Assembly: GCA_964484755.1 (NCBI GenBank)
Contig: CAZAGH010000002.1
Span: 24,783 to 88,782 of the forward strand
Direction of reading: 5' to 3'
Source: an uncultured Melioribacter sp.
GTDB taxonomy: Bacteria > Bacteroidota > Ignavibacteria > Kapaibacteriales > Kapaibacteriaceae
Length of the DNA stretch: 64,000 nucleotides
The translations under genes and the position numbers were made by a program. This document shows positions 1 through 64,000 of this stretch, piece after piece; positions within the stretch are counted from its first letter, which is position 1, and the number at the start of each line of letters is the position of its first letter. The notes beneath the pieces were generated by a model that had not been told where the DNA came from, made no database searches, and saw only the letters and a program-made list of their open reading frames with translations.

Positions 1-453
1 ATTAGACGACGGCGGTGTTAACGAACTTGCTGCGACAAGTGGTTGGTCCCATGAAACGGTAATCGTGAACGAATCAACAGGTGTCCCCTGTCTTTCTGCA
101 ACGTCATGCAGTAAATCCACGACAAGTCTCTTAACGGGATATCCCCCATACGTGCCAGCAGAATAAACATGAACGAAGTCTTTCAGTTCAATCGGGCTAA
201 CCCTGACGTTGACCTGCCCGTTCTCAGGTGCATAGAAGTCGTACTGTAGGACGTCGCGATGTTTCCGTATGTCTTGGTGCGAACCAACCGCTCTGTGCGA
301 AAGTACGTATCGCTGCGAGGCTGTTCTGCTAACAACAGATCGCAACCCGTTCTCCTTTACGGCAACCCCATAGGCCGACGACCGCACTTGAGCACTGGAG
401 CTCAAACACGATAGTAGAATCAGTAATGGTATCGCAATTCGTCGAAGGGACAT
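1..453 (-). CDS. hypothetical secreted protein, 3' end runs off the window
   Basis: Minus-strand frame is open from a stop at 541-543 down to position 1. The ATG at 453 begins MSLRRIAIPLLILLSCLSSSAQ, a signal-peptide-like N-terminus. It lies directly downstream of the 534..1913 membrane protein on the same strand. No recognisable family. Confidence 0.3.
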   Translation of the reverse strand, partial: MSLRRIAIPLLILLSCLSSSAQVRSSAYGVAVKENGLRSVVSRTASQRYVLSHRAVGSHQDIRKHRDVLQYDFYAPENGQVNVRVSPIELKDFVHVYSAGTYGGYPVKRLVVDLLHDVAERQGTPVDSFTITVSWDQPLVAASSLTPPSSN

Positions 454-533
454 ACTTTTTGCTAAAAAGAAACGCCGTGATACAACCAGGTGCATCACGG
501 CGAATAACGTAGTTGCAATTGTTTTGGTTTCTC

Positions 534-1913
534 TTAGCCGTTAGCCTTTGGCGTTGGGAATGCTTCACGCATAGCAACGATGATCTTCTCAGCTACCTTG
601 TCAGACACAACACGCTTGACATTGTCGTCGCTTGCCAAAGCTTCTGCAATAGCAAGTTCAACCTTCTTCTTAATGATTTCTGATGTTTCGCCCACCAAAG
701 CACTGGCCATAGAGTGCATGTCTTCCGAAACATCCTTCATCGTTTCTAGCTGATTCTTGCTTGCGTCTTCCATCTTCTTCATGAGCTTGTCAATGCGCTC
801 TTCAGCACCAGTGTATACAAGACCGAACGCCAAGAGTGCAAGAAGAGTGCCTTCAAGTGAAATAGCAGCAAGGATCAGTGACGGGCGCGTACCTGGAATG
901 AATTTCAAGCCGCGAATACCGATGATAACGATCAGGATGGCAGCACCGAAGTATGCCAAACCTGTTACGTTGTTCGAATACTTTTCCGTGAAGTGGTGAG
1001 CCATGTACAGACGTAGACCTGGAAACAGGCGATGACGTCCACGTGACCACATTATACCACCTGTCGTATCAACGATTTCCTGCACAACAAAGTCCGAGAA
1101 GAACTCATTGATACGAACAAACAATGCCTCTGCGCGGAACGTTGAAAGAGCAATATCAGGAGTGAAGACGTCTTCGAAACGGATAACACGACGGCCGTGA
1201 CCACCGTTCTTCGATTCACTTTCCTGTGCTGTTCGGTCCCAAACTGTCTTGAACGCCGCACGAACATCCTTGTGCTCGAGCGCATCCAGATCAGAATTTG
1301 GCATAGTAAGAAGATCAACGATTTCCTCACTGAAACCTGTCTGCAGACGAATCTTTGTCTTATTGTGGTGGATTTCACGGTCGACCTTTTGCGCCATGAA
1401 TCCAATGGAGCTTGGCATGAAGAAGGTCAAGAAAATTGCAATCGTGAAACCAAGCGAGATGGCGAGCACCGAGAATGCGATTGGAGGCTCGATGAACACC
1501 GAGTTTTCGCCAAGACCGCCTTCTTCTGTGTTACGAAGAACCCACCAGCTCGCAGACTTGTCAAAACCGTCCTTTTCCTTTGTGCGCTCAACACCTGTTG
1601 AGAAGTCGAACACGATATTCGCGTTCTTCATGACCGTCTTGAGACCGCCCTTGTTGACTTCCTCAACACGTTGTTGCATTGTCTTCGAGGCGTCATCAGC
1701 TTCCATTACACCAATAACGTTGGGTATCACCTCGTCGTACTTTGCGCCCTGCTTCAGCTCGTGCGGTGCGAAGAGGCTAGATACGAATCCCTGGACACCC
1801 CACGGAAGCACAGTGAAGTAGAAAAACACCGCAAGAACTGCTGTCAATCCTAACAGTACAAGTCCGTGTTGCATACCAGATTTTGGTATCTCTGCATGAC
1901 CATTTGCCGTCAT
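534..1913 (-). CDS. polytopic inner-membrane protein, MotA/TolQ/ExbB-like topology (function uncertain)
   Basis: 459-aa ORF. Hydrophobic segments at about residues 18-38 and 145-170, then a pair at about 320-375. A ~100-aa loop follows TM1, a ~150-aa loop follows TM2, and the C-terminus is a charged coiled-coil tail. This four-TM layout with a large cytoplasmic loop resembles MotA/ExbB proton-channel proteins. The family assignment is inferred. Confidence 0.3.
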   Translation of the reverse strand: MTANGHAEIPKSGMQHGLVLLGLTAVLAVFFYFTVLPWGVQGFVSSLFAPHELKQGAKYDEVIPNVIGVMEADDASKTMQQRVEEVNKGGLKTVMKNANIVFDFSTGVERTKEKDGFDKSASWWVLRNTEEGGLGENSVFIEPPIAFSVLAISLGFTIAIFLTFFMPSSIGFMAQKVDREIHHNKTKIRLQTGFSEEIVDLLTMPNSDLDALEHKDVRAAFKTVWDRTAQESESKNGGHGRRVIRFEDVFTPDIALSTFRAEALFVRINEFFSDFVVQEIVDTTGGIMWSRGRHRLFPGLRLYMAHHFTEKYSNNVTGLAYFGAAILIVIIGIRGLKFIPGTRPSLILAAISLEGTLLALLAFGLVYTGAEERIDKLMKKMEDASKNQLETMKDVSEDMHSMASALVGETSEIIKKKVELAIAEALASDDNVKRVVSDKVAEKIIVAMREAFPTPKANG

Positions 1914-2059
1914 TGTTACTCCTATCCCAGTGAGTTACAAGTGCTGAAACTGATTACTTTCAATCGGAGGCCAATATACAAAGAACCCCTTTTTGAAAAA
2001 CGACGAAGCTTCAACTTTCATGTATTTTCTGTCAACGAGTTAGGAGTATTTTTGCTCAC

Positions 2060-3403
2060 ATGAACCACGAAAAGCGCTATACACCGAAATTCCACGTCGC
2101 CCCTTCCGACGTGATCCCATCACTGAAGGAGCACATGCTAGTTGATGGCTTCGACCATGTCATCGATCTTGATCGTTCTCATGGGTCGTGGTTTGTCGAG
2201 GCTAGAACGGGTAAAGAGTACCTGGATTTCTTTACGTGCATTGCATCAATGCCGATCGGCATGAATCACCCAAAAATGCTCGACCCTGACTTTGTGCAGT
2301 ATCTCGGTCATGCTGCTCTTAACAAACCCTCGAACTCCGACATTTACACCTCGGAGATGGCCACGTTTGTTAAAACACTGTTCAATCTTGCTGTTCCAGA
2401 GCACTTCCGCTACGCGTTCTTCATTGACGGCGGAACGCTGGCTGTTGAGAACGCCATTAAGACAGCAATGGACTGGAAGGTCCGTCGAAACTTTGCCAAG
2501 GGGTATTCGCACGAACGCGGACACCAGATTATCCATTTTGAACGTGCATTTCATGGACGTTCAGGGTACTGCATGTCTCTAACCAATACCGACCCTACGA
2601 AGGTTGCTCTGTGGCCACGATGGGATTGGCCACGAATTCCTGCTCCATTTCTGTCATTCCCCGTCACTGATCAGGTTCTCGAAGATGTCCAGCGCCGGGA
2701 AGCAGAATCGTTAGCAAAGATTCGGCAGTCCTTTATCGACAACCCCGATGACATTGCTGCAATCATCATTGAACCTATTCAGGGCGAAGGCGGCGACAAT
2801 CATTTCCGCCCAGAGTTTCTCCAAGCCCTACGCAACATCTGCGATGAACATGAGGCTTTGCTCATATTCGACGAGGTTCAGACCGGCGTTGGCATGACAG
2901 GACATTGGTGGGCTCATGAGGGACTTGGCGTTGCACCTGACATCATGTCGTTCGGCAAGAAGATGCAAGTCTGCGGAATTCTAGTTGGTCCTCGCGTTGA
3001 CGAGATTCCAGACAATGTGTTCCATACCTCCAGTCGCATCAACTCTACATGGGGCGGCTCGCTTGTTGATATGGTTCGCTCAACAAAGTACATCGAGATC
3101 ATCGCCGAGGAGAACCTGGTCGAGAACGCAGCAACAATCGGAGCGTACTTGCGCTCGCAGCTTAGCAAGCTGCAGGATCGTTTGGGTGCAGACGTTATCA
3201 GCAATATTCGTGGAATGGGGCTCTTTAGTGCCTTCGACCTGCCCTCCAAAGAAGCTCGCAATGAGTTCGTGAGAAGAGCCTACGACAATGGACTATTGCT
3301 GGTAGGAAGCGGTGACCGGTCCGTGCGTTTTAGACCACCTCTAAATCTGTCTGCCGCTGAGGTAGACTTGGGTGTCCAGATCATTTCGTCGAGCCTTACC
3401 TAA
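2060..3403 (+). CDS. lat: class-III PLP aminotransferase, L-lysine 6-transaminase-like
   Basis: 447 aa. The IFDEVQTGVGMTGHWWAHE block is typical of class-III aminotransferases. Overall length and the N-terminal region resemble lysine epsilon-aminotransferases. Identity was not computed. Confidence 0.65.
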   Translation: MNHEKRYTPKFHVAPSDVIPSLKEHMLVDGFDHVIDLDRSHGSWFVEARTGKEYLDFFTCIASMPIGMNHPKMLDPDFVQYLGHAALNKPSNSDIYTSEMATFVKTLFNLAVPEHFRYAFFIDGGTLAVENAIKTAMDWKVRRNFAKGYSHERGHQIIHFERAFHGRSGYCMSLTNTDPTKVALWPRWDWPRIPAPFLSFPVTDQVLEDVQRREAESLAKIRQSFIDNPDDIAAIIIEPIQGEGGDNHFRPEFLQALRNICDEHEALLIFDEVQTGVGMTGHWWAHEGLGVAPDIMSFGKKMQVCGILVGPRVDEIPDNVFHTSSRINSTWGGSLVDMVRSTKYIEIIAEENLVENAATIGAYLRSQLSKLQDRLGADVISNIRGMGLFSAFDLPSKEARNEFVRRAYDNGLLLVGSGDRSVRFRPPLNLSAAEVDLGVQIISSSLT

Positions 3404-4427
3404 GAGTGTCAAGGTAGGCGCTAGCCTGTTGTTTGACGAGTGCTAACGTTTCGGCAAAAGCAGCTCCTGGGAGCCGCGCACCTGCTGCGTACACGTGTCC
3501 TCCACCACCGTATGCGGCAGCGAGGTCCCTAACATACGCTGCACCCTTTGAACGGAACGAAATCTTGATCTCGTTTGGAAGCTCGGTAACGAGGATGCCC
3601 ATGGTCACCCCCTGCAACGTAAGCGTTTGCTGAACAAAGCCTTCTGTATCCTCTAGTATGCAGCCGTACTGTTCGAGATCTTGTTGCTGGACAGTCATAA
3701 CACAAAGTCGACCGTTAGCCAGAACTGCCATCTGACTGAGTGTCTTACCAAGAAGCTGAGCTCTCCCGACCGATCCCTGATTCATGACCTCCTCATAGGA
3801 CTTTACTGGATCAGCGCCATGATCGACAAGGTTGGCTACGATTCGGAAGACATCAGCAGTTGTGCGTGGGAATCGGAATGAACCAGTATCAGTCATGATA
3901 CCCGTGTAAAGGCACGTTGCTGCTGCTTCGGGCATTGAACTCGTCTCTCCCGAGGCGTTTATCATCTCGGCAATCATGACACACGTCGAGCATGCATTAG
4001 TATCAATCCATGCAAGTCGTGCGAAGTCCTCCGGGTGCGTGTGATGATCGATGTTTATCACCATCGCATGCGACTCTGTGATGGCAGTGCCAAGCTCACC
4101 TAGCCGAGACACAGCATTGAGATCAAGTACGACAATTGTGTCTGCTGCTGCAATAGCTGGCTGGAGACCTTGTTGCCAAATCCTAGCTTCCGACCATCCA
4201 GGCAACCACTGCAGATTGGATGGGGCTGCATTGGGCAGTATCACCGTCGCCTTCCGTCCGTTGCTTTGTAACCAATGCCATAAACCGAGCGCAGATCCCA
4301 AAGCATCACCGTCCGGATTCACGTGTGTGGTAATGACAATGGCATCTGAGGACAGGAGCCGATTTGAAATCGAGAGAATAATGTTGTCAGTCGGCGATGA
4401 ACCGATATTTTCGTGCGATGTGGACAT
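3396..4427 (-). CDS. nrnA: DHH-family phosphoesterase, NrnA-like oligoribonuclease / pAp phosphatase
   Basis: VITTHVNPDGDALGSALGL and a later IDHH motif are present (DHH/DHHA1 fold). The track ORF extends to 4532 but overlaps the convergent PASTA gene. The internal Met (MSTSHENIG...) at 4427 fits the NrnA N-terminus better. Confidence 0.7.
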   Translation of the reverse strand: MSTSHENIGSSPTDNIILSISNRLLSSDAIVITTHVNPDGDALGSALGLWHWLQSNGRKATVILPNAAPSNLQWLPGWSEARIWQQGLQPAIAAADTIVVLDLNAVSRLGELGTAITESHAMVINIDHHTHPEDFARLAWIDTNACSTCVMIAEMINASGETSSMPEAAATCLYTGIMTDTGSFRFPRTTADVFRIVANLVDHGADPVKSYEEVMNQGSVGRAQLLGKTLSQMAVLANGRLCVMTVQQQDLEQYGCILEDTEGFVQQTLTLQGVTMGILVTELPNEIKISFRSKGAAYVRDLAAAYGGGGHVYAAGARLPGAAFAETLALVKQQASAYLDTLR

Positions 4428-5134
4428 GGCGCAAAATAGGGCTTGCTGCAGCAGTAACGATATCATCCGTCGTTGTTGTTGCAGCCATTGTGGATCAGGT
4501 GATTCTACCATTGATCGTTTCAATGACACCAACGATCACTGTTCCCAATGTTGTCGGTCTCAAGGGAGAAGAATCACGTATCATCATGCAAAGTGCCGGA
4601 TTGCAAGTCGCGCAGATACGTGAACAATACAGCGACGATACGCCAGCTGGTATGGTTATGTCACAACTCCCCTATGCTGATGCTATTGTCAAAGAAGGTC
4701 GACGCGCTTACCTGACTGTGAGCAAGGGTGTTGAGCGAATCAGAGTACCACAACTTATTGGATCGTCACAACGAGATGCTCGTCTGGCGTTGATGCGAAA
4801 TGGACTCGTGCTAGGCTCAGTATCATTCCGCTCGGATTCGTTGTCTCCTGCAGGCATCATTATTGGTCAAAGTATACCGGAAGGAACAACCGCACAGCGC
4901 GAGTCGATTGTCGACATAGTGGTTTCGACCGGGAATGGAGCACCAGTTCCAGATGTTGTGGGATTATCGTTATCCGAGGCCGAGCAAATCATACAAACTA
5001 GTGGCTTCACTGTCGGGCCGACCATTCAGCGCTCGTCAACAGCATTTGAGCCCGGCACGGTGATTGGTCAGACGCCAAAGGCAGACAGCGCTGCAGCAAC
5101 GGGTGCGTCTATAACACTCATCATTGCAAAATGA
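4397..5134 (+). CDS. PASTA-domain protein with N-terminal membrane anchor
   Basis: One N-terminal TM helix, then three ~65-aa repeats. Each begins VP[NQD]V/L-IG/VGL (PASTA signature), e.g. VPNVVGLKGEES, VPQLIGSSQRDA, VPDVVGLSLSEA. Confidence 0.6.
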   Translation: MNRYFRAMWTWRKIGLAAAVTISSVVVVAAIVDQVILPLIVSMTPTITVPNVVGLKGEESRIIMQSAGLQVAQIREQYSDDTPAGMVMSQLPYADAIVKEGRRAYLTVSKGVERIRVPQLIGSSQRDARLALMRNGLVLGSVSFRSDSLSPAGIIIGQSIPEGTTAQRESIVDIVVSTGNGAPVPDVVGLSLSEAEQIIQTSGFTVGPTIQRSSTAFEPGTVIGQTPKADSAAATGASITLIIAK

Positions 5135-5456
5135 TATAAACCCACCCGTCGGATTCCAAAACCTCATATGTCTTAAGGGCGCTGTTACCGGTGTCTCGGC
5201 GTCCGGTTCTTACATCGTAGCGCCAACCATGTAGGGGGCATGTCACGATACCTTCCTCGATATGCCCGTCGTAAATCACGGGGCTTCGTTTGTGCGGACA
5301 GACGTTGGAAACGCAGTAAATGACTCCATCGATGCGGAAGAGCGCCAGATCATGCTCGATGTCCACATCAACACGTTTGCCATGTCGCTCTGAAACCTCG
5401 ACTGATCTGCAGATTCGCGTCCACTCCCTACCCTGTCGAACTATGACCTCGAACAT
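5121..5456 (-). CDS. Rieske [2Fe-2S] domain protein (small-subunit NirD-like ferredoxin)
   Basis: CPHKRSPV ... CPLHGWRY, i.e. the CxH-(n)-CxxH Rieske ligand pattern, in a 111-aa protein. Confidence 0.7.
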   Translation of the reverse strand: MFEVIVRQGREWTRICRSVEVSERHGKRVDVDIEHDLALFRIDGVIYCVSNVCPHKRSPVIYDGHIEEGIVTCPLHGWRYDVRTGRRDTGNSALKTYEVLESDGWVYIILQ

Positions 5457-5464
5457 GGGCTACC

Positions 5465-6307
5465 TTATGGCCTCAACGATATCGGTTCCGACAGCACAGG
5501 CCCCTTGCTACCTGATATCACTCGGGCAGCATCACGCAGAGCATCGTGCTCGAAGACAACGATCCATTCCTCGTCGATGATCTGCGGCAACAGCTTCTTC
5601 TTCTCTTCTATTGTTGTGAGCGGGAAATTGTCATAGCCCATCACGTATGGCACCGGAATGTGGGCACCGGTTGGCATGAGGTCGGCAGGAAAAAAGACTG
5701 TTGTGCTGCCGTCTGAGACCTTTACTCCCTGCATTGCTTGTGTGTGGCCATGCAACGGTATCACAGAAATTCCCGGGAACAGCTCGCCAGGACCATCGAG
5801 AAGCTCCATCATGCCAGCCCCTACGAGGGGCTGATACATTTCCGGCATAAATGATGCACGATCTTTTTCCGTAGGCGACAATGCCCAGGCATAGTGCTCT
5901 CTTTGAACGTAGTGTCGAGCGCGTGAAAAACGTGGGGTTCCGTCGGCGAGCATCGCACCGCCGGCATGATCAAAATGCAGGTGTGTGAATATCACATCCG
6001 TTACGTCGTCAGGCGATATTCCCTGCATAGCCATGGATTGTTCGATGTTGTGCTCAGCAAAGTCCATCTTATAAATGCTCGCCAACTTTTCAGGCATGTA
6101 CGGACTATTGCCCGTATCGACAAGTATGCATCGGCCGTTCCCCCTGATGCATAAGACCTTGGCAGCCATCGGGATACGGTTTAGTTCGTCTGATTCAGCA
6201 TATGCCCTTTGCCACAGTGTTTTCGGCACAACACCGAACATAGCGCCGCCGTCAAGGCCAAACCGACAAGTTTCAAGAAGCGAGATTGAATAGGGTCCGA
6301 CGTTCAT
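5465..6307 (-). CDS. MBL-fold metallo-hydrolase
   Basis: THLHFDHAGG (HxHxDH zinc motif), later His residues, and 280 aa length. Confidence 0.75.
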   Translation of the reverse strand: MNVGPYSISLLETCRFGLDGGAMFGVVPKTLWQRAYAESDELNRIPMAAKVLCIRGNGRCILVDTGNSPYMPEKLASIYKMDFAEHNIEQSMAMQGISPDDVTDVIFTHLHFDHAGGAMLADGTPRFSRARHYVQREHYAWALSPTEKDRASFMPEMYQPLVGAGMMELLDGPGELFPGISVIPLHGHTQAMQGVKVSDGSTTVFFPADLMPTGAHIPVPYVMGYDNFPLTTIEEKKKLLPQIIDEEWIVVFEHDALRDAARVISGSKGPVLSEPISLRP

Positions 6308-6404
6308 GTGGCAAACTTACCGACATTCTCCCAGAGTGAAATGACCAACAGGCCGTATATTTGACGTTCGTTTATTTCTTGAATTACGACGGAGGAGTGC
6401 CCAC

Positions 6405-8555
6405 ATGGGTGCTATAACGAAGATTCGGCAGATTAGTCCGTATTTCCTTGCAGTCATTGCGACACTGTTCATTGTGTTCATGGTTGTCCAGGATTCTAGT
6501 TGCACGAACATGCGCAGCGCGCGCAACAGTGGTGCAACCATGGTGGTAGCCGAGGTTAACGGCGAACCAATTTCTGTGGGTGACTTTGAAGCACGTGTAA
6601 AGGAAGTGATCGAAGGCCAACGCAAGCAGAACCCAGACCAGGAGATCGACGACGAGGTTCTTCGTCAGCAGGTCTTCGACGAGATGGTCAATGAGGTCCT
6701 ACGTCGCCAAGAAGCAGAAAAGATGGGCCTCGTGGTCACTCCGCAGCAGATCATCGACGTCTTGCTCGTAAATCCACCCGAACAGTTTCAGTTCGGTAAG
6801 GATACTGCCGGACGATTTGATCCAAAGATGCAGTGGCAGCTTGTTACCAATCCAGAAAGCATGAAGGAACTGCTTGAGCGCAACGGTCTCACCGTTGAAA
6901 AGTGGAAAGAGATGCTCCTGCAGACAGAAGACTATTTGCGTAGCCAGATGCTCCAGCAGGCAATTGCATCGGCTGTTGGCACTGCAGCAAGCACGCCATC
7001 GTTCGCAGTTGGCAAACGACAGTTTGTTCGTGAGAACAGCTCAGCTGATATTGAGTATATCGCTCTTTCGAGCAGCCGCGTTCGTGATGCAGACGTTAAC
7101 GTAACGGATGCAGACATCGCCGCCTACTACGAAAAGAACAAGGAGTTCTACAAGCAGCGTCCAGGCCGTGCGATCAAGTTCATTGCCTTCCCGCCGCTAC
7201 CATCTCGTGACGACACAACCAACGCACTGAAGAAGTCACAGAAGCTTGCAGAGACGTTCGCCAAGTATACCACGCTGGAACAGCGCGATTCTGCATTCAG
7301 TAGCGAAATGGTTACCCTGCGTGGTACAGAGTTCGACTACACGTCACCTTCAGAAATGGACCCGACGGTAGCAACTACCCTAGCCTCCCTTGCACCACGC
7401 GAAGTTTTTGGTCCGCTCAACGTACCTGGAGGCATAGCATACTATCGTCTCGATGGACGCCGCGACGGAGTCAACCCTATCGCACGTGCTTCGCATATTT
7501 TGATCCCATTCGGTGTGAACAAGGATTCAGCCAAGGCAGAAGCAAACTCCGTTTTGGCTAAGGCCAAAAAGGGCGATGACTTTGCTGAACTTGCACGTAC
7601 GTACTCCAAGGATCCAGGATCAGCCCAGCAAGGTGGCGATCTGAACTACTTTGGCAAGGGGCGTATGGTACCTGAATTCGACAGTGCTGTTTTCGCTGCA
7701 TCTGCTGGTTCGATCGTTGGTCCAGTTGAAACGCAGTTCGGCTACCACATTATCAAGGTCGTCGAGAAGCTGTCCGTCGAATACAAGTACTCCGCCATCA
7801 CGATCAAAGCTGGCATCTCAGCTGCGACAAAGCGTGCAATTGCAGCAGCTGCTGAACAAGCTTACCAAGCTCTGCAAAACGGAGAGGCCATTGAAAGCGT
7901 TGCAACGCCTTATGCAAAGAAGTTCTATGCTCAGCTCCAAGAAACACCTGTATTCGGTAACGAAACACCAGTGCTCCAGTCACGTGAGCTAACATCATGG
8001 GCTTTTGAGAACGAAGTTGGTGCGGTTATTCGTCGCGACATCAAATATTACGGCACAGTGATCGCCCAGGTGTCCGACGCCCGCGAAGCAGGTGTTAAGC
8101 CCCTTGCTGACATGAAGGACAAGATCAAGCGCATTCTCACAGAGCGCGCGAAGTTGGCGAAGCTTGAATCTCAGGCGAAGCAAATGGCCTCTGTTGCAGC
8201 GTCACAAGGCCTAGCTGCAGCCCGCGGCGGTGATTCAACTATCACGTTTGCCACGCAGACGGGTGTGAAGGACAACGGCATGATCACGGGTTTTGGTGGA
8301 GAGTATGCTGTAACATCAGCTGCCTTCTCTCAGCCAATTGGATCTGTCGGCAAGGCCATCAAGGGTGAAAATGGTTGGTTCATCATACGTGTGATTAACC
8401 GTACTGATGCCAATGTTGCAGATTATGCAAAGAATCCAACAAGTATCCTCCAGGCGATTTCTCAGCGTGTACGCAACAGTGCTTTTGGAACATGGTTCCA
8501 GAAGGTGCGTGAACGTGCAGAGATCAAGGATAAGCGTTTCAGCTCAGAAGGATAA
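6405..8555 (+). CDS. ppiD: periplasmic chaperone / peptidyl-prolyl isomerase PpiD(SurA)-like
   Basis: 716 aa with an N-terminal TM anchor and a SurA_N-like region. Two parvulin-type rotamase segments (e.g. GGDLNYFGKGRMVPEFDSAVF ... GYHIIKV). GGAGGAG RBS precedes the ATG. Confidence 0.7.
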   Translation: MGAITKIRQISPYFLAVIATLFIVFMVVQDSSCTNMRSARNSGATMVVAEVNGEPISVGDFEARVKEVIEGQRKQNPDQEIDDEVLRQQVFDEMVNEVLRRQEAEKMGLVVTPQQIIDVLLVNPPEQFQFGKDTAGRFDPKMQWQLVTNPESMKELLERNGLTVEKWKEMLLQTEDYLRSQMLQQAIASAVGTAASTPSFAVGKRQFVRENSSADIEYIALSSSRVRDADVNVTDADIAAYYEKNKEFYKQRPGRAIKFIAFPPLPSRDDTTNALKKSQKLAETFAKYTTLEQRDSAFSSEMVTLRGTEFDYTSPSEMDPTVATTLASLAPREVFGPLNVPGGIAYYRLDGRRDGVNPIARASHILIPFGVNKDSAKAEANSVLAKAKKGDDFAELARTYSKDPGSAQQGGDLNYFGKGRMVPEFDSAVFAASAGSIVGPVETQFGYHIIKVVEKLSVEYKYSAITIKAGISAATKRAIAAAAEQAYQALQNGEAIESVATPYAKKFYAQLQETPVFGNETPVLQSRELTSWAFENEVGAVIRRDIKYYGTVIAQVSDAREAGVKPLADMKDKIKRILTERAKLAKLESQAKQMASVAASQGLAAARGGDSTITFATQTGVKDNGMITGFGGEYAVTSAAFSQPIGSVGKAIKGENGWFIIRVINRTDANVADYAKNPTSILQAISQRVRNSAFGTWFQKVRERAEIKDKRFSSEG

Positions 8556-8576
8556 GGTCCAACAACGACGCTGTAA

Positions 8577-8618
8577 GACGTCCTCATGTTCATCCGAGCA
8601 TGAGGACGTTTCATTTTC
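8577..8618 (+). terminator. rho-independent terminator after ppiD
   Basis: Perfect 11-bp stem ACGTCCTCATG / CATGAGGACGT with a 10-nt loop, followed by TTCATTTTC. Confidence 0.6.
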
Positions 8619-8633
8619 AGCGGCAGACTCAAT

Positions 8634-9395
8634 ATGACGCACAACGAAGCTTACGCACACTGCAGACAGATAGCAACATCGCATTACGAGAACTTTCCTG
8701 TTGCATCGGTACTTGTTCCCTCTCGAATGCGAAAGCATCTCTATGCGATCTATGCGTTCTCTCGAAAAGCAGACGACATTGCTGACGAGGGGAATGCCTC
8801 GGTTGAAGAGCGCTTGCGAGAGCTGGAGAAACTTCGATTACTGCTCCGGGCTGAATCATCAGATGACCCAGTCCTTTGTGCTTTGTTGTTGACCATCAAG
8901 GATTGCCGACTTCCACTTTCTCTCTTCGACCGCCTACTGGATGCATTCGAAAGCGATGTAAGCTTTACTCCTTCCACTTCATGGAATCAAGTACTTGCCT
9001 ATTGCCATAATTCTGCGGATCCTGTTGGTGAACTGTTTTTGCGGCTAGATTACGAAGGAGATGAGCCCCCTATCGATGCAATCATGGCCTCAGATCGCAT
9101 CTGTACTGCACTGCAAATCACAAATTTTCTGCAGGACTTATCAATCGACATTCCACGAGGAAGAACCTACCTGCCTCTGCCAGATGCCGAGGTGATCAAT
9201 CGTACTCGACAGTTGTTTGACGAAGGAGCATGTGTCGTGCGGTATGCTCGATCGTGGCGATTGCGCATGGAGCTACGAGCGATCATCTACGGTGGACGTA
9301 CCATGCTTGAACTCTGTGCACGACGGAAAGACCGTCTAACGCGGCCTCGTCTCACCATGTGGACATTGCTGCTTCATCTGTTTCGAACTCGGTAG
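8634..9395 (+). CDS. squalene/phytoene synthase family protein (HpnC-like)
   Basis: YENFPVASVL... YAFSRKADDIADEG carries the first Asp-rich motif. A second Asp-rich region is QDLSIDIPRGRTYLP. This is the trans-isoprenyl diphosphate synthase head-to-head fold. It is the first of a tandem pair. Confidence 0.65.
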   Translation: MTHNEAYAHCRQIATSHYENFPVASVLVPSRMRKHLYAIYAFSRKADDIADEGNASVEERLRELEKLRLLLRAESSDDPVLCALLLTIKDCRLPLSLFDRLLDAFESDVSFTPSTSWNQVLAYCHNSADPVGELFLRLDYEGDEPPIDAIMASDRICTALQITNFLQDLSIDIPRGRTYLPLPDAEVINRTRQLFDEGACVVRYARSWRLRMELRAIIYGGRTMLELCARRKDRLTRPRLTMWTLLLHLFRTR

Positions 9396-10297
9396 TAACT
9401 TGCGCCATGCCGAATCACGTCTTTGCAGAGACTGAAGACGAGCTCACGTTTTCTACTCAGGGCAGTACATCATTTCACTATTCGTTCGGGTTCCTTCCAC
9501 GTGAAGAACGCGAGGCGATCAGGACTGTGTATGCCTTTGCGAGAAGAATCGACGACATCGTTGATGAAGATCCATCAGTTGATCCTGAGGTCATAACTCG
9601 CAAGCGTCAGCGCTTGCATTGGTGGCGCACGCAGATCGAAGCTATGTACGACCCCAATGCAGACGCATCTACTGCTGTCTCTGCGCTAGGTGCAGTCATT
9701 CGGCGATTTACAATCCCGAAGCAGTACTTTCTCACAATCATTGATGGATGTGAGCGCGACCTTGTGCAACACCGTTATTCAACCTTTGCCGAGCTAAAGG
9801 AGTATTGCTACTCCGTTGCCTCAGCAGTTGGCTTGATAAGCATTGAGATCTTTGGCTACAAGCATGAACAGACCAGACAGTATGCCATACATCTTGGTTA
9901 TGCGTTGCAGCTGACGAATATCCTTCGTGATGTCAAGGCCGACAAAGACCGCGGCTACATCTATATTCCGCAAGAAGACCTCGAGCGCTTCAAACTTACC
10001 GAGGCAGACATCTTTAACGAAGTCTACGATGAGCGCTTTATATCGATGATGGAGTATCAAGCAAAACGAGCACGAGAGTATTATCATCATGCTCGGGCAC
10101 TGCTTAGGCCCGATGAGCGTTTAACGATGGTGGCTGCCGAGATCATGGACGCCATCTATTACCGGTTACTTGATAAAATTGAGCTCAATGACTTCAACGT
10201 TTATGAAAAGAAGATCCGCGTCAACACCCTGCACAAGGTTATTACTGCCCTACGGATCTGGCTTGGATCAAAACTGTTTGTCAAGCGCTTGAGATAA
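9359..10297 (+). CDS. squalene/phytoene synthase family protein (HpnD/CrtB-like)
   Basis: YAFARRIDDIVDED and LTNILRDVKADKDRGYIYIP supply both Asp-rich motifs. 312 aa. The true start is probably the internal Met near 9407, which removes the overlap with the upstream paralog. Confidence 0.65.
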   Translation: MDIAASSVSNSVVTCAMPNHVFAETEDELTFSTQGSTSFHYSFGFLPREEREAIRTVYAFARRIDDIVDEDPSVDPEVITRKRQRLHWWRTQIEAMYDPNADASTAVSALGAVIRRFTIPKQYFLTIIDGCERDLVQHRYSTFAELKEYCYSVASAVGLISIEIFGYKHEQTRQYAIHLGYALQLTNILRDVKADKDRGYIYIPQEDLERFKLTEADIFNEVYDERFISMMEYQAKRAREYYHHARALLRPDERLTMVAAEIMDAIYYRLLDKIELNDFNVYEKKIRVNTLHKVITALRIWLGSKLFVKRLR

Positions 10298-10313
10298 TCT
10301 GTATTTTTGCCAC

Positions 10314-10787
10314 ATGAGTACTACATTCACCTCCGACGAGCTGGCCTCGATCAGCGCTCTCAAAGCCAAGTATCCAGAACCAAAAGCTGCCATCATGCCT
10401 GTGCTGTGGATGGCTCAGAAGAAGTGGGGCTGGCTATCTGAGGATGTCATGAAGGAAGTTGCCAACGTAATGGAGCTCCCTTATGCTCACGTCCTCGGTG
10501 TTGCATCGTTTTACACGATGTACTTCAAGAAGCCAATGGGTCGCCACCATGTACAAGTGTGTACGAATGTCAGTTGTATGCTACGCGGCGGCGAGTCCCT
10601 CTATAAGCACGCTCAGCAGCGTCTTGGTATTGGGCATAATCAAGCCACGGCAGATGGTAAGTTCTCACTTGAAGAAGTTGAGTGCATGGGTGCTTGTGGT
10701 GGTGCTCCAATGATCGCCGTCAACGAGACATTCTACGAGAACTGCTCACAACAGCAATTGGATGCTGTGCTTGATGCTTGCCACTAA
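10314..10787 (+). CDS. NuoE-like thioredoxin-fold [2Fe-2S] ferredoxin (NADH dehydrogenase 24-kDa subunit family)
   Basis: Cys ligands in ...HVQVCTNVSCMLRGGE... and ...ECMGACGGAPM..., the classic NuoE/HoxF N-terminal pattern. 157 aa. It stands alone; no nuoF or nuoG is nearby. Confidence 0.7.
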   Translation: MSTTFTSDELASISALKAKYPEPKAAIMPVLWMAQKKWGWLSEDVMKEVANVMELPYAHVLGVASFYTMYFKKPMGRHHVQVCTNVSCMLRGGESLYKHAQQRLGIGHNQATADGKFSLEEVECMGACGGAPMIAVNETFYENCSQQQLDAVLDACH

Positions 10788-10796
10788 TCATCGGTG

Positions 10797-11405
10797 TTAC
10801 TCGACAACTGTCGCAGTATTCTGATAGATCAATCGAAACGTAAGATTTATGCGCGGGCCATGTGCCCGCGTTTTTTTTTCTATACCGTGAAGCCAGTGTT
10901 GTTGTGTGGTCCCTTTCATCACGAGAACACTGCCCGAGCTCAGTGGTATGCGCACGGGTGCAATGTCCCGCCGTGTCTTATGCTTGAGCACAAATGTTCT
11001 CGTTTCGCCAAAGCTCATAGATACAATTGTTGGATTCGAACCTAGCTCGGGTTCATCGTCTGCGTGCAACCCCATGCTGTCGCGTTCATCGCGATAGAGA
11101 TTTGCTAACACAGAATTGAATCTTGCATCCGTGATCTCCTCAGCTATCGATCGAAGTTTGAGCAGTGTCGTGGTCCACGGCTTAGCGCAATAGATTCGTT
11201 TGGAGTACATGTACTCTACGCCGTCATCACCTAGGAACTCAAGCAGACGTGGCTGGTACATTGTCTTACCAAACATGGTAATCGTGTCCTGTCTCCATGG
11301 AATCTCTGTGAACAGTGCGTTGAAATAGTCTGTGCTGGAAAGGGGCGATGAGGCCCCCTCAAATAGAAAAATTTCAGCATCGGGTATTGTCAATTGTATC
11401 GACAT
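10797..11405 (-). CDS. alkB: alpha-ketoglutarate/Fe(II)-dependent dioxygenase AlkB (alkylated DNA repair)
   Basis: The 2OG-Fe(II) oxygenase facial triad is present (LHADDE ... HWLHGI), together with the C-terminal RINLTFR motif. The second in-frame Met at 11405 (MSIQLTIPDAEIF) is taken as the start. Confidence 0.8.
   Translation of the reverse strand: MSIQLTIPDAEIFLFEGASSPLSSTDYFNALFTEIPWRQDTITMFGKTMYQPRLLEFLGDDGVEYMYSKRIYCAKPWTTTLLKLRSIAEEITDARFNSVLANLYRDERDSMGLHADDEPELGSNPTIVSMSFGETRTFVLKHKTRRDIAPVRIPLSSGSVLVMKGTTQQHWLHGIEKKTRAHGPRINLTFRLIYQNTATVVE
10851..10880 (+). terminator. rho-independent terminator for the nuoE-like gene, embedded in the 3' coding end of convergent alkB
   Basis: GCGCGGGC-CATGT-GCCCGCGC hairpin followed by T9 on the plus strand. 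On the minus strand the same bases encode ...KKTRAHGPR... of AlkB. Confidence 0.55.
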
Positions 11406-11441
11406 AATGTAAATTGTCCACATCTATTCAGAGGAGTATTC

Positions 11442-12209
11442 ATGCCTACCCGCGTTCAACTTGGAGTGCGCCATCGTCAGATTCGTGAGTCTTTGCTCAA
11501 AATGACCGTCCAAGAATATGCAAAAATGATGGATGTCAAGGTACCTACTGTCTACTCCTGGGAATCGGGCCGTACATCTGTTCCACAGAACGTACTGGCT
11601 ACACTTGAAAAGCGTTACGGTATATCATCGGGGTGGTTATTGACGGGATATGGCACTCCAATGTTGCCATCACATGTCAGTATAGATCCTGCTACTCAAA
11701 CCAAGAAATCCGTCATGGAACGTCTTGAAGAACACATCATGACTATCAAGCAGCTTGTAGACGAGTTGAAGCATCACTCGCCAGAGGTGATCGCCCCTGC
11801 CCGGCGGGAAAAAGGTTCGAATAAACATCGTATACCAATGTTAGCGTTGGGTGTCAGCGCTGGCCTTCCTACGGCTTCTGATGATACTATAGAACGCGAG
11901 ATCGATCTTGCGGACATGTTGCTCGAACATCCAGAGAGCACATACTTCATTCGGGTCGTTGGCGACTCAATGACAGATGCAGGTATCAGCGATGGCGATA
12001 CGCTGATCGTAGACTGCGCTGTGCAGCCTCGGGCTGGTCAGATCGTGATTGCCAAGGTCTACGGTGAGCTCACTGTAAAGCGATACCTTCAGGTCGACGG
12101 CCGTCCAATTCTGCGCGCTGAAAATCGCCGGTACAAAGACATTGCTATCACTGCTGACATGGACTTTACAATCGTAGGCGTCGTCCGGAACTGTATTAAG
12201 AAGCTATAA
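11442..12209 (+). CDS. LexA-like repressor: HTH_XRE DNA-binding domain fused to S24 LexA/UmuD autopeptidase domain
   Basis: N-terminal VQEYAKMMDVKVPTVYSWESGRTSVP is an XRE-type HTH. C-terminal GDSM ... KRY match the S24 Ser/Lys dyad. GAGGAG RBS at 11431-11436 precedes the ATG at 11442. The track ORF start at 11394 is an upstream extension. Confidence 0.75.
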   Translation: MPTRVQLGVRHRQIRESLLKMTVQEYAKMMDVKVPTVYSWESGRTSVPQNVLATLEKRYGISSGWLLTGYGTPMLPSHVSIDPATQTKKSVMERLEEHIMTIKQLVDELKHHSPEVIAPARREKGSNKHRIPMLALGVSAGLPTASDDTIEREIDLADMLLEHPESTYFIRVVGDSMTDAGISDGDTLIVDCAVQPRAGQIVIAKVYGELTVKRYLQVDGRPILRAENRRYKDIAITADMDFTIVGVVRNCIKKL

Positions 12210-12214
12210 TAACT

Positions 12215-12236
12215 CTACATTTTGTATAATTGCATC
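12215..12236 (+). promoter_or_regulatory. conserved element CTACATTTTGTATAATTG immediately 5' of the imuB-like start codon
   Basis: 17 of 18 positions match the element at the dnaE2 start (16886..16903). See findings. Confidence 0.5.
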
Positions 12237-13220
12237 ATGCTTTTAGCGATGCAATTATACGGCACGTATACAGACGCGTATTGGGATGCACTTGTAGATC
12301 GTATACACATCTGCACGCCTCTGATCAGTCTACCCTGTAGAGGCAGATTATACTGTGGACTTGACGACATACATGGTCTACGTGAACTTGTCTTATCACA
12401 TAAACTCCAGGCAGCTGTAGCCAAAACACGTCATGATGCTCTGCTGCAATCATGCCAAGCGACAAAGGGCCGAATTGATGCACATGATGGTTCGGATGAT
12501 GTACCGGTTTCGGTCCTGAAACGTATTATCGAGCTTGAGATCCAAGATCATGATATCGAGCGTCTTACCCTTTTCGGACTCTACACCATAGGTAGCCTCA
12601 GATCACTCACAGAACGCCACCTCTCAGCTCAGTTTGGTCATCGTGGAACAAAGCTCTACCAATTCCTGCACGAATACGATGATTCGCCACTGCCGTTCTA
12701 CATACCAGCACCATCAATAATTGTAGCTGAACGCTATGATGATGCACAGCAAGAGCCAGGGCCAATTTTTGAGTCATTAGAGCGCTCTGCACATCGTGCA
12801 TGCACATTACTTGGAACGCGATCTACTTGGCGTATAGAAGTCGCATGCCTTGATAAGGCAGATCAGCCTATGGCAGTGCGCGAACGTATTCTTCGATCAG
12901 GCTGCAATCTAGTCCAACAACTACTCACACACCTGCATGCATTGACACGCGACCTTCTGAAGCAGTCAAGACAGTGGTGGGGATTGCGCGTACGATTGGC
13001 TTCATTGGCACTGCCTGTAGCAGAACAAACTGCCCTGTTCTTGCCAGTAAAAGGTGCTCAAGATGTAGCACGTGAAATGATTCCACGCTACGGGCATGTC
13101 ATGAGAAAGATCACGATTCATAACCCATGGTCTATCATTCCAGAGGAGTATGCAAGCTGCACACCTATGATGCAGAGGACTATTGAAGGATCCTCAAGTT
13201 CAGGAGAGGAGCAGCAATGA
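12237..13220 (+). CDS. imuB: ImuB-like Y-family polymerase homolog (catalytically degenerate)
   Basis: The N-terminus MLLAMQLYGTYTDAYWDAL aligns with the ImuB LWLALHLP...LEAL entry. The DMDxFF catalytic Asp/Glu motif of active DinB/UmuC is absent. The thumb/HhH region ERLTLFGLYTIGSLRSLTERHLSAQFG is conserved. It is positioned with lexA-like and dnaE2. At 328 aa it is shorter than typical ImuB. Confidence 0.55.
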   Translation: MLLAMQLYGTYTDAYWDALVDRIHICTPLISLPCRGRLYCGLDDIHGLRELVLSHKLQAAVAKTRHDALLQSCQATKGRIDAHDGSDDVPVSVLKRIIELEIQDHDIERLTLFGLYTIGSLRSLTERHLSAQFGHRGTKLYQFLHEYDDSPLPFYIPAPSIIVAERYDDAQQEPGPIFESLERSAHRACTLLGTRSTWRIEVACLDKADQPMAVRERILRSGCNLVQQLLTHLHALTRDLLKQSRQWWGLRVRLASLALPVAEQTALFLPVKGAQDVAREMIPRYGHVMRKITIHNPWSIIPEEYASCTPMMQRTIEGSSSSGEEQQ

Positions 13221-13453
13221 AAAGTATTCATGAGCCCATAGACGTTGCACAGCAACAACAAACACCGTACATGATCTGTTGGCGTGGGGGGACGTACGCT
13301 GTCGAGCGCATCATTGATTCATGGACTAGTCGCGGACCATGGTGGGGCAACGACGAGATCCGGGGCTACGTACTACTGATCACCAGTTCAGGGGTGATGG
13401 AGATCTATCACAGCAATATTCGCGGATGGATGCTTTCTCGAATGTATGACTAA
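13217..13453 (+). CDS. 78-aa hypothetical protein, translationally coupled to the imuB-like gene
   Basis: The ATG overlaps the imuB TGA as ATGA. Trp-rich (ICWRGG ... GPWWGNDE ... RGWML). No recognisable family. Confidence 0.4.
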   Translation: MKSIHEPIDVAQQQQTPYMICWRGGTYAVERIIDSWTSRGPWWGNDEIRGYVLLITSSGVMEIYHSNIRGWMLSRMYD

Positions 13454-13468
13454 GCTCGATGCAGCTGA

Positions 13469-15955
13469 TCACGATGAATACTTCATACTCACCATGTTGG
13501 CCATGAGCTTCATCGCACCAACAACTCCTACAGGGAGCTGACGAAACAGTGACAAGGATGTGTAAATAAAGTTACCCTTGCCATATCGCGTGTGCAGTAT
13601 GGTTCCTCGCTGCGGCATCTCACCTGTATCATGCATTTCGAGCAACTCAGAGTATCTGGCATCGTATGGACCTGGATTGTAGACTGAACGCTCCTGAACC
13701 CATCCAGCGAAATCTGATGTCGTAATACGATTCGGATACTGCAAGAGCGGATGCATTGGAAGTAAAATGGAAACCTCGGCATCTTCTTCGGTAACACGAT
13801 TCCGCGATATCGTGAGTGGATATGGGGCTATATCAGTAGTACTGAGATCCTGTAATGTGTTGTATTGCATCACGAGTGTGCCTCCCTGCTCTACATACCT
13901 GAGCAATGATGGCATCAGATACTTCATACTCTTACGAGTGTTGATGACACGTATACCGAGCACGAGAGCATCATACGAGAGCAGCTCGGTAGTACGCAAC
14001 AGCTGGTCATCCGTGATTTCATCAACAACTACACCAAGACCACGTAAGAATTCCGGCGTTGACTCTCCAGCACCTGACAGGTAGGCAACTTTCTTTGCTG
14101 CAACCTTGATTGGTTCACTGATCACACGAACGGCAGCAGGTTGCAAATACTGCAACGTTGGAATGTGGTCGTAACTGATTGTAACAACCGTCCTATCGTG
14201 GATAACAGACCCTATCTGAAGCCCTACGCGTAAATCGGTCGTATACGACGTCGACACATCGATTGAAACAAGCGTATCAGTCTGCGCTCGCAGGCGTATT
14301 CCATCAAGCCGAGCAAGAGTACGCTCACCATCCTGAACAAGAAGCGAAGCCGATTCGACAGTACCATAGGCACGTATTCGTACAGAAATCGGTGCCTTGC
14401 CTGATGTCTGATAGACAACTGCCCTTGTAGGCTCGATGCTCACCACCGGTACTATGCGCAGTTCTTCAATGACATCGCCCTTGAGCGGGTCGAGCTTTTT
14501 GAAACTAACAGGCAGCGACAACACGAACGTCTCATAGCCAATGGTCATGATTACTGGAACTTCAAGAACCGGTGCACTAATGGAAGTTCCTAGTAAGAAC
14601 TCTGAAGAAAGACGAAACAGGCCGCCGGCGGGATCTTGTTCGAGCCAGTATGGCTGGCTAACTGCTGTACCATAGGGTACGGTAAATCGGGCCTCTGCGA
14701 TATGGGTAGAATCGTTCACACATGAGAAACCATCGATGATTGCACCACCAGGTAGGGATATCGGCAAAATGGATACAGACCTTCCGGCACGTGTTGTAAA
14801 TCGAATGGTAGCTCTGGCAGTGTCACCACTCGTCATGATCGGCATTGGTACTGATACATCCGCGGTAAGTCCGATGCAAGACGTGATAATCTTGTCGATC
14901 TCCTTGATCTTCAGCTGGTTCCAAAAAGGATCCCTTACTTCGTTGATCTTTCCGCGTATGTTTAGAAGTTTATCAAGTGATCGATGTGGCGCAAGCATAT
15001 CATAGGTTGCGATCACCGAGTCAATTGCTGCACCGATTGAGGTTGCACCAATACGATTCCACGTTGTATCGATACCGTCAAACAAACTGCGTTGCGGTGC
15101 ATCACCAACAAGGGTCTCAAAATACTCCGGCTGAACACCTGGTGTACTTGGCGTCCCAGCCCCCTGACTTCTATGAATGCTGCGACTGATTCCAGCCAGT
15201 TCGCCATATCCCATGCCAAGCAACGGATCGTATTGTCCAACGTCGATCTTGAACATTCCTGGTTTGATGGTGCTGCGATTACCGAAGCGAAATGCATTGA
15301 AGAGCAATCTTTTAGGCTTCCACGGCTCTTCTCCGGTAACTATGGGATTGGCACGCAGAATAGAATCGACACGGTCTTTGCTTTCCTTTGAGAGTGTCGA
15401 TACTCCATAACAATAGCGCACGGCCTCTTCGGTGATGATTGCTGAAGCACTGTGCTGACCATGCCCTGCCATGCTATCCTTAGGGAAACGGCATATCACG
15501 ACGTCGGGCCGAAACTCTCGAATCACGCGCACAACATCTGCGATGAGAATCACACTATCCCAGTGTTGAAAGGTCTCTTTCGGATTCTTTGAAAACCCAA
15601 AATCAAGTGCACGTGAAAAGAACTGTTCTGCACCATCAAGCTTGCGTGCAGCAAGCAACTCATGTGTACGTATGAGTCCAAGCGCAGCCCCCTGCTCTGA
15701 ACCGATAATGTTCTGTCCTCCATCTCCACGTGTGAGTGAGAGATATCCTGTCCTGATGTTACGTCCATTTGCTAGCCACGAGAGAAGTCGTGTATTCTCA
15801 TCATCGGGATGAGCTGCAACGTAGAGCACCGATGTCATTGATCGAAGCTGTTGCAGCTTACCATAAATTCTGGATGACGGTAAGGGGCGTATCTGCTGAG
15901 CAGATACCGTTACGACGCAGCAAACGCCAATCAGTGCAGTGAGCAGTGTGTGCAT
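13469..15955 (-). CDS. large PIG-L/LmbE-family deacetylase (Bacteroidetes ~830-aa type)
   Basis: Signal peptide, then VLYVAAHPDDENTRLLSWL (PIG-L AHPDDE motif). 828 aa. Confidence 0.65.
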   Translation of the reverse strand: MHTLLTALIGVCCVVTVSAQQIRPLPSSRIYGKLQQLRSMTSVLYVAAHPDDENTRLLSWLANGRNIRTGYLSLTRGDGGQNIIGSEQGAALGLIRTHELLAARKLDGAEQFFSRALDFGFSKNPKETFQHWDSVILIADVVRVIREFRPDVVICRFPKDSMAGHGQHSASAIITEEAVRYCYGVSTLSKESKDRVDSILRANPIVTGEEPWKPKRLLFNAFRFGNRSTIKPGMFKIDVGQYDPLLGMGYGELAGISRSIHRSQGAGTPSTPGVQPEYFETLVGDAPQRSLFDGIDTTWNRIGATSIGAAIDSVIATYDMLAPHRSLDKLLNIRGKINEVRDPFWNQLKIKEIDKIITSCIGLTADVSVPMPIMTSGDTARATIRFTTRAGRSVSILPISLPGGAIIDGFSCVNDSTHIAEARFTVPYGTAVSQPYWLEQDPAGGLFRLSSEFLLGTSISAPVLEVPVIMTIGYETFVLSLPVSFKKLDPLKGDVIEELRIVPVVSIEPTRAVVYQTSGKAPISVRIRAYGTVESASLLVQDGERTLARLDGIRLRAQTDTLVSIDVSTSYTTDLRVGLQIGSVIHDRTVVTISYDHIPTLQYLQPAAVRVISEPIKVAAKKVAYLSGAGESTPEFLRGLGVVVDEITDDQLLRTTELLSYDALVLGIRVINTRKSMKYLMPSLLRYVEQGGTLVMQYNTLQDLSTTDIAPYPLTISRNRVTEEDAEVSILLPMHPLLQYPNRITTSDFAGWVQERSVYNPGPYDARYSELLEMHDTGEMPQRGTILHTRYGKGNFIYTSLSLFRQLPVGVVGAMKLMANMVSMKYSS

Positions 15956-15974
15956 AGGTAGTGTTTTCGGTGAC

Positions 15975-16811
15975 TTACTTCAATGTCTTGAGCAGATCGT
16001 TGGCATACTTTGTGTACTCGGCTTCCGCTGATGTACCCTTTGCCAATTCGATAGTCTTCTGTGCCGCCTCGCGTGCAACATCAACATTGTTGAGTTTAGC
16101 TGCGATGCGCGCGCGAAGCAACTGGATCCAATAAGCCTTAGGGTTCTTCTCTGCGGCCTTAGTAGCGTATTCAAGAGCTTTGTCAAGTTGCTGATTCGTT
16201 TCATAGAGATACGATGCAGCTGGTTGATATGGGATTGTTGGATTGTTGATAGCTTTATCGATGGAAGTGAGCAGACGTTCCTGGTTACTGATCGCTACCG
16301 GGATTGATACATGCGTCTTTTCCCATGCAAGGTCGATGGTGCATGATGAGAATGCGATTGAACCGATTGAGATAGTAAAGGTCTCTACTGCTGACTCTAG
16401 TGCAACTGGTCGAACTTTTAGGCGGACAACATCATCTTTTGTGTCGTATCCAGTGGCTCCCCAATTACCGGTGTTCTTGTTGATGATTACTTCCCATTCC
16501 GACTTATCAGGTATTGTGTAGAGCGAATACGATCCAGCCTTGATATTCACACCGCCAATACGAACATCTTCACCAAAGGTGACCTTTGTGGCCGAGTTTG
16601 CTCCTGTGCGCCAGACAGTACCAAATGGAACAACATCTCCGAAGATTGTTCGACCACGCATCGAAGGCCTGCTATACACGATCTCGATCTTAGAAGTTGA
16701 TATGTCTTGAATGATCGTTGCGTTGGGACTCAGCGCTGGTAGTTTGAGTTCTTGTGCCGCAGTGACCTGAACGGCAAAAACAACGCAGAGAAGAAGATAT
16801 ACGTACTTCAT
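15975..16811 (-). CDS. DUF2911-like secreted protein with C-terminal TPR-like helical region
   Basis: Signal peptide; the 278-aa size and beta-rich region fit the DUF2911 family. Weak family-level call. Confidence 0.4.
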   Translation of the reverse strand: MKYVYLLLCVVFAVQVTAAQELKLPALSPNATIIQDISTSKIEIVYSRPSMRGRTIFGDVVPFGTVWRTGANSATKVTFGEDVRIGGVNIKAGSYSLYTIPDKSEWEVIINKNTGNWGATGYDTKDDVVRLKVRPVALESAVETFTISIGSIAFSSCTIDLAWEKTHVSIPVAISNQERLLTSIDKAINNPTIPYQPAASYLYETNQQLDKALEYATKAAEKNPKAYWIQLLRARIAAKLNNVDVAREAAQKTIELAKGTSAEAEYTKYANDLLKTLK

Positions 16812-16885
16812 GGGGCTTGCTTTATGGATGATGAATAGTGGCGTAGAAACGATGCGAAACTACGAGAAGTTTCGCGCATAGGTCT

Positions 16886-16910
16886 CTACGTTTTGTATAT
16901 TGTTTATACA
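16886..16910 (+). promoter_or_regulatory. conserved element CTACGTTTTGTATATTG plus perfect palindrome TGTATA-TTGTT-TATACA overlapping the dnaE2 ATG
   Basis: Palindrome at 16894..16910. Its last A is the A of the start codon. It shares CTACRTTTTGTATAWTTG with the imuB upstream element. Confidence 0.55.
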
Positions 16911-19900
16911 TGCAGTTTGGATCCCTACATACACGATCTCACTTTTCCTTTCTTGATGGTGCGTCATCTCCTGAAAGCATGGCCATAACAGCTGCACAGT
17001 TGGGTCACACCGCAATTGTGCTGACCGATGTAATGGGGGTGTATGGTGCTGTGCGATTGCAGAGAGCATGCAAGGCCGTTGGAATTCGTGCTCTTATGGG
17101 CGCTGATTTCATCATCCATAATGTTACCATAAGTGCAATAGCTCGAAACGCCGAAGGGTATCGTCAGATATGTAGTCTTGTTACTACTCTACGCGATGGC
17201 GGTCTGATTGAAGAGAATATCCAAAGAAGCCCCCTTACTGAATGCGTGATCATCATCCACGGATGCAATGTCGATCTAGATTTGCTTAGCAGGGTCTGCT
17301 CGATCCTACGCGGAGGACGCGAATGCTATCTTGGTATAGAGCACGACGGCAGACCCTGGGCCCTTCGAAGGGCACGCCGGGTTGTAAACCTGGCAGAATC
17401 TCTCAAGATCCCATGCGTGATTGCACAAGATGTTCGTTATGCTACTCGTGATGAATACGCAGCACACGATCTGATGGTATGCATTCGTGAAGGTATCACC
17501 ATTCATGAACCTCACCCACTGCGACCTGTCAACGATCGACAATGTCTACGCTCTGAGCAGGAAGTCCGAGAACTGCTCCCGTTTCCTGAGGCATTTGAAA
17601 ACGTAGACCTAATTCTTTCAGCATGCACATTTGACATACTGCCTGACAGAGTTACTCCCCCATCAGCTCGCATCCCCGAGCGTACTACTGCCAAAGAAGT
17701 GCTACGGGAACTTGCCATAAAGGGACTTGAGCGGCGTTATCAGAGTTGCGACGCATACACAATAGAGCGAGCATGGGCGCAGCTGGAACATGAACTTCGC
17801 GTACTAGATGAACTGGAGCTTTCGGATTTCTTTCTTGTAGTGAATGAGGTTGTAAGTGAGGCACGACGCCGCGGCATACGTTGTAGCGGACGTGGTTCTG
17901 CAGCAAACTCTATCGTAGCCTATGTTCTCAACATCACTGGCGTATGCCCTATTCGACATCATCTGTTGTTTGAGCGCTTCTTGCATAGGGGGCGCAAAGG
18001 AACGCCAGATATCGATGTTGATTTCGACAGTGATCGGCGCTCAGAGATCATTGCATGGATGGAAGAACGCTTTGGTCTGGCTCAGACAGCAATGACAGCT
18101 ACAATGATCATGTACCGGATCCGCATGGCGATCCGTGATGTAGCCAAAGCACTTGGCTTTCCAATGGAGACTGTTCGCAGTCTTTCCAAGAGTGTGCCCT
18201 CATGGACCAATCAACCAGTGGAATCATACCGTGATGCCTTAGCCTCTATCATAGGTCATATTCCGATGCTCAATATACTACTTCGCGGTGTTGAGCTTCT
18301 CATCGATCACCCACGACACCTAGGACAACACTCAGGAGGAATGGTCTTATCAAGCAAGCCACTAGAGATGCTTACACCAGTACAGCGATCTTCTAATGGT
18401 GTTGCTGTTGTTCAATTCGACAAAGACGACATCGAAGCTATGGGGCTTGTAAAGTTTGACGTGCTGGGACTTCGTATGCTCGCCTGCATCAGTGAAGCCG
18501 TTGAGCTTCTTGAAGTTTATCAAGGCATTGTTATCGACATAGATGAAGTACCGCTGGACGACCCTGATACATTTCAGCTTATTCGCAGTGGCAAGACACT
18601 TGGGATCTTTCAAATTGAATCGCAGGGGCAAATGCATCTGCTTGCTAAACATCAACCCGAGTGTTTCGATGATCTCATTACGGAAGTAGCACTGTTCAGA
18701 CCTGGTCCACTCCAAGGTGGAATGGTACATCCATACATCGCAAGACGAACAGGCAAGGCACCTGTCGAATATGTTCATCCCGACCTCGAACCGCTTTTAT
18801 CAGACACGTTAGGCATTGTTCTGTTCCAAGAGCAGGTGCTAGAGATCGCGCACAGGTTTGCTGGCATGCCGCTCGACGAAGCCGATGATTTTCGGTCACT
18901 TGTCTCAAAGAACAGAGACCGAGTGCTTATGGCTGCAATGAAGGATACATTCATCAATGGAGCTATGTCAAGGGGCGTAGATCATGCATCAGCCGAGCGC
19001 GTGTATGATATTGTATCACACTTTGTAGGGTATGGCTTCTGTAGATCTCATGCAGCGGCATTTGCAAAGATCGTCTATCAAAGTGCGTGGCTCAAGGCCC
19101 ATCATCCTGCTGCATACATGGCGGCGTTCATGCAGCATAGGCCTGGGATGTATAATCTTATGACACTGGAAGAAGAATCACGTCGATTTGGTGTTGATGT
19201 TCTTCTGCCGGACATACGTTACTCACACATCCGCTATACGATAGAGCAACACCAGAATCAGCGATGGTGCATACGCAAGCCCCTTACTTCGATTCGTGAT
19301 GTTAGCGAAGATGTAGCTCGTGATATCATCATCGAACGAGCAAAGTCAACCTTTGTAAGCGTCGAGGATTTCGTCCTCCGATTACCAGGTATTTCTCGAG
19401 ATGTTCTTGAATCAATTGCTCTTGCAGGCGCACTGACACATCTTGATGAAGATGTCCGACGCACGATATGGATTATAGGGGTTGTACGCCAGCGGCAACA
19501 AACATCTACCACAGGGAGCCTCTTTACCACAGCACATATTCATGAGACAGAGATACCGGAGCTTCCAGAGCTCAGGGCACAGGAACGCTTAGCCTATGAC
19601 TACATTACACACGGAGCAGCACGTGTGCATCCAATGACACTCTTTCGACGCCTTATGACTACGATGGAGATACGTTCGATTGAGACAGTACACAGAATGC
19701 CAATAGAAAAACCCATGGTTGTTGTCACGGCCGGTATTGTGATGCTTCGCCAGGCGCCACCTACTGCACGAGGGATGCTGTTCGTTACGATCGAGGATGA
19801 GACAGGCTTTTTGCAGTGCGTAGTGCCCCCAAATGTGCGTCAAGCATATGCTACAGAGCTACGGTCGGCAGCGCTAATGCTAAAAGGAACCGTAACTGGT

Positions 19901-20035
19901 ATCGGCTCATGGAGGAGCATTATGGTGCGTGAGGTTGTTGTGCTAAATAACATCATTGGTGGATACCACGGACACCTTTCCTATGCTGGTGGACGTGATA
20001 CGCTAGAAGTTGGCAGCGTAGTTAGTTTTGCATGA
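16910..20035 (+). CDS. dnaE2: error-prone DNA polymerase DnaE2 (ImuC)
   Basis: N-terminal PHP domain (LHTRSHFSFLDGASSPESM), Pol III alpha core, and C-terminal OB fold. 1041 aa, and it ends without the tau/beta-binding tail, as in DnaE2 rather than replicative DnaE. Confidence 0.85.
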   Translation: MQFGSLHTRSHFSFLDGASSPESMAITAAQLGHTAIVLTDVMGVYGAVRLQRACKAVGIRALMGADFIIHNVTISAIARNAEGYRQICSLVTTLRDGGLIEENIQRSPLTECVIIIHGCNVDLDLLSRVCSILRGGRECYLGIEHDGRPWALRRARRVVNLAESLKIPCVIAQDVRYATRDEYAAHDLMVCIREGITIHEPHPLRPVNDRQCLRSEQEVRELLPFPEAFENVDLILSACTFDILPDRVTPPSARIPERTTAKEVLRELAIKGLERRYQSCDAYTIERAWAQLEHELRVLDELELSDFFLVVNEVVSEARRRGIRCSGRGSAANSIVAYVLNITGVCPIRHHLLFERFLHRGRKGTPDIDVDFDSDRRSEIIAWMEERFGLAQTAMTATMIMYRIRMAIRDVAKALGFPMETVRSLSKSVPSWTNQPVESYRDALASIIGHIPMLNILLRGVELLIDHPRHLGQHSGGMVLSSKPLEMLTPVQRSSNGVAVVQFDKDDIEAMGLVKFDVLGLRMLACISEAVELLEVYQGIVIDIDEVPLDDPDTFQLIRSGKTLGIFQIESQGQMHLLAKHQPECFDDLITEVALFRPGPLQGGMVHPYIARRTGKAPVEYVHPDLEPLLSDTLGIVLFQEQVLEIAHRFAGMPLDEADDFRSLVSKNRDRVLMAAMKDTFINGAMSRGVDHASAERVYDIVSHFVGYGFCRSHAAAFAKIVYQSAWLKAHHPAAYMAAFMQHRPGMYNLMTLEEESRRFGVDVLLPDIRYSHIRYTIEQHQNQRWCIRKPLTSIRDVSEDVARDIIIERAKSTFVSVEDFVLRLPGISRDVLESIALAGALTHLDEDVRRTIWIIGVVRQRQQTSTTGSLFTTAHIHETEIPELPELRAQERLAYDYITHGAARVHPMTLFRRLMTTMEIRSIETVHRMPIEKPMVVVTAGIVMLRQAPPTARGMLFVTIEDETGFLQCVVPPNVRQAYATELRSAALMLKGTVTGIGSWRSIMVREVVVLNNIIGGYHGHLSYAGGRDTLEVGSVVSFA

Positions 20036-20793
20036 TGCAACGTATAGCACTGCTCATAGAATACGATGGAGCACGTTACGCTGGATGGCAACGTCAGCGC
20101 AATGGCATCACAGTGCAACAGCGCGTCGAGGAGGCATTAACAAAAACCTACGGACACACCTGCATCATCCATGGGGCCGGTAGAACCGATGCTGGAGTGC
20201 ACGCCTCAGGCCAGGTTGCCCATATTCAGCTCCATGAGCAGGCTCACAACATTCCTCTCGAGAAACTCCCAGTTGCATTGAACACGCGTCTCCCGTTTGA
20301 TGTACGCGTACGTGCTGCTACGAGTGTGCATGATGAGTTTCATGCACGGTTCAGCGCCATCTGGAGGGAATACATCTATACTATTACTACGTCGGATAGC
20401 GTGTTCCACAGGCATTATGCTTGGAATCCAGAGATACCGTTCTCTGCAGACACGCTACGTGAGGCACTTGAAGTCATGATTGGCGAACATGACTTCACGG
20501 CCATCTCTAAACACAATCCCGATACCAAATCCTACGTCTGCAACGTTGACACGTGCAGCCTGTCAATTGATGGATCACTCATGCAGATACGAATACGTGC
20601 CAATCGGTTTGTATATGGCATGTGCCGCGCAATTGTTGGCGTAGCAATGTCTGTAGCTCGCGGCCGAATGACCCCGAATGATCTGCGCGATCTTCTTGCT
20701 ACAAAACAACGACAAAAAGCTCCTATCATTGTCCCTGCTCACGGACTCAACCTTCACGCAATAGGATATGAATCAGAAATCTTCCCTCACTAG
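20032..20793 (+). CDS. truA: tRNA pseudouridine(38-40) synthase TruA
   Basis: IEYDGARYAGWQRQ ... GAGRTDAGVHASGQVAH (catalytic Asp in RTDAGVHA). The start overlaps the dnaE2 stop (ATGA). Confidence 0.85.
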   Translation: MMQRIALLIEYDGARYAGWQRQRNGITVQQRVEEALTKTYGHTCIIHGAGRTDAGVHASGQVAHIQLHEQAHNIPLEKLPVALNTRLPFDVRVRAATSVHDEFHARFSAIWREYIYTITTSDSVFHRHYAWNPEIPFSADTLREALEVMIGEHDFTAISKHNPDTKSYVCNVDTCSLSIDGSLMQIRIRANRFVYGMCRAIVGVAMSVARGRMTPNDLRDLLATKQRQKAPIIVPAHGLNLHAIGYESEIFPH

Positions 20794-21634
20794 TCTTATC
20801 CCACAAATGCAACAAGGACATTTACTGCGTGCAATGCTCTATTGGTGTATCCTTGTGCCATCGATGCTGATCTCGTCCTGTGGCGAGCTCAACATCTATC
20901 CCATCGATGAAGACAAGAAGCTTGGTGCACAGTTTCACAACGAGATCCTACGCGATCCGGTCAACTACAAGCCATTACAGAACAAGTCTGCAACAGACTA
21001 CGTACAGAATATTGTCAATCGTATCATTGGTGTTCCCGGCATAGAGTACAAGGGTATTTTTTCCTACAGCGTTATGCTCATCGACGATGACGAAACGATC
21101 AACGCGTTCTGTACTCCAGGTGGCTATATCTACGTCTACACAGCTCTCTTGAAGGCTGTACCCAACGAAGCAGCCTTAGCATCGGTTTTGGCCCATGAGA
21201 TCGCCCACGCTGAACGACGTCATGCCACAAAGCGCATGACTACCCATTTGGGCGTACAGACAGTTCTCTCAATTGCGTTATACGACAATCGTGGCGGGCT
21301 TACCGAACTTGCTGCCAATGCTTTCACTGGAGCTGGACTACTCATGAACAGCCGATCAGATGAAGACGAAGCCGATGAATTCTCATTCAAGTATTTGCGC
21401 GAGACTTCATGGTATCCTGGCGGACTACTTTACTTCTTCGATGTGGTCAAGGGGCGTAAAGGCACCGCAGTAGATCGATTCTTCTCAACACACCCGCTTC
21501 CAGAAGACCGCATCCAGAACACGCACAAACGACTTGCTGAGGCTAAGATTCCCGAGCCCACAGAGATACAGCTTCGCACACGTGAGTACGAAGCCTTCAA
21601 GCGCACGCTAGATGGCGCAAAGAGTGGTAGATGA
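20768..21634 (+). CDS. M48-family zinc metallopeptidase (BepA/Ste24-like), probable lipoprotein
   Basis: HEIAHAERRH supplies the HExxH motif. The N-terminus MLYWCILVPSMLISSCG looks like a lipobox. The likely start is an internal Met at about 20807-20837. Confidence 0.75.
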   Translation: MNQKSSLTSLIPQMQQGHLLRAMLYWCILVPSMLISSCGELNIYPIDEDKKLGAQFHNEILRDPVNYKPLQNKSATDYVQNIVNRIIGVPGIEYKGIFSYSVMLIDDDETINAFCTPGGYIYVYTALLKAVPNEAALASVLAHEIAHAERRHATKRMTTHLGVQTVLSIALYDNRGGLTELAANAFTGAGLLMNSRSDEDEADEFSFKYLRETSWYPGGLLYFFDVVKGRKGTAVDRFFSTHPLPEDRIQNTHKRLAEAKIPEPTEIQLRTREYEAFKRTLDGAKSGR

Positions 21635-21642
21635 TATAGATA

Positions 21643-22491
21643 TCAACGCAGCCATAACGGCGGTTCGCCCAATGCCGTCAGGCACACACTCCACAAGTGA
21701 CGGAAGGCATCCGCTGCGTTATCGGCCTCGACTGCAAACGTTGATGCGGAAACAGCAATTGCCTGTGGGTGCGAGCACGCGCGTTCGCACTGCTCGGACT
21801 GTTTTGTATCAACCTCGAATCTCGTAGGGCCAATATCTTGGAGATACCATGTCTCTCTCGAATTCATAGCTTTTGATGCTGCCATACGCAGTTCAAGAGC
21901 CGTGCGCTCGGGAGTCTTACATATGGCTGCTGTAGGTCCAAGAGTTCGTTTAGTGGCAACAAACGTCGTATTAGACGTCCACATGCGTACTTCACTCTCG
22001 AGATCACTGTTGCCACTGATCAGCACGAGTGGAATGTTCAAGGATGAAAGAACTGCTGCATTGGCTTGTACTTCACCTACTGCTCGTCCATTCATGCGAA
22101 GCTCTGCAATCAACGAACCAATGTAGGTGTGAGCCAGCAGGCCCCCTTGCGTTCCTGCCTTCGTATGGTATCCAATACACATCGCAACGTCAGTACCTAA
22201 TTGCACGCCCTCAAGCTGACACAGAGGTTTGTTGCTCGCAGTTGCCGGCCCCATAACGAGCTGTGCGGCAGGATGCAGTTCTTCAAGCAGAACATTTCGC
22301 ATTGTGGCGTGTCCATCACCAACGGTAATCTCAGCATCAGGGTATACATGAAGTATTCCATTGATCACAGCATTGACGTCGCCTACGAGATACTTCTGAG
22401 CTTGAGAATAATTCCGTCCCTCTGGAGTTAACTGATCTGGATGAACAACACCCGTGGCTCCCTCCATATCTACGGCGATAAACACTCTCAT
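21643..22491 (-). CDS. dppA: D-aminopeptidase DppA (peptidase M55)
   Basis: MRVFIAVDMEGATGV is the N-terminal signature of the M55 family. 282 aa. Confidence 0.65.
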   Translation of the reverse strand: MRVFIAVDMEGATGVVHPDQLTPEGRNYSQAQKYLVGDVNAVINGILHVYPDAEITVGDGHATMRNVLLEELHPAAQLVMGPATASNKPLCQLEGVQLGTDVAMCIGYHTKAGTQGGLLAHTYIGSLIAELRMNGRAVGEVQANAAVLSSLNIPLVLISGNSDLESEVRMWTSNTTFVATKRTLGPTAAICKTPERTALELRMAASKAMNSRETWYLQDIGPTRFEVDTKQSEQCERACSHPQAIAVSASTFAVEADNAADAFRHLWSVCLTALGEPPLWLR

Positions 22492-23795
22492 TTTGTGCGA
22501 GCCTCGATAGGTTCTACACGTACTTTGTCACCAGTTGATTCGACCAGCCGAACATTCATTCGGATCTTTTCGATTGAGTAAGGGGCATGCATGATCGACG
22601 CAACATGATTCTCTGTCCATCCTGTCCATGCATGGACCTCAACATCATATCCCTCAGGCAGAAACACGCGTTCTGTGCCTATCTGCTGCTGATGAAACTC
22701 TAAGGTACGTTTCTGACTATGTGCTCGAAGAATGCGTGTTCGCTCCCGACGCTCATTCATCGGCACCGCACCTGAATAGTTCGCTGCCGGAGTGAGCTCT
22801 CGCTCGGAATACGTAAACACATGAAGGTACGTCCATGGAATCGAGTGAAGGAACTGGACGGTTTCATCAAAGTGCGCTTGGGTCTCACCAGGATACCCTG
22901 CGATGACATCGATTCCCATACCAGCATCAGGGAACAGCTGGGCAAATGCTTGTATACGTTCCCGGTACATGGATGTATTGTAGCGTCGCTTCATTGAACG
23001 AAGGATCGCATCGCACCCACTTTGCAGCGGCATGTGAAGATGCGGTACAATGTTCGAGCATTTAGACCATATGCGAAGAACATCATCATTCAGCGTATTC
23101 GGCTCAATCGAACCGATACGAATTCGATACGGGAGATCCATATCCGCGATCATGGTAAGAACGTCGGCAAACCGGTGATCGCCCTGCGACCTGTACTCAC
23201 CGAGATTGATCCCCGTCAGAATGCACTCTTGATATCCCTCTAGGGCGATGGCCTGCAACTCCCTGCGGATTGCATCAAGCGGCATAGCTCGTGCTGGCCC
23301 CCTAGCAAGCGGAATGGTACAAAACGAGCAAGAATAATCGCAGCCATCTTGAATCTTGAGAAATGCGCGAGTACGACTGTTCCCGTTTCCAGATCGAGCA
23401 CCTATGAAGGTTGTGCCGGACGAGAGCTCGTCAACTCGAACGGTCACCGTTTCACTGCTCAACAAATCAGATAACTGTTCAACAATCTTGAGTTTGTCGG
23501 CTGTGCCGACAACGGCGGTAACGCCGTCAATGCTGGCAACTTCTTCCGGTTGCAGTTGAGCATAACAGCCAGTTACGATCACACGCGCATCAGGTGCTGC
23601 ACGGAGTCCTTTGCGTACTACTTTTCTACACTCAACATCGGCCTGTTCTGTTACGGTACAGGTGTTGATCAACAGTAGATCAGCATCGCTACCGTATTGT
23701 ACTATCTCATGTCCCTGCTCCCGAAACTGACGCTCAATTGCCGCCGTCTCCGTGGAGTTTAACTTGCAGCCTAATGTGTGAAACGCAACTCGCAT
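22488..23795 (-). CDS. mtaB: radical-SAM methylthiotransferase MtaB (tRNA t6A37 methylthiolation)
   Basis: MRVAFHTLGCKLN begins an MTTase N-domain, followed by a CxxxCxxC radical-SAM cluster (CSFCTIP) and a TRAM-like C-terminus. 435 aa. Confidence 0.75.
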   Translation of the reverse strand: MRVAFHTLGCKLNSTETAAIERQFREQGHEIVQYGSDADLLLINTCTVTEQADVECRKVVRKGLRAAPDARVIVTGCYAQLQPEEVASIDGVTAVVGTADKLKIVEQLSDLLSSETVTVRVDELSSGTTFIGARSGNGNSRTRAFLKIQDGCDYSCSFCTIPLARGPARAMPLDAIRRELQAIALEGYQECILTGINLGEYRSQGDHRFADVLTMIADMDLPYRIRIGSIEPNTLNDDVLRIWSKCSNIVPHLHMPLQSGCDAILRSMKRRYNTSMYRERIQAFAQLFPDAGMGIDVIAGYPGETQAHFDETVQFLHSIPWTYLHVFTYSERELTPAANYSGAVPMNERRERTRILRAHSQKRTLEFHQQQIGTERVFLPEGYDVEVHAWTGWTENHVASIMHAPYSIEKIRMNVRLVESTGDKVRVEPIEARTK

Positions 23796-24206
23796 GGTGC
23801 AAATATGAAGCCTGGTATCGAATCAGCGGTAGGATTGATCACGTTTGTTGTAACGAGCGATATGACGGCACAGCTGGATGGACGTGAAATTCACCCCGTC
23901 TACGGTACCTTTTGGGCTGGATATCACAGCGAAGTGGCCGCACGCCGTGCTATTGAGCCCTACTTCGAGGAGGGAGAAAACGCTGTTGGTAGCGCTCTTT
24001 CGATCAACCACAAAGCAATGGCTGCAGTCGGGACATCCATTGAGGTGATTGCACAGGTAACAAGCATCTCAGGTAACAGGATTATCTGCTCAGTACAAAT
24101 TCGGACCTGCGAAACAAACACGCTGCTAGCAGAGGGCACACAAGAGCAGGTTGTACTGCCAGATGCCAAGCTCCGAGAGCTTGTGGCAAGGGCATACACG
24201 CGCTGA
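23778..24206 (+). CDS. hotdog-fold thioesterase (FlK/fluoroacetyl-CoA thioesterase-like family)
   Basis: ~140 aa with a GENAVGSALSINHKAMAAVG core typical of the FlK-like hotdog family. The probable start is an internal Met near 23805. Confidence 0.45.
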   Translation: MKRNSHGANMKPGIESAVGLITFVVTSDMTAQLDGREIHPVYGTFWAGYHSEVAARRAIEPYFEEGENAVGSALSINHKAMAAVGTSIEVIAQVTSISGNRIICSVQIRTCETNTLLAEGTQEQVVLPDAKLRELVARAYTR

Positions 24207-24227
24207 TGAGCATTTGAACAACCGAAC

Positions 24228-24860
24228 CTATTTCAGGATGTGTCCTGTCTGAGCACACCAAAAGAGCAGGTCGACTTCATCCATATCGATTCCAATTTCC
24301 TGACAATACGATTGGAATGCCCGCTCCACTGCATGGTACTTGCTAGAAGTAGACACTGATGGCACGTCTTGATACACTCCACACCTGACAAGATTTGTCA
24401 GCAGGTGCCGGTCGATGATGGCAAGACCACGTCTGCCGATGTTTCGTAGAAAATGACTAGCCTCCTTGAGGCCGAAACCATTGACACGCTCCGCAAGTTG
24501 ATTACGCAATTCATAGATCGACATTGACTGCGCGGCAATCATCGCGTGTAACTCTTGCCAATGCTCGCGTGCCGCATGGAGCCGAGCATGCTTTGTGTTG
24601 TGAAATCGGATGTAGCATGCCTGATCGCGCAGCACGTGTAGCACATCCTGGCCCGTTCGAAGGAAATCAATGCTCTGCAGCTGCTGTTGCACGGCAAAGG
24701 CATGAACCGCGCTCGACTGAGGCGTGCATAGACAGAAGCATAGCTCGTAGAACCATTGTTCCTCTGGAACAGCCGCAAACTCAGACAATCTCTGACGTAT
24801 CGCTTGCTGCTGTTCACGGTAGAGATGCTCAAGCGTCTCTGGCAAGCGTTGCGCGTTCAC
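24228..24860 (-). CDS. ogg: 8-oxoguanine DNA glycosylase, Ogg2-type (HhH-GPD)
   Basis: ~210 aa. HhH-GPD elements GLKEASHFLRNIG and AIIDRHL (catalytic Asp). The size matches short archaeal/bacterial Ogg. Confidence 0.7.
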   Translation of the reverse strand: MNAQRLPETLEHLYREQQQAIRQRLSEFAAVPEEQWFYELCFCLCTPQSSAVHAFAVQQQLQSIDFLRTGQDVLHVLRDQACYIRFHNTKHARLHAAREHWQELHAMIAAQSMSIYELRNQLAERVNGFGLKEASHFLRNIGRRGLAIIDRHLLTNLVRCGVYQDVPSVSTSSKYHAVERAFQSYCQEIGIDMDEVDLLFWCAQTGHILK

Positions 24861-27028
24861 ACGAGCCCCTTACGCTTGCGCAGGAACCACTCGAGCGAGA
24901 ATGCTACGAGGGCTGCTGCCACGAACCACGGGAGGTGATACAAGGCGTGCTCCCGGTCAGAGGTGCGAACTATCGGGCGCAAGCGACTATCGTTCTTGAG
25001 CTTTTCAAGCAGTGACTCCACGTCGGCAGCTGGTGCGTATGCACCACCTGTTCTTTGTGCGAGTAATTGTAAAAGTCCACTATTTAACGTTAGTGCCGAC
25101 TCTTCGATACTTCCCTTACCTACGGTAAAACGGCCATTATCAGAGCCCAACTGCACTCCCCTTCGCGTAGCAGTTCCCTTGTACGCGTAATCTCCCGGTG
25201 GAAGGGAACCAATCGAAGCTGCATACTGTCCACCACCAAGGCTTGAGAACACAATGCGCCGTGTTCCGCTTGGCCCTGTGATGTCAACTGAAACCTCAGC
25301 ATCATCAACTACGGACAGTGTTTGATCAAGCACTGAGGCACTGAAACTGATCGTTTCACCAGCAGCGTAAAAATCATGAGAACTTCGGATGCGAATACGG
25401 TCATCGTCATCTTTAACGCTGAGCCACTTGACAGTGTTACCAATAAAGGACTGCAGGACGTCATCGACACTCGAACCGCGAGATACTGCCGGCCCCTGTC
25501 CAAGCAGCTTCCAGCGATAGAGTCCGTAACCAAGGATCGCTAAGGATCGTACCCCACCGCGCTCACTCTTGATGATAAGGGGCTCATCAATCGACGCAGA
25601 TCCTACCTTGAGGTCAGCAAGTACGGTAGCATTTTGTAAAGGTTCTACGAACAGCTCTGTGCGATAAATTGGCGGAAGCTGATTCCATGTATCAACGTCT
25701 GACTCCTCACCTCGAATCTTCATGACAGGATCGGCAGATGCTCGAGCAGAAACATCGGGCACTACGAGAATCTCCTGAGCTCTGTTGCTGCGAACCGCAA
25801 ACGGAATGGCGTCCTGGAATCGTGTAAGTTTAGAGTAGTCCGTCTGGAAAGATGGGATGAACAGCAATGACGTGCGCTTAGCCTTTTCTGCTAGTCGTTC
25901 AAGAGCATCATTGGAAGATCCTGCTGTTGGGTAGCCAATCAAAACGATTGCCTGAACCTCTTGCAAGGAAGCTGCATCAATTGGACCTTCATAAAACGAA
26001 ACAGCATCACGCTGAATGCGTGTAACAACCTCAACTGTTGGGTCATATTCTAAGGCCGACTTAACGAACGTGACATCTGGACTGGCAGCGCCTGCCACGA
26101 GAAGGATTTTACGTTTATTTTTTTGCACACGGACAAACGACTGAGCGATGTTATTCGCACGCGTAAACTCCTGCTGTTGTGTAACGAACTCAGCAGTAAG
26201 CTTATGTATTCCATCGGACGTTGGCGTCCACGTAAACGAAACCCGACGTGATGCAGGACCTCGTGTTAACAGCACCTGCTGCCGCGCGACCACCGTATTG
26301 TTATCCTTCAGGACTACCTCTGCACTGCCATCGACCATACCGTTGTATTCGAGATCAACGATAATTGGCATTGGCTGCTGCACGATCGCAACTCCTCGAG
26401 AGTACAAACCAACCACGCGTGCATCACTCGGAGCTACGGTATCGCCTACACCGATGGTGTACAATCCAAGGCCAGTCTTTTCTGCAACGTAGACAGGTTG
26501 CTCGCCTGAGTTGTAGTTGCCGTCTGTAACAAGGACCATGGCCGCATAACGTACATTCTCTGTTGTGTTACCAACGAACCGTATAGCCTTGCCAATATCC
26601 GAGCGAAATCCATTCAATCGGAGAGAATCGACAGTACCCAGTGTAAAGGGGCGAACCTGCTGGTCAAAGACGAGAACATCTGCCTTGTCACCAAGATTTT
26701 GTGTGATTTTCGAATAGAGCTCCTTGACAACTGCACTACGATCAACGCTGCGATCCTTCATTGCCATTGAGCGTGAGACATCTATCGCAATTGCAATCCG
26801 AGGCTCAACAGTATCGGATTGCCGAATACGCAGTAGTGGCTCAAACAGGGTAAACAACAACAGTGCAAGGCCAATCGCACGCAGAACTGCAAGCAGTCCT
26901 CGATCGCCTGAGGAAAGAGCTGGAGTTGTTCTTCTGTAACTAAACCATGCAACAGCCGAAGCAATGATGGTTAAAACGAGGTACATCCACCATGAACCAG
27001 CACCAAATGCAAATCGAAGTGATTCCAT
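24857..27028 (-). CDS. membrane-anchored von Willebrand factor A (VWA) domain protein, BatA-like but greatly extended
   Basis: Two N-terminal TM helices, then a VWA MIDAS motif (IAIDVSRSMAM) and a ~450-aa extracytoplasmic region. A C-terminal TM (LPWFVAAALVAFSLEWFL) is followed by a basic tail. Confidence 0.55.
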   Translation of the reverse strand: MESLRFAFGAGSWWMYLVLTIIASAVAWFSYRRTTPALSSGDRGLLAVLRAIGLALLLFTLFEPLLRIRQSDTVEPRIAIAIDVSRSMAMKDRSVDRSAVVKELYSKITQNLGDKADVLVFDQQVRPFTLGTVDSLRLNGFRSDIGKAIRFVGNTTENVRYAAMVLVTDGNYNSGEQPVYVAEKTGLGLYTIGVGDTVAPSDARVVGLYSRGVAIVQQPMPIIVDLEYNGMVDGSAEVVLKDNNTVVARQQVLLTRGPASRRVSFTWTPTSDGIHKLTAEFVTQQQEFTRANNIAQSFVRVQKNKRKILLVAGAASPDVTFVKSALEYDPTVEVVTRIQRDAVSFYEGPIDAASLQEVQAIVLIGYPTAGSSNDALERLAEKAKRTSLLFIPSFQTDYSKLTRFQDAIPFAVRSNRAQEILVVPDVSARASADPVMKIRGEESDVDTWNQLPPIYRTELFVEPLQNATVLADLKVGSASIDEPLIIKSERGGVRSLAILGYGLYRWKLLGQGPAVSRGSSVDDVLQSFIGNTVKWLSVKDDDDRIRIRSSHDFYAAGETISFSASVLDQTLSVVDDAEVSVDITGPSGTRRIVFSSLGGGQYAASIGSLPPGDYAYKGTATRRGVQLGSDNGRFTVGKGSIEESALTLNSGLLQLLAQRTGGAYAPAADVESLLEKLKNDSRLRPIVRTSDREHALYHLPWFVAAALVAFSLEWFLRKRKGLV

Positions 27029-27037
27029 AGCCGGACA

Positions 27038-27769
27038 TTACCTCAAGGAGGAAGGGGCAAGAACGAGGATGCTCTGTGCCACCAATAGACTCGTGGTGAA
27101 AAAGAAGGCTACCTCTTCCCACGGGAGAACACTCGCAACATATACACCCGTGATCTGTGAGGAATCAAAAAACCATATTCCCTTCCGTACCGCCCAGACA
27201 TCGGCAATCGAGAGGATCCCACCAATTGCGATGGTCGAGATAGCAATCTCCGGGATGCGAGCGATCAAAATGTTGTACCCAAACATCCACTGCAACACGA
27301 TCACTGGCAGAAACCAATAAAACAAGTGCCAGGCATAGCTTAGGTACCGTCGGTTTGCACGCCACTGTTTTGAGAGCAAACCAGCGGTTAACCATAGTGC
27401 AATGAAGAGCCCCATGACCATCAGATTACTCTGAGAAAAGTCCACATCAGCGACCCGATCAAGAGGCCGAAGAGCACACAGAGACATCGTGAGGAAGGTA
27501 ACCTGAAGGGTTTGAAGCACAAAAAAAGCAATCTCCTCGATGGGTAAACGGTCGATCCTGAACAGTAGACGATCGTCTGGGAAATCCCAGAGTCGCCTAT
27601 GGACGGCCCAGTTATCCCACGGAAAGGTAAAGACAATGACGACCACACAGAGCGCGAATATCGGCAAGGCAATGGGTGCCTCTGGCCCGACAAACATCCA
27701 GAGCCCGGCACAGAGAACAAGCAGGGGCAATGTCACCCGGTAATGGAAACCGCGATAGGTCATGGTCAC
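27038..27769 (-). CDS. lycopene cyclase domain protein, fused two-repeat CrtYcd type
   Basis: Polytopic membrane protein with two copies of the PxEE-xFF lycopene-cyclase-domain signature (LPIEEIAFFVL and LPWEEVAFFFT). Confidence 0.55.
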   Translation of the reverse strand: MTMTYRGFHYRVTLPLLVLCAGLWMFVGPEAPIALPIFALCVVVIVFTFPWDNWAVHRRLWDFPDDRLLFRIDRLPIEEIAFFVLQTLQVTFLTMSLCALRPLDRVADVDFSQSNLMVMGLFIALWLTAGLLSKQWRANRRYLSYAWHLFYWFLPVIVLQWMFGYNILIARIPEIAISTIAIGGILSIADVWAVRKGIWFFDSSQITGVYVASVLPWEEVAFFFTTSLLVAQSILVLAPSSLR

Positions 27770-28713
27770 AGCGCCGAAGACACGGAAAGACGGTGCAGAA
27801 CGGCAGAGGCTCCGAGCACGTTCAGTGCATAATCGACATTCAACAGTGTAGTACGGATTCCAAGCCCTGCACTGAAACCGCTCAATTGGGTCGACACACT
27901 CACCGCAGACGTGTTGCGAAGGGAGTTGTCATAGGCAACGCGGAATTGCACGTATTTGCCAACGTAGAACTCGCCACCGATGCTGAAGTTTGAGAACCGT
28001 GATGCAAAGTCTTCGACGTCGTCGGTAAGATGATTGAACGATGCATTGATAAGAAGTGGAAGACCACGTAATCGATGATTGATACCTATACGCATGTCTA
28101 CTGGCAAGCGATCGCTGGTGCCGTCATAGGTTGAGAGTTGTGTTCCGAGATTGACGATGCTGATTCCGATGTTTGTTCGTTTAGCCGGAAAACGGAACAA
28201 CAAACCAGCATCTAATGCAATCGCGGTTGAACGCATATCGGTGAGCGACGAGTGCAGGATTTTTCCCGTTACGCCATACGCGATCAGAGTGTCGAATTCC
28301 TTTGCATAGGAAACACCCAGCGAGACATCAGAGGCAGTAAAGCTACCAGTAATCGTACCATCGATTGTCGATCGCGAAAAATCACCGTAGTTGGCGTATC
28401 CAATTGTGATGGCACCCATGCCGTCTGCAATGTCAGTAGAGTATGTCAGCAGTCCTGCATTGATATCCAAGACATGCTTGATAAACGTACCGTGAATGTT
28501 TGAAGAATCAGTTGTGGCCAGTCCTGCGGGATTCACAACTACGTTATTGGCGTCTCCCACGAGAGCGACCGTAGAGCCCCCTAGCGCGGCTGCTCTGCTG
28601 CTAATGAGGCTGCGCATGAAAGGGAAAATCGATGCCTGCTGTGCTTGCAGATCTACAGAAGCAGAAATGAGTGCTGCAACAACGACGACCAGGGGGATGT
28701 ACGATTTGATCAT
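27766..28713 (-). CDS. porQ: type IX secretion outer-membrane beta-barrel, PorQ/PorV family
   Basis: Signal peptide, then the family-typical start ...AAALGGSTVALVGDANNVVVNPAGLA... (compare PorV/PorQ ALGGAxxAxxxDAxAxxWNPAGL). Sequence is beta-strand-rich; 315 aa. Confidence 0.55.
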   Translation of the reverse strand: MIKSYIPLVVVVAALISASVDLQAQQASIFPFMRSLISSRAAALGGSTVALVGDANNVVVNPAGLATTDSSNIHGTFIKHVLDINAGLLTYSTDIADGMGAITIGYANYGDFSRSTIDGTITGSFTASDVSLGVSYAKEFDTLIAYGVTGKILHSSLTDMRSTAIALDAGLLFRFPAKRTNIGISIVNLGTQLSTYDGTSDRLPVDMRIGINHRLRGLPLLINASFNHLTDDVEDFASRFSNFSIGGEFYVGKYVQFRVAYDNSLRNTSAVSVSTQLSGFSAGLGIRTTLLNVDYALNVLGASAVLHRLSVSSAL

Positions 28714-29129
28714 TCAACATGATCCTTTACAATGTCGAGAAAGAACCTTGGTGGACGTACTGGCTTGAATTCATTGGCCGTCACAAAAGCATGACGCGTC
28801 CAACCAGTGACAAGTGTATCAACACCCCGTGTTATGGCATAGGTAATCGTCATTCGAGCCGAGATCTCCGTATCAATTGTCGCATGCAACGTCAGCAAAT
28901 CATCATAGCGCGCGGGCATGATGTATTCAGCATGCGATGTCAACACCGGAAGCATGTATCCCGAGGATTCCAACTCCGCGTATGGCAATCCGCGAGAGCG
29001 CAGCAGCTCCGTACGGGCGATCTCAAAGAGCCGGAGATAGTTACCATGATAAACAACACCCATCTTATCGGTGTCACTATACCGAACCCGGTACTGGCAG
29101 GCATGTTCGATGACCTTGTCCAATGTCAA
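28710..29129 (-). CDS. acyl-CoA thioesterase, YbgC/4HBT family
   Basis: YRVRYSDTDKMGVVYHGNYLRLFE carries the 4HBT catalytic Asp and HGG-like motif. 139 aa. Confidence 0.7.
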   Translation of the reverse strand: MTLDKVIEHACQYRVRYSDTDKMGVVYHGNYLRLFEIARTELLRSRGLPYAELESSGYMLPVLTSHAEYIMPARYDDLLTLHATIDTEISARMTITYAITRGVDTLVTGWTRHAFVTANEFKPVRPPRFFLDIVKDHVE

Positions 29130-30124
29130 TCACCTTGAGGATGCAACGAGAGCATCATTTCCAACAAGCGCTCGAGTTCCTCTAGAGAGTAAAAATCGAT
29201 CTCAAATGATCCAGCTTCGCTGGACTTCATCTTGACCTTGACCTGTGTACCGAAAAGGTGACGCAGAGAGTCTTCAATGGTGCTAAGTGTTGATGACGAG
29301 GTGTCTGCCTTCTGGGCACGCGGCGCAGAAGGTTGTGCCGGGGTCTGCGCGACGGGTACGATATCCCCATTGCGGGCCACTTCCTTGTGACCCAATTCCA
29401 TGTCTTTAACGAGAGCCTCTGTCTTGCGGACTGAGAGTTCCTTGCGGACGACCTCTCGAAGCACGGCAAGCTGTGCCCTCTCTGTAGACAGCGCAAGCAG
29501 AGCACGAGCGTGCCCCATAGAAATGCGCTTGTTGCGAAGAGATGCCTGGGCATCATCAGGCAACTTTAAGAGACGAAGGAAATTCGCAACCGTGCTGCGA
29601 TCCTTCCCTACCTTAACGGCAACATCTTCCTGTTTGAGCCCACACTCCTCGATCAACCGCTGATAGCCAATGGCGATCTCGAGTGGATTGAGATCTTCAC
29701 GTTGGACATTCTCAACGAGGGCTATCTCCAGCATCTGAGCATCCGAACCTACGTTGATCACGAATGCGGGGATGGTAGTCTTTCCCGCCATTTGCGATGC
29801 ACGCAGTCGACGTTCGCCAGAGATCAACTCGTATGCATCAAAATGCGGTCGCACCGTAATAGGCGTGATAACGCCATGTACAGCAATCGACTGCGCTAGC
29901 TCTTCTAATGCCTGTTGATCAAAGTGATGTCGGGGCTGCACCGGGTTCATCGAGATCTTGTCAATATCGATGAAGGAGACTCCCGATGATCCCTCGGGGA
30001 TATCGGCAAGGGGCTGCTGCGATGTACCCTCAGGACGTATCAATTCCTTTGGTATCAGAGCACCTATACCCTTACCAAGCCCCATTCCCTGTTTCACGCT
30101 TTTGTTCCTTACTGAATTACGCAA
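29126..30124 (-). CDS. parB: chromosome partitioning protein ParB
   Basis: ParB box [12 protein letters not shown] and an HTH region. 332 aa. Overlaps the parA stop by 8 nt. Confidence 0.85.
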
Positions 30125-30899
30125 CAGCTACCGGCATGCCATTCTTGGCAAGAATCTCAGTAGCAAGTGCCAAATAGTTTTGTGCGCCCATGCTCGACGC
30201 ATCGTATAACAGGACTGGCTTACCGTGACTTGGTGCCTCAGAGAGTCGGACGTTTCGTGTGATCACGGTTCGACAAGCCTTATCCTCAAAGTGCCGGCGT
30301 ACCTCGTCGACAACCTGGTTGCTGAGTCTTAGACGTGAATCATACATTGTCAGGAGTACACCTTCGATTTCAAGATCTGGATTCGTCGTGCGACGAACAA
30401 TTGAAATCGTGTTAAGGAGCTGCCCCAACCCCTCAAGGGCGTAGAATTCACATTGTACTGGAATAAGCACACTATCTGCGGCTGTAAGCGAGTTTAGTGT
30501 TAGCAGACCGAGTGACGGCGGACAATCAATGATGATGTAGTCATATGTTTCCTTGAGGCTAGCCAGCGCACTCTTGAGTAGTTGCTCACGTTGTGGAAGC
30601 TCTACTAGCTCGATCTCCGCACCAACAAGATTAATGTGAGAAGGCACGATGTCAAGAAAGGGCATGGCCGAAGTAACGACAACATCTTGAATTGGCAGGT
30701 GGTTAACCAACACTTCGTAAACGGTCTTATCAAGTTGCGCAGTTTCAACGCCAAATCCGTGCGAGGCATTCGCTTGTGGGTCTATGTCGACAAGCAGCGT
30801 ACGCTGTTCAGTAGCCGCAAGTGATGCGGCGAGATTGACCGACGTCGTGGTCTTGCCTACCCCACCTTTTTGGTTCGCAACGGCAATGATTTTGCCCAT
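30117..30899 (-). CDS. parA: chromosome partitioning ATPase ParA/Soj
   Basis: Deviant Walker [12 protein letters not shown]. The internal Met ([13 protein letters not shown]) at 30899 is taken as the start; the track ORF is extended to 30959. Confidence 0.9.
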
Positions 30900-30990
30900 A
30901 TACGTATTGCTCCGATGTGCCACTGTGGCATGGTGATTCGTGTTGTTTCTGCAAGGCAAAGCTACGAAGCCACGGCAACTTCAAGAAGTG

Positions 30991-31012
30991 CATGTTTCAC
31001 ACATGTTTCACA
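30991..31012. repeat. tandem direct repeat 2 x CATGTTTCACA abutting the sprA stop; each unit contains a parS half-site (TGTTTCAC)
   Basis: Read directly: catgtttcaca catgtttcaca at 30991-31001 and 31002-31012. Confidence 0.6.
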
Positions 31013-34000
31013 CTACCTGCCGCCAGAGATCGAAAGACGGATGTCAAGTCCAACCTGGGTTGTACTGAATCCTGGATTTGCCGCGCCCTCACTGAAATTG
31101 CCCTCATACTTGACAAATGCCGAGGCAGTCACCCGATTGCTAATGGTATACTTTGCCCGAGGTTCGATCACGATCTGTGTGGTTCCGTCTACAACGGCGC
31201 CACCTGGTCCCTTGTAGTCGAGGATGTCATATTGGGCACGGCGATTTCTTCGCACTTGGGTGTTGAGCGTGATCTCCAGATCATTCTTTAGGTCCATTCC
31301 AAAAAGCTTCAGCGGAACTGCCCTACGCAGATACGAGGCCTGCAGCTGGAATTCGTGCGACGTCTCGAGTGAGATGACGCTTCGAGCCGAGGCATTAAAT
31401 CCATGCGTATTCGTAACGCTGTACCGGCCCGTTGCCGTTAACACACCCTCAAGTTTTCGCTCATCGAATGACAGGTTAATGCCCACCAAGGGGGAGAAAC
31501 CTGACTTTACTTGCTGAACCTCTATGAACCGTCCGTTGTCATTTATACGGGCATTCTCGGTGTACGTCGACTGATACGCATGCTCAAGAAACACACGTTG
31601 TGCGAGCCCCTTGAAGAGTGGAAACTTTTCTAATCCATCCCAGCGGAATGTCCAGTTTACACCGGGAAGAACCCTTCCAAGCTCTCCCGAAAAGAACTGC
31701 CATGATTCAAATCCCTCGCGGAATGAGGTAGAAAGTGCATCCAGAAGCTGTGCACTGCGAGTAGCCGTGTCGCTGGTGGCCTCAATGGCAGCCTTACGCT
31801 CATTGTACAAGCGGACTACTGTCTCGACATTGTCGTCTGATAAACCGAACGGTAGACTTGAGAAACTGACAAACGTTCGGTCGAGTGTTTGACGCTTGTT
31901 GACGTTTGAGAATGTAGGAACTCCAAGAGCATCTGTTTGTAGACGTTGATTCCTACTGAAACCAAGGTCGGTCTTCATCGTAAGATCCAGTGTTGCCCCC
32001 GGCCAAAGGGTCCTGTTTGTCTGGAATTGGAAGTTCGATTTCTGTGCGTAGTCATCCTGCATAACAGCGTTGGCTGGACGAACACCAGGGCCCGTTTCGA
32101 AACGGAAGAACGGGAACGATGGTGATGAGACCATCTTCAGCTCGCCATGAGGATCAGGGATAAGTCCGAGTTGATACGCTGTATTCGGACCATTCGCAGT
32201 GAGATTATCTCGGAACAGGAGTGATCTTCCCCAGAGATTCGAAAAGCCTGATTCACCAAGAATACCGCGGTTCACAGCGTTGGTGCTTTGATTTAAGGTC
32301 AACGTGAAGTTTTCAAAACCGAAGAAGATGTCTTGTATCACCCTGCCGATTGAGGAGTCGCCTTTAGCAGGAGTGCCAAAGATCTCGTTACCAAACTGAC
32401 GCCATTTCCATACTGGACTTAACCGAAAGTTCGACGTGTACTTACCTTCTCGAACGACATCACGCTGAGCCGGATCGGTCTGCAGTGGGTCGACAAGATT
32501 GTAGACCACATTGTAGGATCCAGTGGTTTCAAGCAGTCTGTTCAGGCCAAAGACATCGGGAAGACGGGGCTTAAAGGAAAGCGTAATCGTTTGATTGTAG
32601 TTGCTGACCGCCCCGAGGTTCAACAGGCCGCCGCCTGGATTGAATATCTGACTGGAGAGCTGGCTGGCGGTGCGCTGACGACCGTTCTCATCAAGTTCAA
32701 AGGGCACAAGCGTCGACATCGAAGCGACTTTGTAATCCAGTACGGGGCTAAGTAAGCTGTTTTCAACAAGTCGCCAGTTGAAGCCGAACATCTTGTCGGC
32801 CATGAACTCACGAATGATTGGACTAGGCTGCAACAAGAATCGGGATTGCTCAGTAATGCGGGCGCGCGTCATATTGAGACTCGCGTTGATGGTCTGCGGC
32901 AGCAGGTTGATTTTTGTGTCCTTATAGGCTCGCAGACCCCATGTGTTCCCTATCCATGTCCAGGGCTGGAATGAAAGCTTACCAGGTAACGTAAGAGCAT
33001 AGTCAACTTTGAATCTCCATCTCCAGTCGAACTTATGCTGAACAACCTGCGATCGCTCAAACTCCTGTGCGTATGAGAAGTTGAACGTCAGTTTGTTAAA
33101 GATATCGTCGACGTACCATGCTTTGACTGGAATTCCGAGACGAACGCCATTGAGCGCCCATTGATCTTGCACTCGCACTCGTTGCGAACGCTGGCGAACC
33201 TGCTGAGCAACCTGCTGGGCAACCTCCGGAGTTGCTCCTTTTTGCAAGGTATCACTCGAGGCAGCATTGGCTGCCGCATCTAACTCTACGTCGTTCTGTG
33301 CCTGAAACTGAGGTGTTTCTGAAATCTCTGCGTGCGTATAGCTGATTGGAATACGAGTATCCTTCATGGCCTTGGGCAGAAGCTTCTCGGCACCCACTTG
33401 CACCGTTGTGGTCCATGTGGTACTCTGAACACGGTTTCCATATCGCTCTTCGAGTCTATGGAAGTTCGGTGTCGAATGATTCACCGCGGATGTGATCTCA
33501 CCGATATCGGCCAGCTTTAACGTGGCGTTACCAATGGCCGCCCAGTCATTGTCTGCCGTTGGATCTACAACCCGCAATTCATCGATCCACATGGTCGTAG
33601 ATAGTTCATTCGGGAACCGTTCTTTCGGATTTGCAAGTCCAAATCCAAAGAACGACACCCTTGTCATGATAGGGTTGCCTTTAATGGCAAAGCTCGCATC
33701 AGGATCACCCGGAACAGGGAACTCCTGACGTTGATCTGTTCGACTTCGATCTCGTGTTTCTTTCAGTGCAGTAATGTCTGCAATCTTGATGCGCAGATCC
33801 TGCCAGCCCCGTAACAGAGGCCTTCTGTACTCGTAATAGTTGGCCGAATCCACACCAAAACGGATGAAGCAATATGCTGGTGGTACCGAGCCAGGCGTCA
33901 CAGTGCTAGGCATCGTGTTGTCGCCGTGAATGAAGAAAGCGACTTCTTTGTAGTAGAACAGATCCCACGGCCGGAAGATCCGAGCTGCGAATCGCTCTTC

Positions 34001-37000
34001 CCCTGCACGAAGGCTGCGGGATCGAACAACCAACGACTGTTCGTTGAGATAAAGCTGCTGATATGGATCAGGATTCTGAAGCTGCTGCGGTGGTGTTACG
34101 CCCGGCGGCATAGTGTAGTAATCCGGGGCATCTTGGTTTTCTTCGCGGTTAACGTAGGCTACCTGAAGCACTGTGTCGGTCTGTTCGACATTTGGTTGGA
34201 ACTGGTGGTTCCTAAGCCAGAATGATCCAACAAGACCCCAGTCGGCAATGGCTACCTTAACAACTCCGCCCTGAAAATGGATACGAGCATACTGCACGTT
34301 GGTAAACAATGGGTTCCCCACAACCGTATCCGGTCTGCGCACTGGAATACGAAACTGGTACCATCCTGTGGCCGGATTACCACCAACGATCTGTGGATTG
34401 GTGGCCGGATTGGGATTGAGATTTACCTCGTAACGGAAATAGCTGTTATCGAGAGAGATAGTCTGACCATTGTTTCTGTTCAGGATTTCCGTGTCAGGGA
34501 ACTGCCCCATTTCTGATTGTGTGGCATTGCCCTCAAAGTTGTTGTACCTACGGAACTGATCTTCGGTCTGATTCTGTCGATCAGCGGTAAAGTTGAACTG
34601 GTAATCATCTCGCGCGGGGTCAGCCTCTTCGCTGAGCGGGAATGGATACACCAGCTTTTCGCCGGCATTATCCAGGTTGTCGATTCCCAAGTCTTCCCCT
34701 TCGTCGATGAGGTTGTTCGCAGGGGGCTGATCTTCCGTGTTCAAGCGCTGGTTGGGTATCACGTCTTCGCTAATCTGCCCTAGATCGATGTACATCTTCG
34801 ATCCTGGTTCGAAGCCGTCAATGCGCATCATAACTTCAATGAAGTCAATGTTTTCGTTGTCGAAGTTGGTATTGAACGGCGAAAGTAGCCGCATCATACC
34901 ACCCCAGACTTTCTGACGATTATCACGCTGGAAACGCTGGGCTTGTTCGCGGACGGCATTACTGTCCGGACCGTTCCAGGTTGGATTCTGATTGTCAACA
35001 AACTCAGGGTTTGCGTTGTAGATGCCCCGTTCATCGGGGATGAATGTGATGCGAATCGGATTGATATTGTTGCGACCCTGAACGTTGGCACGATTCGGAT
35101 AGACATCCAATTGCGGCACATCCGGCACAAAGCGCTGATACCAGAACATCTTACCACGATAACTCGAGGCAGTTGTATCGTCCTGCCACAACGTTGAATC
35201 TTTTGCTGCTGATGAATGCAACCACAAGGTTGGCGTCAAGCCAAACGAAAGATATCTGCGCGCACTTTCAAAGTCGTCCACGTATGCAACAGACTTCAGC
35301 ATGTCGCTGGCAACAGTCGACACACGCTTGTTTGGTGTGGGAGATACCATGGCCCATTCGCCGTTGATGGCGAACGTTGACTTTTCCTTGGTGTCGATGA
35401 ACGGCAACGCGTTGAGCGCACGAGTTAGCCATGGAAGCTCCGCATTAAGTTTGGCATCAAAACCAAACATCAGGTTCGCATTTGGCTCCTGGCCAGGTAG
35501 AACTCGGTCTACGATTGCGGCCTGGTCGTAATTCATCAATGTCATACCAACAGAACTCGTAATGCGTCGTTTGTTCAGCAACAACATGTCGGCGCGCACA
35601 CCTAAGAGCGTACGAGTTGTTAGGTTAAAGATGTCGTTCTGCTCATACTCAATGTTCAGATTGGCATTCGGAAGCAGCGCGCGCTGATTCAGTAGAGACA
35701 GTGTTCCGGTGTAGTAATCAACCGTAAAATCAACTCCCTCGCGAAGCTGCATACCATCAAGCGTTACACGCACACTACCGGGAGAGAGCTGATATGCCAG
35801 TGGAATTCGACTCCCTGTCATGGTTCCCATCGCCTCACCAACGATCAGGAAACGATCCTTGGCGCTCACCAAACGAGCAGCAATTTCCGTTGTATCGTAT
35901 ACCTCGTTAAAAACATACTGTTCGGCCAGTTGAGCGTTACCCTTGGATGCAAAGTACTCGCGCAGACCATCACGGAAAGGCTCAAGGCTTGGGAAGGTAA
36001 TCTCACCACGCTGGGCATTAAACACCGGCTGGCGGGCATCGAACTGTCCATCGGCAGGGGGCACACCCGTTCCATTATTCACCTGGTCGATACGAAAGAT
36101 CGTCATGATCTTATCTGGTGCACCTTCGAGAACATCAGTCGAGTCGTTCGTTTGCCGGTAATACCACATGCCGATCTTGGCTTCCTGTGGATTGATGTTC
36201 GGAACACCGATGTTATATCTGTTCCGCATCATACGCTTCCAGAGCGTTTTGAAGCCTGGCTGCATTTGCGGACGGGCAACAAGCTTTAAAATGAGGGTAT
36301 CGCGCTCGTTGGCATTTGTTGTTAACGTGCCATAGTACTGGTCATCCGCGTTGTCAGTGGTTGGCCCCTCGGTGCGGTAGCTTACGGCATAGTACCGGTC
36401 ATTACGAATGTTCAGAATAGTTAACGTGCCAAGGTTGAGATCTACCTCGTAGCGTTTGGGATCGAGCCTTACGAAACGGCCACGCTCAACAATACCTGCT
36501 TTGATCTCCTGATTCCGAAGCGCTGGATCATAGCGCTCCCCTTGCGCATAGTTGATGGGCTTGAGATCTGCAATAGCCACGGCTTCGCTGGCCTGCACCT
36601 CCTTGAGATCGGTCGTCGACTCCCATACTTCGATATCACCCTTGACGACAAGAGACGCCCCCTCAATAGGAAGAACCGGGGTAACCGACTTGTGATATGC
36701 ACGCCAAACAGCAAAGTATGCCGTATCAAGGAAGAAGTGGTTCTTTGCGTAATCATATGCCCGTATCGAGAACTGCTGCCGGGATGCACCACCGCGAGCA
36801 TTGATGAATCGTCGCTCTGCCCGACGCTGCGATGCGATGGTCTTGAGAAACAATGGACCGAACTGGAAGTCAGCCCGTATGCCGAACAGAGTTTGTCCAC
36901 CACCAATCAGCGAGCTCTGAGTTTCAAGGTTAACGTTGCCAAACTCGACCTTCTTGATGATATCATCGTCATAGCCATCGAAGCCAACCTTGAAACGGTT

Positions 37001-37789
37001 GTTGAACTCAAACTGGTTCAATGTGTTCCAGTCAACGTTCATTTTGAACTTATCACCAATACGGCCGCTTACATTGACCTGGATGTTCTGATTGAACACT
37101 GGTGCAGACTGTGATTGCCCCACGATCGAAGCTGTTCCAAGAGCTTGAGAGTCCCATCGCCAACCAGCAGTTACGTTCACCTCACCGTTCACGGTGATCG
37201 AAATCTCTGGTTTACCGAATATGCTGCTGAAAAGAGCACTTTGTGGAAGCGGTATCGTAATGTTCGTGGCCTGGTCAAGAAGCTTTGTGAGTTCGGCCTC
37301 TGAGAGCGGTTTCTTGAGTTCGTACTTTGCCAGTGAACTATCACGAAGTTTATGCAGGATTTGTTCCCGTCTGAGCTTGAAGTACTCATCGAGCGACATC
37401 GGCGTTATCGTGCCAACATCTACGCCTTCGATCAACTCGTACAGTCTGATAGTTGACAGAGTGCTGTCTACCGAGCCGGCCTGCGAGAAACCTTTTGGAG
37501 TGGTACCATAACGATCCGGCTGCTGCGGACGGGAAAGCCCCCTTCTGTTGAGGAGTGTGCTGGGGTAGTAAAATGGAAGATCTGTGTTGGTGGGATCGCC
37601 TATACCCACAGGGCCCATATTCTTCTTTGTGCTATCGGCAAGCGTTGAGTCTGCACGCAACAGCACGCCCCAAGCGAACATCTCGGCCGGCAGCACAAGC
37701 TCGGCCCCTTCGAGAGGTTGCAGGAATACGAGGCACAGCCCTAACAGGGCAAGGCATGTTCGTACTGTGTGGGCGAACACGATGGGCAA
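31013..37789 (-). CDS. sprA: type IX secretion system translocon SprA (Sov)
   Basis: 2258-aa single ORF with an N-terminal signal peptide and a very large beta-rich protein. The size and composition are unique to SprA. Plus-strand ORFs inside it are antisense artefacts. Confidence 0.85.
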   Translation of the reverse strand: MPIVFAHTVRTCLALLGLCLVFLQPLEGAELVLPAEMFAWGVLLRADSTLADSTKKNMGPVGIGDPTNTDLPFYYPSTLLNRRGLSRPQQPDRYGTTPKGFSQAGSVDSTLSTIRLYELIEGVDVGTITPMSLDEYFKLRREQILHKLRDSSLAKYELKKPLSEAELTKLLDQATNITIPLPQSALFSSIFGKPEISITVNGEVNVTAGWRWDSQALGTASIVGQSQSAPVFNQNIQVNVSGRIGDKFKMNVDWNTLNQFEFNNRFKVGFDGYDDDIIKKVEFGNVNLETQSSLIGGGQTLFGIRADFQFGPLFLKTIASQRRAERRFINARGGASRQQFSIRAYDYAKNHFFLDTAYFAVWRAYHKSVTPVLPIEGASLVVKGDIEVWESTTDLKEVQASEAVAIADLKPINYAQGERYDPALRNQEIKAGIVERGRFVRLDPKRYEVDLNLGTLTILNIRNDRYYAVSYRTEGPTTDNADDQYYGTLTTNANERDTLILKLVARPQMQPGFKTLWKRMMRNRYNIGVPNINPQEAKIGMWYYRQTNDSTDVLEGAPDKIMTIFRIDQVNNGTGVPPADGQFDARQPVFNAQRGEITFPSLEPFRDGLREYFASKGNAQLAEQYVFNEVYDTTEIAARLVSAKDRFLIVGEAMGTMTGSRIPLAYQLSPGSVRVTLDGMQLREGVDFTVDYYTGTLSLLNQRALLPNANLNIEYEQNDIFNLTTRTLLGVRADMLLLNKRRITSSVGMTLMNYDQAAIVDRVLPGQEPNANLMFGFDAKLNAELPWLTRALNALPFIDTKEKSTFAINGEWAMVSPTPNKRVSTVASDMLKSVAYVDDFESARRYLSFGLTPTLWLHSSAAKDSTLWQDDTTASSYRGKMFWYQRFVPDVPQLDVYPNRANVQGRNNINPIRITFIPDERGIYNANPEFVDNQNPTWNGPDSNAVREQAQRFQRDNRQKVWGGMMRLLSPFNTNFDNENIDFIEVMMRIDGFEPGSKMYIDLGQISEDVIPNQRLNTEDQPPANNLIDEGEDLGIDNLDNAGEKLVYPFPLSEEADPARDDYQFNFTADRQNQTEDQFRRYNNFEGNATQSEMGQFPDTEILNRNNGQTISLDNSYFRYEVNLNPNPATNPQIVGGNPATGWYQFRIPVRRPDTVVGNPLFTNVQYARIHFQGGVVKVAIADWGLVGSFWLRNHQFQPNVEQTDTVLQVAYVNREENQDAPDYYTMPPGVTPPQQLQNPDPYQQLYLNEQSLVVRSRSLRAGEERFAARIFRPWDLFYYKEVAFFIHGDNTMPSTVTPGSVPPAYCFIRFGVDSANYYEYRRPLLRGWQDLRIKIADITALKETRDRSRTDQRQEFPVPGDPDASFAIKGNPIMTRVSFFGFGLANPKERFPNELSTTMWIDELRVVDPTADNDWAAIGNATLKLADIGEITSAVNHSTPNFHRLEERYGNRVQSTTWTTTVQVGAEKLLPKAMKDTRIPISYTHAEISETPQFQAQNDVELDAAANAASSDTLQKGATPEVAQQVAQQVRQRSQRVRVQDQWALNGVRLGIPVKAWYVDDIFNKLTFNFSYAQEFERSQVVQHKFDWRWRFKVDYALTLPGKLSFQPWTWIGNTWGLRAYKDTKINLLPQTINASLNMTRARITEQSRFLLQPSPIIREFMADKMFGFNWRLVENSLLSPVLDYKVASMSTLVPFELDENGRQRTASQLSSQIFNPGGGLLNLGAVSNYNQTITLSFKPRLPDVFGLNRLLETTGSYNVVYNLVDPLQTDPAQRDVVREGKYTSNFRLSPVWKWRQFGNEIFGTPAKGDSSIGRVIQDIFFGFENFTLTLNQSTNAVNRGILGESGFSNLWGRSLLFRDNLTANGPNTAYQLGLIPDPHGELKMVSSPSFPFFRFETGPGVRPANAVMQDDYAQKSNFQFQTNRTLWPGATLDLTMKTDLGFSRNQRLQTDALGVPTFSNVNKRQTLDRTFVSFSSLPFGLSDDNVETVVRLYNERKAAIEATSDTATRSAQLLDALSTSFREGFESWQFFSGELGRVLPGVNWTFRWDGLEKFPLFKGLAQRVFLEHAYQSTYTENARINDNGRFIEVQQVKSGFSPLVGINLSFDERKLEGVLTATGRYSVTNTHGFNASARSVISLETSHEFQLQASYLRRAVPLKLFGMDLKNDLEITLNTQVRRNRRAQYDILDYKGPGGAVVDGTTQIVIEPRAKYTISNRVTASAFVKYEGNFSEGAANPGFSTTQVGLDIRLSISGGR

Positions 37790-37925
37790 CTCACCTATTC
37801 CTAAAGTTTACCGAAACAGCAGACTTCGGTCATCGAAGCAGCAAAACCACGTAGCAAATGGCGAGAATACCCCACTCCATGAAACTCCCTAATGCGCAAA
37901 GATAACGGCTGGTTAGTTTTGTACG

Positions 37926-40559
37926 TTGCAGAAATGCACGAACGAGCTTCTTTCCTATTGCAAACCGATTATGCGACAACCTATACGACTGTTGTTACAA
38001 CTTCTCATTCTTGTCCTTTTGTCCGCGAATGCCGTCTCTGGTGTGGGGTATGCCAATCTGACCCCCGACCAGTACGCTTCGTTCATTTCCAATGACACAC
38101 GCAAGGTCTATGACTTGAGTGGTTCGTGGCAAATCATCGAAGATGGTAAACCCGTTGCTGCCCTCAGTGTTCCAAGTCATATCCTTGGACGTGACTACGT
38201 GAAGCTGCGCAAGACGGTCAAGATGGAGCAAGCCGCGATTCTTTCACATACGTGGCATCTTCATCTGCTCGGAGCCGTTGAAGAAGTCGAGCTCTTCGTT
38301 AATGGACGCTACATCATGCGTTATCCCGGTGGAATGGCCCCATTCATGATCAGGGTACCTGATGGACTCTTGCAAGCCGGACAAAACACGATTGAACTTG
38401 GAATCTCAAGACTAACAGGCCTCACCTACCGCATTCAGCGCAACGCTCGTGCTTCGTCGGTGCAGCGGATGGGGCTCCTGCGAGAAGTCTTCTTGATTGG
38501 CACTCCGCATGTATGGACGGAGGACATACAGGTTCGCTCCTCTGTGCGTTCAGGAGTCGGCACTATTAACGTGAAGGCTCGAATCAAGAGTGGACTTGTT
38601 GAGAATATCGTTCGTCAGCAGGTCTCCGACGGATTATCCGTAGGCAGTGCAACAGTGCAAGTCGAGGCAATACTGATCGACCGTGCAAGTAAGCAGGTTA
38701 TCGCCCGCTCGGGCTCTCGCTCTCTCAGCATCGCGAGGTCTCGTGAGGTAAGCCTTCCATTTACGCTCAATGTCTATAATCCAAATCAGTGGACGCTATC
38801 CAACCCGCACCTATATGAGTTGGTGGTTCGCGTAGACCACAACGGGACACTACTCGATACCTACACACGCAACTTTGGTTTCCGCACTGTTTCGATTACA
38901 ACGATTGATGGAGTTCGTCGGTTTACACTCAATGACTCCGTGATTCGCCTGCACTCAATCGACTATATCGAAGACTATCCAGTCCTCGGTGCTTCGATGT
39001 CCTACGGACAATTCCGCCGCGACGTTTCCATGCTAAAGACGCTCGGTGTCAATGCCATTCGGATACGGCATAGTGTTCCCCATCCAGTCCTGCTCGACCT
39101 TTGTGACCAATATGGCATCATGGTCATGGTTGAGGCCCCTCTTGCTGACGTTCCGACGTCAATGCTGAAGAACGACGAAGTAGTTACACGATATCGCAAT
39201 GCGGCAGAGCGCATAAGTCTCTACGTTGAGTCGCACCCATCAGTGATGGCCGTTGGTATTAGTGATGGCCTTGATGAAGCATCGGCAGCTGTGCCGGAAT
39301 ATCATCGTCAGGTATTGCAGGTCTTCCGAAAGCAAACGAGCAAGCAACTGTACAAGGTAGTGCCTTCCTCGCTGCTGAATTCAACTAGTGAAGGGGGCTT
39401 TGACTTCATCGTTATTAAGTTCTATTCTCCCTCCGACAGCACAGTATTCACGACACTTCGGCAGGATGTTGCCCGAATGTTCCGGAGCGCTGCCGTGCTT
39501 GCCGAATTCGGCACTGCGATTTCGCCGGTCAACCTGAATGGGTTTAGCGATGCTTTGTCTAACGAAGCCCAGGCATTAAATATCAGCAAGTTCTATAACT
39601 GGTCATTTTCTGCTGGTCTTGCCGGTGTGGTTGTATGGTCGTTCAATGATTACACCCTCGATCGTCCAACAATGCTCGTTGACCATTTCGACTCGCACAT
39701 CTCAACAAGTGGACTGGTAGATGTGTATCGACAGCGCCGAGTTGCCTATGATGTCTACAAAGCGCTCATCAACGATGAAAAGCTTCCACTTCTACAGGCC
39801 CGTGACAACGTGTTTACTACACCGTTTGTGTTCATTATTGCTGGTCTGCTGCTGGCACTCGCCATTGCATTTACTGCTAACCAGTCGCGTCGATTCCGCG
39901 AGTATGTTATCCGTGCCGTGCTACGTCCGTATAATTTTTACTCTGACATTCGTGATCAGAGAATTCTGTCGATCTCACAGACAACCTTACTTGCAATTGT
40001 ACTCTCCTCGAGTGTAGGTCTGGTAATGTCTTCATTCTTTTTCTTTATACGCATTGATCCAGCAGTAGAGTATCTACTACACATTCTACTTGCAAGTGAT
40101 GCTACGTATGAAGTTCTGCGATATATCTCATGGCACCCTGAGGTTGGCATCATAGCTTGGACTGTTGCTGTGCTCCTGGCATTCATCATTCTCGCTGCAT
40201 TGCTTCGCATTGGAGCGATGTTTGTGAGAGGTCGTATCTACATGCGCGATACATTCACGATTGTCGTCTGGTCGTCACTGCCGCTCCTTGCTTTGCTACC
40301 AATCGGGATCGGACTCTACCAGGCTCTATCAACAAATCAGTTGTCCGTTGTTGTGCCGCTATTGATGTTCGGCCTAGCCTTTTGGAGCATCATACGCGTA
40401 CTACGTGCAACATCCGTTGTTTTTGACGTACGATCCTCGATCGTCTACCTCCTCGGGCTTAGCGTGTTCTCCTTGATCGTGGCCACAGCTGTCATCTCAT
40501 GGAACATGTCGTACGATGGATTCGCGTTCCTTGGATACTACCTATCAGTTGTTTCGTAA
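37926..40559 (+). CDS. glycoside hydrolase family 2-like domain fused to C-terminal polytopic membrane domain
   Basis: Signal peptide (MRQPIRLLLQLLILVLLSANA, probable start near 37971). GH2 TIM-barrel signature GVNAIRIRHSVPHPVLLDLCDQYGIMVMVEAP matches LacZ NAVRCSHYPNHP...LCDRYGLYVVDEA. A nucleophile-like AVLAEFGTA motif is followed by the VWSFNDY motif. The last ~290 aa carry about 6-7 hydrophobic helices. Confidence 0.55.
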   Translation: MQKCTNELLSYCKPIMRQPIRLLLQLLILVLLSANAVSGVGYANLTPDQYASFISNDTRKVYDLSGSWQIIEDGKPVAALSVPSHILGRDYVKLRKTVKMEQAAILSHTWHLHLLGAVEEVELFVNGRYIMRYPGGMAPFMIRVPDGLLQAGQNTIELGISRLTGLTYRIQRNARASSVQRMGLLREVFLIGTPHVWTEDIQVRSSVRSGVGTINVKARIKSGLVENIVRQQVSDGLSVGSATVQVEAILIDRASKQVIARSGSRSLSIARSREVSLPFTLNVYNPNQWTLSNPHLYELVVRVDHNGTLLDTYTRNFGFRTVSITTIDGVRRFTLNDSVIRLHSIDYIEDYPVLGASMSYGQFRRDVSMLKTLGVNAIRIRHSVPHPVLLDLCDQYGIMVMVEAPLADVPTSMLKNDEVVTRYRNAAERISLYVESHPSVMAVGISDGLDEASAAVPEYHRQVLQVFRKQTSKQLYKVVPSSLLNSTSEGGFDFIVIKFYSPSDSTVFTTLRQDVARMFRSAAVLAEFGTAISPVNLNGFSDALSNEAQALNISKFYNWSFSAGLAGVVVWSFNDYTLDRPTMLVDHFDSHISTSGLVDVYRQRRVAYDVYKALINDEKLPLLQARDNVFTTPFVFIIAGLLLALAIAFTANQSRRFREYVIRAVLRPYNFYSDIRDQRILSISQTTLLAIVLSSSVGLVMSSFFFFIRIDPAVEYLLHILLASDATYEVLRYISWHPEVGIIAWTVAVLLAFIILAALLRIGAMFVRGRIYMRDTFTIVVWSSLPLLALLPIGIGLYQALSTNQLSVVVPLLMFGLAFWSIIRVLRATSVVFDVRSSIVYLLGLSVFSLIVATAVISWNMSYDGFAFLGYYLSVVS

Positions 40560-40561
40560 TA

Positions 40562-41668
40562 ATGCAGGTACATCGCACACACTCTCATCCTGAACAACGT
40601 TCTTTAACTCAGCGCGAGACCTCGATCCTCCAAGCGGTCGTGCACCTGTTCATCCTGCATGGAGTGCCCGTTGGGTCGAGGAATGTCTCAAAGTACCTAG
40701 AACGTACGCTGCCCCTCAGTCCGGCAACGGTACGTAACAGTATGATGGATCTGGAAGAGATGGGATACATTATGCATCCGCACACATCTGCTGGACGCAT
40801 TCCTACGGATAAGGGTTACCGTTTCTACGTTGATTCCCTAGCTCCAACGCCCCCTGAGATCAATGCGGCACATCTTCATCTACCAGAATTCTCCGGGGCA
40901 TCACACGAGAGTATCATCAAGGATGCCTCACGGGTGCTCAGCTCGCTGAGTCGCCATCTTGCGTTGGTTCAGATCCCACAGTTACAGAGTGCGCTTGTGC
41001 GACGGGTCGAGCTTGTTCGCCTCTCATCAGAGCGCTTGGTCGTTATCATTGATCTGGACAGCGACACTATTCGCACGATCAGTTTGGAGACAACAACACC
41101 TATCGATTATGAAATGATTGATAGTCTGTCGCGGTTTGTAAATGAAAAACTTGCTGGACGACCTCTCCACGTCATAGACTCTGTCATTTCAGAGTCCGTC
41201 GATCAATTGACGTTTGCAGACCCATCATTGCTTCGGCTGTTTATTGATCAGCTCGGTAACATCACCCGCGAACACTCCTCGGGTAGCATTCATGTAAGTG
41301 GTACCACAAATCTGATAGACCAACCGGAAAGTGCCTCTCCCGACCGCTTACGCAGTGTTATTGAACTAATTGAAAATGAGGATGTGATCGTTCACCTTCT
41401 CGGCAGTGCATCAACGGCAGATGGTGTCTCAGTCCGCATCGGCAATGAGATCACGGACGCCAATCTTGCAGACTACTCACTTATCGCCACCACATATCGC
41501 GCTGGCACTGCACAGGGATCACTTGGCATCATCGGTCCGCGTCGAATGGACTATGGTCGCATGATCTCAATCGTGCAGATGATGTCCAGCGTATTGACGA
41601 GTACATTCAATTCACCTACACCAGATGGCTCGGAAAGTCGTCTATTGACCTCGATTAGAAAGCGTTAG
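40562..41668 (+). CDS. hrcA: heat-inducible transcription repressor HrcA
   Basis: N-terminal winged HTH (RETSILQAVVHLFILHGVPVGSRNVSK) and the HrcA C-domain. An internal ATG at 40562 avoids overlap with the upstream gene. grpE and dnaJ follow. Confidence 0.8.
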   Translation: MQVHRTHSHPEQRSLTQRETSILQAVVHLFILHGVPVGSRNVSKYLERTLPLSPATVRNSMMDLEEMGYIMHPHTSAGRIPTDKGYRFYVDSLAPTPPEINAAHLHLPEFSGASHESIIKDASRVLSSLSRHLALVQIPQLQSALVRRVELVRLSSERLVVIIDLDSDTIRTISLETTTPIDYEMIDSLSRFVNEKLAGRPLHVIDSVISESVDQLTFADPSLLRLFIDQLGNITREHSSGSIHVSGTTNLIDQPESASPDRLRSVIELIENEDVIVHLLGSASTADGVSVRIGNEITDANLADYSLIATTYRAGTAQGSLGIIGPRRMDYGRMISIVQMMSSVLTSTFNSPTPDGSESRLLTSIRKR

Positions 41669-41672
41669 AACA

Positions 41673-42197
41673 ATGGAACACACAACACAACAAGAAGACA
41701 ATCACCTGGAGCAAGACCAATCTCAGCAGGAGACAACGGACCTCCATGCCGAGCTTGCCCAGTGGAAGGAGCTTGCGATACGTCGGTTAGCCGAAGTAGA
41801 GAACATCCGCCGTCGCACCAACCTTGAAAAGCAAGAATTGCTCATGCATGCTGCTCAGCATACGATCACAAAAATGCTCCCAATCCTTGATGATCTCCAT
41901 GCTGCCGTCGAGGCTTCGCGCACAACACGCGATGCGGAGTCACTGATACAGGGCATCGAGATGATCTACACAAAGACCGTCAAGATCTTTGAAGAGTCTG
42001 GCGTGCAGGCCATAGAGGCGGCATCTGGGGAGCAGTTTGATGTAGAACGCCACGAAGCTCTCATGCACACACCGTCGGAGCATCCCGAAGGCTCTGTTAT
42101 TCAAAACGTACAGCGTGGATACCTGCTGCACGATAAAGTATTGCGACATGCTAAGGTCATCACATCAGCCGGGTCTGCGGCACAGAAGGGCGAGTAA
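41673..42197 (+). CDS. grpE: nucleotide exchange factor GrpE
   Basis: Acidic N-terminus, a coiled coil ([21 protein letters not shown]), and a C-terminal beta domain. 174 aa. Confidence 0.85.
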
Positions 42198-42199
42198 GC

Positions 42200-43348
42200 A
42201 TGTCGCAACGTGATTTTTACGAGATACTTGGCGTCGAACGCGGTGCGTCAGCAGAAGAGATTAAGGGTGCCTATCGCAAGATGGCAATGAAGTACCACCC
42301 GGATCGCAACCCCGATAACGCCGAAGCCGAGGCAAAGTTTAAAGAGGCTGCCGCTGCTTACGATGTGTTAAGCGACCAGGATAAACGAGCCCGTTACGAC
42401 CAATACGGCCACGCTGGTGTTGGCGGTCAACAGGGATACCACGAGTACACCAACGTCAACGACATTTTTAGTGCTTTCGGCGACATTTTCGGACAGTCGA
42501 TCTTTGGCGACATGTTCGGTGGCCAGCAACGTGGATCTCGGCAGCGCTCTCGCAAGGAGCAAGGCGCCGATCTCAGAGTTCGCATGCCCCTTTCGCTCGA
42601 GGAGATAGCGACAGGTGTTGAAAAGACCATTAAGATCCGTCACATGAAAACATGTGGTTCGTGTTCGGGATCGGGCGCAAAGGGCAGTGGCGGCTATGCA
42701 TCCTGCAGCGCTTGCGGTGGTTCTGGCGAGGTGCGCCAGGTATCTCGCAGCGTATTCGGTCAATTCATCAACATCGCCCCTTGCGCCGCTTGCAGTGGCA
42801 ACGGCGAGATCCTGCAGGACAAGTGCGATACATGCTCGGGTGAAGGGCGTGTAGAGGGAGAAACGACCGTAAAAGTCACGATTCCAGCCGGTGTACGCAC
42901 AGGGAATTATATACCTCTCACCGGTAAGGGGCATGCAGGCCGCCGCGGTGGCCAGTCCGGTGATGCCATGGTCGTAATCGAAGAGGTCGAGCACGAGATC
43001 TTTGAACGTGAGGAAGACGACGTGCACATGCGGCACACTATTGACTTCCCTACCGCAGCCCTTGGTGGCGAAGTTGAGGTCCGCACACTGACGGGCGTGG
43101 CATCGTTGACAATCGAACCTGGCACCCAGCCCGGCAGCATTCTGCGTATGAAGGGCAAAGGGATACCCCATGTAAACCATCGTGGAACTGGGGATCAGTT
43201 GGTTCACATCGACATCTATGTGCCGACAAAGTTGAGTTCTGAAGAGCGTTCTGCGCTCCGCAAACTCTCAGGAAGCAACCACTTCAAACCTGTTGATCAA
43301 CGTCAAGCAGGAGATTTTTTCCAAAAAGTAAAAGAGGTTTTCTCGTAG
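42200..43348 (+). CDS. dnaJ: molecular chaperone DnaJ
   Basis: J domain (YHPDRNPD), a G/F-rich linker, four CxxCxGxG zinc-finger repeats, and a C-terminal domain. 382 aa. Confidence 0.9.
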
Positions 43349-43384
43349 CATGACGAAAAGCCTCTGTGAAAGGGGCTATTAGCC

Positions 43385-43834
43385 ATGAAACGCATTATTA
43401 CCAATCTGCGCACGCACCTTATCGTAACACACCAAGAAGCCACAGTGATTCTGTGGCTTTCCTGTTTGATGGTCGCTGGAACCATTGGTAGCTCGCTCTG
43501 GCCAGAAACGGCAGTTCATGCACACGTTCCTGCACAGCAGATCATTACGATCCTCGACAGCATCCAACATCCGGCCAAGAGTTCGCCAACCGATTCTGTC
43601 GAACAGACAGACCCCGCACCGGCGAAATCGCCAGCACTCTCGATCCGGCTGGATATCAACCGAGCTTCCTCGACACAGCTGGAGAGTATTCCAGGCATCG
43701 GCCCTGCTACTGCCAGACGGATCATCGAGAGTCGTTCAAAGCGGAAGTTCACATCCGTAGAAGACCTGCTCGACGTCAAAGGAATCGGCAAAAAGAAACT
43801 TGATCGTATGCGACCATACATCTTCACACCGTAA
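43385..43834 (+). CDS. comEA: ComEA-like helix-hairpin-helix DNA-binding protein
   Basis: N-terminal TM segment and a C-terminal tandem HhH (DINRASSTQLESIPGIGPATARRIIESR ... LLDVKGIGKKKLDRM). Confidence 0.7.
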   Translation: MKRIITNLRTHLIVTHQEATVILWLSCLMVAGTIGSSLWPETAVHAHVPAQQIITILDSIQHPAKSSPTDSVEQTDPAPAKSPALSIRLDINRASSTQLESIPGIGPATARRIIESRSKRKFTSVEDLLDVKGIGKKKLDRMRPYIFTP

Positions 43835-43846
43835 TTTGCCGGGCAT

Positions 43847-44683
43847 ATGAACCTGACCGTGTACCTACATCCCGAGCGCCTGTTGATTGCATCATGGGCC
43901 CTCGAAGAGAATGTGCCCGTATTGCACGGATACCGGGAACTGCACCCGTATACCGAGATCAACCTTCGAGACTATGCCGTAGATCGTGTGCACGTTGTGC
44001 TTCACAGTTCAGATGTGCAGCTGCATTGGTTTCCCATCGACTTGAGCGAGGATCTTGATCAGCGCAGAGGCTTCGAAGCGTCAGCTTGGTTCAATCGCCC
44101 TGGGATGCAACCGTTGGAGTCTTCAGCATTTGCAACAGCGCTCATTTCGAGATCCACAATGCGAGCATTGGCATCCGCACAGTCCACCGTGCTTGATCGA
44201 CGCGATCACATGATAGGCCAATCTTGCATCACGGGTGTTGACCTTGATCTTGACATCCAAGCAGCCCTTGCCACGGCCTCTGCGCGACGCTCTCCATGGC
44301 TGCTTCTAGGGAGACGCTCAAACACGTGGCATGCGGTAATCATTGGCACCGAGCATCAGGCAACAGCACACGCCATGTTCCCAAATGAAGCGAATCTTGG
44401 CCATACGTCCACGGTCCACAAGATTCATCGCACCATGGAAGAACGATACGGGTGTTCACTTGATGCGCTTATGATGTTCGGAGATATGCTCACATCCGAC
44501 GATGTTGCCCAGTTACGGGATGACATCAACTTTGCCGACATCAAGGTCGCCCGTCTTCAACCGTTCAAACGTGTTCGTTCGCTTCTTGACGATGCAACAG
44601 AACAACGTCTACTGCGCCGCGCGCATGTGGTTGCTCCAATCGCGGGAACGATGTTCGCCCACACACTCGCACCGATCGACTAA
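43847..44683 (+). CDS. hypothetical protein (278 aa)
   Basis: Clean ORF between comEA and rsmD. No family recognised by eye. Confidence 0.4.
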   Translation: MNLTVYLHPERLLIASWALEENVPVLHGYRELHPYTEINLRDYAVDRVHVVLHSSDVQLHWFPIDLSEDLDQRRGFEASAWFNRPGMQPLESSAFATALISRSTMRALASAQSTVLDRRDHMIGQSCITGVDLDLDIQAALATASARRSPWLLLGRRSNTWHAVIIGTEHQATAHAMFPNEANLGHTSTVHKIHRTMEERYGCSLDALMMFGDMLTSDDVAQLRDDINFADIKVARLQPFKRVRSLLDDATEQRLLRRAHVVAPIAGTMFAHTLAPID

Positions 44684-44693
44684 CTGACGTAGT

Positions 44694-45254
44694 ATGCGGA
44701 TCATCGCTGGAACGCTCAAGAATAGGACAATTCCCTCGCCTGCTAGCGACGGTACAAGGCCAACGTCCGATCGCGGCCGTGAGACGCTCTTTCACATTCT
44801 TGCGCATCACTGTCCATTTGAAGAACGAAGTGTACTCGACCTCTACGCAGGTACGGGGGCACTTGGTTTCGAAGCTTTATCCCGCGGCGCATCATCAGTC
44901 ACATTTGTCGATACATCAACTGATGTCTGCCGACAACTGCGATCAACAGCCATTGAACTTGATGTCTCAGATGCTGTCCGAATCATACGTGCAGATGCCG
45001 CTGAGTACCTTCGCCATGGGGCTCCACACGAGCACGACATTGTGTTCGTCGACCCACCGTATGCACTGAAGTCGTGCAACGTTATTGCCGCATTGTTGCT
45101 TCAATCCAATGCACTTGCAGCGGGCGGCGTTGTGACACTTGAGCACAGCGACCAGGAACACCTCTTACCCAGTGATGAACTCGAACTGTTACGAAGGATC
45201 GAAATGGGGCTCACTACGTTCGATGTGCTCCGCCGTGTGAGCCCCGTAACGTAA
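44694..45254 (+). CDS. rsmD: 16S rRNA (guanine966-N2)-methyltransferase RsmD
   Basis: MRIIAGTLKNRTIPSP... with SAM-binding LDLYAGTGALGFEALSRGA and the FVDPPY motif. Confidence 0.8.
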   Translation: MRIIAGTLKNRTIPSPASDGTRPTSDRGRETLFHILAHHCPFEERSVLDLYAGTGALGFEALSRGASSVTFVDTSTDVCRQLRSTAIELDVSDAVRIIRADAAEYLRHGAPHEHDIVFVDPPYALKSCNVIAALLLQSNALAAGGVVTLEHSDQEHLLPSDELELLRRIEMGLTTFDVLRRVSPVT

Positions 45255-45263
45255 GTTTGCATC

Positions 45264-45743
45264 ATGCTTCGGCACGCTATATATCCTGGATCGTTCGATC
45301 CTATTACAAACGGCCATGTGGACGTCATCGAGCGAGCTGCTCAAATGTTCGACATTGTGACCGTTGTGATTGCGATCAACAGTAAGAAGACACCGCTCTT
45401 CAATGAGCAAGAACGTCTTGATATGGCAACCGAGGCCCTCTCGCATTTGCCAACCGTAAAGGTTGCTGTCCACTCAGGATTAGTCGTTGATTACGCCAAT
45501 GATCACGGGGCCAGTGTGATCGTCCGCGGGATTCGCGCCGTGAGCGATTTCGAGTATGAGTTTCAGATTGCGCTCATGAATCGCAAGCTGCAACCAAGCG
45601 TTTCAACGATCTTTCTCATGCCTCACGAGAAGTATACCTACCTGAATTCAAGCATCATACGCGAACTTGCCCGCTATAATCAGAACTTGGCGGACTTTGT
45701 GCCGTCATGCGTGGCACAACGCTTACAACAGAAGTTTCAATGA
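45264..45743 (+). CDS. coaD: phosphopantetheine adenylyltransferase CoaD
   Basis: AIYPGSFDPITNGHVDVIERA carries the (H/T)xGH motif. 159 aa. The rsmD-coaD pairing is conserved. Confidence 0.85.
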   Translation: MLRHAIYPGSFDPITNGHVDVIERAAQMFDIVTVVIAINSKKTPLFNEQERLDMATEALSHLPTVKVAVHSGLVVDYANDHGASVIVRGIRAVSDFEYEFQIALMNRKLQPSVSTIFLMPHEKYTYLNSSIIRELARYNQNLADFVPSCVAQRLQQKFQ

Positions 45744-47017
45744 AAGTACACATCGTTACGCTCGGATGCAGCAAGAACACCGTCGACAGTGAGACGCTTG
45801 CCGGACATCTGACAGCAAATCAACTTGAACTAGCCGGTTCAATTGAAGAGGCCGATACCCTTGTCATCAACACCTGCGGCTTCATCGATCAGGCTAAGGA
45901 AGAAAGTGTTAACACCATCCTCGAAGCTGCTGAACTGAAACGACAAGGTGCCATTCAGAAGTTGGTTGTTGCAGGGTGCCTCTCAGAGCGCTACGGCAGT
46001 GATCTACAATCAGAGATACCTGAGGTTGACCATTTCTTCGGCACCGAGGCCTACGAACAGATCATCAAGGCGATTTCTCCTGATCTGAAGTACTCACTTC
46101 TTGGCGAGCGGATCCTTTCCACGCCAAGTCACTACGCATATCTCAAAATTTCTGAGGGCTGCGACCATCCTTGTTCGTTCTGTGCAATTCCGTTGATGCG
46201 AGGAAAGCATCGAAGCATCCCGGAAGACACGCTTATTGCCTCGGCGAAGAATCTAACCTCACAGGGAGTTAAAGAGCTCGTGTTGGTAGCTCAAGACCTC
46301 ACCTATTACGGTAAGGACACCAACGATGAACGTACGCTCGCCCACCTTATCGAGCGTATGGCCAATGAATCTGGAGCAGAGTGGATTCGGCTCATGTACG
46401 CCTACCCATCAAAGTTTCCGCTTGATGTGCTTAAGGTGATCCGCGATAACAAAAATGTTTGCACCTATCTCGATATGCCGCTGCAGCATGCATCAACTGA
46501 AGTGCTGAAGAATATGCGTCGTGGAATCACCCGGCGGACAACTGAAGAACTCCTCGATCGTATTCGTCAGGAGGTACCTGGTATCGTGTTGCGGAGCACA
46601 TTCATTGTTGGATACCCCTCGGAAAACGAACGTGACGTTGATGAATTAGCAGAGTTCATTTCCAAGCAGCAATTCGACCGTCTTGGCGTCTTCACGTATT
46701 CACAGGAAGACGACACGTACGCCTATATCCTCGGTGATCCAATCGCTGCAGAGATCAAGGAAGAGCGCAGACAGCGCATCATGGATATTCAGAAGGAGAT
46801 CTCATTCGCAAAGAACCAGCAGAAGATCGGCTCAGTGCAGCGGGTTCTCATCGAAGAGGAAATCAATGGTGAGTACCGCGGCAGGACTGAGGCGGACGCT
46901 CCTGAAGTGGACAATGAGATCTACGTGCGATCAGCAAGCCCCTTGGCACCTGGTACATTCGTTAATGTGCTCGTTGACGACGCCATCGAATTCGACCTGT
47001 TTGGATCTCCGGTTTAA
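45707..47017 (+). CDS. rimO: ribosomal protein S12 methylthiotransferase RimO
   Basis: MKVHIVTLGCSKN begins an MTTase N-domain. Radical-SAM CDHPCSFCAIP and a TRAM domain follow. 436 aa. Confidence 0.75.
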   Translation: MRGTTLTTEVSMKVHIVTLGCSKNTVDSETLAGHLTANQLELAGSIEEADTLVINTCGFIDQAKEESVNTILEAAELKRQGAIQKLVVAGCLSERYGSDLQSEIPEVDHFFGTEAYEQIIKAISPDLKYSLLGERILSTPSHYAYLKISEGCDHPCSFCAIPLMRGKHRSIPEDTLIASAKNLTSQGVKELVLVAQDLTYYGKDTNDERTLAHLIERMANESGAEWIRLMYAYPSKFPLDVLKVIRDNKNVCTYLDMPLQHASTEVLKNMRRGITRRTTEELLDRIRQEVPGIVLRSTFIVGYPSENERDVDELAEFISKQQFDRLGVFTYSQEDDTYAYILGDPIAAEIKEERRQRIMDIQKEISFAKNQQKIGSVQRVLIEEEINGEYRGRTEADAPEVDNEIYVRSASPLAPGTFVNVLVDDAIEFDLFGSPV

Positions 47018-47397
47018 CGGCGATTGCTCCTATAAAGGACGACTGCCACGAACGCGCTAACGGCTGCCATGACCGTAAGAAGCAGAGCCACCTTCGCGTT
47101 GAAGTTGTGAGTCGGCCCAAAGAAGTCCCACATGCTCCATTGCAACCAGGCTCGCCATAGGAATGTCAAACAGAAGATGATCGTAGCCGACAGCGCCGCC
47201 GTATGGGTCCATGTCCTGCCATAGGCGTGCAGAATACCTAACACAACGAATAACGCTCCGAAGACGCCTCCGTTGAAGAGTGATGAGGTACTGTGGTTGG
47301 CCGTTATCTGATAGCCGTAAAGCCCCATGCCGACAAGAAACAAGCCGTAGCCGACCATAACAGCAGCTCGTCGAGTTGGTGTTGATACTATACGCAT
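47014..47397 (-). CDS. small four-TM membrane protein (TMEM14-like topology)
   Basis: 127 aa with four hydrophobic helices. No further assignment. Confidence 0.4.
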   Translation of the reverse strand: MRIVSTPTRRAAVMVGYGLFLVGMGLYGYQITANHSTSSLFNGGVFGALFVVLGILHAYGRTWTHTAALSATIIFCLTFLWRAWLQWSMWDFFGPTHNFNAKVALLLTVMAAVSAFVAVVLYRSNRR

Positions 47398-48068
47398 ACA
47401 CCATCTGTGATGTGCACGATGCGTGTGGCACTCTCGGCTAGCTCGATACTATGTGTTGCCACAATACATGTGAGCGACTCTTCTTGCTGGAGCTCACGCA
47501 GCAGTGCGCGGACATGCTGCGCATTTGCAGAGTCAAGGTTTCCGGTTGGCTCATCAGCAAACAACAACGCAGGCTTGTTCATGATGGCACGCGCAATAGC
47601 CACGCGCTGTTGTTCTCCACCAGACAGCTCCGACGGCATGTGCCGTGATCGTTCGCCTAGTCCGACGCGGTCCAAGAGCATCTCTGCGCGTATCGTGGCA
47701 TCCTTGCGGGCATCACCCCGGATAAGGGCCGGCATCATGATATTCTCAAGAGCAGTGAACTCAGGAAGTAGATGATGAAACTGATAGACAAACCCCACGT
47801 GCTCTAGTCGGAAACGTGCAAACTCATGTTCCTTCATGGAAGTATAATCGAAGATCCTGTCGCGAAGACGAACCCGCACCGAGCCCGAATCGAATGTGTC
47901 GATTGACGCCAACACATGCAACAACGTACTCTTGCCTGCTCCACTGGGTCCGACGATGGCTACAAACTCATGCGGCTCGACCGTGAATGAAGCCCCGCGA
48001 AGCACGCTAGCTGAGACTACGCCTTCAGTTCTGTAGACCTTACAGAGATCACGTGCCTCGAGTATCAT
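47388..48068 (-). CDS. lolD: ABC transporter ATP-binding protein, LolD/MacB-type
   Basis: Walker A GPSGAGKST, signature LSGGEQQRVAIARA, and Walker B LLFADEPTGNLD. 226 aa. Confidence 0.8.
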   Translation of the reverse strand: MILEARDLCKVYRTEGVVSASVLRGASFTVEPHEFVAIVGPSGAGKSTLLHVLASIDTFDSGSVRVRLRDRIFDYTSMKEHEFARFRLEHVGFVYQFHHLLPEFTALENIMMPALIRGDARKDATIRAEMLLDRVGLGERSRHMPSELSGGEQQRVAIARAIMNKPALLFADEPTGNLDSANAQHVRALLRELQQEESLTCIVATHSIELAESATRIVHITDGVCV

Positions 48069-49096
48069 TGGGCAGAGAACTGCGAGAGTACACGGAAATC
48101 ATTGTCGTATAGGTGGCGTATATCATCAATGCCAGTGAGCATAAGAACAACTCGCTCGACTCCAAATCCAAAGGCAAATCCGCTATACTCCTCTGGATCT
48201 ATCCCGTTCGCACGTAGAACATTTGGATGCACCATGCCGGCACCACATATCTCTAGCCAACCAGAATGCTTACAGATTCGGCAACCTTCGCCCTTGCAGA
48301 GAAAGCATGACATATCTATCTCGCAGCTGGGCTCGGTAAATGGGAAATAGGATGTGCGGAATCGAAATTCTGCGTGCTCGTCATAAAACTTGCGGGCAAA
48401 AGCCATGATCGTCCCCTTGAGGTCGGCCATGCTGACGCCTTTATCGATATAAAGTCCCTCGATCTGATGAAACTCAGCTAAAGACCGTGCACTTACCGCT
48501 TCGTTGCGGTAGACACGACCCGGCATGATACATCGAATAGGGGGCTTCATAGACTCCATGACACGCACCTGCACACTGGATGTGTGGGTACGCAAGAGAA
48601 TATCCGCACGGTCGGCATGTTCAACAAAGAAGGTGTCCTGCATATCGCGCGCAGGATGATCAGACGCAAAATTCAATCGTCCAAAATTGTGTGCATCGTC
48701 TTCAACATCCGGACCTTCGGCAACTTCAAATCCCATTGCTGCGAAGATCCCAATCAATCGATCGATGGTCTGTGTGATCGGATGTATTGCACCAGTGCTT
48801 TCGTCGCGACCAGGTAGCGTAACATCTACACGCTCCACTCCTGCATTGCCTTCAAAGGACGCAAGCGACGTGTCGTAGGCTGTCTGCACGCGGTCTCGAA
48901 GCGTGTTGAGAAGCCTGCCAACCTCAGGTTTGTCTTCTTTGGGCACCGATCGAAGCTGCTCTACGAGCGCCTGCAAAGTACCCTTCTTTACTAAGTGTCG
49001 AAGCCTAAACGCCTCCACGTCATCACGTGATTGCAGAAGAGGAATCTCAACCTCGATCTGCGTGGCCAGCTGGAGTAGTTGTTCGCGAAGGTTCAT
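48065..49096 (-). CDS. pheS: phenylalanine--tRNA ligase alpha subunit PheS
   Basis: Class-II aaRS motifs (FRTSYFPFTEPS, GAGMVHPNV). It follows rplT, as in the usual operon order. Confidence 0.85.
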   Translation of the reverse strand: MNLREQLLQLATQIEVEIPLLQSRDDVEAFRLRHLVKKGTLQALVEQLRSVPKEDKPEVGRLLNTLRDRVQTAYDTSLASFEGNAGVERVDVTLPGRDESTGAIHPITQTIDRLIGIFAAMGFEVAEGPDVEDDAHNFGRLNFASDHPARDMQDTFFVEHADRADILLRTHTSSVQVRVMESMKPPIRCIMPGRVYRNEAVSARSLAEFHQIEGLYIDKGVSMADLKGTIMAFARKFYDEHAEFRFRTSYFPFTEPSCEIDMSCFLCKGEGCRICKHSGWLEICGAGMVHPNVLRANGIDPEEYSGFAFGFGVERVVLMLTGIDDIRHLYDNDFRVLSQFSAQ

Positions 49097-49183
49097 AGTG
49101 CAAATCTATGTATCAATAGCAACGGCGACAGCATCTTTCGTTGCTGTCGCCGTTGATCATGACGTCGAAGTTATGTGAACGGA

Positions 49184-49525
49184 TTACAGCGACTTTACGA
49201 TAGCTGTAAACACGTCTGGATGGTTCATTGCGATATTGGCAAGAACCTTGCGATTAACGGCAATGTTCTTCTGCTTCATACCGTGCATCATACGCGAGTA
49301 TGTAGTACCGTTAAGGCGTGCTGCCGCGTTGATACGCACGATCCAAAGCGAACGGAACGTACGCTTTTTGTTTCGGCGATCGCGGTATGCATACTGCAGA
49401 CCCTTTTCAACGTGGTGCTTGACGATTGTCCAAACTTTTGAACGGGCACCCCAGTAACCTTTGGCAAGCTTGTAATACTTACGCTTTCTCTGGTGTGCCG
49501 CTACTTTATTGACGCTGCGTGGCAT
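49184..49525 (-). CDS. rplT: 50S ribosomal protein L20
   Basis: [29 protein letters not shown]. 113 aa. Confidence 0.9.
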
Positions 49526-49591
49526 GTCAACTCTCCCTTACTGTTTTGTCGGCAGGAGAACGGCGTGTCCCTGCCAGACGATGGAAAAAAA

Positions 49592-49789
49592 TTAGCGCAT
49601 TGCAAGGCAATGCAGCACGTTCGGCATGTTGGTTGGGTCAACCAACGTGTCCTGACGCAAGTTGCGCTTACGCTTGCGGCTCTTGCTTGTCAGAATGTGA
49701 CTGCGATTTGCCTTTTGGCGCTTGATGGCACCGCTACCGGTTACTTTGAACCGCTTCTTAGCGCCACTATTCGTCTTCATCTTTGGCAT
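49592..49789 (-). CDS. rpmI: 50S ribosomal protein L35
   Basis: [20 protein letters not shown]. 65 aa. Confidence 0.9.
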
Positions 49790-49792
49790 TGT

Positions 49793-50437
49793 TTACTCCT
49801 TACTCTTTTCTGCCTGTTCTGATTCTAGAGCTGGTGTCTCCGATGTCTCGGAGGTTGTTTTCGTCTCTTTCTTCTTCACGATCTTCTTTGATTCCGGCGC
49901 TAACATGACACCAAGGAACCGGCCCTCCATCCGCATTGGCTGATCGACCTTCGAGATATCAGCCAGAGCATCGATGAACCTCTGCAACAAAACCTCACCG
50001 AGTTCTTTGTGCAGGATTTCCCGCCCCTTGAACATCACCGTAGCCTTAACCTTGTGGCCGTCTTCGAGAAACTCACGAGCATGACGTGTCTTGAAGTCAA
50101 AGTCGTGTGTGTCGGTTCCAGCCTTGAAGCGGACTTCTTTGAGCGTCGTTTGCGTTTGAGCCTTCTTCTGAAGCTTTTCACGCTTTTGCTGCTCATAGAC
50201 GAACTTACCGTAGTCGATGATCTTACACACTGGCGGATTCGCCTGTGGAGCGATCTCAACAAGATCAAGTTCTCGTTCTTGTGCGATTCGAAGTGCTTCG
50301 CGTCGAGGAAGAATCCCCAACGGCTGGCCTGTTGAATCGAGAACACGGAGCTCTGGAGCGCCGATTTCGTCGTTGATCTTGTGTTTACGCTGAGTCTCTT
50401 GTCGCGGACCTTGCGGCGGGATGTACGGACGCCTCAA
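49793..50437 (-). CDS. infC: translation initiation factor IF-3
   Basis: INDEIGAPELRVLDSTGQPLGILPRREALRIAQERELDLVEI and a Lys/Glu-rich C-terminal tail. The true start may be a non-AUG codon inside the track ORF. Confidence 0.85.
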   Translation of the reverse strand: MRRPYIPPQGPRQETQRKHKINDEIGAPELRVLDSTGQPLGILPRREALRIAQERELDLVEIAPQANPPVCKIIDYGKFVYEQQKREKLQKKAQTQTTLKEVRFKAGTDTHDFDFKTRHAREFLEDGHKVKATVMFKGREILHKELGEVLLQRFIDALADISKVDQPMRMEGRFLGVMLAPESKKIVKKKETKTTSETSETPALESEQAEKSKE

Positions 50438-50577
50438 ACAGACCTTCGGTTATTGTGAATGTAGATGTTAGCAAAGAACGCAAATATAGGTGTTTAATGT
50501 GCTTAGGTGCAAACCGAGCGTCTGCGAAAACAACAATGTGTTGTAATTTTCGGGTCCTTTAAACGTCAGCTAGGCAC

Positions 50578-53079
50578 ATGAACGACCACTCAGAAGTCCT
50601 CGATTCGATCGAACAGGCGGAAAAGCGCACTCCGGCAACCCCAGAGAAGATTCCTGTTCTCCCCCTACGTGACATCGTCATCTACCCTCATATGATCTTT
50701 CCCGTCCTGATCGGACGGGCCTCCTCACTGAAAGCCGTGGCTGAGGCCCTTGAGCGGGAAAAATTCATCCTCGTCGTTTCGCAGAAGCAAGCCACAACGG
50801 ACGATGCAGGATTCTCCGACATTTACGAAGTAGGCACCGTTGCCAAGATTCTGCAGGTCATGAGGCTGCCGAACAACCTACTTAAAGTCCTCGTAGAGGG
50901 GGCTGTTCCAGCCCGTATTGTTGGACACGAGCAGACCACACCGTTTCTTGAAGCACGGATCGAGCCAGTTTCGCATACGTATGACGAGGAAGACCGCAGC
51001 CTTATGGCGCTGATTCGTCATGCTACGGAGCTTTTCGAGGAGTACGTCAAGGACAATCGAAATCTGCCACCCGAGGTTTTAGGTGCGTTTCAGAATCTTG
51101 AAGACCCCCATCGCAAACTCTATTACGCAGCAGCAAACATTTCGCAAAAGGTTGATGCCAAACAACGTATCCTTGATGCTACCACGCTAAAGGATCAGTA
51201 TTACGAGCTTGTTCAGCTTTTGACAAATGAGCTCGAGCTACTCAAACTTGAAGTCGAGATAGACTCAAAGGTTCACGACCAGATACAGAAGTCACAAAGG
51301 AAATACTTCATCCAGGAGCAGATCCGTGCCTTGCAAACAGAGCTGGGCGAGGAAGATGACGGTGGGCCGGAACTCTCCTCGCTAAAGGAGTTGCTTGACA
51401 AGGCTGGGCTGCCTGAATCGGTCAAAACAAAGGTCCACGAGGAGTTCGACAGGCTTAAACGCACGCCTTCGATGTCTCCAGAGTTTGGCGTCAATAGGAC
51501 ATGGCTCGAATGGATCGCCAACGTTCCTTGGTCGGCAAAGACCGACGACAATCTTCAGATAAAACACGTGAAGAAGATCCTTGATGAGGATCACTATGAC
51601 CTGGAAAAGCCGAAGCAGCGCATCCTGGAATACATTTCCGTGCTCAATCTTGTGGGTTCAATGCGCGGGCAGATCCTCTGCCTGACTGGACCTCCGGGAG
51701 TTGGCAAGACCTCTCTTGCAAAGTCCATCGCTCGTGCACTCGGTCGCAACTTTGTTCGGCTTTCACTGGGTGGTGTGCGCGACGAAGCGGAGATTCGAGG
51801 ACACCGCCGCACTTACATCGGAGCAATGCCTGGTAAGATCATTCAAGCAATGAAGCGTGCCGGAAGCACAAACCCTGTCATTCTACTTGACGAAATCGAT
51901 AAGATGTCGATGGATTTTCGTGGAGATCCAAGTGCTGCGTTGCTCGAAGTGCTCGATCCAGAGCAGAACAGCACGTTCAACGACCACTATCTGGAAGTTG
52001 ATTACGATTTGTCCAATGTTCTGTTCATCGCTACTGCGAATGTTAAGTACAATATCCCGGGGCCATTACTCGATCGCCTAGAGGTTATCGAACTATCCAG
52101 CTACCTCGAACCAGACAAGGTGCAGATCGCGAAGAAGTATATCGTACCGAAGCTCACAGAAAAGCACGGTCTTACCGATTTTTCGATCACGTTCCCCGAC
52201 GCTGCCCTCTTGAAGCTGGTTAGGGAATACACACGTGAGGCAGGTGTGCGGAATCTCGAGCGCGAGATTGCCAGCATCCTGCGCAAGGTCGCAATGGAGG
52301 TGGTCAGCGATGTTGGTAAGAAGTCAGGCAGCAAGTCACTGTCAGATGTAAAGTCAACTGCCGCCTACAAGACTTTGGCCAAAAAGAAGACGTGGACAAT
52401 TGACGAAAAGACGATCGAGCGGCTTCTGCGAGCACCGAAGTTCAAAGTCAAAGCTGAAGAACTGTCAGACAAAGTCGGTGTGGCTGTCGGACTTGCATGG
52501 ACATCTCTCGGAGGCGATACCCTCCCCGTTGAGGTCACCTTCATGCCAGGCCCTGAACGTCTGACGCTTACAGGTAAGCTTGGAGATGTTATGAAAGAGT
52601 CTGCCATGGCGGCTCTGTCATTCCTTCGCAGTGCTCACGAACAATTCGGCCTTGAGCAGAACTTTGCCAAAGACAGGCAAATCCACGTGCACGTTCCAGA
52701 GGGGGCAATCCCCAAGGATGGGCCGTCGGCTGGCATCACAATCTCGCTAGCATTGCTTTCAGCAGCTTCTGGTCGTCCGCTCCGTGGCGACGTAGCAATG
52801 ACAGGCGAAGTAACTCTGCGCGGGAACGTCCTGGCTATCGGCGGGCTAAACGAAAAGCTGCTTGCTGCAAAGAGAGCAGGAATGACAACCGTGCTTGTTC
52901 CGAAGGACAACAAACGGGACGTACTTGAATTGCAGCCGGCTGTTACCGAGGGGTTAACGATCGTGTATGTGGGTCATGTGTCTGAGGCCATTAAGATCGC
53001 TTTTCGTTCAACGACCGCAGCAAAACGTGCTTCGTCAAAGTCAAAGGCCCCTGCAAAGACCAGCATCAAAAAACGCTAA
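50578..53079 (+). CDS. lon: ATP-dependent Lon protease
   Basis: LON N-domain, AAA+ module (GPPGVGKTS, Walker B ILLDEIDK) and the S16 protease domain with catalytic Ser (DGPSAGIT). 833 aa. Confidence 0.9.
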   Translation: MNDHSEVLDSIEQAEKRTPATPEKIPVLPLRDIVIYPHMIFPVLIGRASSLKAVAEALEREKFILVVSQKQATTDDAGFSDIYEVGTVAKILQVMRLPNNLLKVLVEGAVPARIVGHEQTTPFLEARIEPVSHTYDEEDRSLMALIRHATELFEEYVKDNRNLPPEVLGAFQNLEDPHRKLYYAAANISQKVDAKQRILDATTLKDQYYELVQLLTNELELLKLEVEIDSKVHDQIQKSQRKYFIQEQIRALQTELGEEDDGGPELSSLKELLDKAGLPESVKTKVHEEFDRLKRTPSMSPEFGVNRTWLEWIANVPWSAKTDDNLQIKHVKKILDEDHYDLEKPKQRILEYISVLNLVGSMRGQILCLTGPPGVGKTSLAKSIARALGRNFVRLSLGGVRDEAEIRGHRRTYIGAMPGKIIQAMKRAGSTNPVILLDEIDKMSMDFRGDPSAALLEVLDPEQNSTFNDHYLEVDYDLSNVLFIATANVKYNIPGPLLDRLEVIELSSYLEPDKVQIAKKYIVPKLTEKHGLTDFSITFPDAALLKLVREYTREAGVRNLEREIASILRKVAMEVVSDVGKKSGSKSLSDVKSTAAYKTLAKKKTWTIDEKTIERLLRAPKFKVKAEELSDKVGVAVGLAWTSLGGDTLPVEVTFMPGPERLTLTGKLGDVMKESAMAALSFLRSAHEQFGLEQNFAKDRQIHVHVPEGAIPKDGPSAGITISLALLSAASGRPLRGDVAMTGEVTLRGNVLAIGGLNEKLLAAKRAGMTTVLVPKDNKRDVLELQPAVTEGLTIVYVGHVSEAIKIAFRSTTAAKRASSKSKAPAKTSIKKR

Positions 53080-53138
53080 CTATTTGGAAATAGTACTCTA
53101 GCCCGTATATTTGCGAGCTATAACCGAAGGAGAAAACA

Positions 53139-53318
53139 ATGGCAAAGAAGGGCGCACGCGTCATCATTACGCTCGAGTGCACTGAAGCGAAGAAGGAAGG
53201 TAAGCCAGCTTCGCGCTATACAACTATGAAGAACAAGCAGAACACAACGGAGCGTCTTGAGATCAAGAAGTACAATCCGTTCCTCAAGCGTCATACTGTG
53301 CACCGCGAAGTGCGCTAA
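53139..53318 (+). CDS. rpmG: 50S ribosomal protein L33 (not in the ORF track; below its length cut-off)
   Basis: Translates to [59 protein letters not shown] (59 aa). An AAGGAG RBS lies 8 nt upstream. Confidence 0.8.
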
Positions 53319-53346
53319 TCGGCGTCTGTTTTAGCTCGAATACTAC

Positions 53347-53376
53347 AAAGCCCCTTTTTTGAAGGGGCTTTTTTCG
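53347..53376. terminator. bidirectional rho-independent terminator between rpmG (+) and the mazG-like gene (-)
   Basis: AAAGCCCCTTTTTTGAAGGGGCTTTTTT. The GC stem is flanked by A-runs on one side and T-runs on the other. Confidence 0.7.
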
Positions 53377-53381
53377 TTTCT

Positions 53382-53705
53382 CTAAGGTTTTGAGTGGGGT
53401 ATTCGACGCAGCTTATCCACGACTGCACTCGTAAGGTCTATGCCGCGTGCGTTGGCAAAGTTCATCAGCGAGATCAACACGTCTGCTGCTTCATCTGCCG
53501 TTGCAGCATCGGCTATCTGCTGGCCACGCCAGCGCTTCTTCTCCAAATTAGCAAGCTCCCCTGCCTCGCCGCAGAGTTCGAGTGCAAAGAACTCGGGCGG
53601 ACGTGCAATGAAGAACTCGTTCTGGTAAATATCAAACGCACGCTGAATGTTTGAGAGGCCATCCTCAATGCGCTCGACTAGATGTTGTCCTGAGGCCGAA
53701 GTCAT
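53382..53705 (-). CDS. MazG-like nucleotide pyrophosphohydrolase domain protein
   Basis: 107 aa. ELCGEAGELANL ... ADEAADVLISL is the EExxE/D metal-binding helix pair of the all-alpha NTP-PPase fold. Confidence 0.55.
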   Translation of the reverse strand: MTSASGQHLVERIEDGLSNIQRAFDIYQNEFFIARPPEFFALELCGEAGELANLEKKRWRGQQIADAATADEAADVLISLMNFANARGIDLTSAVVDKLRRIPHSKP

Positions 53706-54418
53706 GAAATCCCCTCCTCTGTTTCCAAATCACCAGGACCGTGTTCGCGTATCCTGTACCCTACGCCACGAATCGAATGGATCATCTGGCCTTGACCAGC
53801 CTTCTCAATCTTTTGTCGTATCCGCTTGATGTAGACGTCGATGATGTTTGACTCGGGGTCGAAGTTATGCTTCCAAACGTGCTGCATGATCATCGAGCGC
53901 GACAAAATGCGGTCTTTGTTGCGCATCAGATACTCTAGCAGCGCATACTCTTTTGTTGTCAGCTCGATCTCGCGTTCTCCTCGATAGGCAAAATGTGTCA
54001 CCAAGTCTAGGGTGAGATCACCACATTGGAGCTTTGTCGTCTTTTCCGTTGTGGACCTGCGCAGTATGGATCGAAGCCTCGCTGCTAGTTCCTCAAAATG
54101 GAATGGTTTTGCGAGGTAATCATCGGCACCAAGATCCAAGCCCTGTACTCTGTCTTCGGTTGAACTGCGGGCCGTCAGCATGATAACAGGAACTGAATTT
54201 CCATCGTCTCGCAGTCTACGCAAAACCGAGTATCCATCAAGCTTGGGAAGCATCACATCGAGCACAATAGCATCAAAGAGATTGTTGCGGGCCAGCAGAA
54301 GCCCCTCTTCTCCATCTGATGCTGTCTCTACGATGTAGCGCTCCTCTTCCAGACCTCGCTTGATAAAGCTGGCGACTTTGCGCTCGTCTTCTATGACAAG
54401 TATTCTCATACCTCGCAA
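53702..54418 (-). CDS. OmpR-family DNA-binding response regulator (orphan; no adjacent kinase)
   Basis: Receiver domain (MRILVIEDE ... DAIVLDVMLPKLDG) plus a winged-helix trans_reg_C domain. 238 aa. Confidence 0.8.
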   Translation of the reverse strand: MRGMRILVIEDERKVASFIKRGLEEERYIVETASDGEEGLLLARNNLFDAIVLDVMLPKLDGYSVLRRLRDDGNSVPVIMLTARSSTEDRVQGLDLGADDYLAKPFHFEELAARLRSILRRSTTEKTTKLQCGDLTLDLVTHFAYRGEREIELTTKEYALLEYLMRNKDRILSRSMIMQHVWKHNFDPESNIIDVYIKRIRQKIEKAGQGQMIHSIRGVGYRIREHGPGDLETEEGIS

Positions 54419-54445
54419 AATACGACGCGACGTATCTTCGCGGCT

Positions 54446-55579
54446 ATGCTATGGGAACGTATTATCGGACAACAGCACCTGCAAGAGATGCTTCAACAGA
54501 GTATCATCGGTGCCAGGATTCCACAGGCTCTTTTATTGAGTGGGTCGCGCGGAAGGGGCTCGCTTGCTCTGGCAATTGAGTTTGCTAAGACCCTGAACTG
54601 CTTTACTCCCGTACGAACCCAATTCTCGGTTGCCCCATGCGGTACATGTCAGTCATGTGCGCAGGCCAGATCACTTCAGCATCCAAACATCACGATCGTA
54701 ACGGCACTGCCTGCTGGCAAGGTTGAGCAGGAGTCAGATTTCAAGGAAGACGTTCTTGAAGAAATGCGCGAGCAGATCGCTGAGATCGCTGCCGACCCAT
54801 ACACAACGTTCAAGGTGTCGAATGCGAACGTTATTCGCATCTGGCAGATTCGCGAACTCAATCGCTCAATGGCACTATCGACGCTTCAGCAAGGACGACG
54901 TATTGTCATTATTGTTGACGCCGAAAACATGAATACCGAGGCTGCCAATGCCTTCTTAAAGACGCTTGAAGAGCCTCATCAGGGGGTCAGTATCATCCTT
55001 ACCTCGTCACAACCAGAGCGACTTCTTCAGACAATCGTTTCTCGTTGCCAAGAGCTTGTTGTTCCGCCACTCGATGATGATTCAATCATTGAAGAGCTCC
55101 TCCGCCGAGGTGAATGCACGACACATGAAGCGCAGATCATTGCAGCATGCGCAGATGGCGATATGTCGGCAGCGTTAGAGTTTATTCACGAGGATGTACA
55201 AGAGATTCGTTCCGATGTGATATCGATGCTGCGAGGTGCCTTACGAGGACGAGACCATCGCCTTGGAATAGCTGATGCTGCAGAGTCTGTTGCAGAACAC
55301 CGCGACAAGGCGCGCGCCCTTACCTATCTTCGCTTCATGTCTGTCTGGTTGCGAGACACCCACGTGATTGCGCAGACTGGCTCTGCGTCAATGATCACCA
55401 ACAAAGACCTTGAAGAGACCCTGATCAAGTTTGCATCAGCGTTTGGTCAGGCTGACCTTGATCGCGCGCTGCGTTGCATTGACCGGGCAGCCTATGACGT
55501 CTCACATCATGTCTCGATCAATCTTACCCTAACGACGCTGCTCATGGAGCTTCGCTCAATCCTCGGTCAACGTCGCTAG
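54446..55579 (+). CDS. holB: DNA polymerase III delta' subunit HolB
   Basis: An AAA+ clamp-loader N-domain with the Zn module CGTCQSCAQ follows IIGQQHLQEMLQQSI. 377 aa. Confidence 0.7.
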   Translation: MLWERIIGQQHLQEMLQQSIIGARIPQALLLSGSRGRGSLALAIEFAKTLNCFTPVRTQFSVAPCGTCQSCAQARSLQHPNITIVTALPAGKVEQESDFKEDVLEEMREQIAEIAADPYTTFKVSNANVIRIWQIRELNRSMALSTLQQGRRIVIIVDAENMNTEAANAFLKTLEEPHQGVSIILTSSQPERLLQTIVSRCQELVVPPLDDDSIIEELLRRGECTTHEAQIIAACADGDMSAALEFIHEDVQEIRSDVISMLRGALRGRDHRLGIADAAESVAEHRDKARALTYLRFMSVWLRDTHVIAQTGSASMITNKDLEETLIKFASAFGQADLDRALRCIDRAAYDVSHHVSINLTLTTLLMELRSILGQRR

Positions 55580-57515
55580 GCCTATTGCGAGAGGTTCGCA
55601 ACAAAACAGGCAACACGCAGCAAGATTCTGCCGAAACGCTGACACGTATTTCATCAGGCTTGACAACTACGCCGGCCACTACTGCTGCATCGACGACAAT
55701 TGATCGCGAAATGGATACTTCCTCGTCATCTGTTGAATGATTCAAGCAAACCAGAATTGCACGGCGCGAGCGTTGCGGCCTGCGCACGTACCCAATGACG
55801 CCCACAGGCAGTCCATCAAGCATTACAACGTCATCGTCGTGCTGAAGTAGGCTAATGATCTGCCAAGACGATTCCCAGCGCAGACGATGCTGCAGACGAG
55901 CAAGAACGCTACTCGAAGCCATCCACGGCAGCGGTACATCGTCGAAAAGCGGCAGTCCGTGCTGTCGGAAGTACTCCATCTCCTCTGCCTGAAAATCTAG
56001 CCCGGTGTTGATGGGACAGGTCTCTCCAAGCTCAAAGCCTGCAACAACATATGGCAGTGCTTTGGGGAGCAGTGAAAGGAACCACCAAGCTGCAAATGAC
56101 GCACTGTCTGTATATGTTGATGCGATTCGTGGAGTGTTGTGCGAATCGACAGCGCCGAAGTACGAAATAGGTACGTCGTGAGTTGAACACCTCTGGGCGA
56201 ATTCAGCTAGACCCTTACTTGATCGTGATACGTGTGGCAGGTAACCAATTACGGCATCAACACCCTGCTCTGCAAGCTTGCTATCGAGTTCAAAACACTC
56301 CTCATAGATCGTAAAACCGGGACAATGTTCACGTGCTCGCTGGAGGATCTCATGACGCAGTGCAAGGGGCAGTGCATGCCCCATATCGATCATTGCACCA
56401 TCAATTCCCAATGTGCGCTGATAATGCGGTATGATCTGTGACAATAGGTTCCAAAGATCTCGTTGCATGCACTCCTCATGCTCGAGTCGTTCGTCGAACA
56501 TGCGCAGCGTGTTGTATGCAGGGTACAAGAATTCTGCGTGTTGATGCAGCCGCAGGTACGTTACGTCCGACCACGCTGGTTGTGGATCATCTGGCGGCCA
56601 ATCAGCAAAGGCGCCAGGTAGGCGCACAACATACCCGTCGGCGTCCACTCCTGACCAGCCTTGATGGTCCAGCAAAACTTCTGCAGGTGGCTGAGAGAAC
56701 ATGCTCCTGTATTCAGGGTCTGGCTCGGGTAATCGGACACGATCACCAGAATTGATCCTTGTATGGATCTCCTCAAGCACTGGCGCAGAGAACGCAGGGG
56801 CACGAAGAGATGCGTTGGCAAGGACATGTTGCTTTACCCAGTAGAACCAATGCGGTGCGTGTGAAACGAGATCAGAGTCGAGACTCGCTGTTCGAAGCAC
56901 TACCTCGAAAACGACGGAGATTCCAGCAAGATGAAGGGCCTCGATCATAGCCTTAGCCTGCTGCTCGGTCGTCATTGCAAGACAAGGCTCTGCCAGGTCA
57001 TCGTCGAGAGCAAATGGATTGCGCACCGCATACGGTGAGCCGATACTTCCTTTTCTTCCGATGCTTCCTCGGGCGAAGACAGGTAGCAGAACAACCTGTG
57101 TTACTCCCATCGAGCGTAAGTGCGGAATCAATGCTAGAAACTTGGTGAATGTGCCCGTCGATCGCCAGCGATCACTTCCGCCGCTGCCCCTTGATTCATC
57201 ACTATGATCAAACGATGTAATGTGACGGAGAAGAGCGTTATACACAAGTGGCCTTGCTGGTCGGACTGATGGCAGCGATCGAATAGCGTGAATCTGCCCT
57301 AAAAGAAACTCTGTACCAGACCCCACGACGACTTCGCCTTCTCTACCTAGCCAACGACCTGGCACCCGATACGGAACATCATCCGATGCATGCATCTGTT
57401 GCAACAAGTCATGCAGACGATCAAGATTGGGCGTCTTCATCGGACACATTCGCAGTAAGGTGACCACGGACCTTAGCGGCCATAGAGACTCCAACCAGCG
57501 CTGCAATAGACTCAA
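55542..57515 (-). CDS. alpha-amylase (GH13) family protein
   Basis: GH13 conserved regions are recognisable: GIDGAMIDMGHAL (region II, catalytic Asp), FTIYEECFE (region III Glu), AVDSHNTP (region IV). The start is uncertain; the track start overlaps uvrC. Confidence 0.5.
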   Translation of the reverse strand: MSLLQRWLESLWPLRSVVTLLRMCPMKTPNLDRLHDLLQQMHASDDVPYRVPGRWLGREGEVVVGSGTEFLLGQIHAIRSLPSVRPARPLVYNALLRHITSFDHSDESRGSGGSDRWRSTGTFTKFLALIPHLRSMGVTQVVLLPVFARGSIGRKGSIGSPYAVRNPFALDDDLAEPCLAMTTEQQAKAMIEALHLAGISVVFEVVLRTASLDSDLVSHAPHWFYWVKQHVLANASLRAPAFSAPVLEEIHTRINSGDRVRLPEPDPEYRSMFSQPPAEVLLDHQGWSGVDADGYVVRLPGAFADWPPDDPQPAWSDVTYLRLHQHAEFLYPAYNTLRMFDERLEHEECMQRDLWNLLSQIIPHYQRTLGIDGAMIDMGHALPLALRHEILQRAREHCPGFTIYEECFELDSKLAEQGVDAVIGYLPHVSRSSKGLAEFAQRCSTHDVPISYFGAVDSHNTPRIASTYTDSASFAAWWFLSLLPKALPYVVAGFELGETCPINTGLDFQAEEMEYFRQHGLPLFDDVPLPWMASSSVLARLQHRLRWESSWQIISLLQHDDDVVMLDGLPVGVIGYVRRPQRSRRAILVCLNHSTDDEEVSISRSIVVDAAVVAGVVVKPDEIRVSVSAESCCVLPVLLRTSRNRPSDVDRGLSEAP

Positions 57516-59292
57516 ATGAGGCCTGTCGGATCGCTTCTACAGAACCGAAGCTGCGCAGCAACTTCGTGGCAGTTGTCTTCCCTATCCCAGGTATGTCGAG
57601 CAACTCCGTGTTTATCGTGCGCTTGTCTCTGAGTTTTCTGTGATAGGAAATTGCAAAGCGGTGCGCCTCGTCGCGAGCCTGCTGCAGTAACCGCAAACTC
57701 GAACTCGTCTTCGCAAGAAAGAGCGGAACAGTTGTCCCTGGAAGGAAGACCTCTTCGAGTCGCTTGGCAAGACCAATGACCACGAACTTGCCACGTAACC
57801 CTAACTGATCGATCACTTCCATGGCATGTGAGAGTTGCCCCTTGCCACCATCGAGTATCAGCAGGTCTGGTAGAACCACCTCCGATTCGGTATCCTTACT
57901 CGTGAATCGTCGCGTAAGAACTTGCTTCATCGCCTCAACGTCATCATTACCGGCAAGTGTCCGTAGTTTGTAGTGCCTGTACTCCGATTTACGGGGCTTA
58001 CCATCGATAAACGTCACAATTGAAGACACATAATCCGTTCCCTGCATGTGGGAGTTATCAACGCACTCAATACGTCTTGGCAGAGACTCCATGCGAAGAT
58101 CCTTCTGCAGCGTAAGAACTGCTCGGGACACCGACTGATCCTTCTCCGCCTGCTGCGACAAATACTCACGAAGTTGAACATCGGCGTTCTGCTCGGCTAG
58201 GGTAACAAGTTTGCGCTTATCGCCGATTTTGGGGACATGAACGGCGACAGTATGTCCGGCGCGTTCTTTGAGGAAATTCTGCAGCAGCTCAACATCCTCG
58301 GGCTCACTCTGAACCAGCACCTCATCAGGAAAGTGTTCGGCATCGGCATACCATTGCTCGATTGTGCGCGAGAGCACCTCGGCATCATCCTTGTCGGCAA
58401 TGTTCGTGACGATGAAATGGCGTTTACCAACAAGTTTGCCATCCCGTATCGTGAGCACGATACTGCATCCAATACTTTCCGACCGAACGAGTGCAAAGAC
58501 ATCTTGATCTAGATCATTGCTGCCCAGGACCTTTTGCTTGGCCGTATACTCTCGAAGCTTTTCAAGACGCTGACGCACGACGAGTGCATCTTCGAATCGC
58601 ATAGCATCTGAGAGTTCGTACATCCGTTGTTCCAACTGACGCTCAAGATCTTTGGTCTTGCCTTGCAGCACTTGCTGTACCTGCTTGATGTACTGCTGGT
58701 ATTCATCGGCAGATATGAACCCTTGGCATGGGCCATCACATTTCTTGATATGATAGTCGAGACAGACCTTCCATCTACCCTCCTCTACCCCTAGAGCCGT
58801 CAGAGGCAGATCACAGGAACGTAGAGGAAAGATGCTCCTAATCGACTTCAAGAGATAGAACAGATATGTTCCATCTGTGTACGGGCCGAAGTACTTTGAA
58901 CCATCCTTGATAATTGTACGCGTCTTAAACACGCGTGGATACTGCTCCTTGGTGATGCGGATGAAGGGATATGACTTATCATCCTTAAGCAGGATGTTGT
59001 ACTTCGGTCGGTGCTCCTTGATCAGCGTATTCTCTAGTAGAAATGCCTCAACCTCCGTATCAGTCACGATGATGTCAAGATCGCAGATCTGCCGCACCAA
59101 CACCGCTGTCTTTGCATCTATCGATCTACCCTCCTGGAAATACGAACGTACTCGGTTGCGTAGATTTTTTGCCTTTCCGACGTATATGATCGTACCCTTG
59201 GCGTCCTTGTGTAGGTATACACCAGGACGTGTTGGCAGATTGGCAAGCTTTTGCTGAATAAGCTCTGTAACAAGGGTGTCTGCGTGTTTCAC
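57421..59292 (-). CDS. uvrC: excinuclease ABC subunit C UvrC
   Basis: GIY-YIG domain (PGVYLHKDAKGTIIYVGKAKNLRNRVRSYF), UvrBC-binding domain, RNase H-like domain, and C-terminal (HhH)2. A GTG at 59292 is proposed as the start; the track ORF extends to 59430. Confidence 0.85.
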   Translation of the reverse strand: MKHADTLVTELIQQKLANLPTRPGVYLHKDAKGTIIYVGKAKNLRNRVRSYFQEGRSIDAKTAVLVRQICDLDIIVTDTEVEAFLLENTLIKEHRPKYNILLKDDKSYPFIRITKEQYPRVFKTRTIIKDGSKYFGPYTDGTYLFYLLKSIRSIFPLRSCDLPLTALGVEEGRWKVCLDYHIKKCDGPCQGFISADEYQQYIKQVQQVLQGKTKDLERQLEQRMYELSDAMRFEDALVVRQRLEKLREYTAKQKVLGSNDLDQDVFALVRSESIGCSIVLTIRDGKLVGKRHFIVTNIADKDDAEVLSRTIEQWYADAEHFPDEVLVQSEPEDVELLQNFLKERAGHTVAVHVPKIGDKRKLVTLAEQNADVQLREYLSQQAEKDQSVSRAVLTLQKDLRMESLPRRIECVDNSHMQGTDYVSSIVTFIDGKPRKSEYRHYKLRTLAGNDDVEAMKQVLTRRFTSKDTESEVVLPDLLILDGGKGQLSHAMEVIDQLGLRGKFVVIGLAKRLEEVFLPGTTVPLFLAKTSSSLRLLQQARDEAHRFAISYHRKLRDKRTINTELLDIPGIGKTTATKLLRSFGSVEAIRQASFESIAALVGVSMAAKVRGHLTANVSDEDAQS

Positions 59293-59374
59293 AAGAGCAA
59301 ATCTACGGCCTTTGCGCGGAGCATGAACGCCAGTGCTATATTGTACGGGGCTTATTATCACATGGAGAGATTCA

Positions 59375-60691
59375 GTGGCAAAGCAAACAGAATCACTTGG
59401 ATCAATAGAAGAAATCGCAAAAGAGCTCAAGGACGCGGCTTGGTTTATCGGTCAGCGCGTGATCAATCGTGAGGAAGTGATCGAGCAGGCAATCTGTGCC
59501 TTATTGACCGCGGAGCACTTGTTGCTACAAAGCCGTACCGGCGTCGGAAAATCGCTGCTTGCCGAACAGATTTTCAACATGTTTGAGGGGGCTCGGCTAT
59601 TTCGTGTGCAGGCATCAAAAGAACAGCAACCTGACACGTATTTCGGTGGACTCGACCTCGAGCAGCTTAAGACAGGTCGTATAATCCATAACACAAGTGA
59701 TTCTCTTGTGGAAAGCGAGTTTGGCTTTATCGATGAGATCTTCGATGCCAACGACTTTACGCTACGTGCCCTGTTATCATTGCTTAACGAGCGAAGGCTG
59801 ATGCGTGGCGTGCAGGATGTTCATTCGCCTCTTCACACAGTCATCGCCGCGACAAACTACTTGCGTGTGAGCGAGGTCACGGAAGCCCTTCTGGACCGAT
59901 TCTTGTTCAAGGCAGTTATCCTCCCCGACAAAGACCCTTTCATTCAGTATCAGATATCACAGCGCTATCTGCAGCATGGCGGCAAACCGATTGTTCCGCC
60001 AAAGAAGATCTCGTTTGAACGTCTCAAACACATGAATCGGCTCATTTCAGGAAGAAGCGAAGAATACTCGATCGAGATCTCCAATGAGGTGCTGTACTTT
60101 ACGAACATTGTGATTCGGCACTTCGAGTTTCTGAGAAATCGTCAACTTCACGAGCATGTCAAATCAAATGACGGCGCTGATTTCTACATCTCACCTCGAA
60201 CGCAGGCAAAGTCATTAGACCTTTTACGCGCATTAGCTCTCCTTAAGGGGCGCAGCCATGTCGTTCACGATGACGTGAGCAGATTATACTTTGTCTTTGC
60301 AACGGTTGGCCTGCCGGAAGAGATCGCGACCTTTAAGAAGTCATACTCGACGGTATTGAACTCACTCACGGCTGCTCGTGGATTCGATCAGATCACGATG
60401 CTTCTTGACTTTACGAATCTTCTTCGTGATATCAAGGAAGAGCCCGCGCTGATGCTACGACCGCTCTCACAGTTTGCCGATGCAGCTGTGCGCAGAACGT
60501 TTTTTGAGTGGTTCAAGGAAAAGTTCGGTGCGGAGCAGCCACAAGATCAAAACAAGAAGATTCTAGAGCAGTTTCTTACCGACTTCATTCCGGTCTGTGA
60601 CGAGGTACGTGAGCTGAAGCATAGCGTCGAAAAGACTCTGCAATCGACCCTGATCACAGTCGAACGTGAACTAAATCGCATGGAACGATAA
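59375..60691 (+). CDS. MoxR-family AAA+ ATPase, RavA-like
   Basis: Walker A QSRTGVGKSLLA, Walker B FGFIDEIF, and sensor-1 IAATN. Block-wise similarity to E. coli RavA (LNERRLMRGVQDVHSPLHTVIAATN vs [25 protein letters not shown]). GGAGAG RBS precedes a GTG start at 59375. Confidence 0.75.
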   Translation: MAKQTESLGSIEEIAKELKDAAWFIGQRVINREEVIEQAICALLTAEHLLLQSRTGVGKSLLAEQIFNMFEGARLFRVQASKEQQPDTYFGGLDLEQLKTGRIIHNTSDSLVESEFGFIDEIFDANDFTLRALLSLLNERRLMRGVQDVHSPLHTVIAATNYLRVSEVTEALLDRFLFKAVILPDKDPFIQYQISQRYLQHGGKPIVPPKKISFERLKHMNRLISGRSEEYSIEISNEVLYFTNIVIRHFEFLRNRQLHEHVKSNDGADFYISPRTQAKSLDLLRALALLKGRSHVVHDDVSRLYFVFATVGLPEEIATFKKSYSTVLNSLTAARGFDQITMLLDFTNLLRDIKEEPALMLRPLSQFADAAVRRTFFEWFKEKFGAEQPQDQNKKILEQFLTDFIPVCDEVRELKHSVEKTLQSTLITVERELNRMER

Positions 60692-62257
60692 ATGAGTTTG
60701 CGTACGGATATCGAAACGGCTGCATTCTTCTCGCAGATGGAGGAGTTTGGCTTCTTCGATACCGTTGAGGAACATCTTCCTGAGGCATTCACGATGATCT
60801 ACGAGATCGCGCGAATCCTGGAAAACTCCTCTCTTCTGATTGCACAATCACTTGCTCCAATCCTCGAACTACACGACCCACTAGCCGAACGCGACAGCGT
60901 AGATACGATCGTTGTACCCCATGTTCCTGATGCCAAGGAATACGAGGCAGATCTCATAACGAGCGTTACAGAAGTTCGATACATCTATCCGTATCAGCAT
61001 TTACTGCCGGAGCCGGTGTTCTTACGGAAACTTGCCGAGCGATCGCTATGGATGCCCCGAGCTAAGAGCCCGCGCAACTTCCGATATCAATCAGACAGCG
61101 ATCGATTCGCTCCCGATGATCGTAAGCAGAAGGTCTACATTCTGTTTGACACCTCAAGCTCGATGCAGCAGCACTACCGTATTCATCTGGCGAAGGCTAT
61201 TGCATACATTTTCCTACGACGAAATCAACGGGAACTTGGGACCGTGTTCTTCCGAACATTTGACCTCAAGATTGGAGAGCTGAAGATTGCCCGAGACTTA
61301 CCGAGCTACGAACGCGTGATCAGCGAGATGATGCATTTGAATGCCACGGGCAACGGCACATCACTGCAAAAGGCACTGCAGACGGCCATCGACGACATCT
61401 CGCATGAAAGTCAACTAAGTCATGCGCAGATCCTCGTCATCACCGATGGTGTTGCGCATATCGACCTTGACAACTTGCAGCATCAGCTCGGAACGCAGAT
61501 CACCGTGAACACGGTGAAAATTGGGTCGTCCCGACTTCAGCTTGACAACGTGTTGATTGAGGGCGTACTTGCTTCATCACACTCACCCTACGCAGAGCGC
61601 ATTCGTGAACTCGTGCAGCAGCGGAAAGACCTCGAGCTACAGCTGCGAACAGCTACCGGCCAACATCGCATCTCTGCACTTCAGGCTCAGATCGCCTCAA
61701 TCAGTGGCATGATCCAAACGCAGACAGAGAAGTTCTCGGGTCAACTTGCAGAACGATACGGGCTTGAAATTGAAAAGCTCAGCACGGTGTATGTTCAGGT
61801 AGATGATATCACGCCTCATGAACTATTCTCGTTACCCGAAGACAAAGTTGTTGAGTTTGAACAACTTGCTGCATCGTTGTTGAAGACGCTGCAATCAGAA
61901 CGTCAAGTGGAGGATCTTCAAAGAGCCGCGATCCTCTACGATCATCTCATGCTATTGATGCGGTATAATAAAGTTGATGCTCCTCGGTTCGAGCATGCCG
62001 CTAAAGAACTCGAACGCATGCTTGACCATATCTTGAATAAGCCAAGCAGTGCTGCAGATGATGTGCAGATTAGTGAACTGGAGCGGGCGCAGCTGCGGAA
62101 CAAACTTGATTCAGGTTCGATCAAGACATCGACATCACTGGCGATGATTCTGCGTCTGGCGTGGCTTCGCGTTGTGCAGTGGTGGCGTAACCGCAGACAA
62201 ATGCGTGCCTTCGCGCTCCTACGTGGACGCAAACTCAAACAACGCACATATCGCTAA
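60692..62257 (+). CDS. VWA-domain protein partnered with the RavA-like ATPase (non-ViaA architecture)
   Basis: MIDAS motif KVYILFDTSSSMQ at about residue 150, a central VWA fold, then a ~200-aa coiled-coil C-terminal half ending in a basic Trp/Arg tail. Its start abuts the ATPase stop (TAAATG). Confidence 0.65.
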   Translation: MSLRTDIETAAFFSQMEEFGFFDTVEEHLPEAFTMIYEIARILENSSLLIAQSLAPILELHDPLAERDSVDTIVVPHVPDAKEYEADLITSVTEVRYIYPYQHLLPEPVFLRKLAERSLWMPRAKSPRNFRYQSDSDRFAPDDRKQKVYILFDTSSSMQQHYRIHLAKAIAYIFLRRNQRELGTVFFRTFDLKIGELKIARDLPSYERVISEMMHLNATGNGTSLQKALQTAIDDISHESQLSHAQILVITDGVAHIDLDNLQHQLGTQITVNTVKIGSSRLQLDNVLIEGVLASSHSPYAERIRELVQQRKDLELQLRTATGQHRISALQAQIASISGMIQTQTEKFSGQLAERYGLEIEKLSTVYVQVDDITPHELFSLPEDKVVEFEQLAASLLKTLQSERQVEDLQRAAILYDHLMLLMRYNKVDAPRFEHAAKELERMLDHILNKPSSAADDVQISELERAQLRNKLDSGSIKTSTSLAMILRLAWLRVVQWWRNRRQMRAFALLRGRKLKQRTYR

Positions 62258-62260
62258 CGC

Positions 62261-63601
62261 TTACGACTTGCGAACCGTCCGCCGTCCTACGGAGTGGTAC
62301 TCGAATTCCCTGCCTTCCATCGCATCAAGCTCATAGATATTTCTGCCGTCAAAGATGATAGGCTCTGCAAGCAGTGATGCCATTTTCGGGAAGTCTGGCT
62401 CCTTGAACTCATTCCACTCGGTTGCAATGATCAACGCATGCGCTCCATCTAGCGCTGCGTAGGCTGAATCGGCATACGTGATCGTATCGCGTAAAACAGT
62501 TCGTGATGTCTCTGCCGCCTCTGGATCAAATGCCGTAATGTGAGCCCCCTTGGCAAGCAGCGCATTGATGATGACGAATGAGGGGGCTTCCCGCACATCG
62601 TCTGTGTTCGGTTTAAACGCCAAGCCCCAAACAGCAAATCGCTTTCCTTGAACGTCGCCATTAAAGCGGTCACAGATTCGCGTTACAAACCTGCGAACCT
62701 GGTGGTCATTCACCGACTTGGTTGCCTGAATGATCTCTAATGGTGCTCCTACTTCGTTTGCAGCGTGGATAATGGCCTTTACATCCTTGGGGAAACAACT
62801 GCCACCATATCCGATGCCAGCATACAAGAACCGGCTCCCAATGCGTGGATCACTACCGATTCCAACGCGCACGTTCTCGATGTCTGCACCAACAATCTCA
62901 CAGTATTCAGAGAGGTCGTTCATGAACGATATCTTCATCGCCAAGAAGGCATTGGCAGCATACTTGGCGATCTCTGAACTCTTCTCATCAAAGACAACGA
63001 ACTGCGAGCCCCTTCCGATAAAAGCCGAATAGATCGATTTCATCACGGTGATCGCATGGGGGCTTTTCGTACCGACGATGATGCGCTCTGGATTCATGAA
63101 ATCCTGAACTGCAAATCCTTCGCGAAGGAATTCTGGATTGCTAACGACATCCACATGACGATTTGGTGCACGTTGCTTGAAGATCGCATCCACCCGAGCG
63201 GCAGTACCAACAGGTACGGTACTTTTGTTGACAACAATCTTTGGTTCGTGGATGTCATGCTCGACCAGAATGTCGGCAACACGTTCAGCTGCACTCATGA
63301 CCATAGCAAGATCTGCTTGACCATCCTTACCAGGGGGCGTAGGCAGACAGAACATAAGGATGTTGCATGTTGTAACTGCCTCTACCAGATCCATAGAAAA
63401 GCTGATGCGCTCTTCACGAATCGCACGGGCAAGAACGATATCAAGCCCTGGCTCGTAGATAGGAACGTGACCCAAGCGGAGCTTCTCGATCTTTATGGGA
63501 TCAACGTCAATGCAGAGCACTTCGTTGCCCACATCGGCAAGACATGCACCAGTTACAAGTCCTACGTACCCTGTTCCGATAACAGCGATTCTTTGAGCCA
63601 T
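62261..63601 (-). CDS. ugd: UDP-glucose 6-dehydrogenase (nucleotide-sugar dehydrogenase)
   Basis: N-terminal Rossmann MAQRIAVIGTGYVGLVTGACLA and the catalytic Cys in GYGGSCFPKD. The internal Met at 63601 is taken as the start. Confidence 0.85.
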   Translation of the reverse strand: MAQRIAVIGTGYVGLVTGACLADVGNEVLCIDVDPIKIEKLRLGHVPIYEPGLDIVLARAIREERISFSMDLVEAVTTCNILMFCLPTPPGKDGQADLAMVMSAAERVADILVEHDIHEPKIVVNKSTVPVGTAARVDAIFKQRAPNRHVDVVSNPEFLREGFAVQDFMNPERIIVGTKSPHAITVMKSIYSAFIGRGSQFVVFDEKSSEIAKYAANAFLAMKISFMNDLSEYCEIVGADIENVRVGIGSDPRIGSRFLYAGIGYGGSCFPKDVKAIIHAANEVGAPLEIIQATKSVNDHQVRRFVTRICDRFNGDVQGKRFAVWGLAFKPNTDDVREAPSFVIINALLAKGAHITAFDPEAAETSRTVLRDTITYADSAYAALDGAHALIIATEWNEFKEPDFPKMASLLAEPIIFDGRNIYELDAMEGREFEYHSVGRRTVRKS

Positions 63602-63634
63602 TCGGTTACAATCCGACAACGTGAGTGATCTGTG

Positions 63635-63820
63635 TTACAAGCCAATCTGCGTCCACAAGACGCGTATTGCTACGATAAGGACGAGCAATATCGTGATCAT
63701 CAACGCAACTTTCACAAGCTTTTTCACAAGAGAATACACGATCGACAGCAGGAGAAACACAAGAACATACTTCCCTGCTGTTGGTATCTCTGTAAGAGAT
63801 TGTATGATCGAATCTATCAT
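63635..63820 (-). CDS. 61-aa small hydrophobic protein
   Basis: A single strongly hydrophobic helix (YVLVFLLLSIVYSLV ... MITILLVLIVAI). Its ATG overlaps the stop of the upstream TonB-like fragment (ATGA). Confidence 0.35.
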   Translation of the reverse strand: MIDSIIQSLTEIPTAGKYVLVFLLLSIVYSLVKKLVKVALMITILLVLIVAIRVLWTQIGL

Positions 63821-64000
63821 TGATACGTGACCCTAAATGTGATGATGCCTTCCATCACAGTTGTTGTTTGGAGCTTATTGAATCGCCATCGGCGCAAGGC
63901 TGCAATAGCAGCCTGCTCAACGGCCTTGTTGCCAGATCGTGTCTTGACCTCTGCATGCACAACGGTGCCGTCCGGTGCTACGCGAAAGAGCAGTGTGATC
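63817..64000 (-). CDS. TonB C-terminal domain protein; N-terminal part lies outside the window
   Basis: Minus-strand translation ...ITLLFRVAPDGTVVHAEVKTRSGNKAVEQAAIAALRRWRFNKLQTTTVMEGIITFRVTYQ* resembles the TonB C-terminal beta-alpha-beta module. Confidence 0.35.
   Translation of the reverse strand, partial: ITLLFRVAPDGTVVHAEVKTRSGNKAVEQAAIAALRRWRFNKLQTTTVMEGIITFRVTYQ

Follow-up and report, generated by a model that had tools for sequence, protein, structure and literature searches.

Squalene can be made by the three enzymes HpnC, HpnD and HpnE (Pan et al. 2015, cited after PMC7306690), and in canonical loci the genes run in the order hpnC-hpnD-hpnE. In a genome that the names of its closest NuoE and HpnD matches assign to the Kapabacteria, a group related to the Ignavibacteria and Chlorobi, two adjacent head-to-head prenyl synthase genes of this kind are followed by nuoE, which takes the usual position of hpnE. 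The question raised by this arrangement is whether NuoE has been recruited into squalene synthesis, or whether a subunit of respiratory complex I is simply encoded beside an HpnC/HpnD pair. We consider it probable that the locus comprises two units of separate function that lie side by side through inheritance, one the pair of hpnC-like and hpnD, the other an ordinary complex I nuoE. Four results of the present analysis bear on this reading (profile HMM identities, the adjacency and its repeated loss among relatives, the local absence of hpnE, shc, nuoF and nuoG, and the enrichment of a promoter motif), together with published data on a relative in which nuoF and nuoG lie elsewhere and the genes concerned fall into separate expression classes.

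Organization of the locus

Among the ORFs of the window, by which we mean the whole 64-kb stretch of DNA that was analysed, the hpnC-like gene (8634-9395), hpnD (9407-10297) and nuoE (10314-10787) are consecutive and all on the forward strand. An earlier note, made from the sequence of this window, had described tandem synthase paralogs, each with both Asp-rich motifs, followed by a NuoE-type gene, and all of these elements are present. The two synthase genes are 11 nt apart here; the same gap, measurable in 78 of 80 related loci, ranges over 15-620 nt. The start of nuoE lies 16 nt past the hpnD stop. For hpnD itself the ORF list gives a GTG start at 9359, and gene callers on identical contigs use the ATG at 9407 from which we count.

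Upstream, on the same strand, is a ppiD-like gene for a periplasmic chaperone/PPIase (6405-8555; Pfam SurA_N_2 and Rotamase domains), an unrelated neighbour that we used as an internal control for the conservation of gene order. Downstream is a convergent gene on the reverse strand for an AlkB-like 2OG-Fe(II) oxygenase (10797-11423; PF13532, 132 bits), found only in the closest relatives; the downstream neighbour varies and is unrelated to the trio. Scans of the whole window for tRNAs and Rfam families returned nothing relevant.

Identity of the synthase pair

The first synthase (253 aa) belongs to the SQS_PSY family (PF00494, 147 bits), and among NCBIfam families HpnC leads all others by at least roughly 100 bits. 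Its score on the HpnC model TIGR03464, 206.1 bits, is below the equivalog cutoff of 250.45, as are those of the HpnC-like proteins of five relatives (199.8-248.7 bits), making six of six below the cutoff. Both Asp-rich motifs are in place: DDIAD (D47-D51; 8772-8786, forward strand), with D47, D48 and D51 invariant in five orthologues, and DLSID (D168-D172, within NFLQDLSID; 9135-9149, forward strand), with D168 and D172 invariant. We considered whether this ORF might be truncated or frameshifted and rejected the idea, as its C-terminus aligns with those of the orthologues and the differences in length come from N-terminal extensions and internal insertions in other orthologues.

With 286.8 bits on the HpnD model TIGR03465, the second synthase (296 aa from the ATG at 9407) exceeds the cutoff of 278.6; the HpnD of relatives reaches 262.6 and 294 bits. 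Its motifs are DDIVD (D49-D53; 9551-9565) and DVKAD (D175-D179; 9929-9943), both on the forward strand, in which D49, D53, D175 and D179 are invariant in five orthologues. The HpnC of Cupriavidus matches the hpnC-like gene at 130 bits and hpnD at 73, and the HpnD of Cupriavidus matches hpnD at 175 bits and the hpnC-like gene at 50, so that each has the expected best match. With the HpnC of Streptomyces as query, hpnD comes out slightly ahead in the window (74.7 vs 60.5 bits), and the hpnC-like gene is ahead in other relatives. The plasmid-borne hpnCDE loci of Cupriavidus gilardii and Streptomyces fungicidicus share with ours the tight order of hpnC then hpnD, and both proteins here retain both Asp-rich motifs; unlike those loci, ours has no hpnE next, no shc or other hpn genes, and an HpnC-like protein that scores below its cutoff.

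The carotenoid synthases CrtB and CrtM belong to the same fold family as this pair (PF00494) and have its Asp-rich motifs in common, and the earlier note had allowed that the two genes might prove to be their orthologs. Across both synthases, however, the CrtB equivalog models reach 32-191 bits against cutoffs of 480-550 (at best 191 against 550 for hpnD and 67 against 550 for the hpnC-like gene), and no crtI or crtN adjoins them. The synthases are an HpnC-like/HpnD pair rather than CrtB/CrtM. From their sequences we infer the enzymatic products of the pair: HpnD is predicted to condense two FPP to presqualene-PP, and the HpnC-like protein to convert presqualene-PP to hydroxysqualene.

Search for hpnE, shc and carotenoid genes

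When essentially all large ORFs in the window were scanned against Pfam, no amine oxidase/HpnE, SHC, CrtI, NuoF or NuoG was detected. Searches by tblastn with two HpnE references gave no match in the window and 94 related loci, 1.57 Mb in total; with an SHC reference there was none in the window, and the search of 80 relatives detected neither of the two within 10 kb of hpnCD. The absence of hpnE from the neighbourhood, as the earlier note had proposed it, is borne out by both methods across the 64 kb. That note had also named the finding that would count against its proposal, a bona fide hpnE elsewhere in the genome; to this possibility we can contribute a putative candidate only, a COG1233 phytoene-dehydrogenase-related gene located elsewhere in a published Kapabacteria MAG (PMC6338057), which points weakly in that direction. 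Incomplete hpnCDE sets have been described before (PMC7306690), and our search of the literature on Kapabacteria and squalene found nothing.

The pair might instead feed carotenoids, either by the C30 'squalene route' or by making dehydrosqualene directly, in combination with unlinked desaturases of the amine-oxidase type and a lycopene-cyclase-domain protein. In Planctomycetes HpnCDE are known to supply C30 carotenoids (PMC9907078), the FCB group, to which Kapabacteria belong, almost entirely lacks SHC (PMC7306690) and none lies near hpnCD here, the HpnC-like protein is divergent and falls under its equivalog cutoff, and the related MAG has the COG1233 phytoene-dehydrogenase-related gene. Moreover, the lycopene-cyclase-domain gene that the earlier note had pointed out in the window (27038-27769) is genuine, with 99 bits on TIGR03462 against a cutoff of 39.4, even as it falls below the Pfam threshold. 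Against this, the gene sits 17 kb from the synthases amid unrelated type IX secretion and partition genes, a desaturase is linked to the pair in none of 80 species, and the model scores run the wrong way, with HpnD above its own equivalog cutoff and the CrtB models far under theirs. We regard a carotenoid role, which concerns the synthase pair only, as unlikely, though less so than the other alternatives considered here.

Identity and conservation of NuoE

The third gene encodes a protein of 157 aa that matches the 24-kDa [2Fe-2S] subunit of NADH:quinone oxidoreductase (PF01257, 183.5 bits, cutoff 24.8; TIGR01958, 180.7 bits, cutoff 142.4). The TIGR01958 alignment spans model positions 2-146 of 148, which makes this a full-length NuoE, and the four cluster ligands C83, C88, C124 and C128 (Cx4C...Cx3C) align with the cysteines of NDUFV2, so that in both respects the protein resembles NuoE, Nqo2 and NDUFV2. 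Stand-alone thioredoxin-like [2Fe-2S] ferredoxins of the Aquifex Fd4 or Clostridium pasteurianum type are shorter proteins of about 100-110 aa, lack the N-terminal helical domain and are encoded by single genes. NuoE here has the thioredoxin-like [2Fe-2S] domain and single-gene encoding in common with these ferredoxins; unlike them, it matches the family models end to end, in the manner of subunits that dock on NuoF-type flavoproteins. The protein is 60-98% identical across relatives. Of the four genes in synteny it is the best conserved, with a median identity to the window of 75%, against 64% for HpnD, 49% for PpiD and 41% for HpnC.

No other gene of complex I is nearby: tblastn with E. coli NuoA-N against the window and 94 related loci (10 kb) found no nuo gene except nuoE, and the lack of nuoF and nuoG partners that the earlier note had remarked on in the window extends to all of these loci. 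In being outside any nuo operon the gene differs from typical complex I 24-kDa genes. Such scattering is characteristic of this lineage. In Ignavibacterium album the genes for the 14-subunit NDH-1 lie in three clusters (PMC3362086), the 14 genes are dispersed through the genome in the Ignavibacteria/Kapabacteria lineage, and the 24-kDa gene stands apart from the rest in I. album, Melioribacter roseus and Ca. Thermonerobacter thiotrophicus. A published Kapabacteria MAG carries the same trio, and its authors assign the nuoE to a 14-subunit NDH-1 (PMC6338057). In Table S2 of that study, _10006675 is the 24 kD NuoE of the NUO set, and two phytoene/squalene synthetases adjoin it as _10006676 and _10006677; NuoF (_100114311) and NuoG (_10007719) are on other contigs than nuoE. 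In the diel metatranscriptome (Table S1 of PMC6338057) the synthases fall in expression cluster B and NuoE in cluster D with NuoA, C, K and M, a night-time class common to other nuo genes; NuoF and NuoG are in cluster E. By analogy we infer that the genome studied here also has nuoF and nuoG.

The NuoE family also takes in HydC, HoxE and FdsG, and a gene outside any nuo operon could in principle belong to another NuoEF-type module, such as a bifurcating hydrogenase HydABC, an NAD-dependent formate dehydrogenase or a soluble diaphorase; the related MAG does contain a HydABC-type set. The rankings do not favour such an assignment: NCBIfam gives 181 bits for the nuoE family (TIGR01958) vs 114 for FdsG and 111 for HoxE, and in the PDB the top matches are the complex I 24-kDa subunits NDUFV2/Nqo2/NuoE, with E about 1e-40 (5e-40 to 1e-33), whereas hydrogenase subunits match at E 1e-24 to 1e-29, and HydC, HoxE-like and FdsG proteins rank behind complex I. 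In the related MAG, furthermore, the hydrogenase-linked 24-kD protein is encoded by a separate gene, _10057503, beside its own 51-kD and Fe-hydrogenase genes, and the copy next to the synthases is the one listed as NDH-1 (PMC6338057). A subunit of one of these other modules is accordingly very unlikely.

Gene order among relatives

The earlier note had proposed to look for nuoE beside the synthases in relatives, and in our survey of 80 GTDB species it is commonly there. In the 77 species with enough downstream sequence, nuoE is the next gene after hpnD in 52; in 5 it lies at a distance of 0.8-5 kb, and in the remaining 20 the flank contains no nuoE. The complete Kapabacteria chromosomes OY761611.1, OZ123195.1, OZ223197.1 and CALNXW010000016.1 are among the carriers of the hpnC-like/hpnD pair. 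The control gene ppiD adjoins hpnC in 53 of 71 informative loci and is absent in the other 18, so that this linkage between unrelated genes is retained about as often as that between hpnD and nuoE. Parsimony on the HpnD tree requires at least nine changes of nuoE adjacency and at least four for ppiD. The adjacency of nuoE to hpnD is ancestral and was lost at least nine times while hpnCD and nuoE both persisted.

Two loci illustrate how the genes part. In one (L014) the orthologous NuoE, 73% identical, stands wholly alone; in the other (L013) hpnD and nuoE are separated by three genes on the opposite strand, one of them a transposase fragment, and the promoter motif described below stays with nuoE. 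Where nuoE does not follow hpnD, the genes downstream encode Usp, alanine racemase, MoxR/VWA and TPR proteins; we sought hpnE in these species, and the downstream genes are not reductases. Conversely, in 13 of the 52 species with nuoE adjacent it is the upstream context that differs. Because the adjacency is ancestral, is kept in about two-thirds of the species and survives in these 13 with a changed upstream neighbour, there may be some selection for co-location of hpnD and nuoE.

Transcription signals

A hairpin on the forward strand at 8576-8611, with a stem of 16 bp and then UUUCAUUUUCA, resembles a terminator for ppiD; 22 nt separate its end from the start codon of hpnC. It folds at -30.1 kcal/mol (z = -7.3), and none of 200 shuffled sequences folds as well. 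At the other end of the locus, nuoE is ahead of a terminator, as the earlier note had it along with the 16-nt spacing: an intrinsic-terminator-like hairpin with a T-run at 10851-10880 on the forward strand (8 pairs, 7 of them G-C; -15.8 kcal/mol, z = -3.4), 64 nt after the nuoE stop and inside the 3' end of the convergent AlkB-like ORF.

Within the junction between hpnD and nuoE is a predicted sigma-A promoter of the Bacteroidetes/Chlorobi type (10278-10309, forward strand), with the -33 TTG (10278-10280) within the final codons of hpnD, a 21-nt spacer and the -7 box TATTTTTG at 10302-10309. The Bacteroidetes-type motif and its position, -12 to -5, are defined in PMC9723704 and bioRxiv 10.1101/172254. 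Upstream of nuoE the motif is exact in 24 of 61 distinct relatives and matches a relaxed pattern in 41 of 61; upstream of hpnC it occurs in 2 of 82, against a background of 2.4%. Unlike nuoE in most relatives, neither hpnC nor hpnD has the motif upstream. The promoter function of the motif before nuoE is a prediction, and transcription is predicted to start on the ATG at 10314 or directly beside it, so that the mRNA would be leaderless. A scan with the sigma-70 consensus gave 7 weak matches vs 4.0 expected, near chance, and we set these aside because the lineage uses a -7 box of the TAnnTTTG type. As we found no promoter-like element for hpnC, our model of the transcription units is incomplete, and the 16-nt spacing would also allow co-transcription of nuoE by read-through.

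Two units rather than one operon

In the reading that we prefer, the hpnC-like gene and hpnD form a tight two-gene pair, and the last reduction and the use of the product, whether in a squalene lipid or by a C30 carotenoid route, would depend on genes encoded elsewhere. NuoE would be an ordinary component of NADH:quinone oxidoreductase, the 24-kDa [2Fe-2S] subunit among its 14, and would work with a NuoF and a NuoG encoded elsewhere. Its gene would have a promoter of its own, of Bacteroidetes type, at the junction with hpnD, and a terminator of its own.

The idea that NuoE was recruited to replace FAD-dependent HpnE, alone or with a partner, and that hpnC-hpnD-nuoE is a functional squalene operon, draws on the hpnE-like position of the gene, on the 16-nt gap, shared strand and single terminator after nuoE, on an ancestral adjacency kept in 52 of 77 species (in 13 with a different upstream gene), and on the lack of HpnE within 10 kb in any relative. 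However, a thioredoxin-fold [2Fe-2S] subunit does not itself possess a site for reducing a substrate, and the protein is a full-length, highly conserved NuoE of the complex I type. The 20 species with hpnCD and no nearby nuoE, and the persistence of nuoE away from hpnCD, also speak against a joint function. The earlier note had suggested NuoE as an alternative electron carrier for hydroxysqualene reduction, which finds no support in the relative with the same trio, where nuoF and nuoG are elsewhere and nuoE is an NDH-1 gene expressed with the nuo class and not with the synthases; nor does a role in place of HpnE, given an adjacency broken at least nine times and a nuoE with its own promoter-like element. 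We judge this recruitment to be highly improbable. The same must be said of the variant in which Kapabacteria do without canonical HpnE and the HpnC-like protein and HpnD complete squalene or a C30 precursor non-canonically, with a moonlighting NuoE giving the electrons.

Implications

If NuoE did replace HpnE, bacteria would have a new, non-flavin way to carry out the final step in making squalene. Under the reading of two separate units, the locus instead serves as a caution that tight spacing and conserved adjacency alone are no proof of an operon in bacteria with promoters of Bacteroidetes type and leaderless transcripts. Surveys of squalene synthesis do not discuss Kapabacteria, in at least 80 species of which a conserved hpnC-like/hpnD pair is now documented. 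Because hpnE is never linked to this pair, the terminal reductase and the end product of the pathway in these bacteria become a testable question.

Gene content of the block

The compact block at 8634-10787 consists of three forward-strand ORFs: an hpnC-like gene (8634-9395, 253 aa) and hpnD (9407-10297, 296 aa), both matching Pfam SQS_PSY, followed by nuoE (10314-10787, 157 aa), which encodes a thioredoxin-like [2Fe-2S] protein (PF01257). The synthase genes are 11 nt apart and hpnD and nuoE 16 nt apart, with hpnD starting at ATG 9407 as placed by gene callers on identical contigs (a mechanical ORF listing gave GTG 9359). Two Asp-rich motifs are retained in each synthase, and NuoE has all four cluster cysteines, in register with the NDUFV2 cysteines of mitochondria. 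At 64 nt past the end of nuoE comes a hairpin plus T-run resembling a terminator (10851-10880, +); it lies within the 3' coding end of a convergent AlkB-like gene (10797-11423, -). The earlier note's description of this block, including its motifs, hairpin and local absences, proved accurate.

The same note had read the synthases as HpnC and HpnD, which is largely supported by the NCBI curated models: gene 2 passes the HpnD equivalog cutoff (286.8 bits vs 278.6), whereas gene 1 has HpnC as its top model, with HpnD (98 bits) and CrtB (67 bits) far behind, yet falls below the HpnC cutoff (206.1 bits vs 250.45). Cupriavidus reference HpnC and HpnD find their best matches in genes 1 and 2, respectively; Streptomyces HpnC is ambiguous between the two within the window. 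None of the HpnC-like proteins from five relatives reaches the HpnC cutoff either (200-249 bits); gene 1 and its counterparts form a divergent HpnC-like subfamily and are not a confirmed equivalog.

The missing reductase

Reference loci have the canonical order hpnC-hpnD-hpnE. Pfam scans and tblastn with reference proteins detected no hpnE, shc, crtI, nuoF or nuoG in the 64-kb window, bearing out the local absence of hpnE, and in the relatives tblastn likewise gave no HpnE or SHC hit out to 10 kb from the pair. Incomplete hpnCDE sets were previously known. SHC hardly occurs in the FCB group (PMC7306690), and HpnCDE can feed C30 carotenoids (PMC9907078). Most simply, the reductase would be an unlinked amine oxidase, for example of the type of the COG1233 phytoene-dehydrogenase-related gene found elsewhere in a related Kapabacteria MAG, Candidatus Thermonerobacter thiotrophicus (PMC6338057).

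The lycopene-cyclase-domain gene noticed 17 kb away (27038-27769, -) is genuine: it scores 99 bits against a TIGR03462 cutoff of 39.4, has two domain repeats and is sub-threshold in Pfam. It is flanked by a gene for a PorQ-like type IX secretion protein and by an ORF of 723 aa without family match (27766-28713 and 24857-27028), and no other carotenoid genes lie near it.

NuoE as a probable complex I subunit

NuoE had been proposed as an alternative electron-transfer component in place of HpnE. It aligns end to end with TIGR01958 (180.7 bits vs a cutoff of 142.4), and among solved structures it matches the 24-kDa subunits of complex I best (E 5e-40 to 2e-33): NDUFV2 of Drosophila, mammals and yeast, and NuoE/Nqo2 of Paracoccus and Thermus. 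HydC of hydrogenases and the gamma subunits of formate dehydrogenase rank behind them. NuoE is also the most conserved protein of the neighbourhood, with a median identity to the window of 75% (HpnD 64%, PpiD 49%, HpnC-like 41%), a pattern that fits a core subunit of respiration and not one that has taken on a new function.

In a tblastn search with all 13 E. coli Nuo proteins, the window and 94 related loci, together 1.57 Mb, gave matches to NuoE alone; locally, the noted lack of NuoF/G partners is real. Separation of nuoE from other nuo genes is the normal state for this lineage: in Ignavibacterium album the genes for the 14-subunit NDH-1 are spread over three clusters (PMC3362086), and Melioribacter roseus has a similar arrangement. 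The Thermonerobacter MAG carries the identical trio in its supplementary tables (PMC6338057), with a 24-kD NuoE (_10006675), included by the authors in their NDH-1 set, and two phytoene/squalene synthetases (_10006676 and _10006677); NuoF (_100114311) and NuoG (_10007719, beside nuoH and nuoI) are on contigs other than that of nuoE, and a second 24-kD/51-kD pair occurs with an Fe-hydrogenase. In the diel metatranscriptome of that organism, the two synthases belong to k-means cluster B (variable), NuoE to cluster D (weak night) along with NuoA, C, K and M, and NuoF and NuoG to cluster E (strong night) (PMC6338057); in this relative, therefore, nuoE falls into a night-time class with other nuo genes and the synthases into another.

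Transcription signals

The -7 box of Bacteroidetes sigma-A promoters, TAnnTTTG, spans -12 to -5 (PMC9723704), and the Chlorobi promoter is similar, TTG-N17-23-TANNTTTG (bioRxiv 10.1101/172254). A putative -7 box, TATTTTTG, precedes nuoE at 10302-10309 (+); together with a TTG located 21 nt before it, within the last hpnD codons, it predicts a transcription start at the nuoE ATG. Within 80 nt upstream of gene starts in distinct relatives, the exact motif occurs at 24/61 nuoE loci (41/61 with one relaxed position) and 31/51 ppiD loci; it is almost absent from hpnC (2/82), is found at 4/83 hpnD loci, and has a background of 2.4% of windows. The evidence here is of motifs only, and it agrees with the expression classes of the related MAG.

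After the ppiD-like gene (6405-8555, +), a very stable hairpin at 8576-8611, with a stem of 16 bp and -30 kcal/mol, leaves only 22 nt to the start codon of hpnC. Read-through from ppiD and an unrecognised promoter are candidate routes for hpnCD transcription.

Conservation of gene order

Across 80 loci, each from a different species and with an HpnD sharing 58-97% identity with the window's, the hpnC-like gene lies directly upstream of hpnD in every assessable case. nuoE lies within 400 nt downstream in 52 species, 0.8-5 kb off in 5 and is missing from the available flank in 20, while the unrelated housekeeping neighbour ppiD directly precedes hpnC in 53 and is missing in 18; 13 species keep nuoE without ppiD and 14 keep ppiD without nuoE. 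Parsimony on an HpnD tree built by neighbour joining makes the adjacency of nuoE ancestral, with at least 9 changes, and gives at least 4 changes for that of ppiD; coming from a single-protein tree, the counts are approximate. The nuoE link, whose conservation the earlier note had proposed checking, is thus no better preserved than that to ppiD, and has been lost repeatedly.

Where nuoE is missing, the genes that follow hpnD, among them Usp and alanine racemase, never include a reductase. One related locus (L014) has an orthologous NuoE, 73% identical, entirely alone. In Ignavibacteria bacterium GCA_016191145.1 (L013, 7085-9764), the adjacency of hpnD and nuoE is naturally broken by three genes on the opposite strand, one of them a transposase HTH fragment, and the TATTTTTG motif is still upstream of the detached nuoE. 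Both hpnCD and nuoE survive loss of their linkage.

Other features of the window

Upstream of ppiD, here and in many relatives, lie a gene for a small Rieske-type [2Fe-2S] ferredoxin of 111 aa (NirD/HcaC-like) and one for a YtnP-like protein of metallo-beta-lactamase fold (5121-6307, -); with NuoE, two different small [2Fe-2S] proteins therefore flank the locus, and no functional link between them is evident. An SOS mutagenesis-type cassette (11394-13453 and 16910-20035: LexA-like S24 repressor, 332-aa ORF without family match, DUF6504, DnaE2-like polymerase), contiguous in relatives (L007), is interrupted here by two genes of opposite strand, one for a PIG-L-domain protein (13469-15955) and one for DUF2911/TPR (15975-16811). 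Large ORFs without Pfam match lie at 534-1913 (-, 459 aa, kept in relatives L001 and L007), 55542-57515 (-, 657 aa) and 43847-44683 (+, 278 aa). The type IX secretion genes SprA and PorQ are typical of the Bacteroidota-Chlorobiota group, and the SprA-like translocon gene (31013-37789, -, 2258 aa), adjoining parA and parB, fits a genome of that group.

Origin of the arrangement

Replacement of HpnE by NuoE is not supported, given the complex I matches, the expression classes, the repeated loss of adjacency and nuoE's own promoter-like motif. Among the matches listed, those nearest to NuoE and HpnD come from MAGs labelled Candidatus Kapabacteria/Kapaibacterium, Ignavibacteria or Chlorobiota. We consider it probable that this is an hpnC-like/hpnD pair beside an independently expressed complex I nuoE, in a neighbourhood inherited from the Kapabacteria ancestor. 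The two synthase genes would then form one pair whose missing reductase is encoded elsewhere, nuoE would be a complex I gene expressed independently of them, and their co-location would reflect inheritance from that ancestor.

Follow-up and report, generated by a model that had tools for sequence, protein, structure and literature searches.

The window analysed here, 64,000 nucleotides (64 kb) of a contig from an uncultured Melioribacter sp., carries between positions 10797 and 20035 a putative module for damage-response mutagenesis whose repressor is an S24 protein other than LexA, with no imuA and a displaced dnaE2. This core reading of a preliminary description has been borne out, and the open reading frame positions it gave agree with the sequence; its gene set was incomplete, the imuB-C frame having been overlooked. 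The genes and features are as follows.

10797..11405, minus strand: alkB-superfamily gene, 202 aa (Pfam 2OG-FeII_Oxy_2, E 3e-38)
11387..11415, plus strand: repressor promoter with putative degenerate operator (promoter-like match and motif match)
11442..12209, plus strand: repressor gene, 255 aa (Pfam HTH_3 and Peptidase_S24)
12213..12230, plus strand: shared element O1 at imuY (dyad and -10 hexamer)
12237..13220, plus strand: imuY-like gene, 327 aa (Foldseek and hhalign homology)
12255..12271, plus strand: candidate second dyad within imuY (PWM match)
13217..13453, plus strand: imuB-C gene, 78 aa (Pfam DUF6504)
13469..15955, minus strand: PIG-L-family deacetylase gene, 828 aa (Pfam)
15975..16811, minus strand: DUF2911/TPR gene, 278 aa (Pfam)
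16884..16901, plus strand: shared element at dnaE2 (dyad and -10-like hexamer)
16910..20035, plus strand: dnaE2, 1041 aa (Pfam domains and NF004225)

The product of 12237..13220 had been taken for a short ImuB without the catalytic acidic motif. It indeed has neither a Pfam IMS match, nor any other Pfam match, nor the catalytic carboxylates that an active DinB would carry: R-G36-R37 stands where the SIDE motif would be, and beta1 has no acidic residue. The shortness is explained mainly by the C-terminal domain being encoded on the separate 78-aa frame. In Foldseek, the AF2 model, although of moderate quality (pLDDT 65.7), matched Y-family polymerases exclusively among its best hits (E 5e-10, probability 1.0), and hhalign aligned the protein with D. 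deserti ImuY (99.6%, E 1.6e-23). Compared with relatives of 378-417 aa, it lacks most of the fingers region, about 57 residues being deleted. Still present are the thumb, the little finger, a QxxLF motif at Q264-F268 and, at residues 274-294, a C-terminal helix-strand motif. ImuY is thus predicted to be a catalytically dead homologue of Y-family polymerases. Its QxxLF motif probably docks onto the beta clamp and its RecA-NT-like C-terminal motif probably binds RecA, both motifs being assigned from position and pattern. The start of imuB-C overlaps the imuY stop codon (ATGA), and the frame is found in all related loci. Its product passes the Pfam DUF6504 cut-off (29.2 versus 24.2 bits) and aligns with D. 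deserti ImuB-C (hhalign 98.3%, E 2.5e-14); AF2 predicts a six-stranded, all-beta structure (pLDDT 79), which matched no fold in the PDB. ImuB-C is probably a small beta-barrel subunit that binds DnaE2.

The identity of DnaE2 was upheld by profile search, in which the error-prone polymerase model NF004225 scored best, though at 832 bits it stays below the cut-off of 939. With PHP, DNA_pol3_alpha, finger, HHH_6 and OB domains in Pfam, and with intact PDIDVDF and KFDVLGL motifs, the protein is likely the active error-prone C-family polymerase of the set. It shares 42.8% identity with DnaE2 of an Abditibacteriota plasmid and 36% over the full length with that of D. deserti, both from cassettes of the same type, and its stop codon overlaps the truA start (20032).

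Because the overlooked frame is a standalone ImuB-C, the cassette order becomes repressor, imuY, imuB-C, dnaE2. Neither imuA nor recA nor a canonical lexA is present among the genes of the 64-kb window, which agrees with the earlier statement that ImuA is lacking. Mutagenesis cassettes in split form are well known, and three of the four features presented as atypical were already on record, making this mostly a described system. The locus belongs to the ImuA-less cassette type studied in Deinococcus deserti, a member of the split-ImuB class (PMC6511836, PMC12926913) that has been called the ‘Kyrpidia tusciae-type’ variant (PMC6511836) or the DnaE2X-iPolY-ImuB-C-RecA module (PMC12926913). In D. 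deserti, whose genome lacks imuA, UV mutagenesis requires ImuY, DnaE2 and RecA (PMC8072749). Both cassettes have the order repressor, inactive Y-family homologue, standalone ImuB-C of about 80 aa and DnaE2, with the last three homologous, with no imuA at the locus and with the same stop/start overlap of imuY and imuB-C; the D. deserti and Abditibacteriota plasmid annotations show this gene order with LexA as the repressor. In contrast to D. deserti, where the first gene encodes a winged-helix LexA, the cassette here is headed by an XRE-HTH/UmuD-type S24 protein, its ImuY, at 327 versus 423 aa, falls short by about 95 residues and has lost the fingers region, two unrelated minus-strand genes split the operon, dnaE2 has a control element of its own, the repressor gene has an alkB-like gene as its divergent neighbour, and the locus is chromosomal at a fixed position. 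The canonical (lexA-)imuA-imuB-dnaE2 cassettes of Proteobacteria and Actinobacteria, of which split forms also exist, have several elements in common with the present locus: an S24 repressor of the damage response, a dead Y-family scaffold bearing a clamp motif ahead of a RecA-NT-like motif, an ImuB-C module, and DnaE2 to carry out the catalysis. The present locus differs in having no ImuA and in encoding ImuB-C on its own, and the profile match of ImuY to the canonical Cupriavidus ImuB is marginal and confined to the thumb (E 0.027).

The repressor gene starts at ATG 11442 rather than at the TTG given in the ORF list. As proposed, the 255-aa product combines an XRE-type HTH with an S24 peptidase and is no classical LexA; this part of the claim stands, and can be refined in that the S24 half is of the UmuD type and falls outside the published Bacteroidetes clade of non-canonical LexAs. 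An XRE/CI-type HTH (about residues 12-66) is followed by a variable linker and the autopeptidase domain. The protein passes the NCBIfam UmuD subfamily model NF007621 (124 bits, cut-off 110) and stays below the cut-off of the LexA model (81 versus 111 bits), and its S24 domain shows 45% identity with UmuD' of E. coli (E 3e-29). Across loci, this domain is 92-99% identical and HTH_3 is 66-95% conserved; the recognition-helix region VPTVYSWESGRT, the predicted A140-G141 cleavage site and the S176/K213 catalytic dyad are invariant. The gene heads the cassette in every Kapabacteria, Ignavibacteria and Chlorobi genome compared.

Two known groups of regulators invite comparison. Acinetobacter UmuDAb likewise joins a UmuD-type S24 domain to an added N-terminal HTH, the N-terminal domains being likened here by description; acting as a local, not a global, regulator, it keeps its own gene, along with error-prone polymerase genes, repressed until RecA*-promoted cleavage inactivates it (PMC12242105, PMC11332147). 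Its targets are umuDC (Pol V) operons, and it requires the co-repressor DdrR (PMC12242105, PMC11332147). The protein described here differs: its HTH is a Pfam HTH_3 (XRE) domain, its linker is long and helical, and it heads an ImuY-ImuB-C-DnaE2 cassette. The non-canonical LexAs, a family reported to be exclusive to Bacteroidetes (Sanchez-Osuna et al. 2021, PMC8565304), also have an HTH_3/CI-like N terminus with S24, an Ala-Gly site and a Ser/Lys dyad, are tied to error-prone polymerase genes and use as operators short dyads whose A/T-rich spacer is rigidly 5 bp long: CTAA-N5-TTAG, GGA-N5-TCC and TTAC-N5-GTAA (PMC8565304), compared with the predicted CTAC-N5-GTAG here. However, they have an extra C-terminal helix, whereas the present protein stops after the S24 core; its C-terminal domain resembles UmuD and showed no similarity to theirs in BLASTP. 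Nor is control of a broad SOS regulon evident as for the Bacteroidetes LexAs, since uvrC and ogg in the 64-kb window have no copy of the motif; any regulon may be purely local.

The upstream element said to be common to the imuB-like gene and dnaE2 is real: exact copies of CTCTACRTTTTGTATA lie at 12213..12228 and 16884..16899, and an equal number of matches arose in none of 100 shuffles. A third copy, absent from the preliminary description, lies at the repressor's own promoter, where the putative degenerate operator GAC-ATAAT-GTA (11401..11415) overlaps the spacer and -10 hexamer of a sigma-70-like match (TTGTCA-N17-TAAATT). Its score of 20.9 bits, from a PWM whose training sites included the window's own, was reached in one of 20 shuffles; its position is kept in 18 of 18 related loci, and wider relatives have two tandem perfect CTAC-N5-GTAG/T sites there. 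The O1 dyad, CTAC-ATTTT-GTAT (12215..12227), has as its right arm a perfect -10 hexamer, TATAAT (12225..12230), 6 nt from the imuY ATG and with no recognisable -35 element; its orthologues in L004, L006, L012 and L013 form the perfect palindrome TTATAC-N5-GTATAA. The dyad at dnaE2, CTAC-GTTTT-GTAT (16886..16898), carries a -10-like TATATT (16896..16901) 8 nt from the ATG and is found only in loci whose dnaE2 is split from imuB-C by the insertion. In 377 kb of related loci, the CTAC-N5-GTAG-type dyad is confined to the regions upstream of the repressor gene, imuY and separated dnaE2 genes, and the 64-kb window holds just three strong sites. Suggestive only is a candidate second dyad, TTATAC-GGCAC-GTATAC, which spans imuY codons 7-12 with its centre 41 bp from O1: in the nine loci sharing the MQLYGxYT N terminus, its synonymous arm bases (TTA, TAC, TAT) are kept in 8-9, and the spacer and flanking codons vary.

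The alkB-like gene is divergent from the repressor gene, as described, with 36 bp between the start codons (11405 and 11442). Its 202-aa length was also obtained by an independent gene call, and the product is an AlkB-superfamily 2OG-Fe(II) dioxygenase that scores far below the cut-offs of the NCBIfam AlkB equivalogs. Since its ATG (11405..11403) falls within the putative operator at the repressor promoter, co-regulation through the divergent region is plausible. It adjoins the repressor in L001-L013 and is missing from L014-L018 and L021-L025. Displacement of dnaE2, which starts 3.69 kb past the imuY stop and beyond the minus-strand PIG-L and DUF2911 genes, was likewise confirmed. A synteny comparison found this pair not to be conserved: it is missing between imuB-C and dnaE2 in L004, L005, L012-L018, L021-L025, Deinococcus and the Abditibacteriota plasmid, and the loci that have it are monophyletic in 100 of 100 bootstraps of the DnaE2 tree. 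The pair is one derived insertion that split an ancestral cassette.

Could the shared element be a promoter and nothing more, with a strong -10 serving leaderless transcripts or an alternative sigma factor and the S24 protein regulating another target or nothing at this locus? The right arm reads precisely TATAAT or TATATT, 6-8 nt ahead of the ATGs, dnaE2 needs a promoter within its 98-bp intergenic region, where this is the sole -10-like element, and the left arm is not strictly conserved (TAC or GAC); as the right arm is itself the -10 hexamer, part of the dyad conservation could be promoter conservation. Yet a -10 needs no complementary left arm at a fixed N5, and several sites are perfect 6+5+6 palindromes with a match on each strand; the tandem sites of the wider relatives, whose second dyad is no -10, are likewise unaccounted for, the motif is missing from all other promoters in the 377 kb, and its presence at the regulator's own promoter fits autoregulation. 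We therefore consider a promoter-only element rather unlikely. That the 255-aa protein is a UmuD-type polymerase accessory subunit with an incidental HTH, and not primarily a transcription factor, might be read from its UmuD subfamily score and identity to UmuD', and NCBI names its relatives ‘translesion error-prone DNA polymerase V autoproteolytic subunit’. We give this very little credence: the HTH is conserved with an invariant recognition-helix region, dyads lie at its own and its neighbours' promoters, no umuC is present, and a known repressor, UmuDAb, is likewise a UmuD homologue bearing an HTH at its N terminus (PMC12242105).

The interrupted operon, an ImuY without fingers or Pfam match and the mere 13 close homologue clusters among 5.8 billion proteins might instead indicate a decaying cassette whose truncated ImuY and separated dnaE2 are relics without mutasome function. 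This is highly improbable given dN/dS values of 0.12 for imuY, 0.022 for imuB-C and 0.08 for dnaE2; across all cassette genes they range from 0.02 to 0.12 (repressor 0.024; alkB 0.07, versus L006), and every one is under purifying selection. In more than 15 species the frames are uninterrupted and do not vary in length, ImuY keeps the thumb, little finger and C-terminal motifs that form the DnaE2 and clamp contacts in the published model, drastically reduced ImuBs elsewhere still retain such regions (PMC12926913), and dnaE2 acquired a regulatory element after the split. Scarcely credible, finally, is a CI-type prophage repressor in a mobile element, for all that XRE HTH plus S24 is the architecture of phage CI/C2 repressors and the nearest DnaE2 outside the lineage is plasmid-borne. 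The S24 half is UmuD-type, not CI-type; the flanking chromosomal genes (ppiD-like, two SQS_PSY, nuoE-like ... truA, M48 peptidase) are the same in all relatives, including one complete 2.99-Mb genome; the locus is flanked by neither phage nor integrase genes, and GC content is uniform.

Taken as a whole, the locus is best explained, with good probability in our judgement, as a damage-inducible, ImuA-less split-ImuB mutasome with its own repressor and dyad operators, remodelled in four steps. ImuY, ImuB-C and DnaE2 would act together in translesion synthesis, forming a complex that uses RecA: ImuY as a dead Y-family scaffold on the beta clamp that contacts RecA, DnaE2 as the source of error-prone synthesis and ImuB-C probably as its partner. 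The repressor, most likely a dimer on dyads that overlap -10 hexamers, would silence three promoters, its own (covering the alkB start codon as well), that of imuY-imuB-C and that of dnaE2, until DNA damage and RecA*-stimulated self-cleavage at A140-G141 remove it. Starting from an ancestral single operon, ImuY would have lost its fingers and a dyad/-10 element would have arisen between the repressor gene and imuY; alkB would then have been set divergently against the repressor promoter, the PIG-L/DUF2911 pair would have entered between imuB-C and dnaE2, and dnaE2 would have acquired its own dyad/-10 copy.

The repressor type, the loss of the ImuY fingers, the CTAC-N5-GTAG dyad and the PIG-L/DUF2911 insertion are specific to this lineage (Kapabacteria/Ignavibacteria). 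What looks new is the replacement of LexA by an XRE-HTH/UmuD-type repressor, together with the copy of its likely binding site in front of the insertion-separated dnaE2, a gain through which dnaE2 would stay in the regulon.

The genes named in the preliminary description are all present, although it left out a 78-aa DUF6504 ORF lying directly behind the gene that it called imuB. With this ORF included, and with that gene renamed imuY, the locus reads as follows.

Genes of the locus, with the support for each call
10797..11405, minus strand: alkB-like gene (ORF map and independent gene calls; Pfam 2OG-FeII_Oxy_2)
11442..12209, plus strand: repressor gene, 255 aa (ORF map and gene calls; Pfam HTH_3 and Peptidase_S24)
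12237..13220, plus strand: Y-family-like gene, 327 aa, imuY (ORF map and independent gene calls)
13217..13453, plus strand: 78-aa ORF, imuB-C (ATG overlaps the stop codon of the preceding gene; Pfam DUF6504 above threshold)
13469..15955, minus strand: PIG-L gene (Pfam)
15975..16811, minus strand: DUF2911/TPR gene (Pfam DUF2911)
16910..20035, plus strand: dnaE2 (full set of Pol III alpha domains)
20032..20793, plus strand: truA (ORF map and gene calls)

GC content is flat over the region, and Rfam gave no match in 10500..20500. The missing imuA and the short, inactive ‘ImuB’ had been correctly recognized, but on these two points the label ‘atypical’ does not hold: they describe a known class of cassette in which ImuB-C has been split off. 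Where the canonical imuA-imuB-dnaE2 cassette has imuA and an ImuB to which ImuB-C is fused, the window has no imuA and encodes ImuB-C separately; no RecA-fold gene was found in the 64-kb window or in about 25 related loci. Judged by its sequences, the cassette is of the type described as a variant with inactive PolY, standalone ImuB-C and DnaE2 but no ImuA (PMC6511836), and as the ‘DnaE2X-iPolY-ImuB-C-RecA’ module (PMC12926913); RecA is presumed to take the place of ImuA in such cassettes. In Deinococcus deserti, whose genome lacks imuA, UV mutagenesis needs ImuY, DnaE2 and RecA; damage-inducible expression, and induced mutagenesis dependent on ImuY/DnaE2, have been demonstrated only for D. 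deserti and D. ficus (PMC8072749). The D. deserti region encodes, in order, LexA, a Y-family polymerase (423 aa), DUF6504 (80 aa) and DnaE, and the inactive Y-family homologue, the standalone ImuB-C and DnaE2 of this cassette type all recur in the window.

Connecting ImuY to the Y family required a fold search and intermediate relatives: Pfam gave no match for the 327-aa protein, and its profile found merely marginal Y-family matches among PDB sequences. Close homologue clusters number only 13 among 5.8 billion proteins, all of 313-329 aa. A Foldseek search of the PDB with an AF2 model (pLDDT 65.7) returned Y-family polymerases only (MsDpo4, E 5e-10, probability 1.0), and hhalign matched the protein to D. 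deserti ImuY with 99.6% probability (E 1.6e-23); Cupriavidus ImuB is only marginally similar. Searched with a profile, 1.84 billion representatives yielded 567 relatives, the distant ones being 370-420 aa long with an N-terminus extended by about 60 residues, and some of these pass Pfam IMS or IMS_C. Aligned with full-length relatives, the window's family keeps beta1, the thumb and the little finger, but after beta1 about 57 fingers-region residues are missing. Mapped through a full-length relative aligned to a solved DinB, the catalytic S-I-D-E corresponds to R-G36-R37, so that the catalytic D and E positions are taken by G36 and R37; beta1 has no acidic residue, nor do residues 1-12 as a whole. 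The window's ImuY is accordingly predicted to be a catalytically inactive Y-family polymerase homologue (ImuY/iPolY). The supposed ImuB is short because of the split, and in the window's lineage the fingers region has been lost besides. Towards the C-terminus, Q264 and F268 of a QxxLF motif are invariant and are followed by a predicted helix (274-285) and a predicted strand (290-294), P283-R-Y285 being invariant as well; these pattern-based candidate motifs stand in the same order as the clamp motif (QLPLW) and RecA-NT of M. smegmatis ImuB.

The 78-aa ORF is best read as a standalone ImuB-C gene between imuY and dnaE2. Its product matches D. deserti ImuB-C (Deide_1p01890, annotated DUF6504) with 98.3% hhalign probability (E 2.5e-14), and tblastn against plasmids found genes annotated ‘DUF6504 family protein’, which in Deinococcus are flanked by a ‘Y-family DNA polymerase’ gene on one side and by dnaE on the other. 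Neither hhalign nor Pfam detected homology to the C-terminus of canonical Cupriavidus ImuB; the assignment draws on the D. deserti protein and the literature. The AF2 model is all-beta with six strands (pLDDT 79) and had no fold match in the PDB, consistent with the description of ImuB-C as a beta-barrel without close PDB relatives (PMC12926913). On DUF6504 itself we found nothing in the searchable literature. For the dnaE2 product, the error-prone polymerase model NF004225 is the best in NCBIfam (832 bits, short of its cut-off of 939, against 693 for DnaE), the motifs PDIDVDF and KFDVLGL are present, and identity to D. deserti DnaE2 is 36% end to end, all of which points to a DnaE2-type C-family polymerase with intact catalytic motifs. 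Its nearest relatives belong to the same cassette type; the closest outside the lineage, at 42.8% identity, is encoded on an Abditibacteriota plasmid in the arrangement lexA-x-PolY-DUF6504-dnaE2.

The regulator, however, differs. The D. deserti and Abditibacteriota cassettes carry LexA_DNA_bind or LexA-family regulators, whereas the window's repressor joins an XRE-type HTH to an S24 autopeptidase, as had been proposed: Pfam matched both HTH_3 and Peptidase_S24, and the N-terminus is HTH_3, not LexA_DNA_bind. Between the two lies a helical, variable linker; A140-G141, S176 and K213 of the S24 domain are invariant, and the protein ends 2 residues past the S24 core. The S24 half exceeds the cut-off of the UmuD subfamily model NF007621 (124 bits against 110, covering 1-115 of 115 profile positions), stays below that of the NCBIfam LexA model (81 bits against 111) and shares 45% identity with E. 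coli UmuD' (E 3e-29), whose sequence came from the supplementary S24 alignment of PMC8565304. The fragment G141-L255, at 115 aa, has the size of UmuD'. In NCBI records, relatives of the repressor go under ‘DNA polymerase V autoproteolytic subunit’, a pipeline name that is misleading here; a reading as UmuD only would suit this name and the S24 scores, and is less well supported for a protein with an N-terminal HTH. UmuD and UmuDAb share with the repressor a UmuD-type S24 domain and a UmuD'-sized cleavage product (predicted in the repressor), but their partner is umuC (Pol V); the window and related loci contain no umuC, and the adjacent Y-family gene is the dead ImuY. By analogy, the nearest functional counterpart would be UmuDAb of Acinetobacter, a repressor of error-prone polymerase genes that is homologous to UmuD and has an HTH at its N-terminus (PMC12242105). 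The non-canonical LexA proteins of Bacteroidetes (PMC8565304) likewise combine an HTH_3/CI-like domain with S24, an Ala-Gly site and a Ser/Lys dyad, but possess an extra C-terminal helix that the repressor lacks. BLASTP against the C-terminal domains of two experimentally validated members (WP_025606010 and WP_075324850, from the supplement of that paper) revealed no similarity (E 36 and 6.3), which places the repressor outside that clade. On LexA in Ignavibacteria, the searchable literature held just a polymerase survey.

Across related loci (L001-L018), the S24 domain is 92-99% identical, far above everything else in the locus (DnaE2 64-90%, ImuY 40-85%, TruA about 55%; in the lineages with TruA at that level, DnaE2 stands at about 65% and ImuY at about 42%); the HTH is 66-95% identical, with the stretch VPTVYSWESGRT invariant, and the linker just 39-86%. 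Repressor homologues form about 80 clusters. In Chlorobi-like and Kapabacteria-like genomes, including a complete one of 2.99 Mb, the gene is the first of a contiguous array of repressor, iPolY (378-384 aa), DUF6504, DnaE2 and truA, set in the same chromosomal neighbourhood as in the window. The HTH-S24 architecture could also be taken for that of a prophage repressor, a less well supported reading. In almost every relative analysed, the repressor gene is linked to the cassette. In two Kapabacteria loci (L026, L027), a 42%-identical homologue, P0249, has no polymerase gene nearby and adjoins genes for a 1241-aa VWA/beta-propeller protein and a HipA_2 protein, so the family is not always tied to a mutasome cassette. 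A 228-aa protein, P0250, from an 860-bp ENA contig joins a canonical LexA_DNA_bind winged-helix N-terminus to a UmuD-type S24 half nearly identical to the S24 domain of the repressor family; either the assembly is chimeric or the domains were swapped naturally.

How might such a repressor find its targets? The shared upstream element of imuY and dnaE2, and the 36 bp separating the divergent start codons of the alkB-like and repressor genes, are both real features of the locus. The 16-mer CTCTACRTTTTGTATA occurs in exactly two copies, 8-12 nt 5' of the imuY and dnaE2 ATGs, a count equalled in 0 of 100 shuffles. Scanning the window and 18 related loci (377 kb) for the 15-mer KACRTWWTGTAWRWT with up to one mismatch located copies 5' of the repressor gene and 5' of imuY, and before dnaE2 only where dnaE2 is separated from imuB-C; the sole other place is within the coding sequence of dnaE2 in L001 and L002, two loci with the same protein. 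At imuY, the loci L004, L006, L012 and L013 have a perfectly palindromic site, TTATAC-N5-GTATAA. The wider family has two tandem dyads at the repressor promoter (CTACATTTTGTAT with CTACATTTTGTAG, or CTACATTTTGTAG with CCACAATTTGTAG), and none before iPolY in those genomes. Together, these dyads give the consensus CTAC-N5-GTAG with an A/T-rich spacer of 5 bp; the Bacteroidetes motifs CTAA-N5-TTAG and TTAC-N5-GTAA share this geometry. At the three control regions of the window, the right arm of the dyad coincides with a -10 hexamer.

The -10 hexamers formed by dyad right arms
12225..12230: TATAAT, before imuY
16896..16901: TATATT, before dnaE2
11410..11415: TAAATT, before the repressor gene, part of a TTGTCA-N17-TAAATT promoter

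A position weight matrix, built with the window's own sites included, found just three strong sites in the 64 kb (29.8, 28.0 and 20.9 bits, the weakest being reached by 1 of 20 shuffles). For the shared element, a fourth near-match (42098..42113, 13.6 bits), antisense inside grpE, falls within the shuffle range and was dismissed as chance; a Bacteroidetes -7 box (TAnnTTTG) was also rejected, its register being one base off in every copy. The element could be a promoter and nothing else, as its -10 hexamers would allow. With CTAC-N5-GTAG-type dyads located in silico at the repressor's own promoter and at those of the error-prone polymerases, we find this less well supported than their interpretation as putative operators.

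A second dyad, TTATAC-GGCAC-GTATAC, lies inside imuY (12255..12271, codons 7-12), 41 bp centre to centre from the dyad directly upstream of the gene. In 8-9 of the 9 loci sharing the MQLYGxYT N-terminus, the arms are conserved at synonymous positions, although such positions are saturated elsewhere; this dyad may be a second or auxiliary operator. No dyad was found upstream of uvrC (57421..59430, minus strand) or of the Ogg-type 8-oxoguanine glycosylase gene (24228..24860, minus strand) in the window, and the regulon may be local. The divergent DUF2911/dnaE2 intergenic region also contains an inverted repeat, GCGAAACT-N6-AGTTTCGC, with a perfect 8-bp stem (16854..16875), about 10 bp 5' of the putative dnaE2 operator and conserved with small changes in all insertion-bearing loci. 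It was flagged as terminator-like on the minus strand, yet lies upstream of the DUF2911 start; it may be bound by a regulator, or form a hairpin in the leader of the DUF2911/PIG-L genes.

The alkB-like protein belongs to the 2OG-FeII_Oxy_2 superfamily only: HxD...H and RxxxxxR residues are visible, but both AlkB equivalogs failed (TIGR00568, 36.8 bits against a cut-off of 231; NF011930, 31.8 against 267). The start codon of alkB falls within the putative operator of the repressor promoter; alkB would therefore have to be transcribed from within the 5' end of the repressor gene, and bound repressor could block its transcription. At the other end of the alkB-like gene, the 3' end of its minus-strand CDS contains a strong terminator-like hairpin on the plus strand (10851..10871), with 7 GC pairs among 8 and a T9 run behind it, 64 nt past the stop of a nuoE-like gene (10314..10787), whose terminator appears to be embedded in the convergent alkB-like CDS. 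Elsewhere in the window, three consecutive minus-strand ORFs (24857..28713; 723, 243 and 315 aa) and one of 657 aa (55542..57515, minus strand) had no Pfam match at E 1e-4, and an ORF of 2258 aa occupies 31013..37789 (minus strand). A gene for a bpMoxR AAA+ ATPase precedes one for a VWA-domain protein (59333..62257, plus strand), as is typical of the MoxR-vWA-beta-propeller ternary systems to which the Pfam description refers.

The distribution of these features makes it possible to order the events that shaped the locus. In a neighbour-joining tree of DnaE2 rooted on Deinococcus, all PIG-L/DUF2911-bearing loci form one clade (100 of 100 bootstraps) nested among contiguous-cassette lineages. 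From this nesting, the cassette would have begun as a single autoregulated operon (L021-L025); the ImuY fingers region would then have been deleted and a dyad/-10 element gained between the repressor gene and imuY (L014-L018), after which alkB would have been placed against the repressor promoter (L004, L012, L013). Finally, the two minus-strand genes would have been inserted and a dyad/-10 copy acquired at dnaE2 (window, L001-L003, L006-L011). A gene split from its partners and a shortened ImuY might be seen as a cassette in decay, but all cassette genes have dN/dS values of 0.02-0.12 against L006: this purifying selection on every gene contradicts decay, the less well supported reading.

From these elements we infer a mechanism in which a repressor dimer would sit on the dyads and occlude the -10 elements, until RecA* triggers its self-cleavage and the three promoters fire. 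ImuY would then dock on the clamp and RecA, ImuB-C and the ImuY thumb would hold DnaE2, as ImuB-C and the Y-family thumb do in published AlphaFold models (PMC12926913), and DnaE2 would carry out mutagenic bypass. A more far-reaching version, which we consider improbable, makes the repressor bifunctional: cleavage at A140-G141 would both free the operators and release a 115-aa UmuD'-like manager of the ImuY-ImuB-C-DnaE2 polymerase. The S24 half scoring over the UmuD threshold, its extreme conservation and the cassette linkage in nearly all relatives analysed are compatible with this version. Against it stand an ImuY that is not UmuC and the 42%-identical homologue away from polymerase genes, and constraints from dimerisation, cleavage and RecA* contact alone may explain the S24 conservation. 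If it were true, one proteolytic event would both derepress and activate the mutasome, and the Ignavibacteria/Kapabacteria/Chlorobi lineage would provide a further independent recruitment of a non-LexA, UmuD-derived S24 protein as an SOS-type regulator.

Finally, we would like to consider what the cassette means beyond this genome. In computational surveys, the widespread ImuABC system is seen as possibly descended from the ImuA-less mutasome; to our knowledge, Deinococcus is the only group in which an ImuY-ImuB-C-DnaE2 mutasome of this kind has been demonstrated to function. Three features appear to be undescribed in the searchable literature: a repressor of XRE/UmuD type together with the operator predicted for it, an ImuY of minimal size, and the putative operator copy that followed the operon split. 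The last would be a clean natural example of regulatory compensation: an insertion severed dnaE2, and a copy of the putative operator/-10 element appeared before it. An ImuY naturally minimised, without the fingers region and without a fused ImuB-C, would show which parts of the scaffold are dispensable. Kapabacteria, Ignavibacteria and Chlorobi-like bacteria carry the ImuY-ImuB-C-DnaE2 module stably on their chromosomes. There, an XRE-HTH/UmuD-type fusion, whose operator can be predicted, stands in the place of LexA; it would lengthen the so far short list of S24 proteins other than LexA that regulate error-prone polymerases (HdiR, UmuDAb, Bacteroidetes non-canonical LexA).

Follow-up and report, generated by a model that had tools for sequence, protein, structure and literature searches.

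The window, as we call the whole 64,000-nucleotide stretch of DNA analysed from an uncultured Melioribacter sp., a Kapaibacterium-like member of Bacteroidota, contains a gene cassette headed by a lexA-like gene (11442-12209, plus strand). This gene is followed on the same strand by an imuY/imuB-like gene (12237-13220), a gene for a 78-amino acid DUF6504 protein (13217-13453) and a dnaE2-like error-prone polymerase gene (16910-20035). Two minus-strand genes, encoding a PIG-L-domain protein and a DUF2911/TPR protein, lie between the DUF6504 gene and dnaE2. On the other side the lexA-like gene is divergent from an alkB-like 2OG-Fe(II) oxygenase gene (10797-11405, minus strand; Pfam 2OG-FeII_Oxy_2, E 3e-38), whose open reading frame as listed extends to 11423. 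The divergent layout is conserved in 17 relatives.

The N-terminal domain of the lexA-like protein is HTH_3 (residues 28-82 of the 271-amino acid open reading frame, Pfam E 2.1e-9), not the canonical winged helix PF01726, and it is joined to a Peptidase_S24 domain (E 1.5e-27). Reading of the translation, with alignment to UmuD and LexA, gives the predicted scissile site VSA140-G141LP, the serine in GDS176M and the lysine in TVK213R. The S24 domain scores 124.4 bits against the NCBIfam UmuD subfamily NF007621 (cut-off 110), and in phmmer searches it scores 89 bits against UmuD' and 54 bits against LexA. The protein is 43% identical to UmuD', its best PDB matches are UmuD and UmuD' (E about 1e-23), and the TIGR00498 lexA model is matched by the C-terminal half alone (81.6, cut-off 110.95). 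Full-length homologues in Chlorobium (30% identity; L056 and L061) occur with neither the cassette nor the motif described below. In this regulator an XRE-type HTH seems to have been joined independently to an S24 domain of the UmuD/LexA type.

The original prediction named the genes of this region as lexA-like, imuB-like and dnaE2. Domain matches bear out the first and the last; among NCBIfam models DnaE2 is matched best by that of error-prone DNA polymerase (832 bits), and the Pfam domains DNA_pol3_alpha, finger, PHP and HHH_6 are present. The imuB assignment is less secure: the product is a degenerate Y-family polymerase homologue with weak, sub-threshold matches to NCBIfam DNA polymerase IV models (E 8e-5 and 1e-3), IMS_HHH_1 (E 0.03) and REV1 (E 0.85), and the assignment also draws on the position of the gene between the lexA-like gene and DUF6504/dnaE2, which is kept in 34 loci. 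We refer to it below as imuY. The DUF6504 match (29.2 bits, cut-off 24.2) is conserved in all cassette loci; size and position suggest that this protein is the equivalent of ImuB-C, and no mention of DUF6504 was found in the literature searched.

The regulator, the Y-family homologue, the protein of about 80 amino acids and DnaE2 are encoded contiguously, without imuA, in most of the 34 relatives. Judged from these related loci, the ancestral layout is a single operon of the lexA-like gene, imuY, DUF6504 and dnaE2. In the window and in the other members of group A the order is kept and is interrupted before dnaE2 by the PIG-L/DUF2911 insertion, while in another locus, L018, an unrelated insertion of four paralogous genes occupies this place. 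Two independent insertions have detached dnaE2 from the operon, and each time dnaE2 has its own copy of the element described next.

The element CTACATTTTGTATAATTG occupies 12215-12232, with CATC between it and the imuY ATG at 12237, and CTACGTTTTGTATATTG occupies 16886-16902, with TTTATAC between it and the dnaE2 ATG at 16910. Direct reading therefore gives the gaps of 4 and 7 nucleotides that were first noted. The reported 17 matches in 18 positions are slightly too many, as 16 columns of the alignment are identical, one differs by an A/G substitution and one holds a 1-nucleotide indel. Two exact copies of the common 14-mer CTACRTTTTGTATA are found in the window, where rough arithmetic on a uniform base composition predicts about 0.001 exact matches; with up to two mismatches it is found three times against 0.49 expected.

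The putative functional core of the shared 18-mer is the dyad CTAC-N5-GTA(G/T). The candidate operator at imuY, O1, reads CTAC-ATTTT-GTAT (12215-12227) and that at dnaE2 reads CTAC-GTTTT-GTAT (16886-16898). Both were found at the orthologous positions of relatives. O1 is kept at the lexA-imuB junction in groups A-C, and xTAC-GTTTT-GTATATT is conserved before dnaE2 in all six loci that share the PIG-L/DUF2911 insertion and whose dnaE2 upstream sequence was at hand (the window, L001, L002, L003, L005 and L024). The independently split L018 also has the site upstream of dnaE2, and in about 25 loci, where dnaE2 comes immediately after DUF6504, it lacks a site of its own. The site thus precedes dnaE2 exactly where this gene has been separated from the operon, which is consistent with an operator.

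The same comparison bears on a different palindrome, TGTATA-TTGTT-TATACA, which the original prediction had proposed as an operator covering the dnaE2 start. This perfect 6-bp inverted repeat does exist at 16894-16910, its last base being the A of the ATG, and it is also found in L003. However, TATACA is replaced by TCTACA in L001, L002 and L005 and by TCGACA in L024, and there is no counterpart at imuY or at any lexA-like promoter. The comparison of relatives largely refutes TGTATA-N5-TATACA as the operator, a reading that is almost certainly wrong; the more plausible dyad lies inside the 18-mer. Two further motifs were considered and set aside. A GAAAC-N8-GTTTC hairpin upstream of dnaE2, a candidate second regulon motif, does not recur in the window. 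TGTCAA-N5-TTGACA, an alternative operator candidate, occurs before the lexA-like gene in group A and before imuY in group C; its half-sites point the opposite way, for which reason it was rejected, and it is explained by a TTGTCA -35 element adjoining a TTGACA-like left half-site.

The dyad also occurs at the promoter of the regulator gene. A degenerate, candidate autoregulatory copy, CGAC-ATAAT-GTAA (11400-11412, 9.7 bits with the palindromic matrix), lies over the predicted -10 of the lexA-like gene, and the pattern xxAC-N5-GTAx is present at -43 to -65 in 35/35 lexA-like promoters (the window and 34 loci, with 56-95% protein identity). This argues for the proposal that the element serves the adjacent HTH_XRE-S24 repressor as its operator. 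In the distant relatives L028-L034 each lexA-like promoter has two CTAC-N5-GTAG copies, with the spacers ATTTT, AATTT, GATTC and ATGTT. The lexA-like operator contains the conserved ATG of the alkB-like gene (11405-11403), which keeps its register in groups A and B, and the alkB-like gene is possibly co-regulated with the lexA-like gene.

A matrix was built from the sites of L025-L034 only, for which the maximum possible score is 26.6 bits. In 128 kb of scanned sequence its two best matches are the window elements at 12213-12229 (24.4 bits) and 16884-16900 (22.8 bits), so that a matrix derived from distant autoregulatory sites ranks them first and second. The third-best match scores 15.5 bits; this and the fourth (42097-42113 and 7870-7886) are in open reading frames on the opposite strand and were taken as chance. 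The related loci (592 kb) contain 72 matches of at least 13 bits, and 69 of these are at a lexA-like promoter, at the lexA-imuY junction (a class that includes the nearby site inside imuY) or upstream of a split dnaE2. The sites are graded in strength, that of the lexA-like gene itself being weak (9.7 bits) and those of the polymerase genes near consensus. Classical SOS networks have the same grading of site strength.

With one mismatch allowed, the bare dyad CTACNNNNNGTAG shows no enrichment in the window, where it has 13 occurrences against 12.2 expected, and the statistical weight is therefore carried by the full 14-17 nucleotide pattern, promoter bases included. Bare TAC-N5-GTA is found 12 times in the window against six expected; such bare dyads are too short to be informative as stand-alone evidence. 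An exact scan of metagenomes for TCTACATTTTGTAKA gave at least 120 stretches from unrelated organisms, none of them with the cassette among the matches listed.

The right half of the dyad overlaps a predicted -10 hexamer of the sigma-70 type at both polymerase genes, TATAAT (12225-12230, plus strand) at imuY and TATATT (16896-16901, plus strand) at dnaE2. The first is 6 nucleotides before its ATG and the second 8. The gap is 5-6 nucleotides at imuY across all groups, without a Shine-Dalgarno sequence, and is invariant in six group A sequences at dnaE2, which has no Shine-Dalgarno sequence in the window. With hexamers at these distances and no Shine-Dalgarno sequence the transcripts should be leaderless; the suggestion of leaderless transcripts in the original prediction gains support from this spacing, and it would complement an operator rather than compete with it. 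Neither reading nor a consensus scan revealed a recognisable -35 element at the imuY and dnaE2 promoters of the window. The predicted lexA-like promoter is TTGTCA-N17-TAAATT (11387-11415, plus strand; 9/12 consensus matches), its position is kept in relatives, and a -35 element with a 17-nucleotide spacer is clear in the lexA-like promoters of the relatives. In L026-L034 these have the form TTGnnT-N17-TA(G/T)A(A/T)T, and the left half-site falls within the spacer. The Bacteroidetes promoter motif TAnnTTTG is one base off in both elements, and because relatives show TTGnnT-N17-TAGAAT the sigma-70-type reading was preferred.

This overlap raises the question of whether the element is a core promoter alone, bound by no repressor and copied when dnaE2 was separated. 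The hexamers TATAAT and TATATT are at leaderless distance from both ATGs, and the RTTTT spacer and a TTG after the hexamer are conserved as promoter features would be. The RTTTT spacer is itself conserved at the promoter-overlapping sites, for which promoter constraints could be the cause. Promoters of the sigma-70 type require no specific sequence in the spacer, yet the left half CTAC, which lies there, is conserved and mirrors the right half. The second CTAC-N5-GTAG copy of L028-L034 lies on the downstream side of the -10 and is itself unlike a -10 (GTAGGA, GTAGAC), so that conservation of the dyad does not depend on a promoter role. The recovery of the window elements by a matrix trained on the sites of relatives is also hard to reconcile with a duplicated promoter only, and we consider this explanation distinctly unlikely.

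The imuY start codon is enclosed by a perfect 13-bp inverted repeat, GTATAATTGCATC / GATGCAATTATAC (12224-12260, read directly), with the ATG in an 11-nucleotide loop. The repeat is part of a larger palindrome at 12216-12268. A candidate second operator, O2 (TATAC-GGCAC-GTATA, 12256-12270), is a perfect 5-bp dyad with an N5 spacer that lies 42 bp from O1, within the coding sequence of imuY; it is conserved in group A and scores 13.7 bits in L002, L003, L004 and L024. Arms of 13 bp in group A and 10-11 bp in group B make the palindromes at the imuY start longer than an HTH dimer would require, and the operator model does not account for them.

Such a repeat could point to an element acting mainly in RNA, where it would form one side of a hairpin governing translation or termination. 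Folded as RNA, the imuY repeat has an energy of -19.7 kcal/mol (z -4.2) and two pairs with compensatory changes among seven close relatives; in group B the partner arm is upstream instead, as if the pairing itself were selected. However, this covariation is drawn from few, closely related sequences, there is no equivalent conserved hairpin at dnaE2, where the 6-bp repeat is not conserved, and with the predicted starts the element would not be transcribed from its own promoter. Rfam gave no family match over 11000-17200. A role mainly in RNA is very improbable. A combined function, in which the palindrome would be DNA operator, -10 element and RNA gate at once and would split basal repressor expression from that of the mutasome, is rather unlikely. 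The hairpin would then bury or insulate the imuY start in read-through transcripts of the lexA-like gene, and this start would be usable only on leaderless mRNA from the derepressed internal promoter. A related and likewise rather unlikely idea is that cleavage of the UmuD-like repressor also frees a UmuD'-like accessory subunit that replaces the missing ImuA.

A further question is whether the dyad is bound by an unlinked regulator, for instance a canonical LexA, with the adjacent HTH-S24 protein having another role. A canonical lexA gene may be encoded outside the part of the genome searched, and the UmuD-like S24 domain makes an accessory role of the UmuD type conceivable. The dyad is nevertheless in the promoter of every copy of the lexA-like gene, a hallmark of autoregulation, and the protein has a Pfam-significant DNA-binding HTH. 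The N5 dyad also fits the operator architecture of HTH_3-S24 proteins and not the canonical LexA motifs in PMC8565304. An unlinked regulator is decidedly improbable, and the product of the lexA-like gene is the preferred candidate. In tblastn searches of the examined Kapaibacteria DNA with E. coli RecA, SSB and LexA, the only matches were to the S24 domain of the lexA-like genes. The uvrC and ogg genes in the window are without a box. Within the DNA examined the box is seen at the cassette and possibly also at the divergent alkB-like gene, so the putative control is seen here at the level of the cassette.

A close published parallel in architecture is found in the same phylum of the NCBI taxonomy. 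The non-canonical LexA proteins of Bacteroidetes combine a PF01381 HTH with a PF00717 S24 domain and have Ala-Gly and Ser/Lys residues; their experimental operators, CTAA-N5-TTAG, GGA-N5-TCC and TTAC-N5-GTAA, have 3-4 bp arms (Sanchez-Osuna et al., NAR 2021, PMC8565304). They are autoregulated and control error-prone polymerases, including imuB/dinB-like-dnaE2 operons (PMC8565304). The lexA-like protein shares the HTH and S24 architecture, the Ala-Gly and the Ser/Lys, and here too a short-arm N5 palindrome is found at the presumed promoter of the regulator and at error-prone polymerase genes. In contrast, the protein has no detectable similarity in phmmer (about 0 bits) to the CTAA-N5-TTAG and GGA-N5-TCC clusters, a comparison made with the C-terminal domains only of WP_025606010, WP_075324850, WP_012794432 and WP_013622346. 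It lacks their C-terminal extension, and the regulon seen here is limited to the cassette. On these C-terminal domains the predicted repressor is not orthologous to the published Bacteroidetes clusters. CTAC-N5-GTAG was not found in the main text or Table S10 of PMC8565304, whose coverage does not include Ignavibacteria and Kapaibacteria.

Mutagenesis cassettes in which a repressor gene heads and regulates an operon with an inactive Y-family homologue and DnaE2 are known, as are split versions of them (PMC8072749). The Deinococcus cassette is lexA-imuY-imuB-C-dnaE2, with an ImuB-C of 80 amino acids encoded between imuY and dnaE2 (PMC8072749), and Pseudomonas and others have lexA2-imuA-imuB-dnaE2 (PMC8072749; Erill et al. 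2006, as cited there). The cassette described here resembles that of Deinococcus in lacking imuA and in having a gene for a protein of about 80 amino acids. The Deinococcus and Pseudomonas cassettes have a canonical winged-helix LexA, whereas here the regulator combines an XRE-type HTH with a UmuD-like domain, an almost identical promoter-operator precedes the split-off dnaE2, and the genes are apparently leaderless.

A UmuD-derived S24 domain with an added N-terminal DNA-binding region is also found in UmuDAb of Acinetobacter, which represses error-prone polymerase genes in place of LexA (PMC11332147). The lexA-like protein shares this arrangement. UmuDAb has no HTH recognisable by Pfam, requires the DdrR co-repressor and recognises an operator of 21 bp whose GTnAC core is flanked by TTGA/TCAA arms (PMC11332147), whereas the HTH here is a clear HTH_3 and the candidate operator is a simple CTAC-N5-GTAG dyad without a conserved core. 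No gene resembling ddrR was noticed next to the cassette.

We therefore propose, with a probability of about 0.8, that the 18-mer is a promoter-operator module of the adjacent self-cleaving repressor, through which both polymerase genes would be induced together after damage. The conservation of the element, its dyad symmetry, the positions of the sites and the gene order are direct observations. The repressor, with its XRE-type HTH and UmuD/LexA-type S24 domain, is predicted to bind CTAC-N5-GTA(G/T), and since the right half-site overlaps the -10 a bound dimer would occlude RNA polymerase. Transcription is predicted to start at the start codon or within 2 nucleotides of it. Upon DNA damage, RecA-stimulated self-cleavage at Ala140-Gly141 would release repression, and imuY and dnaE2 would then be induced jointly. 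The insertion of two opposite-strand genes before dnaE2 would have left this gene in need of its own copy of the module.

The control system is well known, and the element is most likely a lineage-specific version of it that leaves the general picture of SOS regulation unaltered. With it, control of error-prone polymerases by DNA damage would reach an uncultivated Bacteroidota lineage that branches deeply, and it provides a concrete candidate operator, CTAC-N5-GTAG, and a candidate regulator that are directly testable, with the leaderless starts and the large imuY palindrome as testable extras. If the regulator is indeed an independent fusion, it would be a further case in favour of the view that SOS-type control has arisen anew repeatedly, each time around another kind of DNA-binding domain. 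Both independent splits of the operon, with a dedicated promoter-operator at dnaE2 in each, suggest that co-regulation of the polymerase genes has been preserved through genome rearrangement.

Two near-identical elements stand directly before the imuY-like gene and dnaE2, and comparative evidence supports the reading that each is a promoter combined with the predicted operator of the adjacent repressor. At the imuY-like gene (ATG at 12237) CTACATTTTGTATAATTG occupies positions 12215-12232 and ends 4 nt short of the start codon; at dnaE2 (ATG at 16910) CTACGTTTTGTATATTG occupies 16886-16902, with 7 nt left to the start codon. This direct reading reproduces the coordinates and distances to the ATG of the original prediction; its count of 17 matches in 18 positions was one too high, there being 16 identical columns, one A/G substitution and, as had been stated, one single-base indel. 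The 14-mer CTACRTTTTGTATA occurs exactly twice in the 64 kb, and with up to two mismatches it has three matches in the window against 0.49 expected; the bare dyad with one mismatch allowed is not enriched there. The symmetry that matters, judged by sequence comparison, is CTAC-N5-GTAT, which makes up bases 1-13 of the common 18-mer. The repeat TGTATA-TTGTT-TATACA (16894-16910), previously singled out at dnaE2, is present in the window but not conserved in relatives, and it has no counterpart at imuY. TGTATA-N5-TATACA is very unlikely to be the operator: TATACA is replaced by TCTACA in three related loci (L001, L002, L005) and by TCGACA in L024.

The regulator gene (11442-12209) encodes a protein of 255 amino acids with HTH_3 and Peptidase_S24 domains; its ATG is at 11442, and the listed open reading frame begins earlier, at a TTG. 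In the translation, VSAGLP contains the Ala140-Gly141 bond, GDSM contains Ser176 and TVKR contains Lys213. The S24 domain is nearest to UmuD (NCBIfam NF007621, 124 bits, cut-off 110), with 43% identity to UmuD' and PDB E-values near 1e-23, and LexA is next closest. The imuY-like gene (12237-13220) matches no Pfam family significantly, and its similarity to DNA polymerase IV models is sub-threshold. It is followed by a DUF6504 protein of 78 amino acids (13217-13453); standalone ImuB-C proteins in SOS-linked operons have been described earlier (PMC3765255). The best NCBIfam match of the dnaE2-like gene (16910-20035) is an error-prone polymerase model. Between DUF6504 and dnaE2 lie two minus-strand genes, for a PIG-L-domain protein and a DUF2911/TPR protein, and upstream of the regulator gene there is an alkB-like gene in divergent orientation. 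Homologues of parB and parA (29126-30959) and hrcA (40499-41668) indicate that the window is chromosomal.

Species-representative genomes scanned with the regulator yielded 34 full-length homologues (56-95% identity), nearly all in MAGs labelled Kapaibacterium, Ignavibacteria or Bacteroidota; NCBI taxonomy places Kapaibacterium in the phylum Bacteroidota. In tblastn searches with the window proteins the usual layout is one contiguous operon of regulator, Y-family-like gene, DUF6504 and dnaE2. Group A, which comprises the window and the six relatives nearest to it, has the PIG-L and DUF2911 genes inserted before dnaE2 on the opposite strand. One of these sequences, L004, ends before dnaE2, and xTAC-GTTTT-GTATATT-N8-ATG is found in all six in which dnaE2 is visible. 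Another locus, L018, has four paralogous genes of about 310 amino acids with signal-peptide-like N-termini between DUF6504 and dnaE2, on the same strand (12092-16187). This insertion differs from that of group A and represents an independent split of the cassette; here dnaE2 is preceded, at a distance of about 80 nt, by TACATTTTGTATATT. No site is present where DUF6504 and dnaE2 are adjacent, the dnaE2 ATG being within a few bases of the preceding stop except in L031 and L032, which have a longer gap, likewise without a site. Presence of the module thus coincides exactly with the separation of dnaE2 from the co-transcribed operon. In L026, L028, L029 and L034, all distant relatives, the regulator gene is flanked by short tandem repeats, for example CATTCGGT repeats after its stop codon in L026 and TCACTTG/CTTTTACTTCT repeats upstream of it in L028 and L029.

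Aligning the regions after the regulator stop codon reveals three subgroups in which the element immediately precedes the imuY-like ATG, with the consensus sequences xTACRTTTYGTATAATTGCAYYATG, TTATACRTTTTGTATAATYGCxxATG and TTGACATTTYGTAGAATYGxxxATG. All three have a hexamer TATAAT or TAGAAT 5-6 nt before the ATG, and none has a Shine-Dalgarno sequence there. The regulator promoters of L026-L034 are of sigma-70 type, TTGnnT-N17-TA(G/T)A(A/T)T, which bears out the earlier remark that the element lacks the Bacteroidetes TAnnTTTG geometry; no recognisable -35 is present at the imuY-like and dnaE2 promoters of the window. In the L026-L034 promoters the left arm of a CTAC-N5-GTAG dyad falls in the spacer, and the right arm overlaps the -10. 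A further copy follows 20-24 bp downstream in most of them, TTCTACAATTTGTAGG being one example; the right arm of this further copy is not -10-like, and the dyad arms are constant while the spacers vary (ATTTT, AATTT, GATTC, ATGTT, GTTTT). These two features indicate that something other than promoter function keeps the dyad conserved, and the dyad's sequence pattern is that expected of a dimeric repressor's operator. The form xxAC-N5-GTAx occurs at -43 to -65 in 35/35 regulator genes. The window regulator has a degenerate version of this site, CGAC-ATAAT-GTAA (11400-11412), over the -10 of TTGTCA-N17-TAAATT.

A weight matrix of 17 positions was built from 13 predicted autoregulatory sites of L025-L034 only and scanned against both strands of the window. 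It ranks the two elements first and second, at 24.4 and 22.8 of a possible 26.6 bits; the third match scores 15.5 bits, and the third and fourth are both inside open reading frames on the opposite strand. The matrix has 72 matches of at least 13 bits in the 34 related loci (592 kb). Of these, 69 fall in the regulator promoter, at the junction of regulator and imuY (counting a nearby site within imuY) or before a split dnaE2.

Upstream of uvrC (57421-59430) and the 8-oxoguanine glycosylase gene ogg (24228-24860) the window has no CTAC-N5-GTAG box, neither recA nor ssb was found in the window or the related Kapaibacteria loci, and among the at least 120 matches listed from a metagenome scan for the element there are only unrelated sequences. 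The element is thus possibly an operator confined to the cassette, comparable with that of LexA2 in Pseudomonas, and not a box for a global SOS response. In one metagenome contig of an unrelated low-GC organism (L133, reverse strand, approximately 13700-13950), a single intergenic region contains six CTAC-N5-GTAG-type palindromes in about 230 bp, including TCTACATTTTGTAGA, TTCTACAAATTGTAGAA and ATCTACAACTTGTAGAT, which looks like an iteron-like or multi-operator array. Another (L198, reverse strand, 5317-5351) has two tandem copies of TCTACATTTTGTA(T/G)A 20 bp apart just before an ATG at the contig end, possibly a related promoter with two operators in a different organism.

The original prediction, an operator of the adjacent HTH_XRE-S24 repressor, is thus supported by the comparative evidence, with the palindrome corrected and a promoter role added. 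In the proposed mechanism a repressor dimer would bind the dyad, cover the -10 hexamer and block RNA polymerase. DNA damage would lead to RecA-stimulated self-cleavage at Ala140-Gly141, the DNA-binding domains would lose their dimer-driven affinity and both promoters would fire. With 6 and 8 nt from -10 to ATG, the mRNAs would be leaderless or nearly so. In the classical SOS logic established for E. coli, repressor synthesis is maintained and mutagenic functions are tightly controlled. The regulator's own window site is weak (9.7 bits) whereas the polymerase sites are near consensus, which would fit this logic. The conserved ATG that is the putative start of the alkB-like gene (11405-11403, minus strand) falls inside the predicted operator of the regulator, with the register kept in two subgroups, and the gene may for this reason be co-regulated with the regulator; about 36 bp lie between the divergent start codons.

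A large palindrome surrounds the imuY-like start codon (12216-12268). In group A GTATAATTGCATC (12224-12236), comprising the operator right arm, -10 and discriminator, is perfectly complementary to GATGCAATTATAC (12248-12260) in the coding sequence; the ATG lies within the 11-nt loop between these 13-bp arms. A second perfect dyad, TATAC-GGCAC-GTATA (12256-12270), lies inside the imuY coding sequence 42 bp from the first. As RNA the palindrome has a folding energy of -19.7 kcal/mol (z -4.2), two pairs show compensatory changes among seven close relatives, and nucleotide conservation is above what protein identity would predict. In another subgroup the complementary arm is upstream instead, GCAGTTATAC-N5-GTATAATTGC, and no such structure is conserved at dnaE2. 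The palindrome could be a second operator for cooperative binding, or a hairpin insulating imuY from regulator-gene read-through. A separate hairpin, GCGAAACT-ACGAGA-AGTTTCGC (16854-16875, 8-bp stem), lies in the interval that separates dnaE2 from the divergent DUF2911 gene and ends 10 nt before the predicted dnaE2 operator. It can be made out in 6/6 group-A sequences, with a compensatory change in L005 (GCTAAACT/AGTTTAGC), is flagged as terminator-like on the minus strand and has no further copy in the window.

Functionally the system is likened to the non-canonical LexA systems of Bacteroidetes (PMC8565304), which share HTH_3 and S24 domains, the Ala-Gly bond, the Ser/Lys pair and N5-spaced dyads and, for the window by prediction, autoregulation and control of error-prone polymerases. 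In contrast, comparison of the C-terminal domains gives the window S24 domain about 0 bits against four representatives of those systems, compared with 89 for UmuD' and 54 for LexA, and the window regulator is without the C-terminal extension of the LexA clusters. By sequence it is outside either cluster, and that paper gives CTAC-N5-GTAG neither in its main text nor among the divergent dyads it tabulates. The window regulator resembles UmuDAb of Acinetobacter (PMC11332147), a UmuD-derived repressor, in its origin and differs from it by a clear HTH_3 domain and a simple predicted dyad operator. In full-text literature searches, neither SOS regulation in Ignavibacteria or Kapaibacteria nor a link between an XRE-S24 repressor and dnaE2 was the subject of any paper found. 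The general kind of system is already known, and the version in the window is a variant of it.
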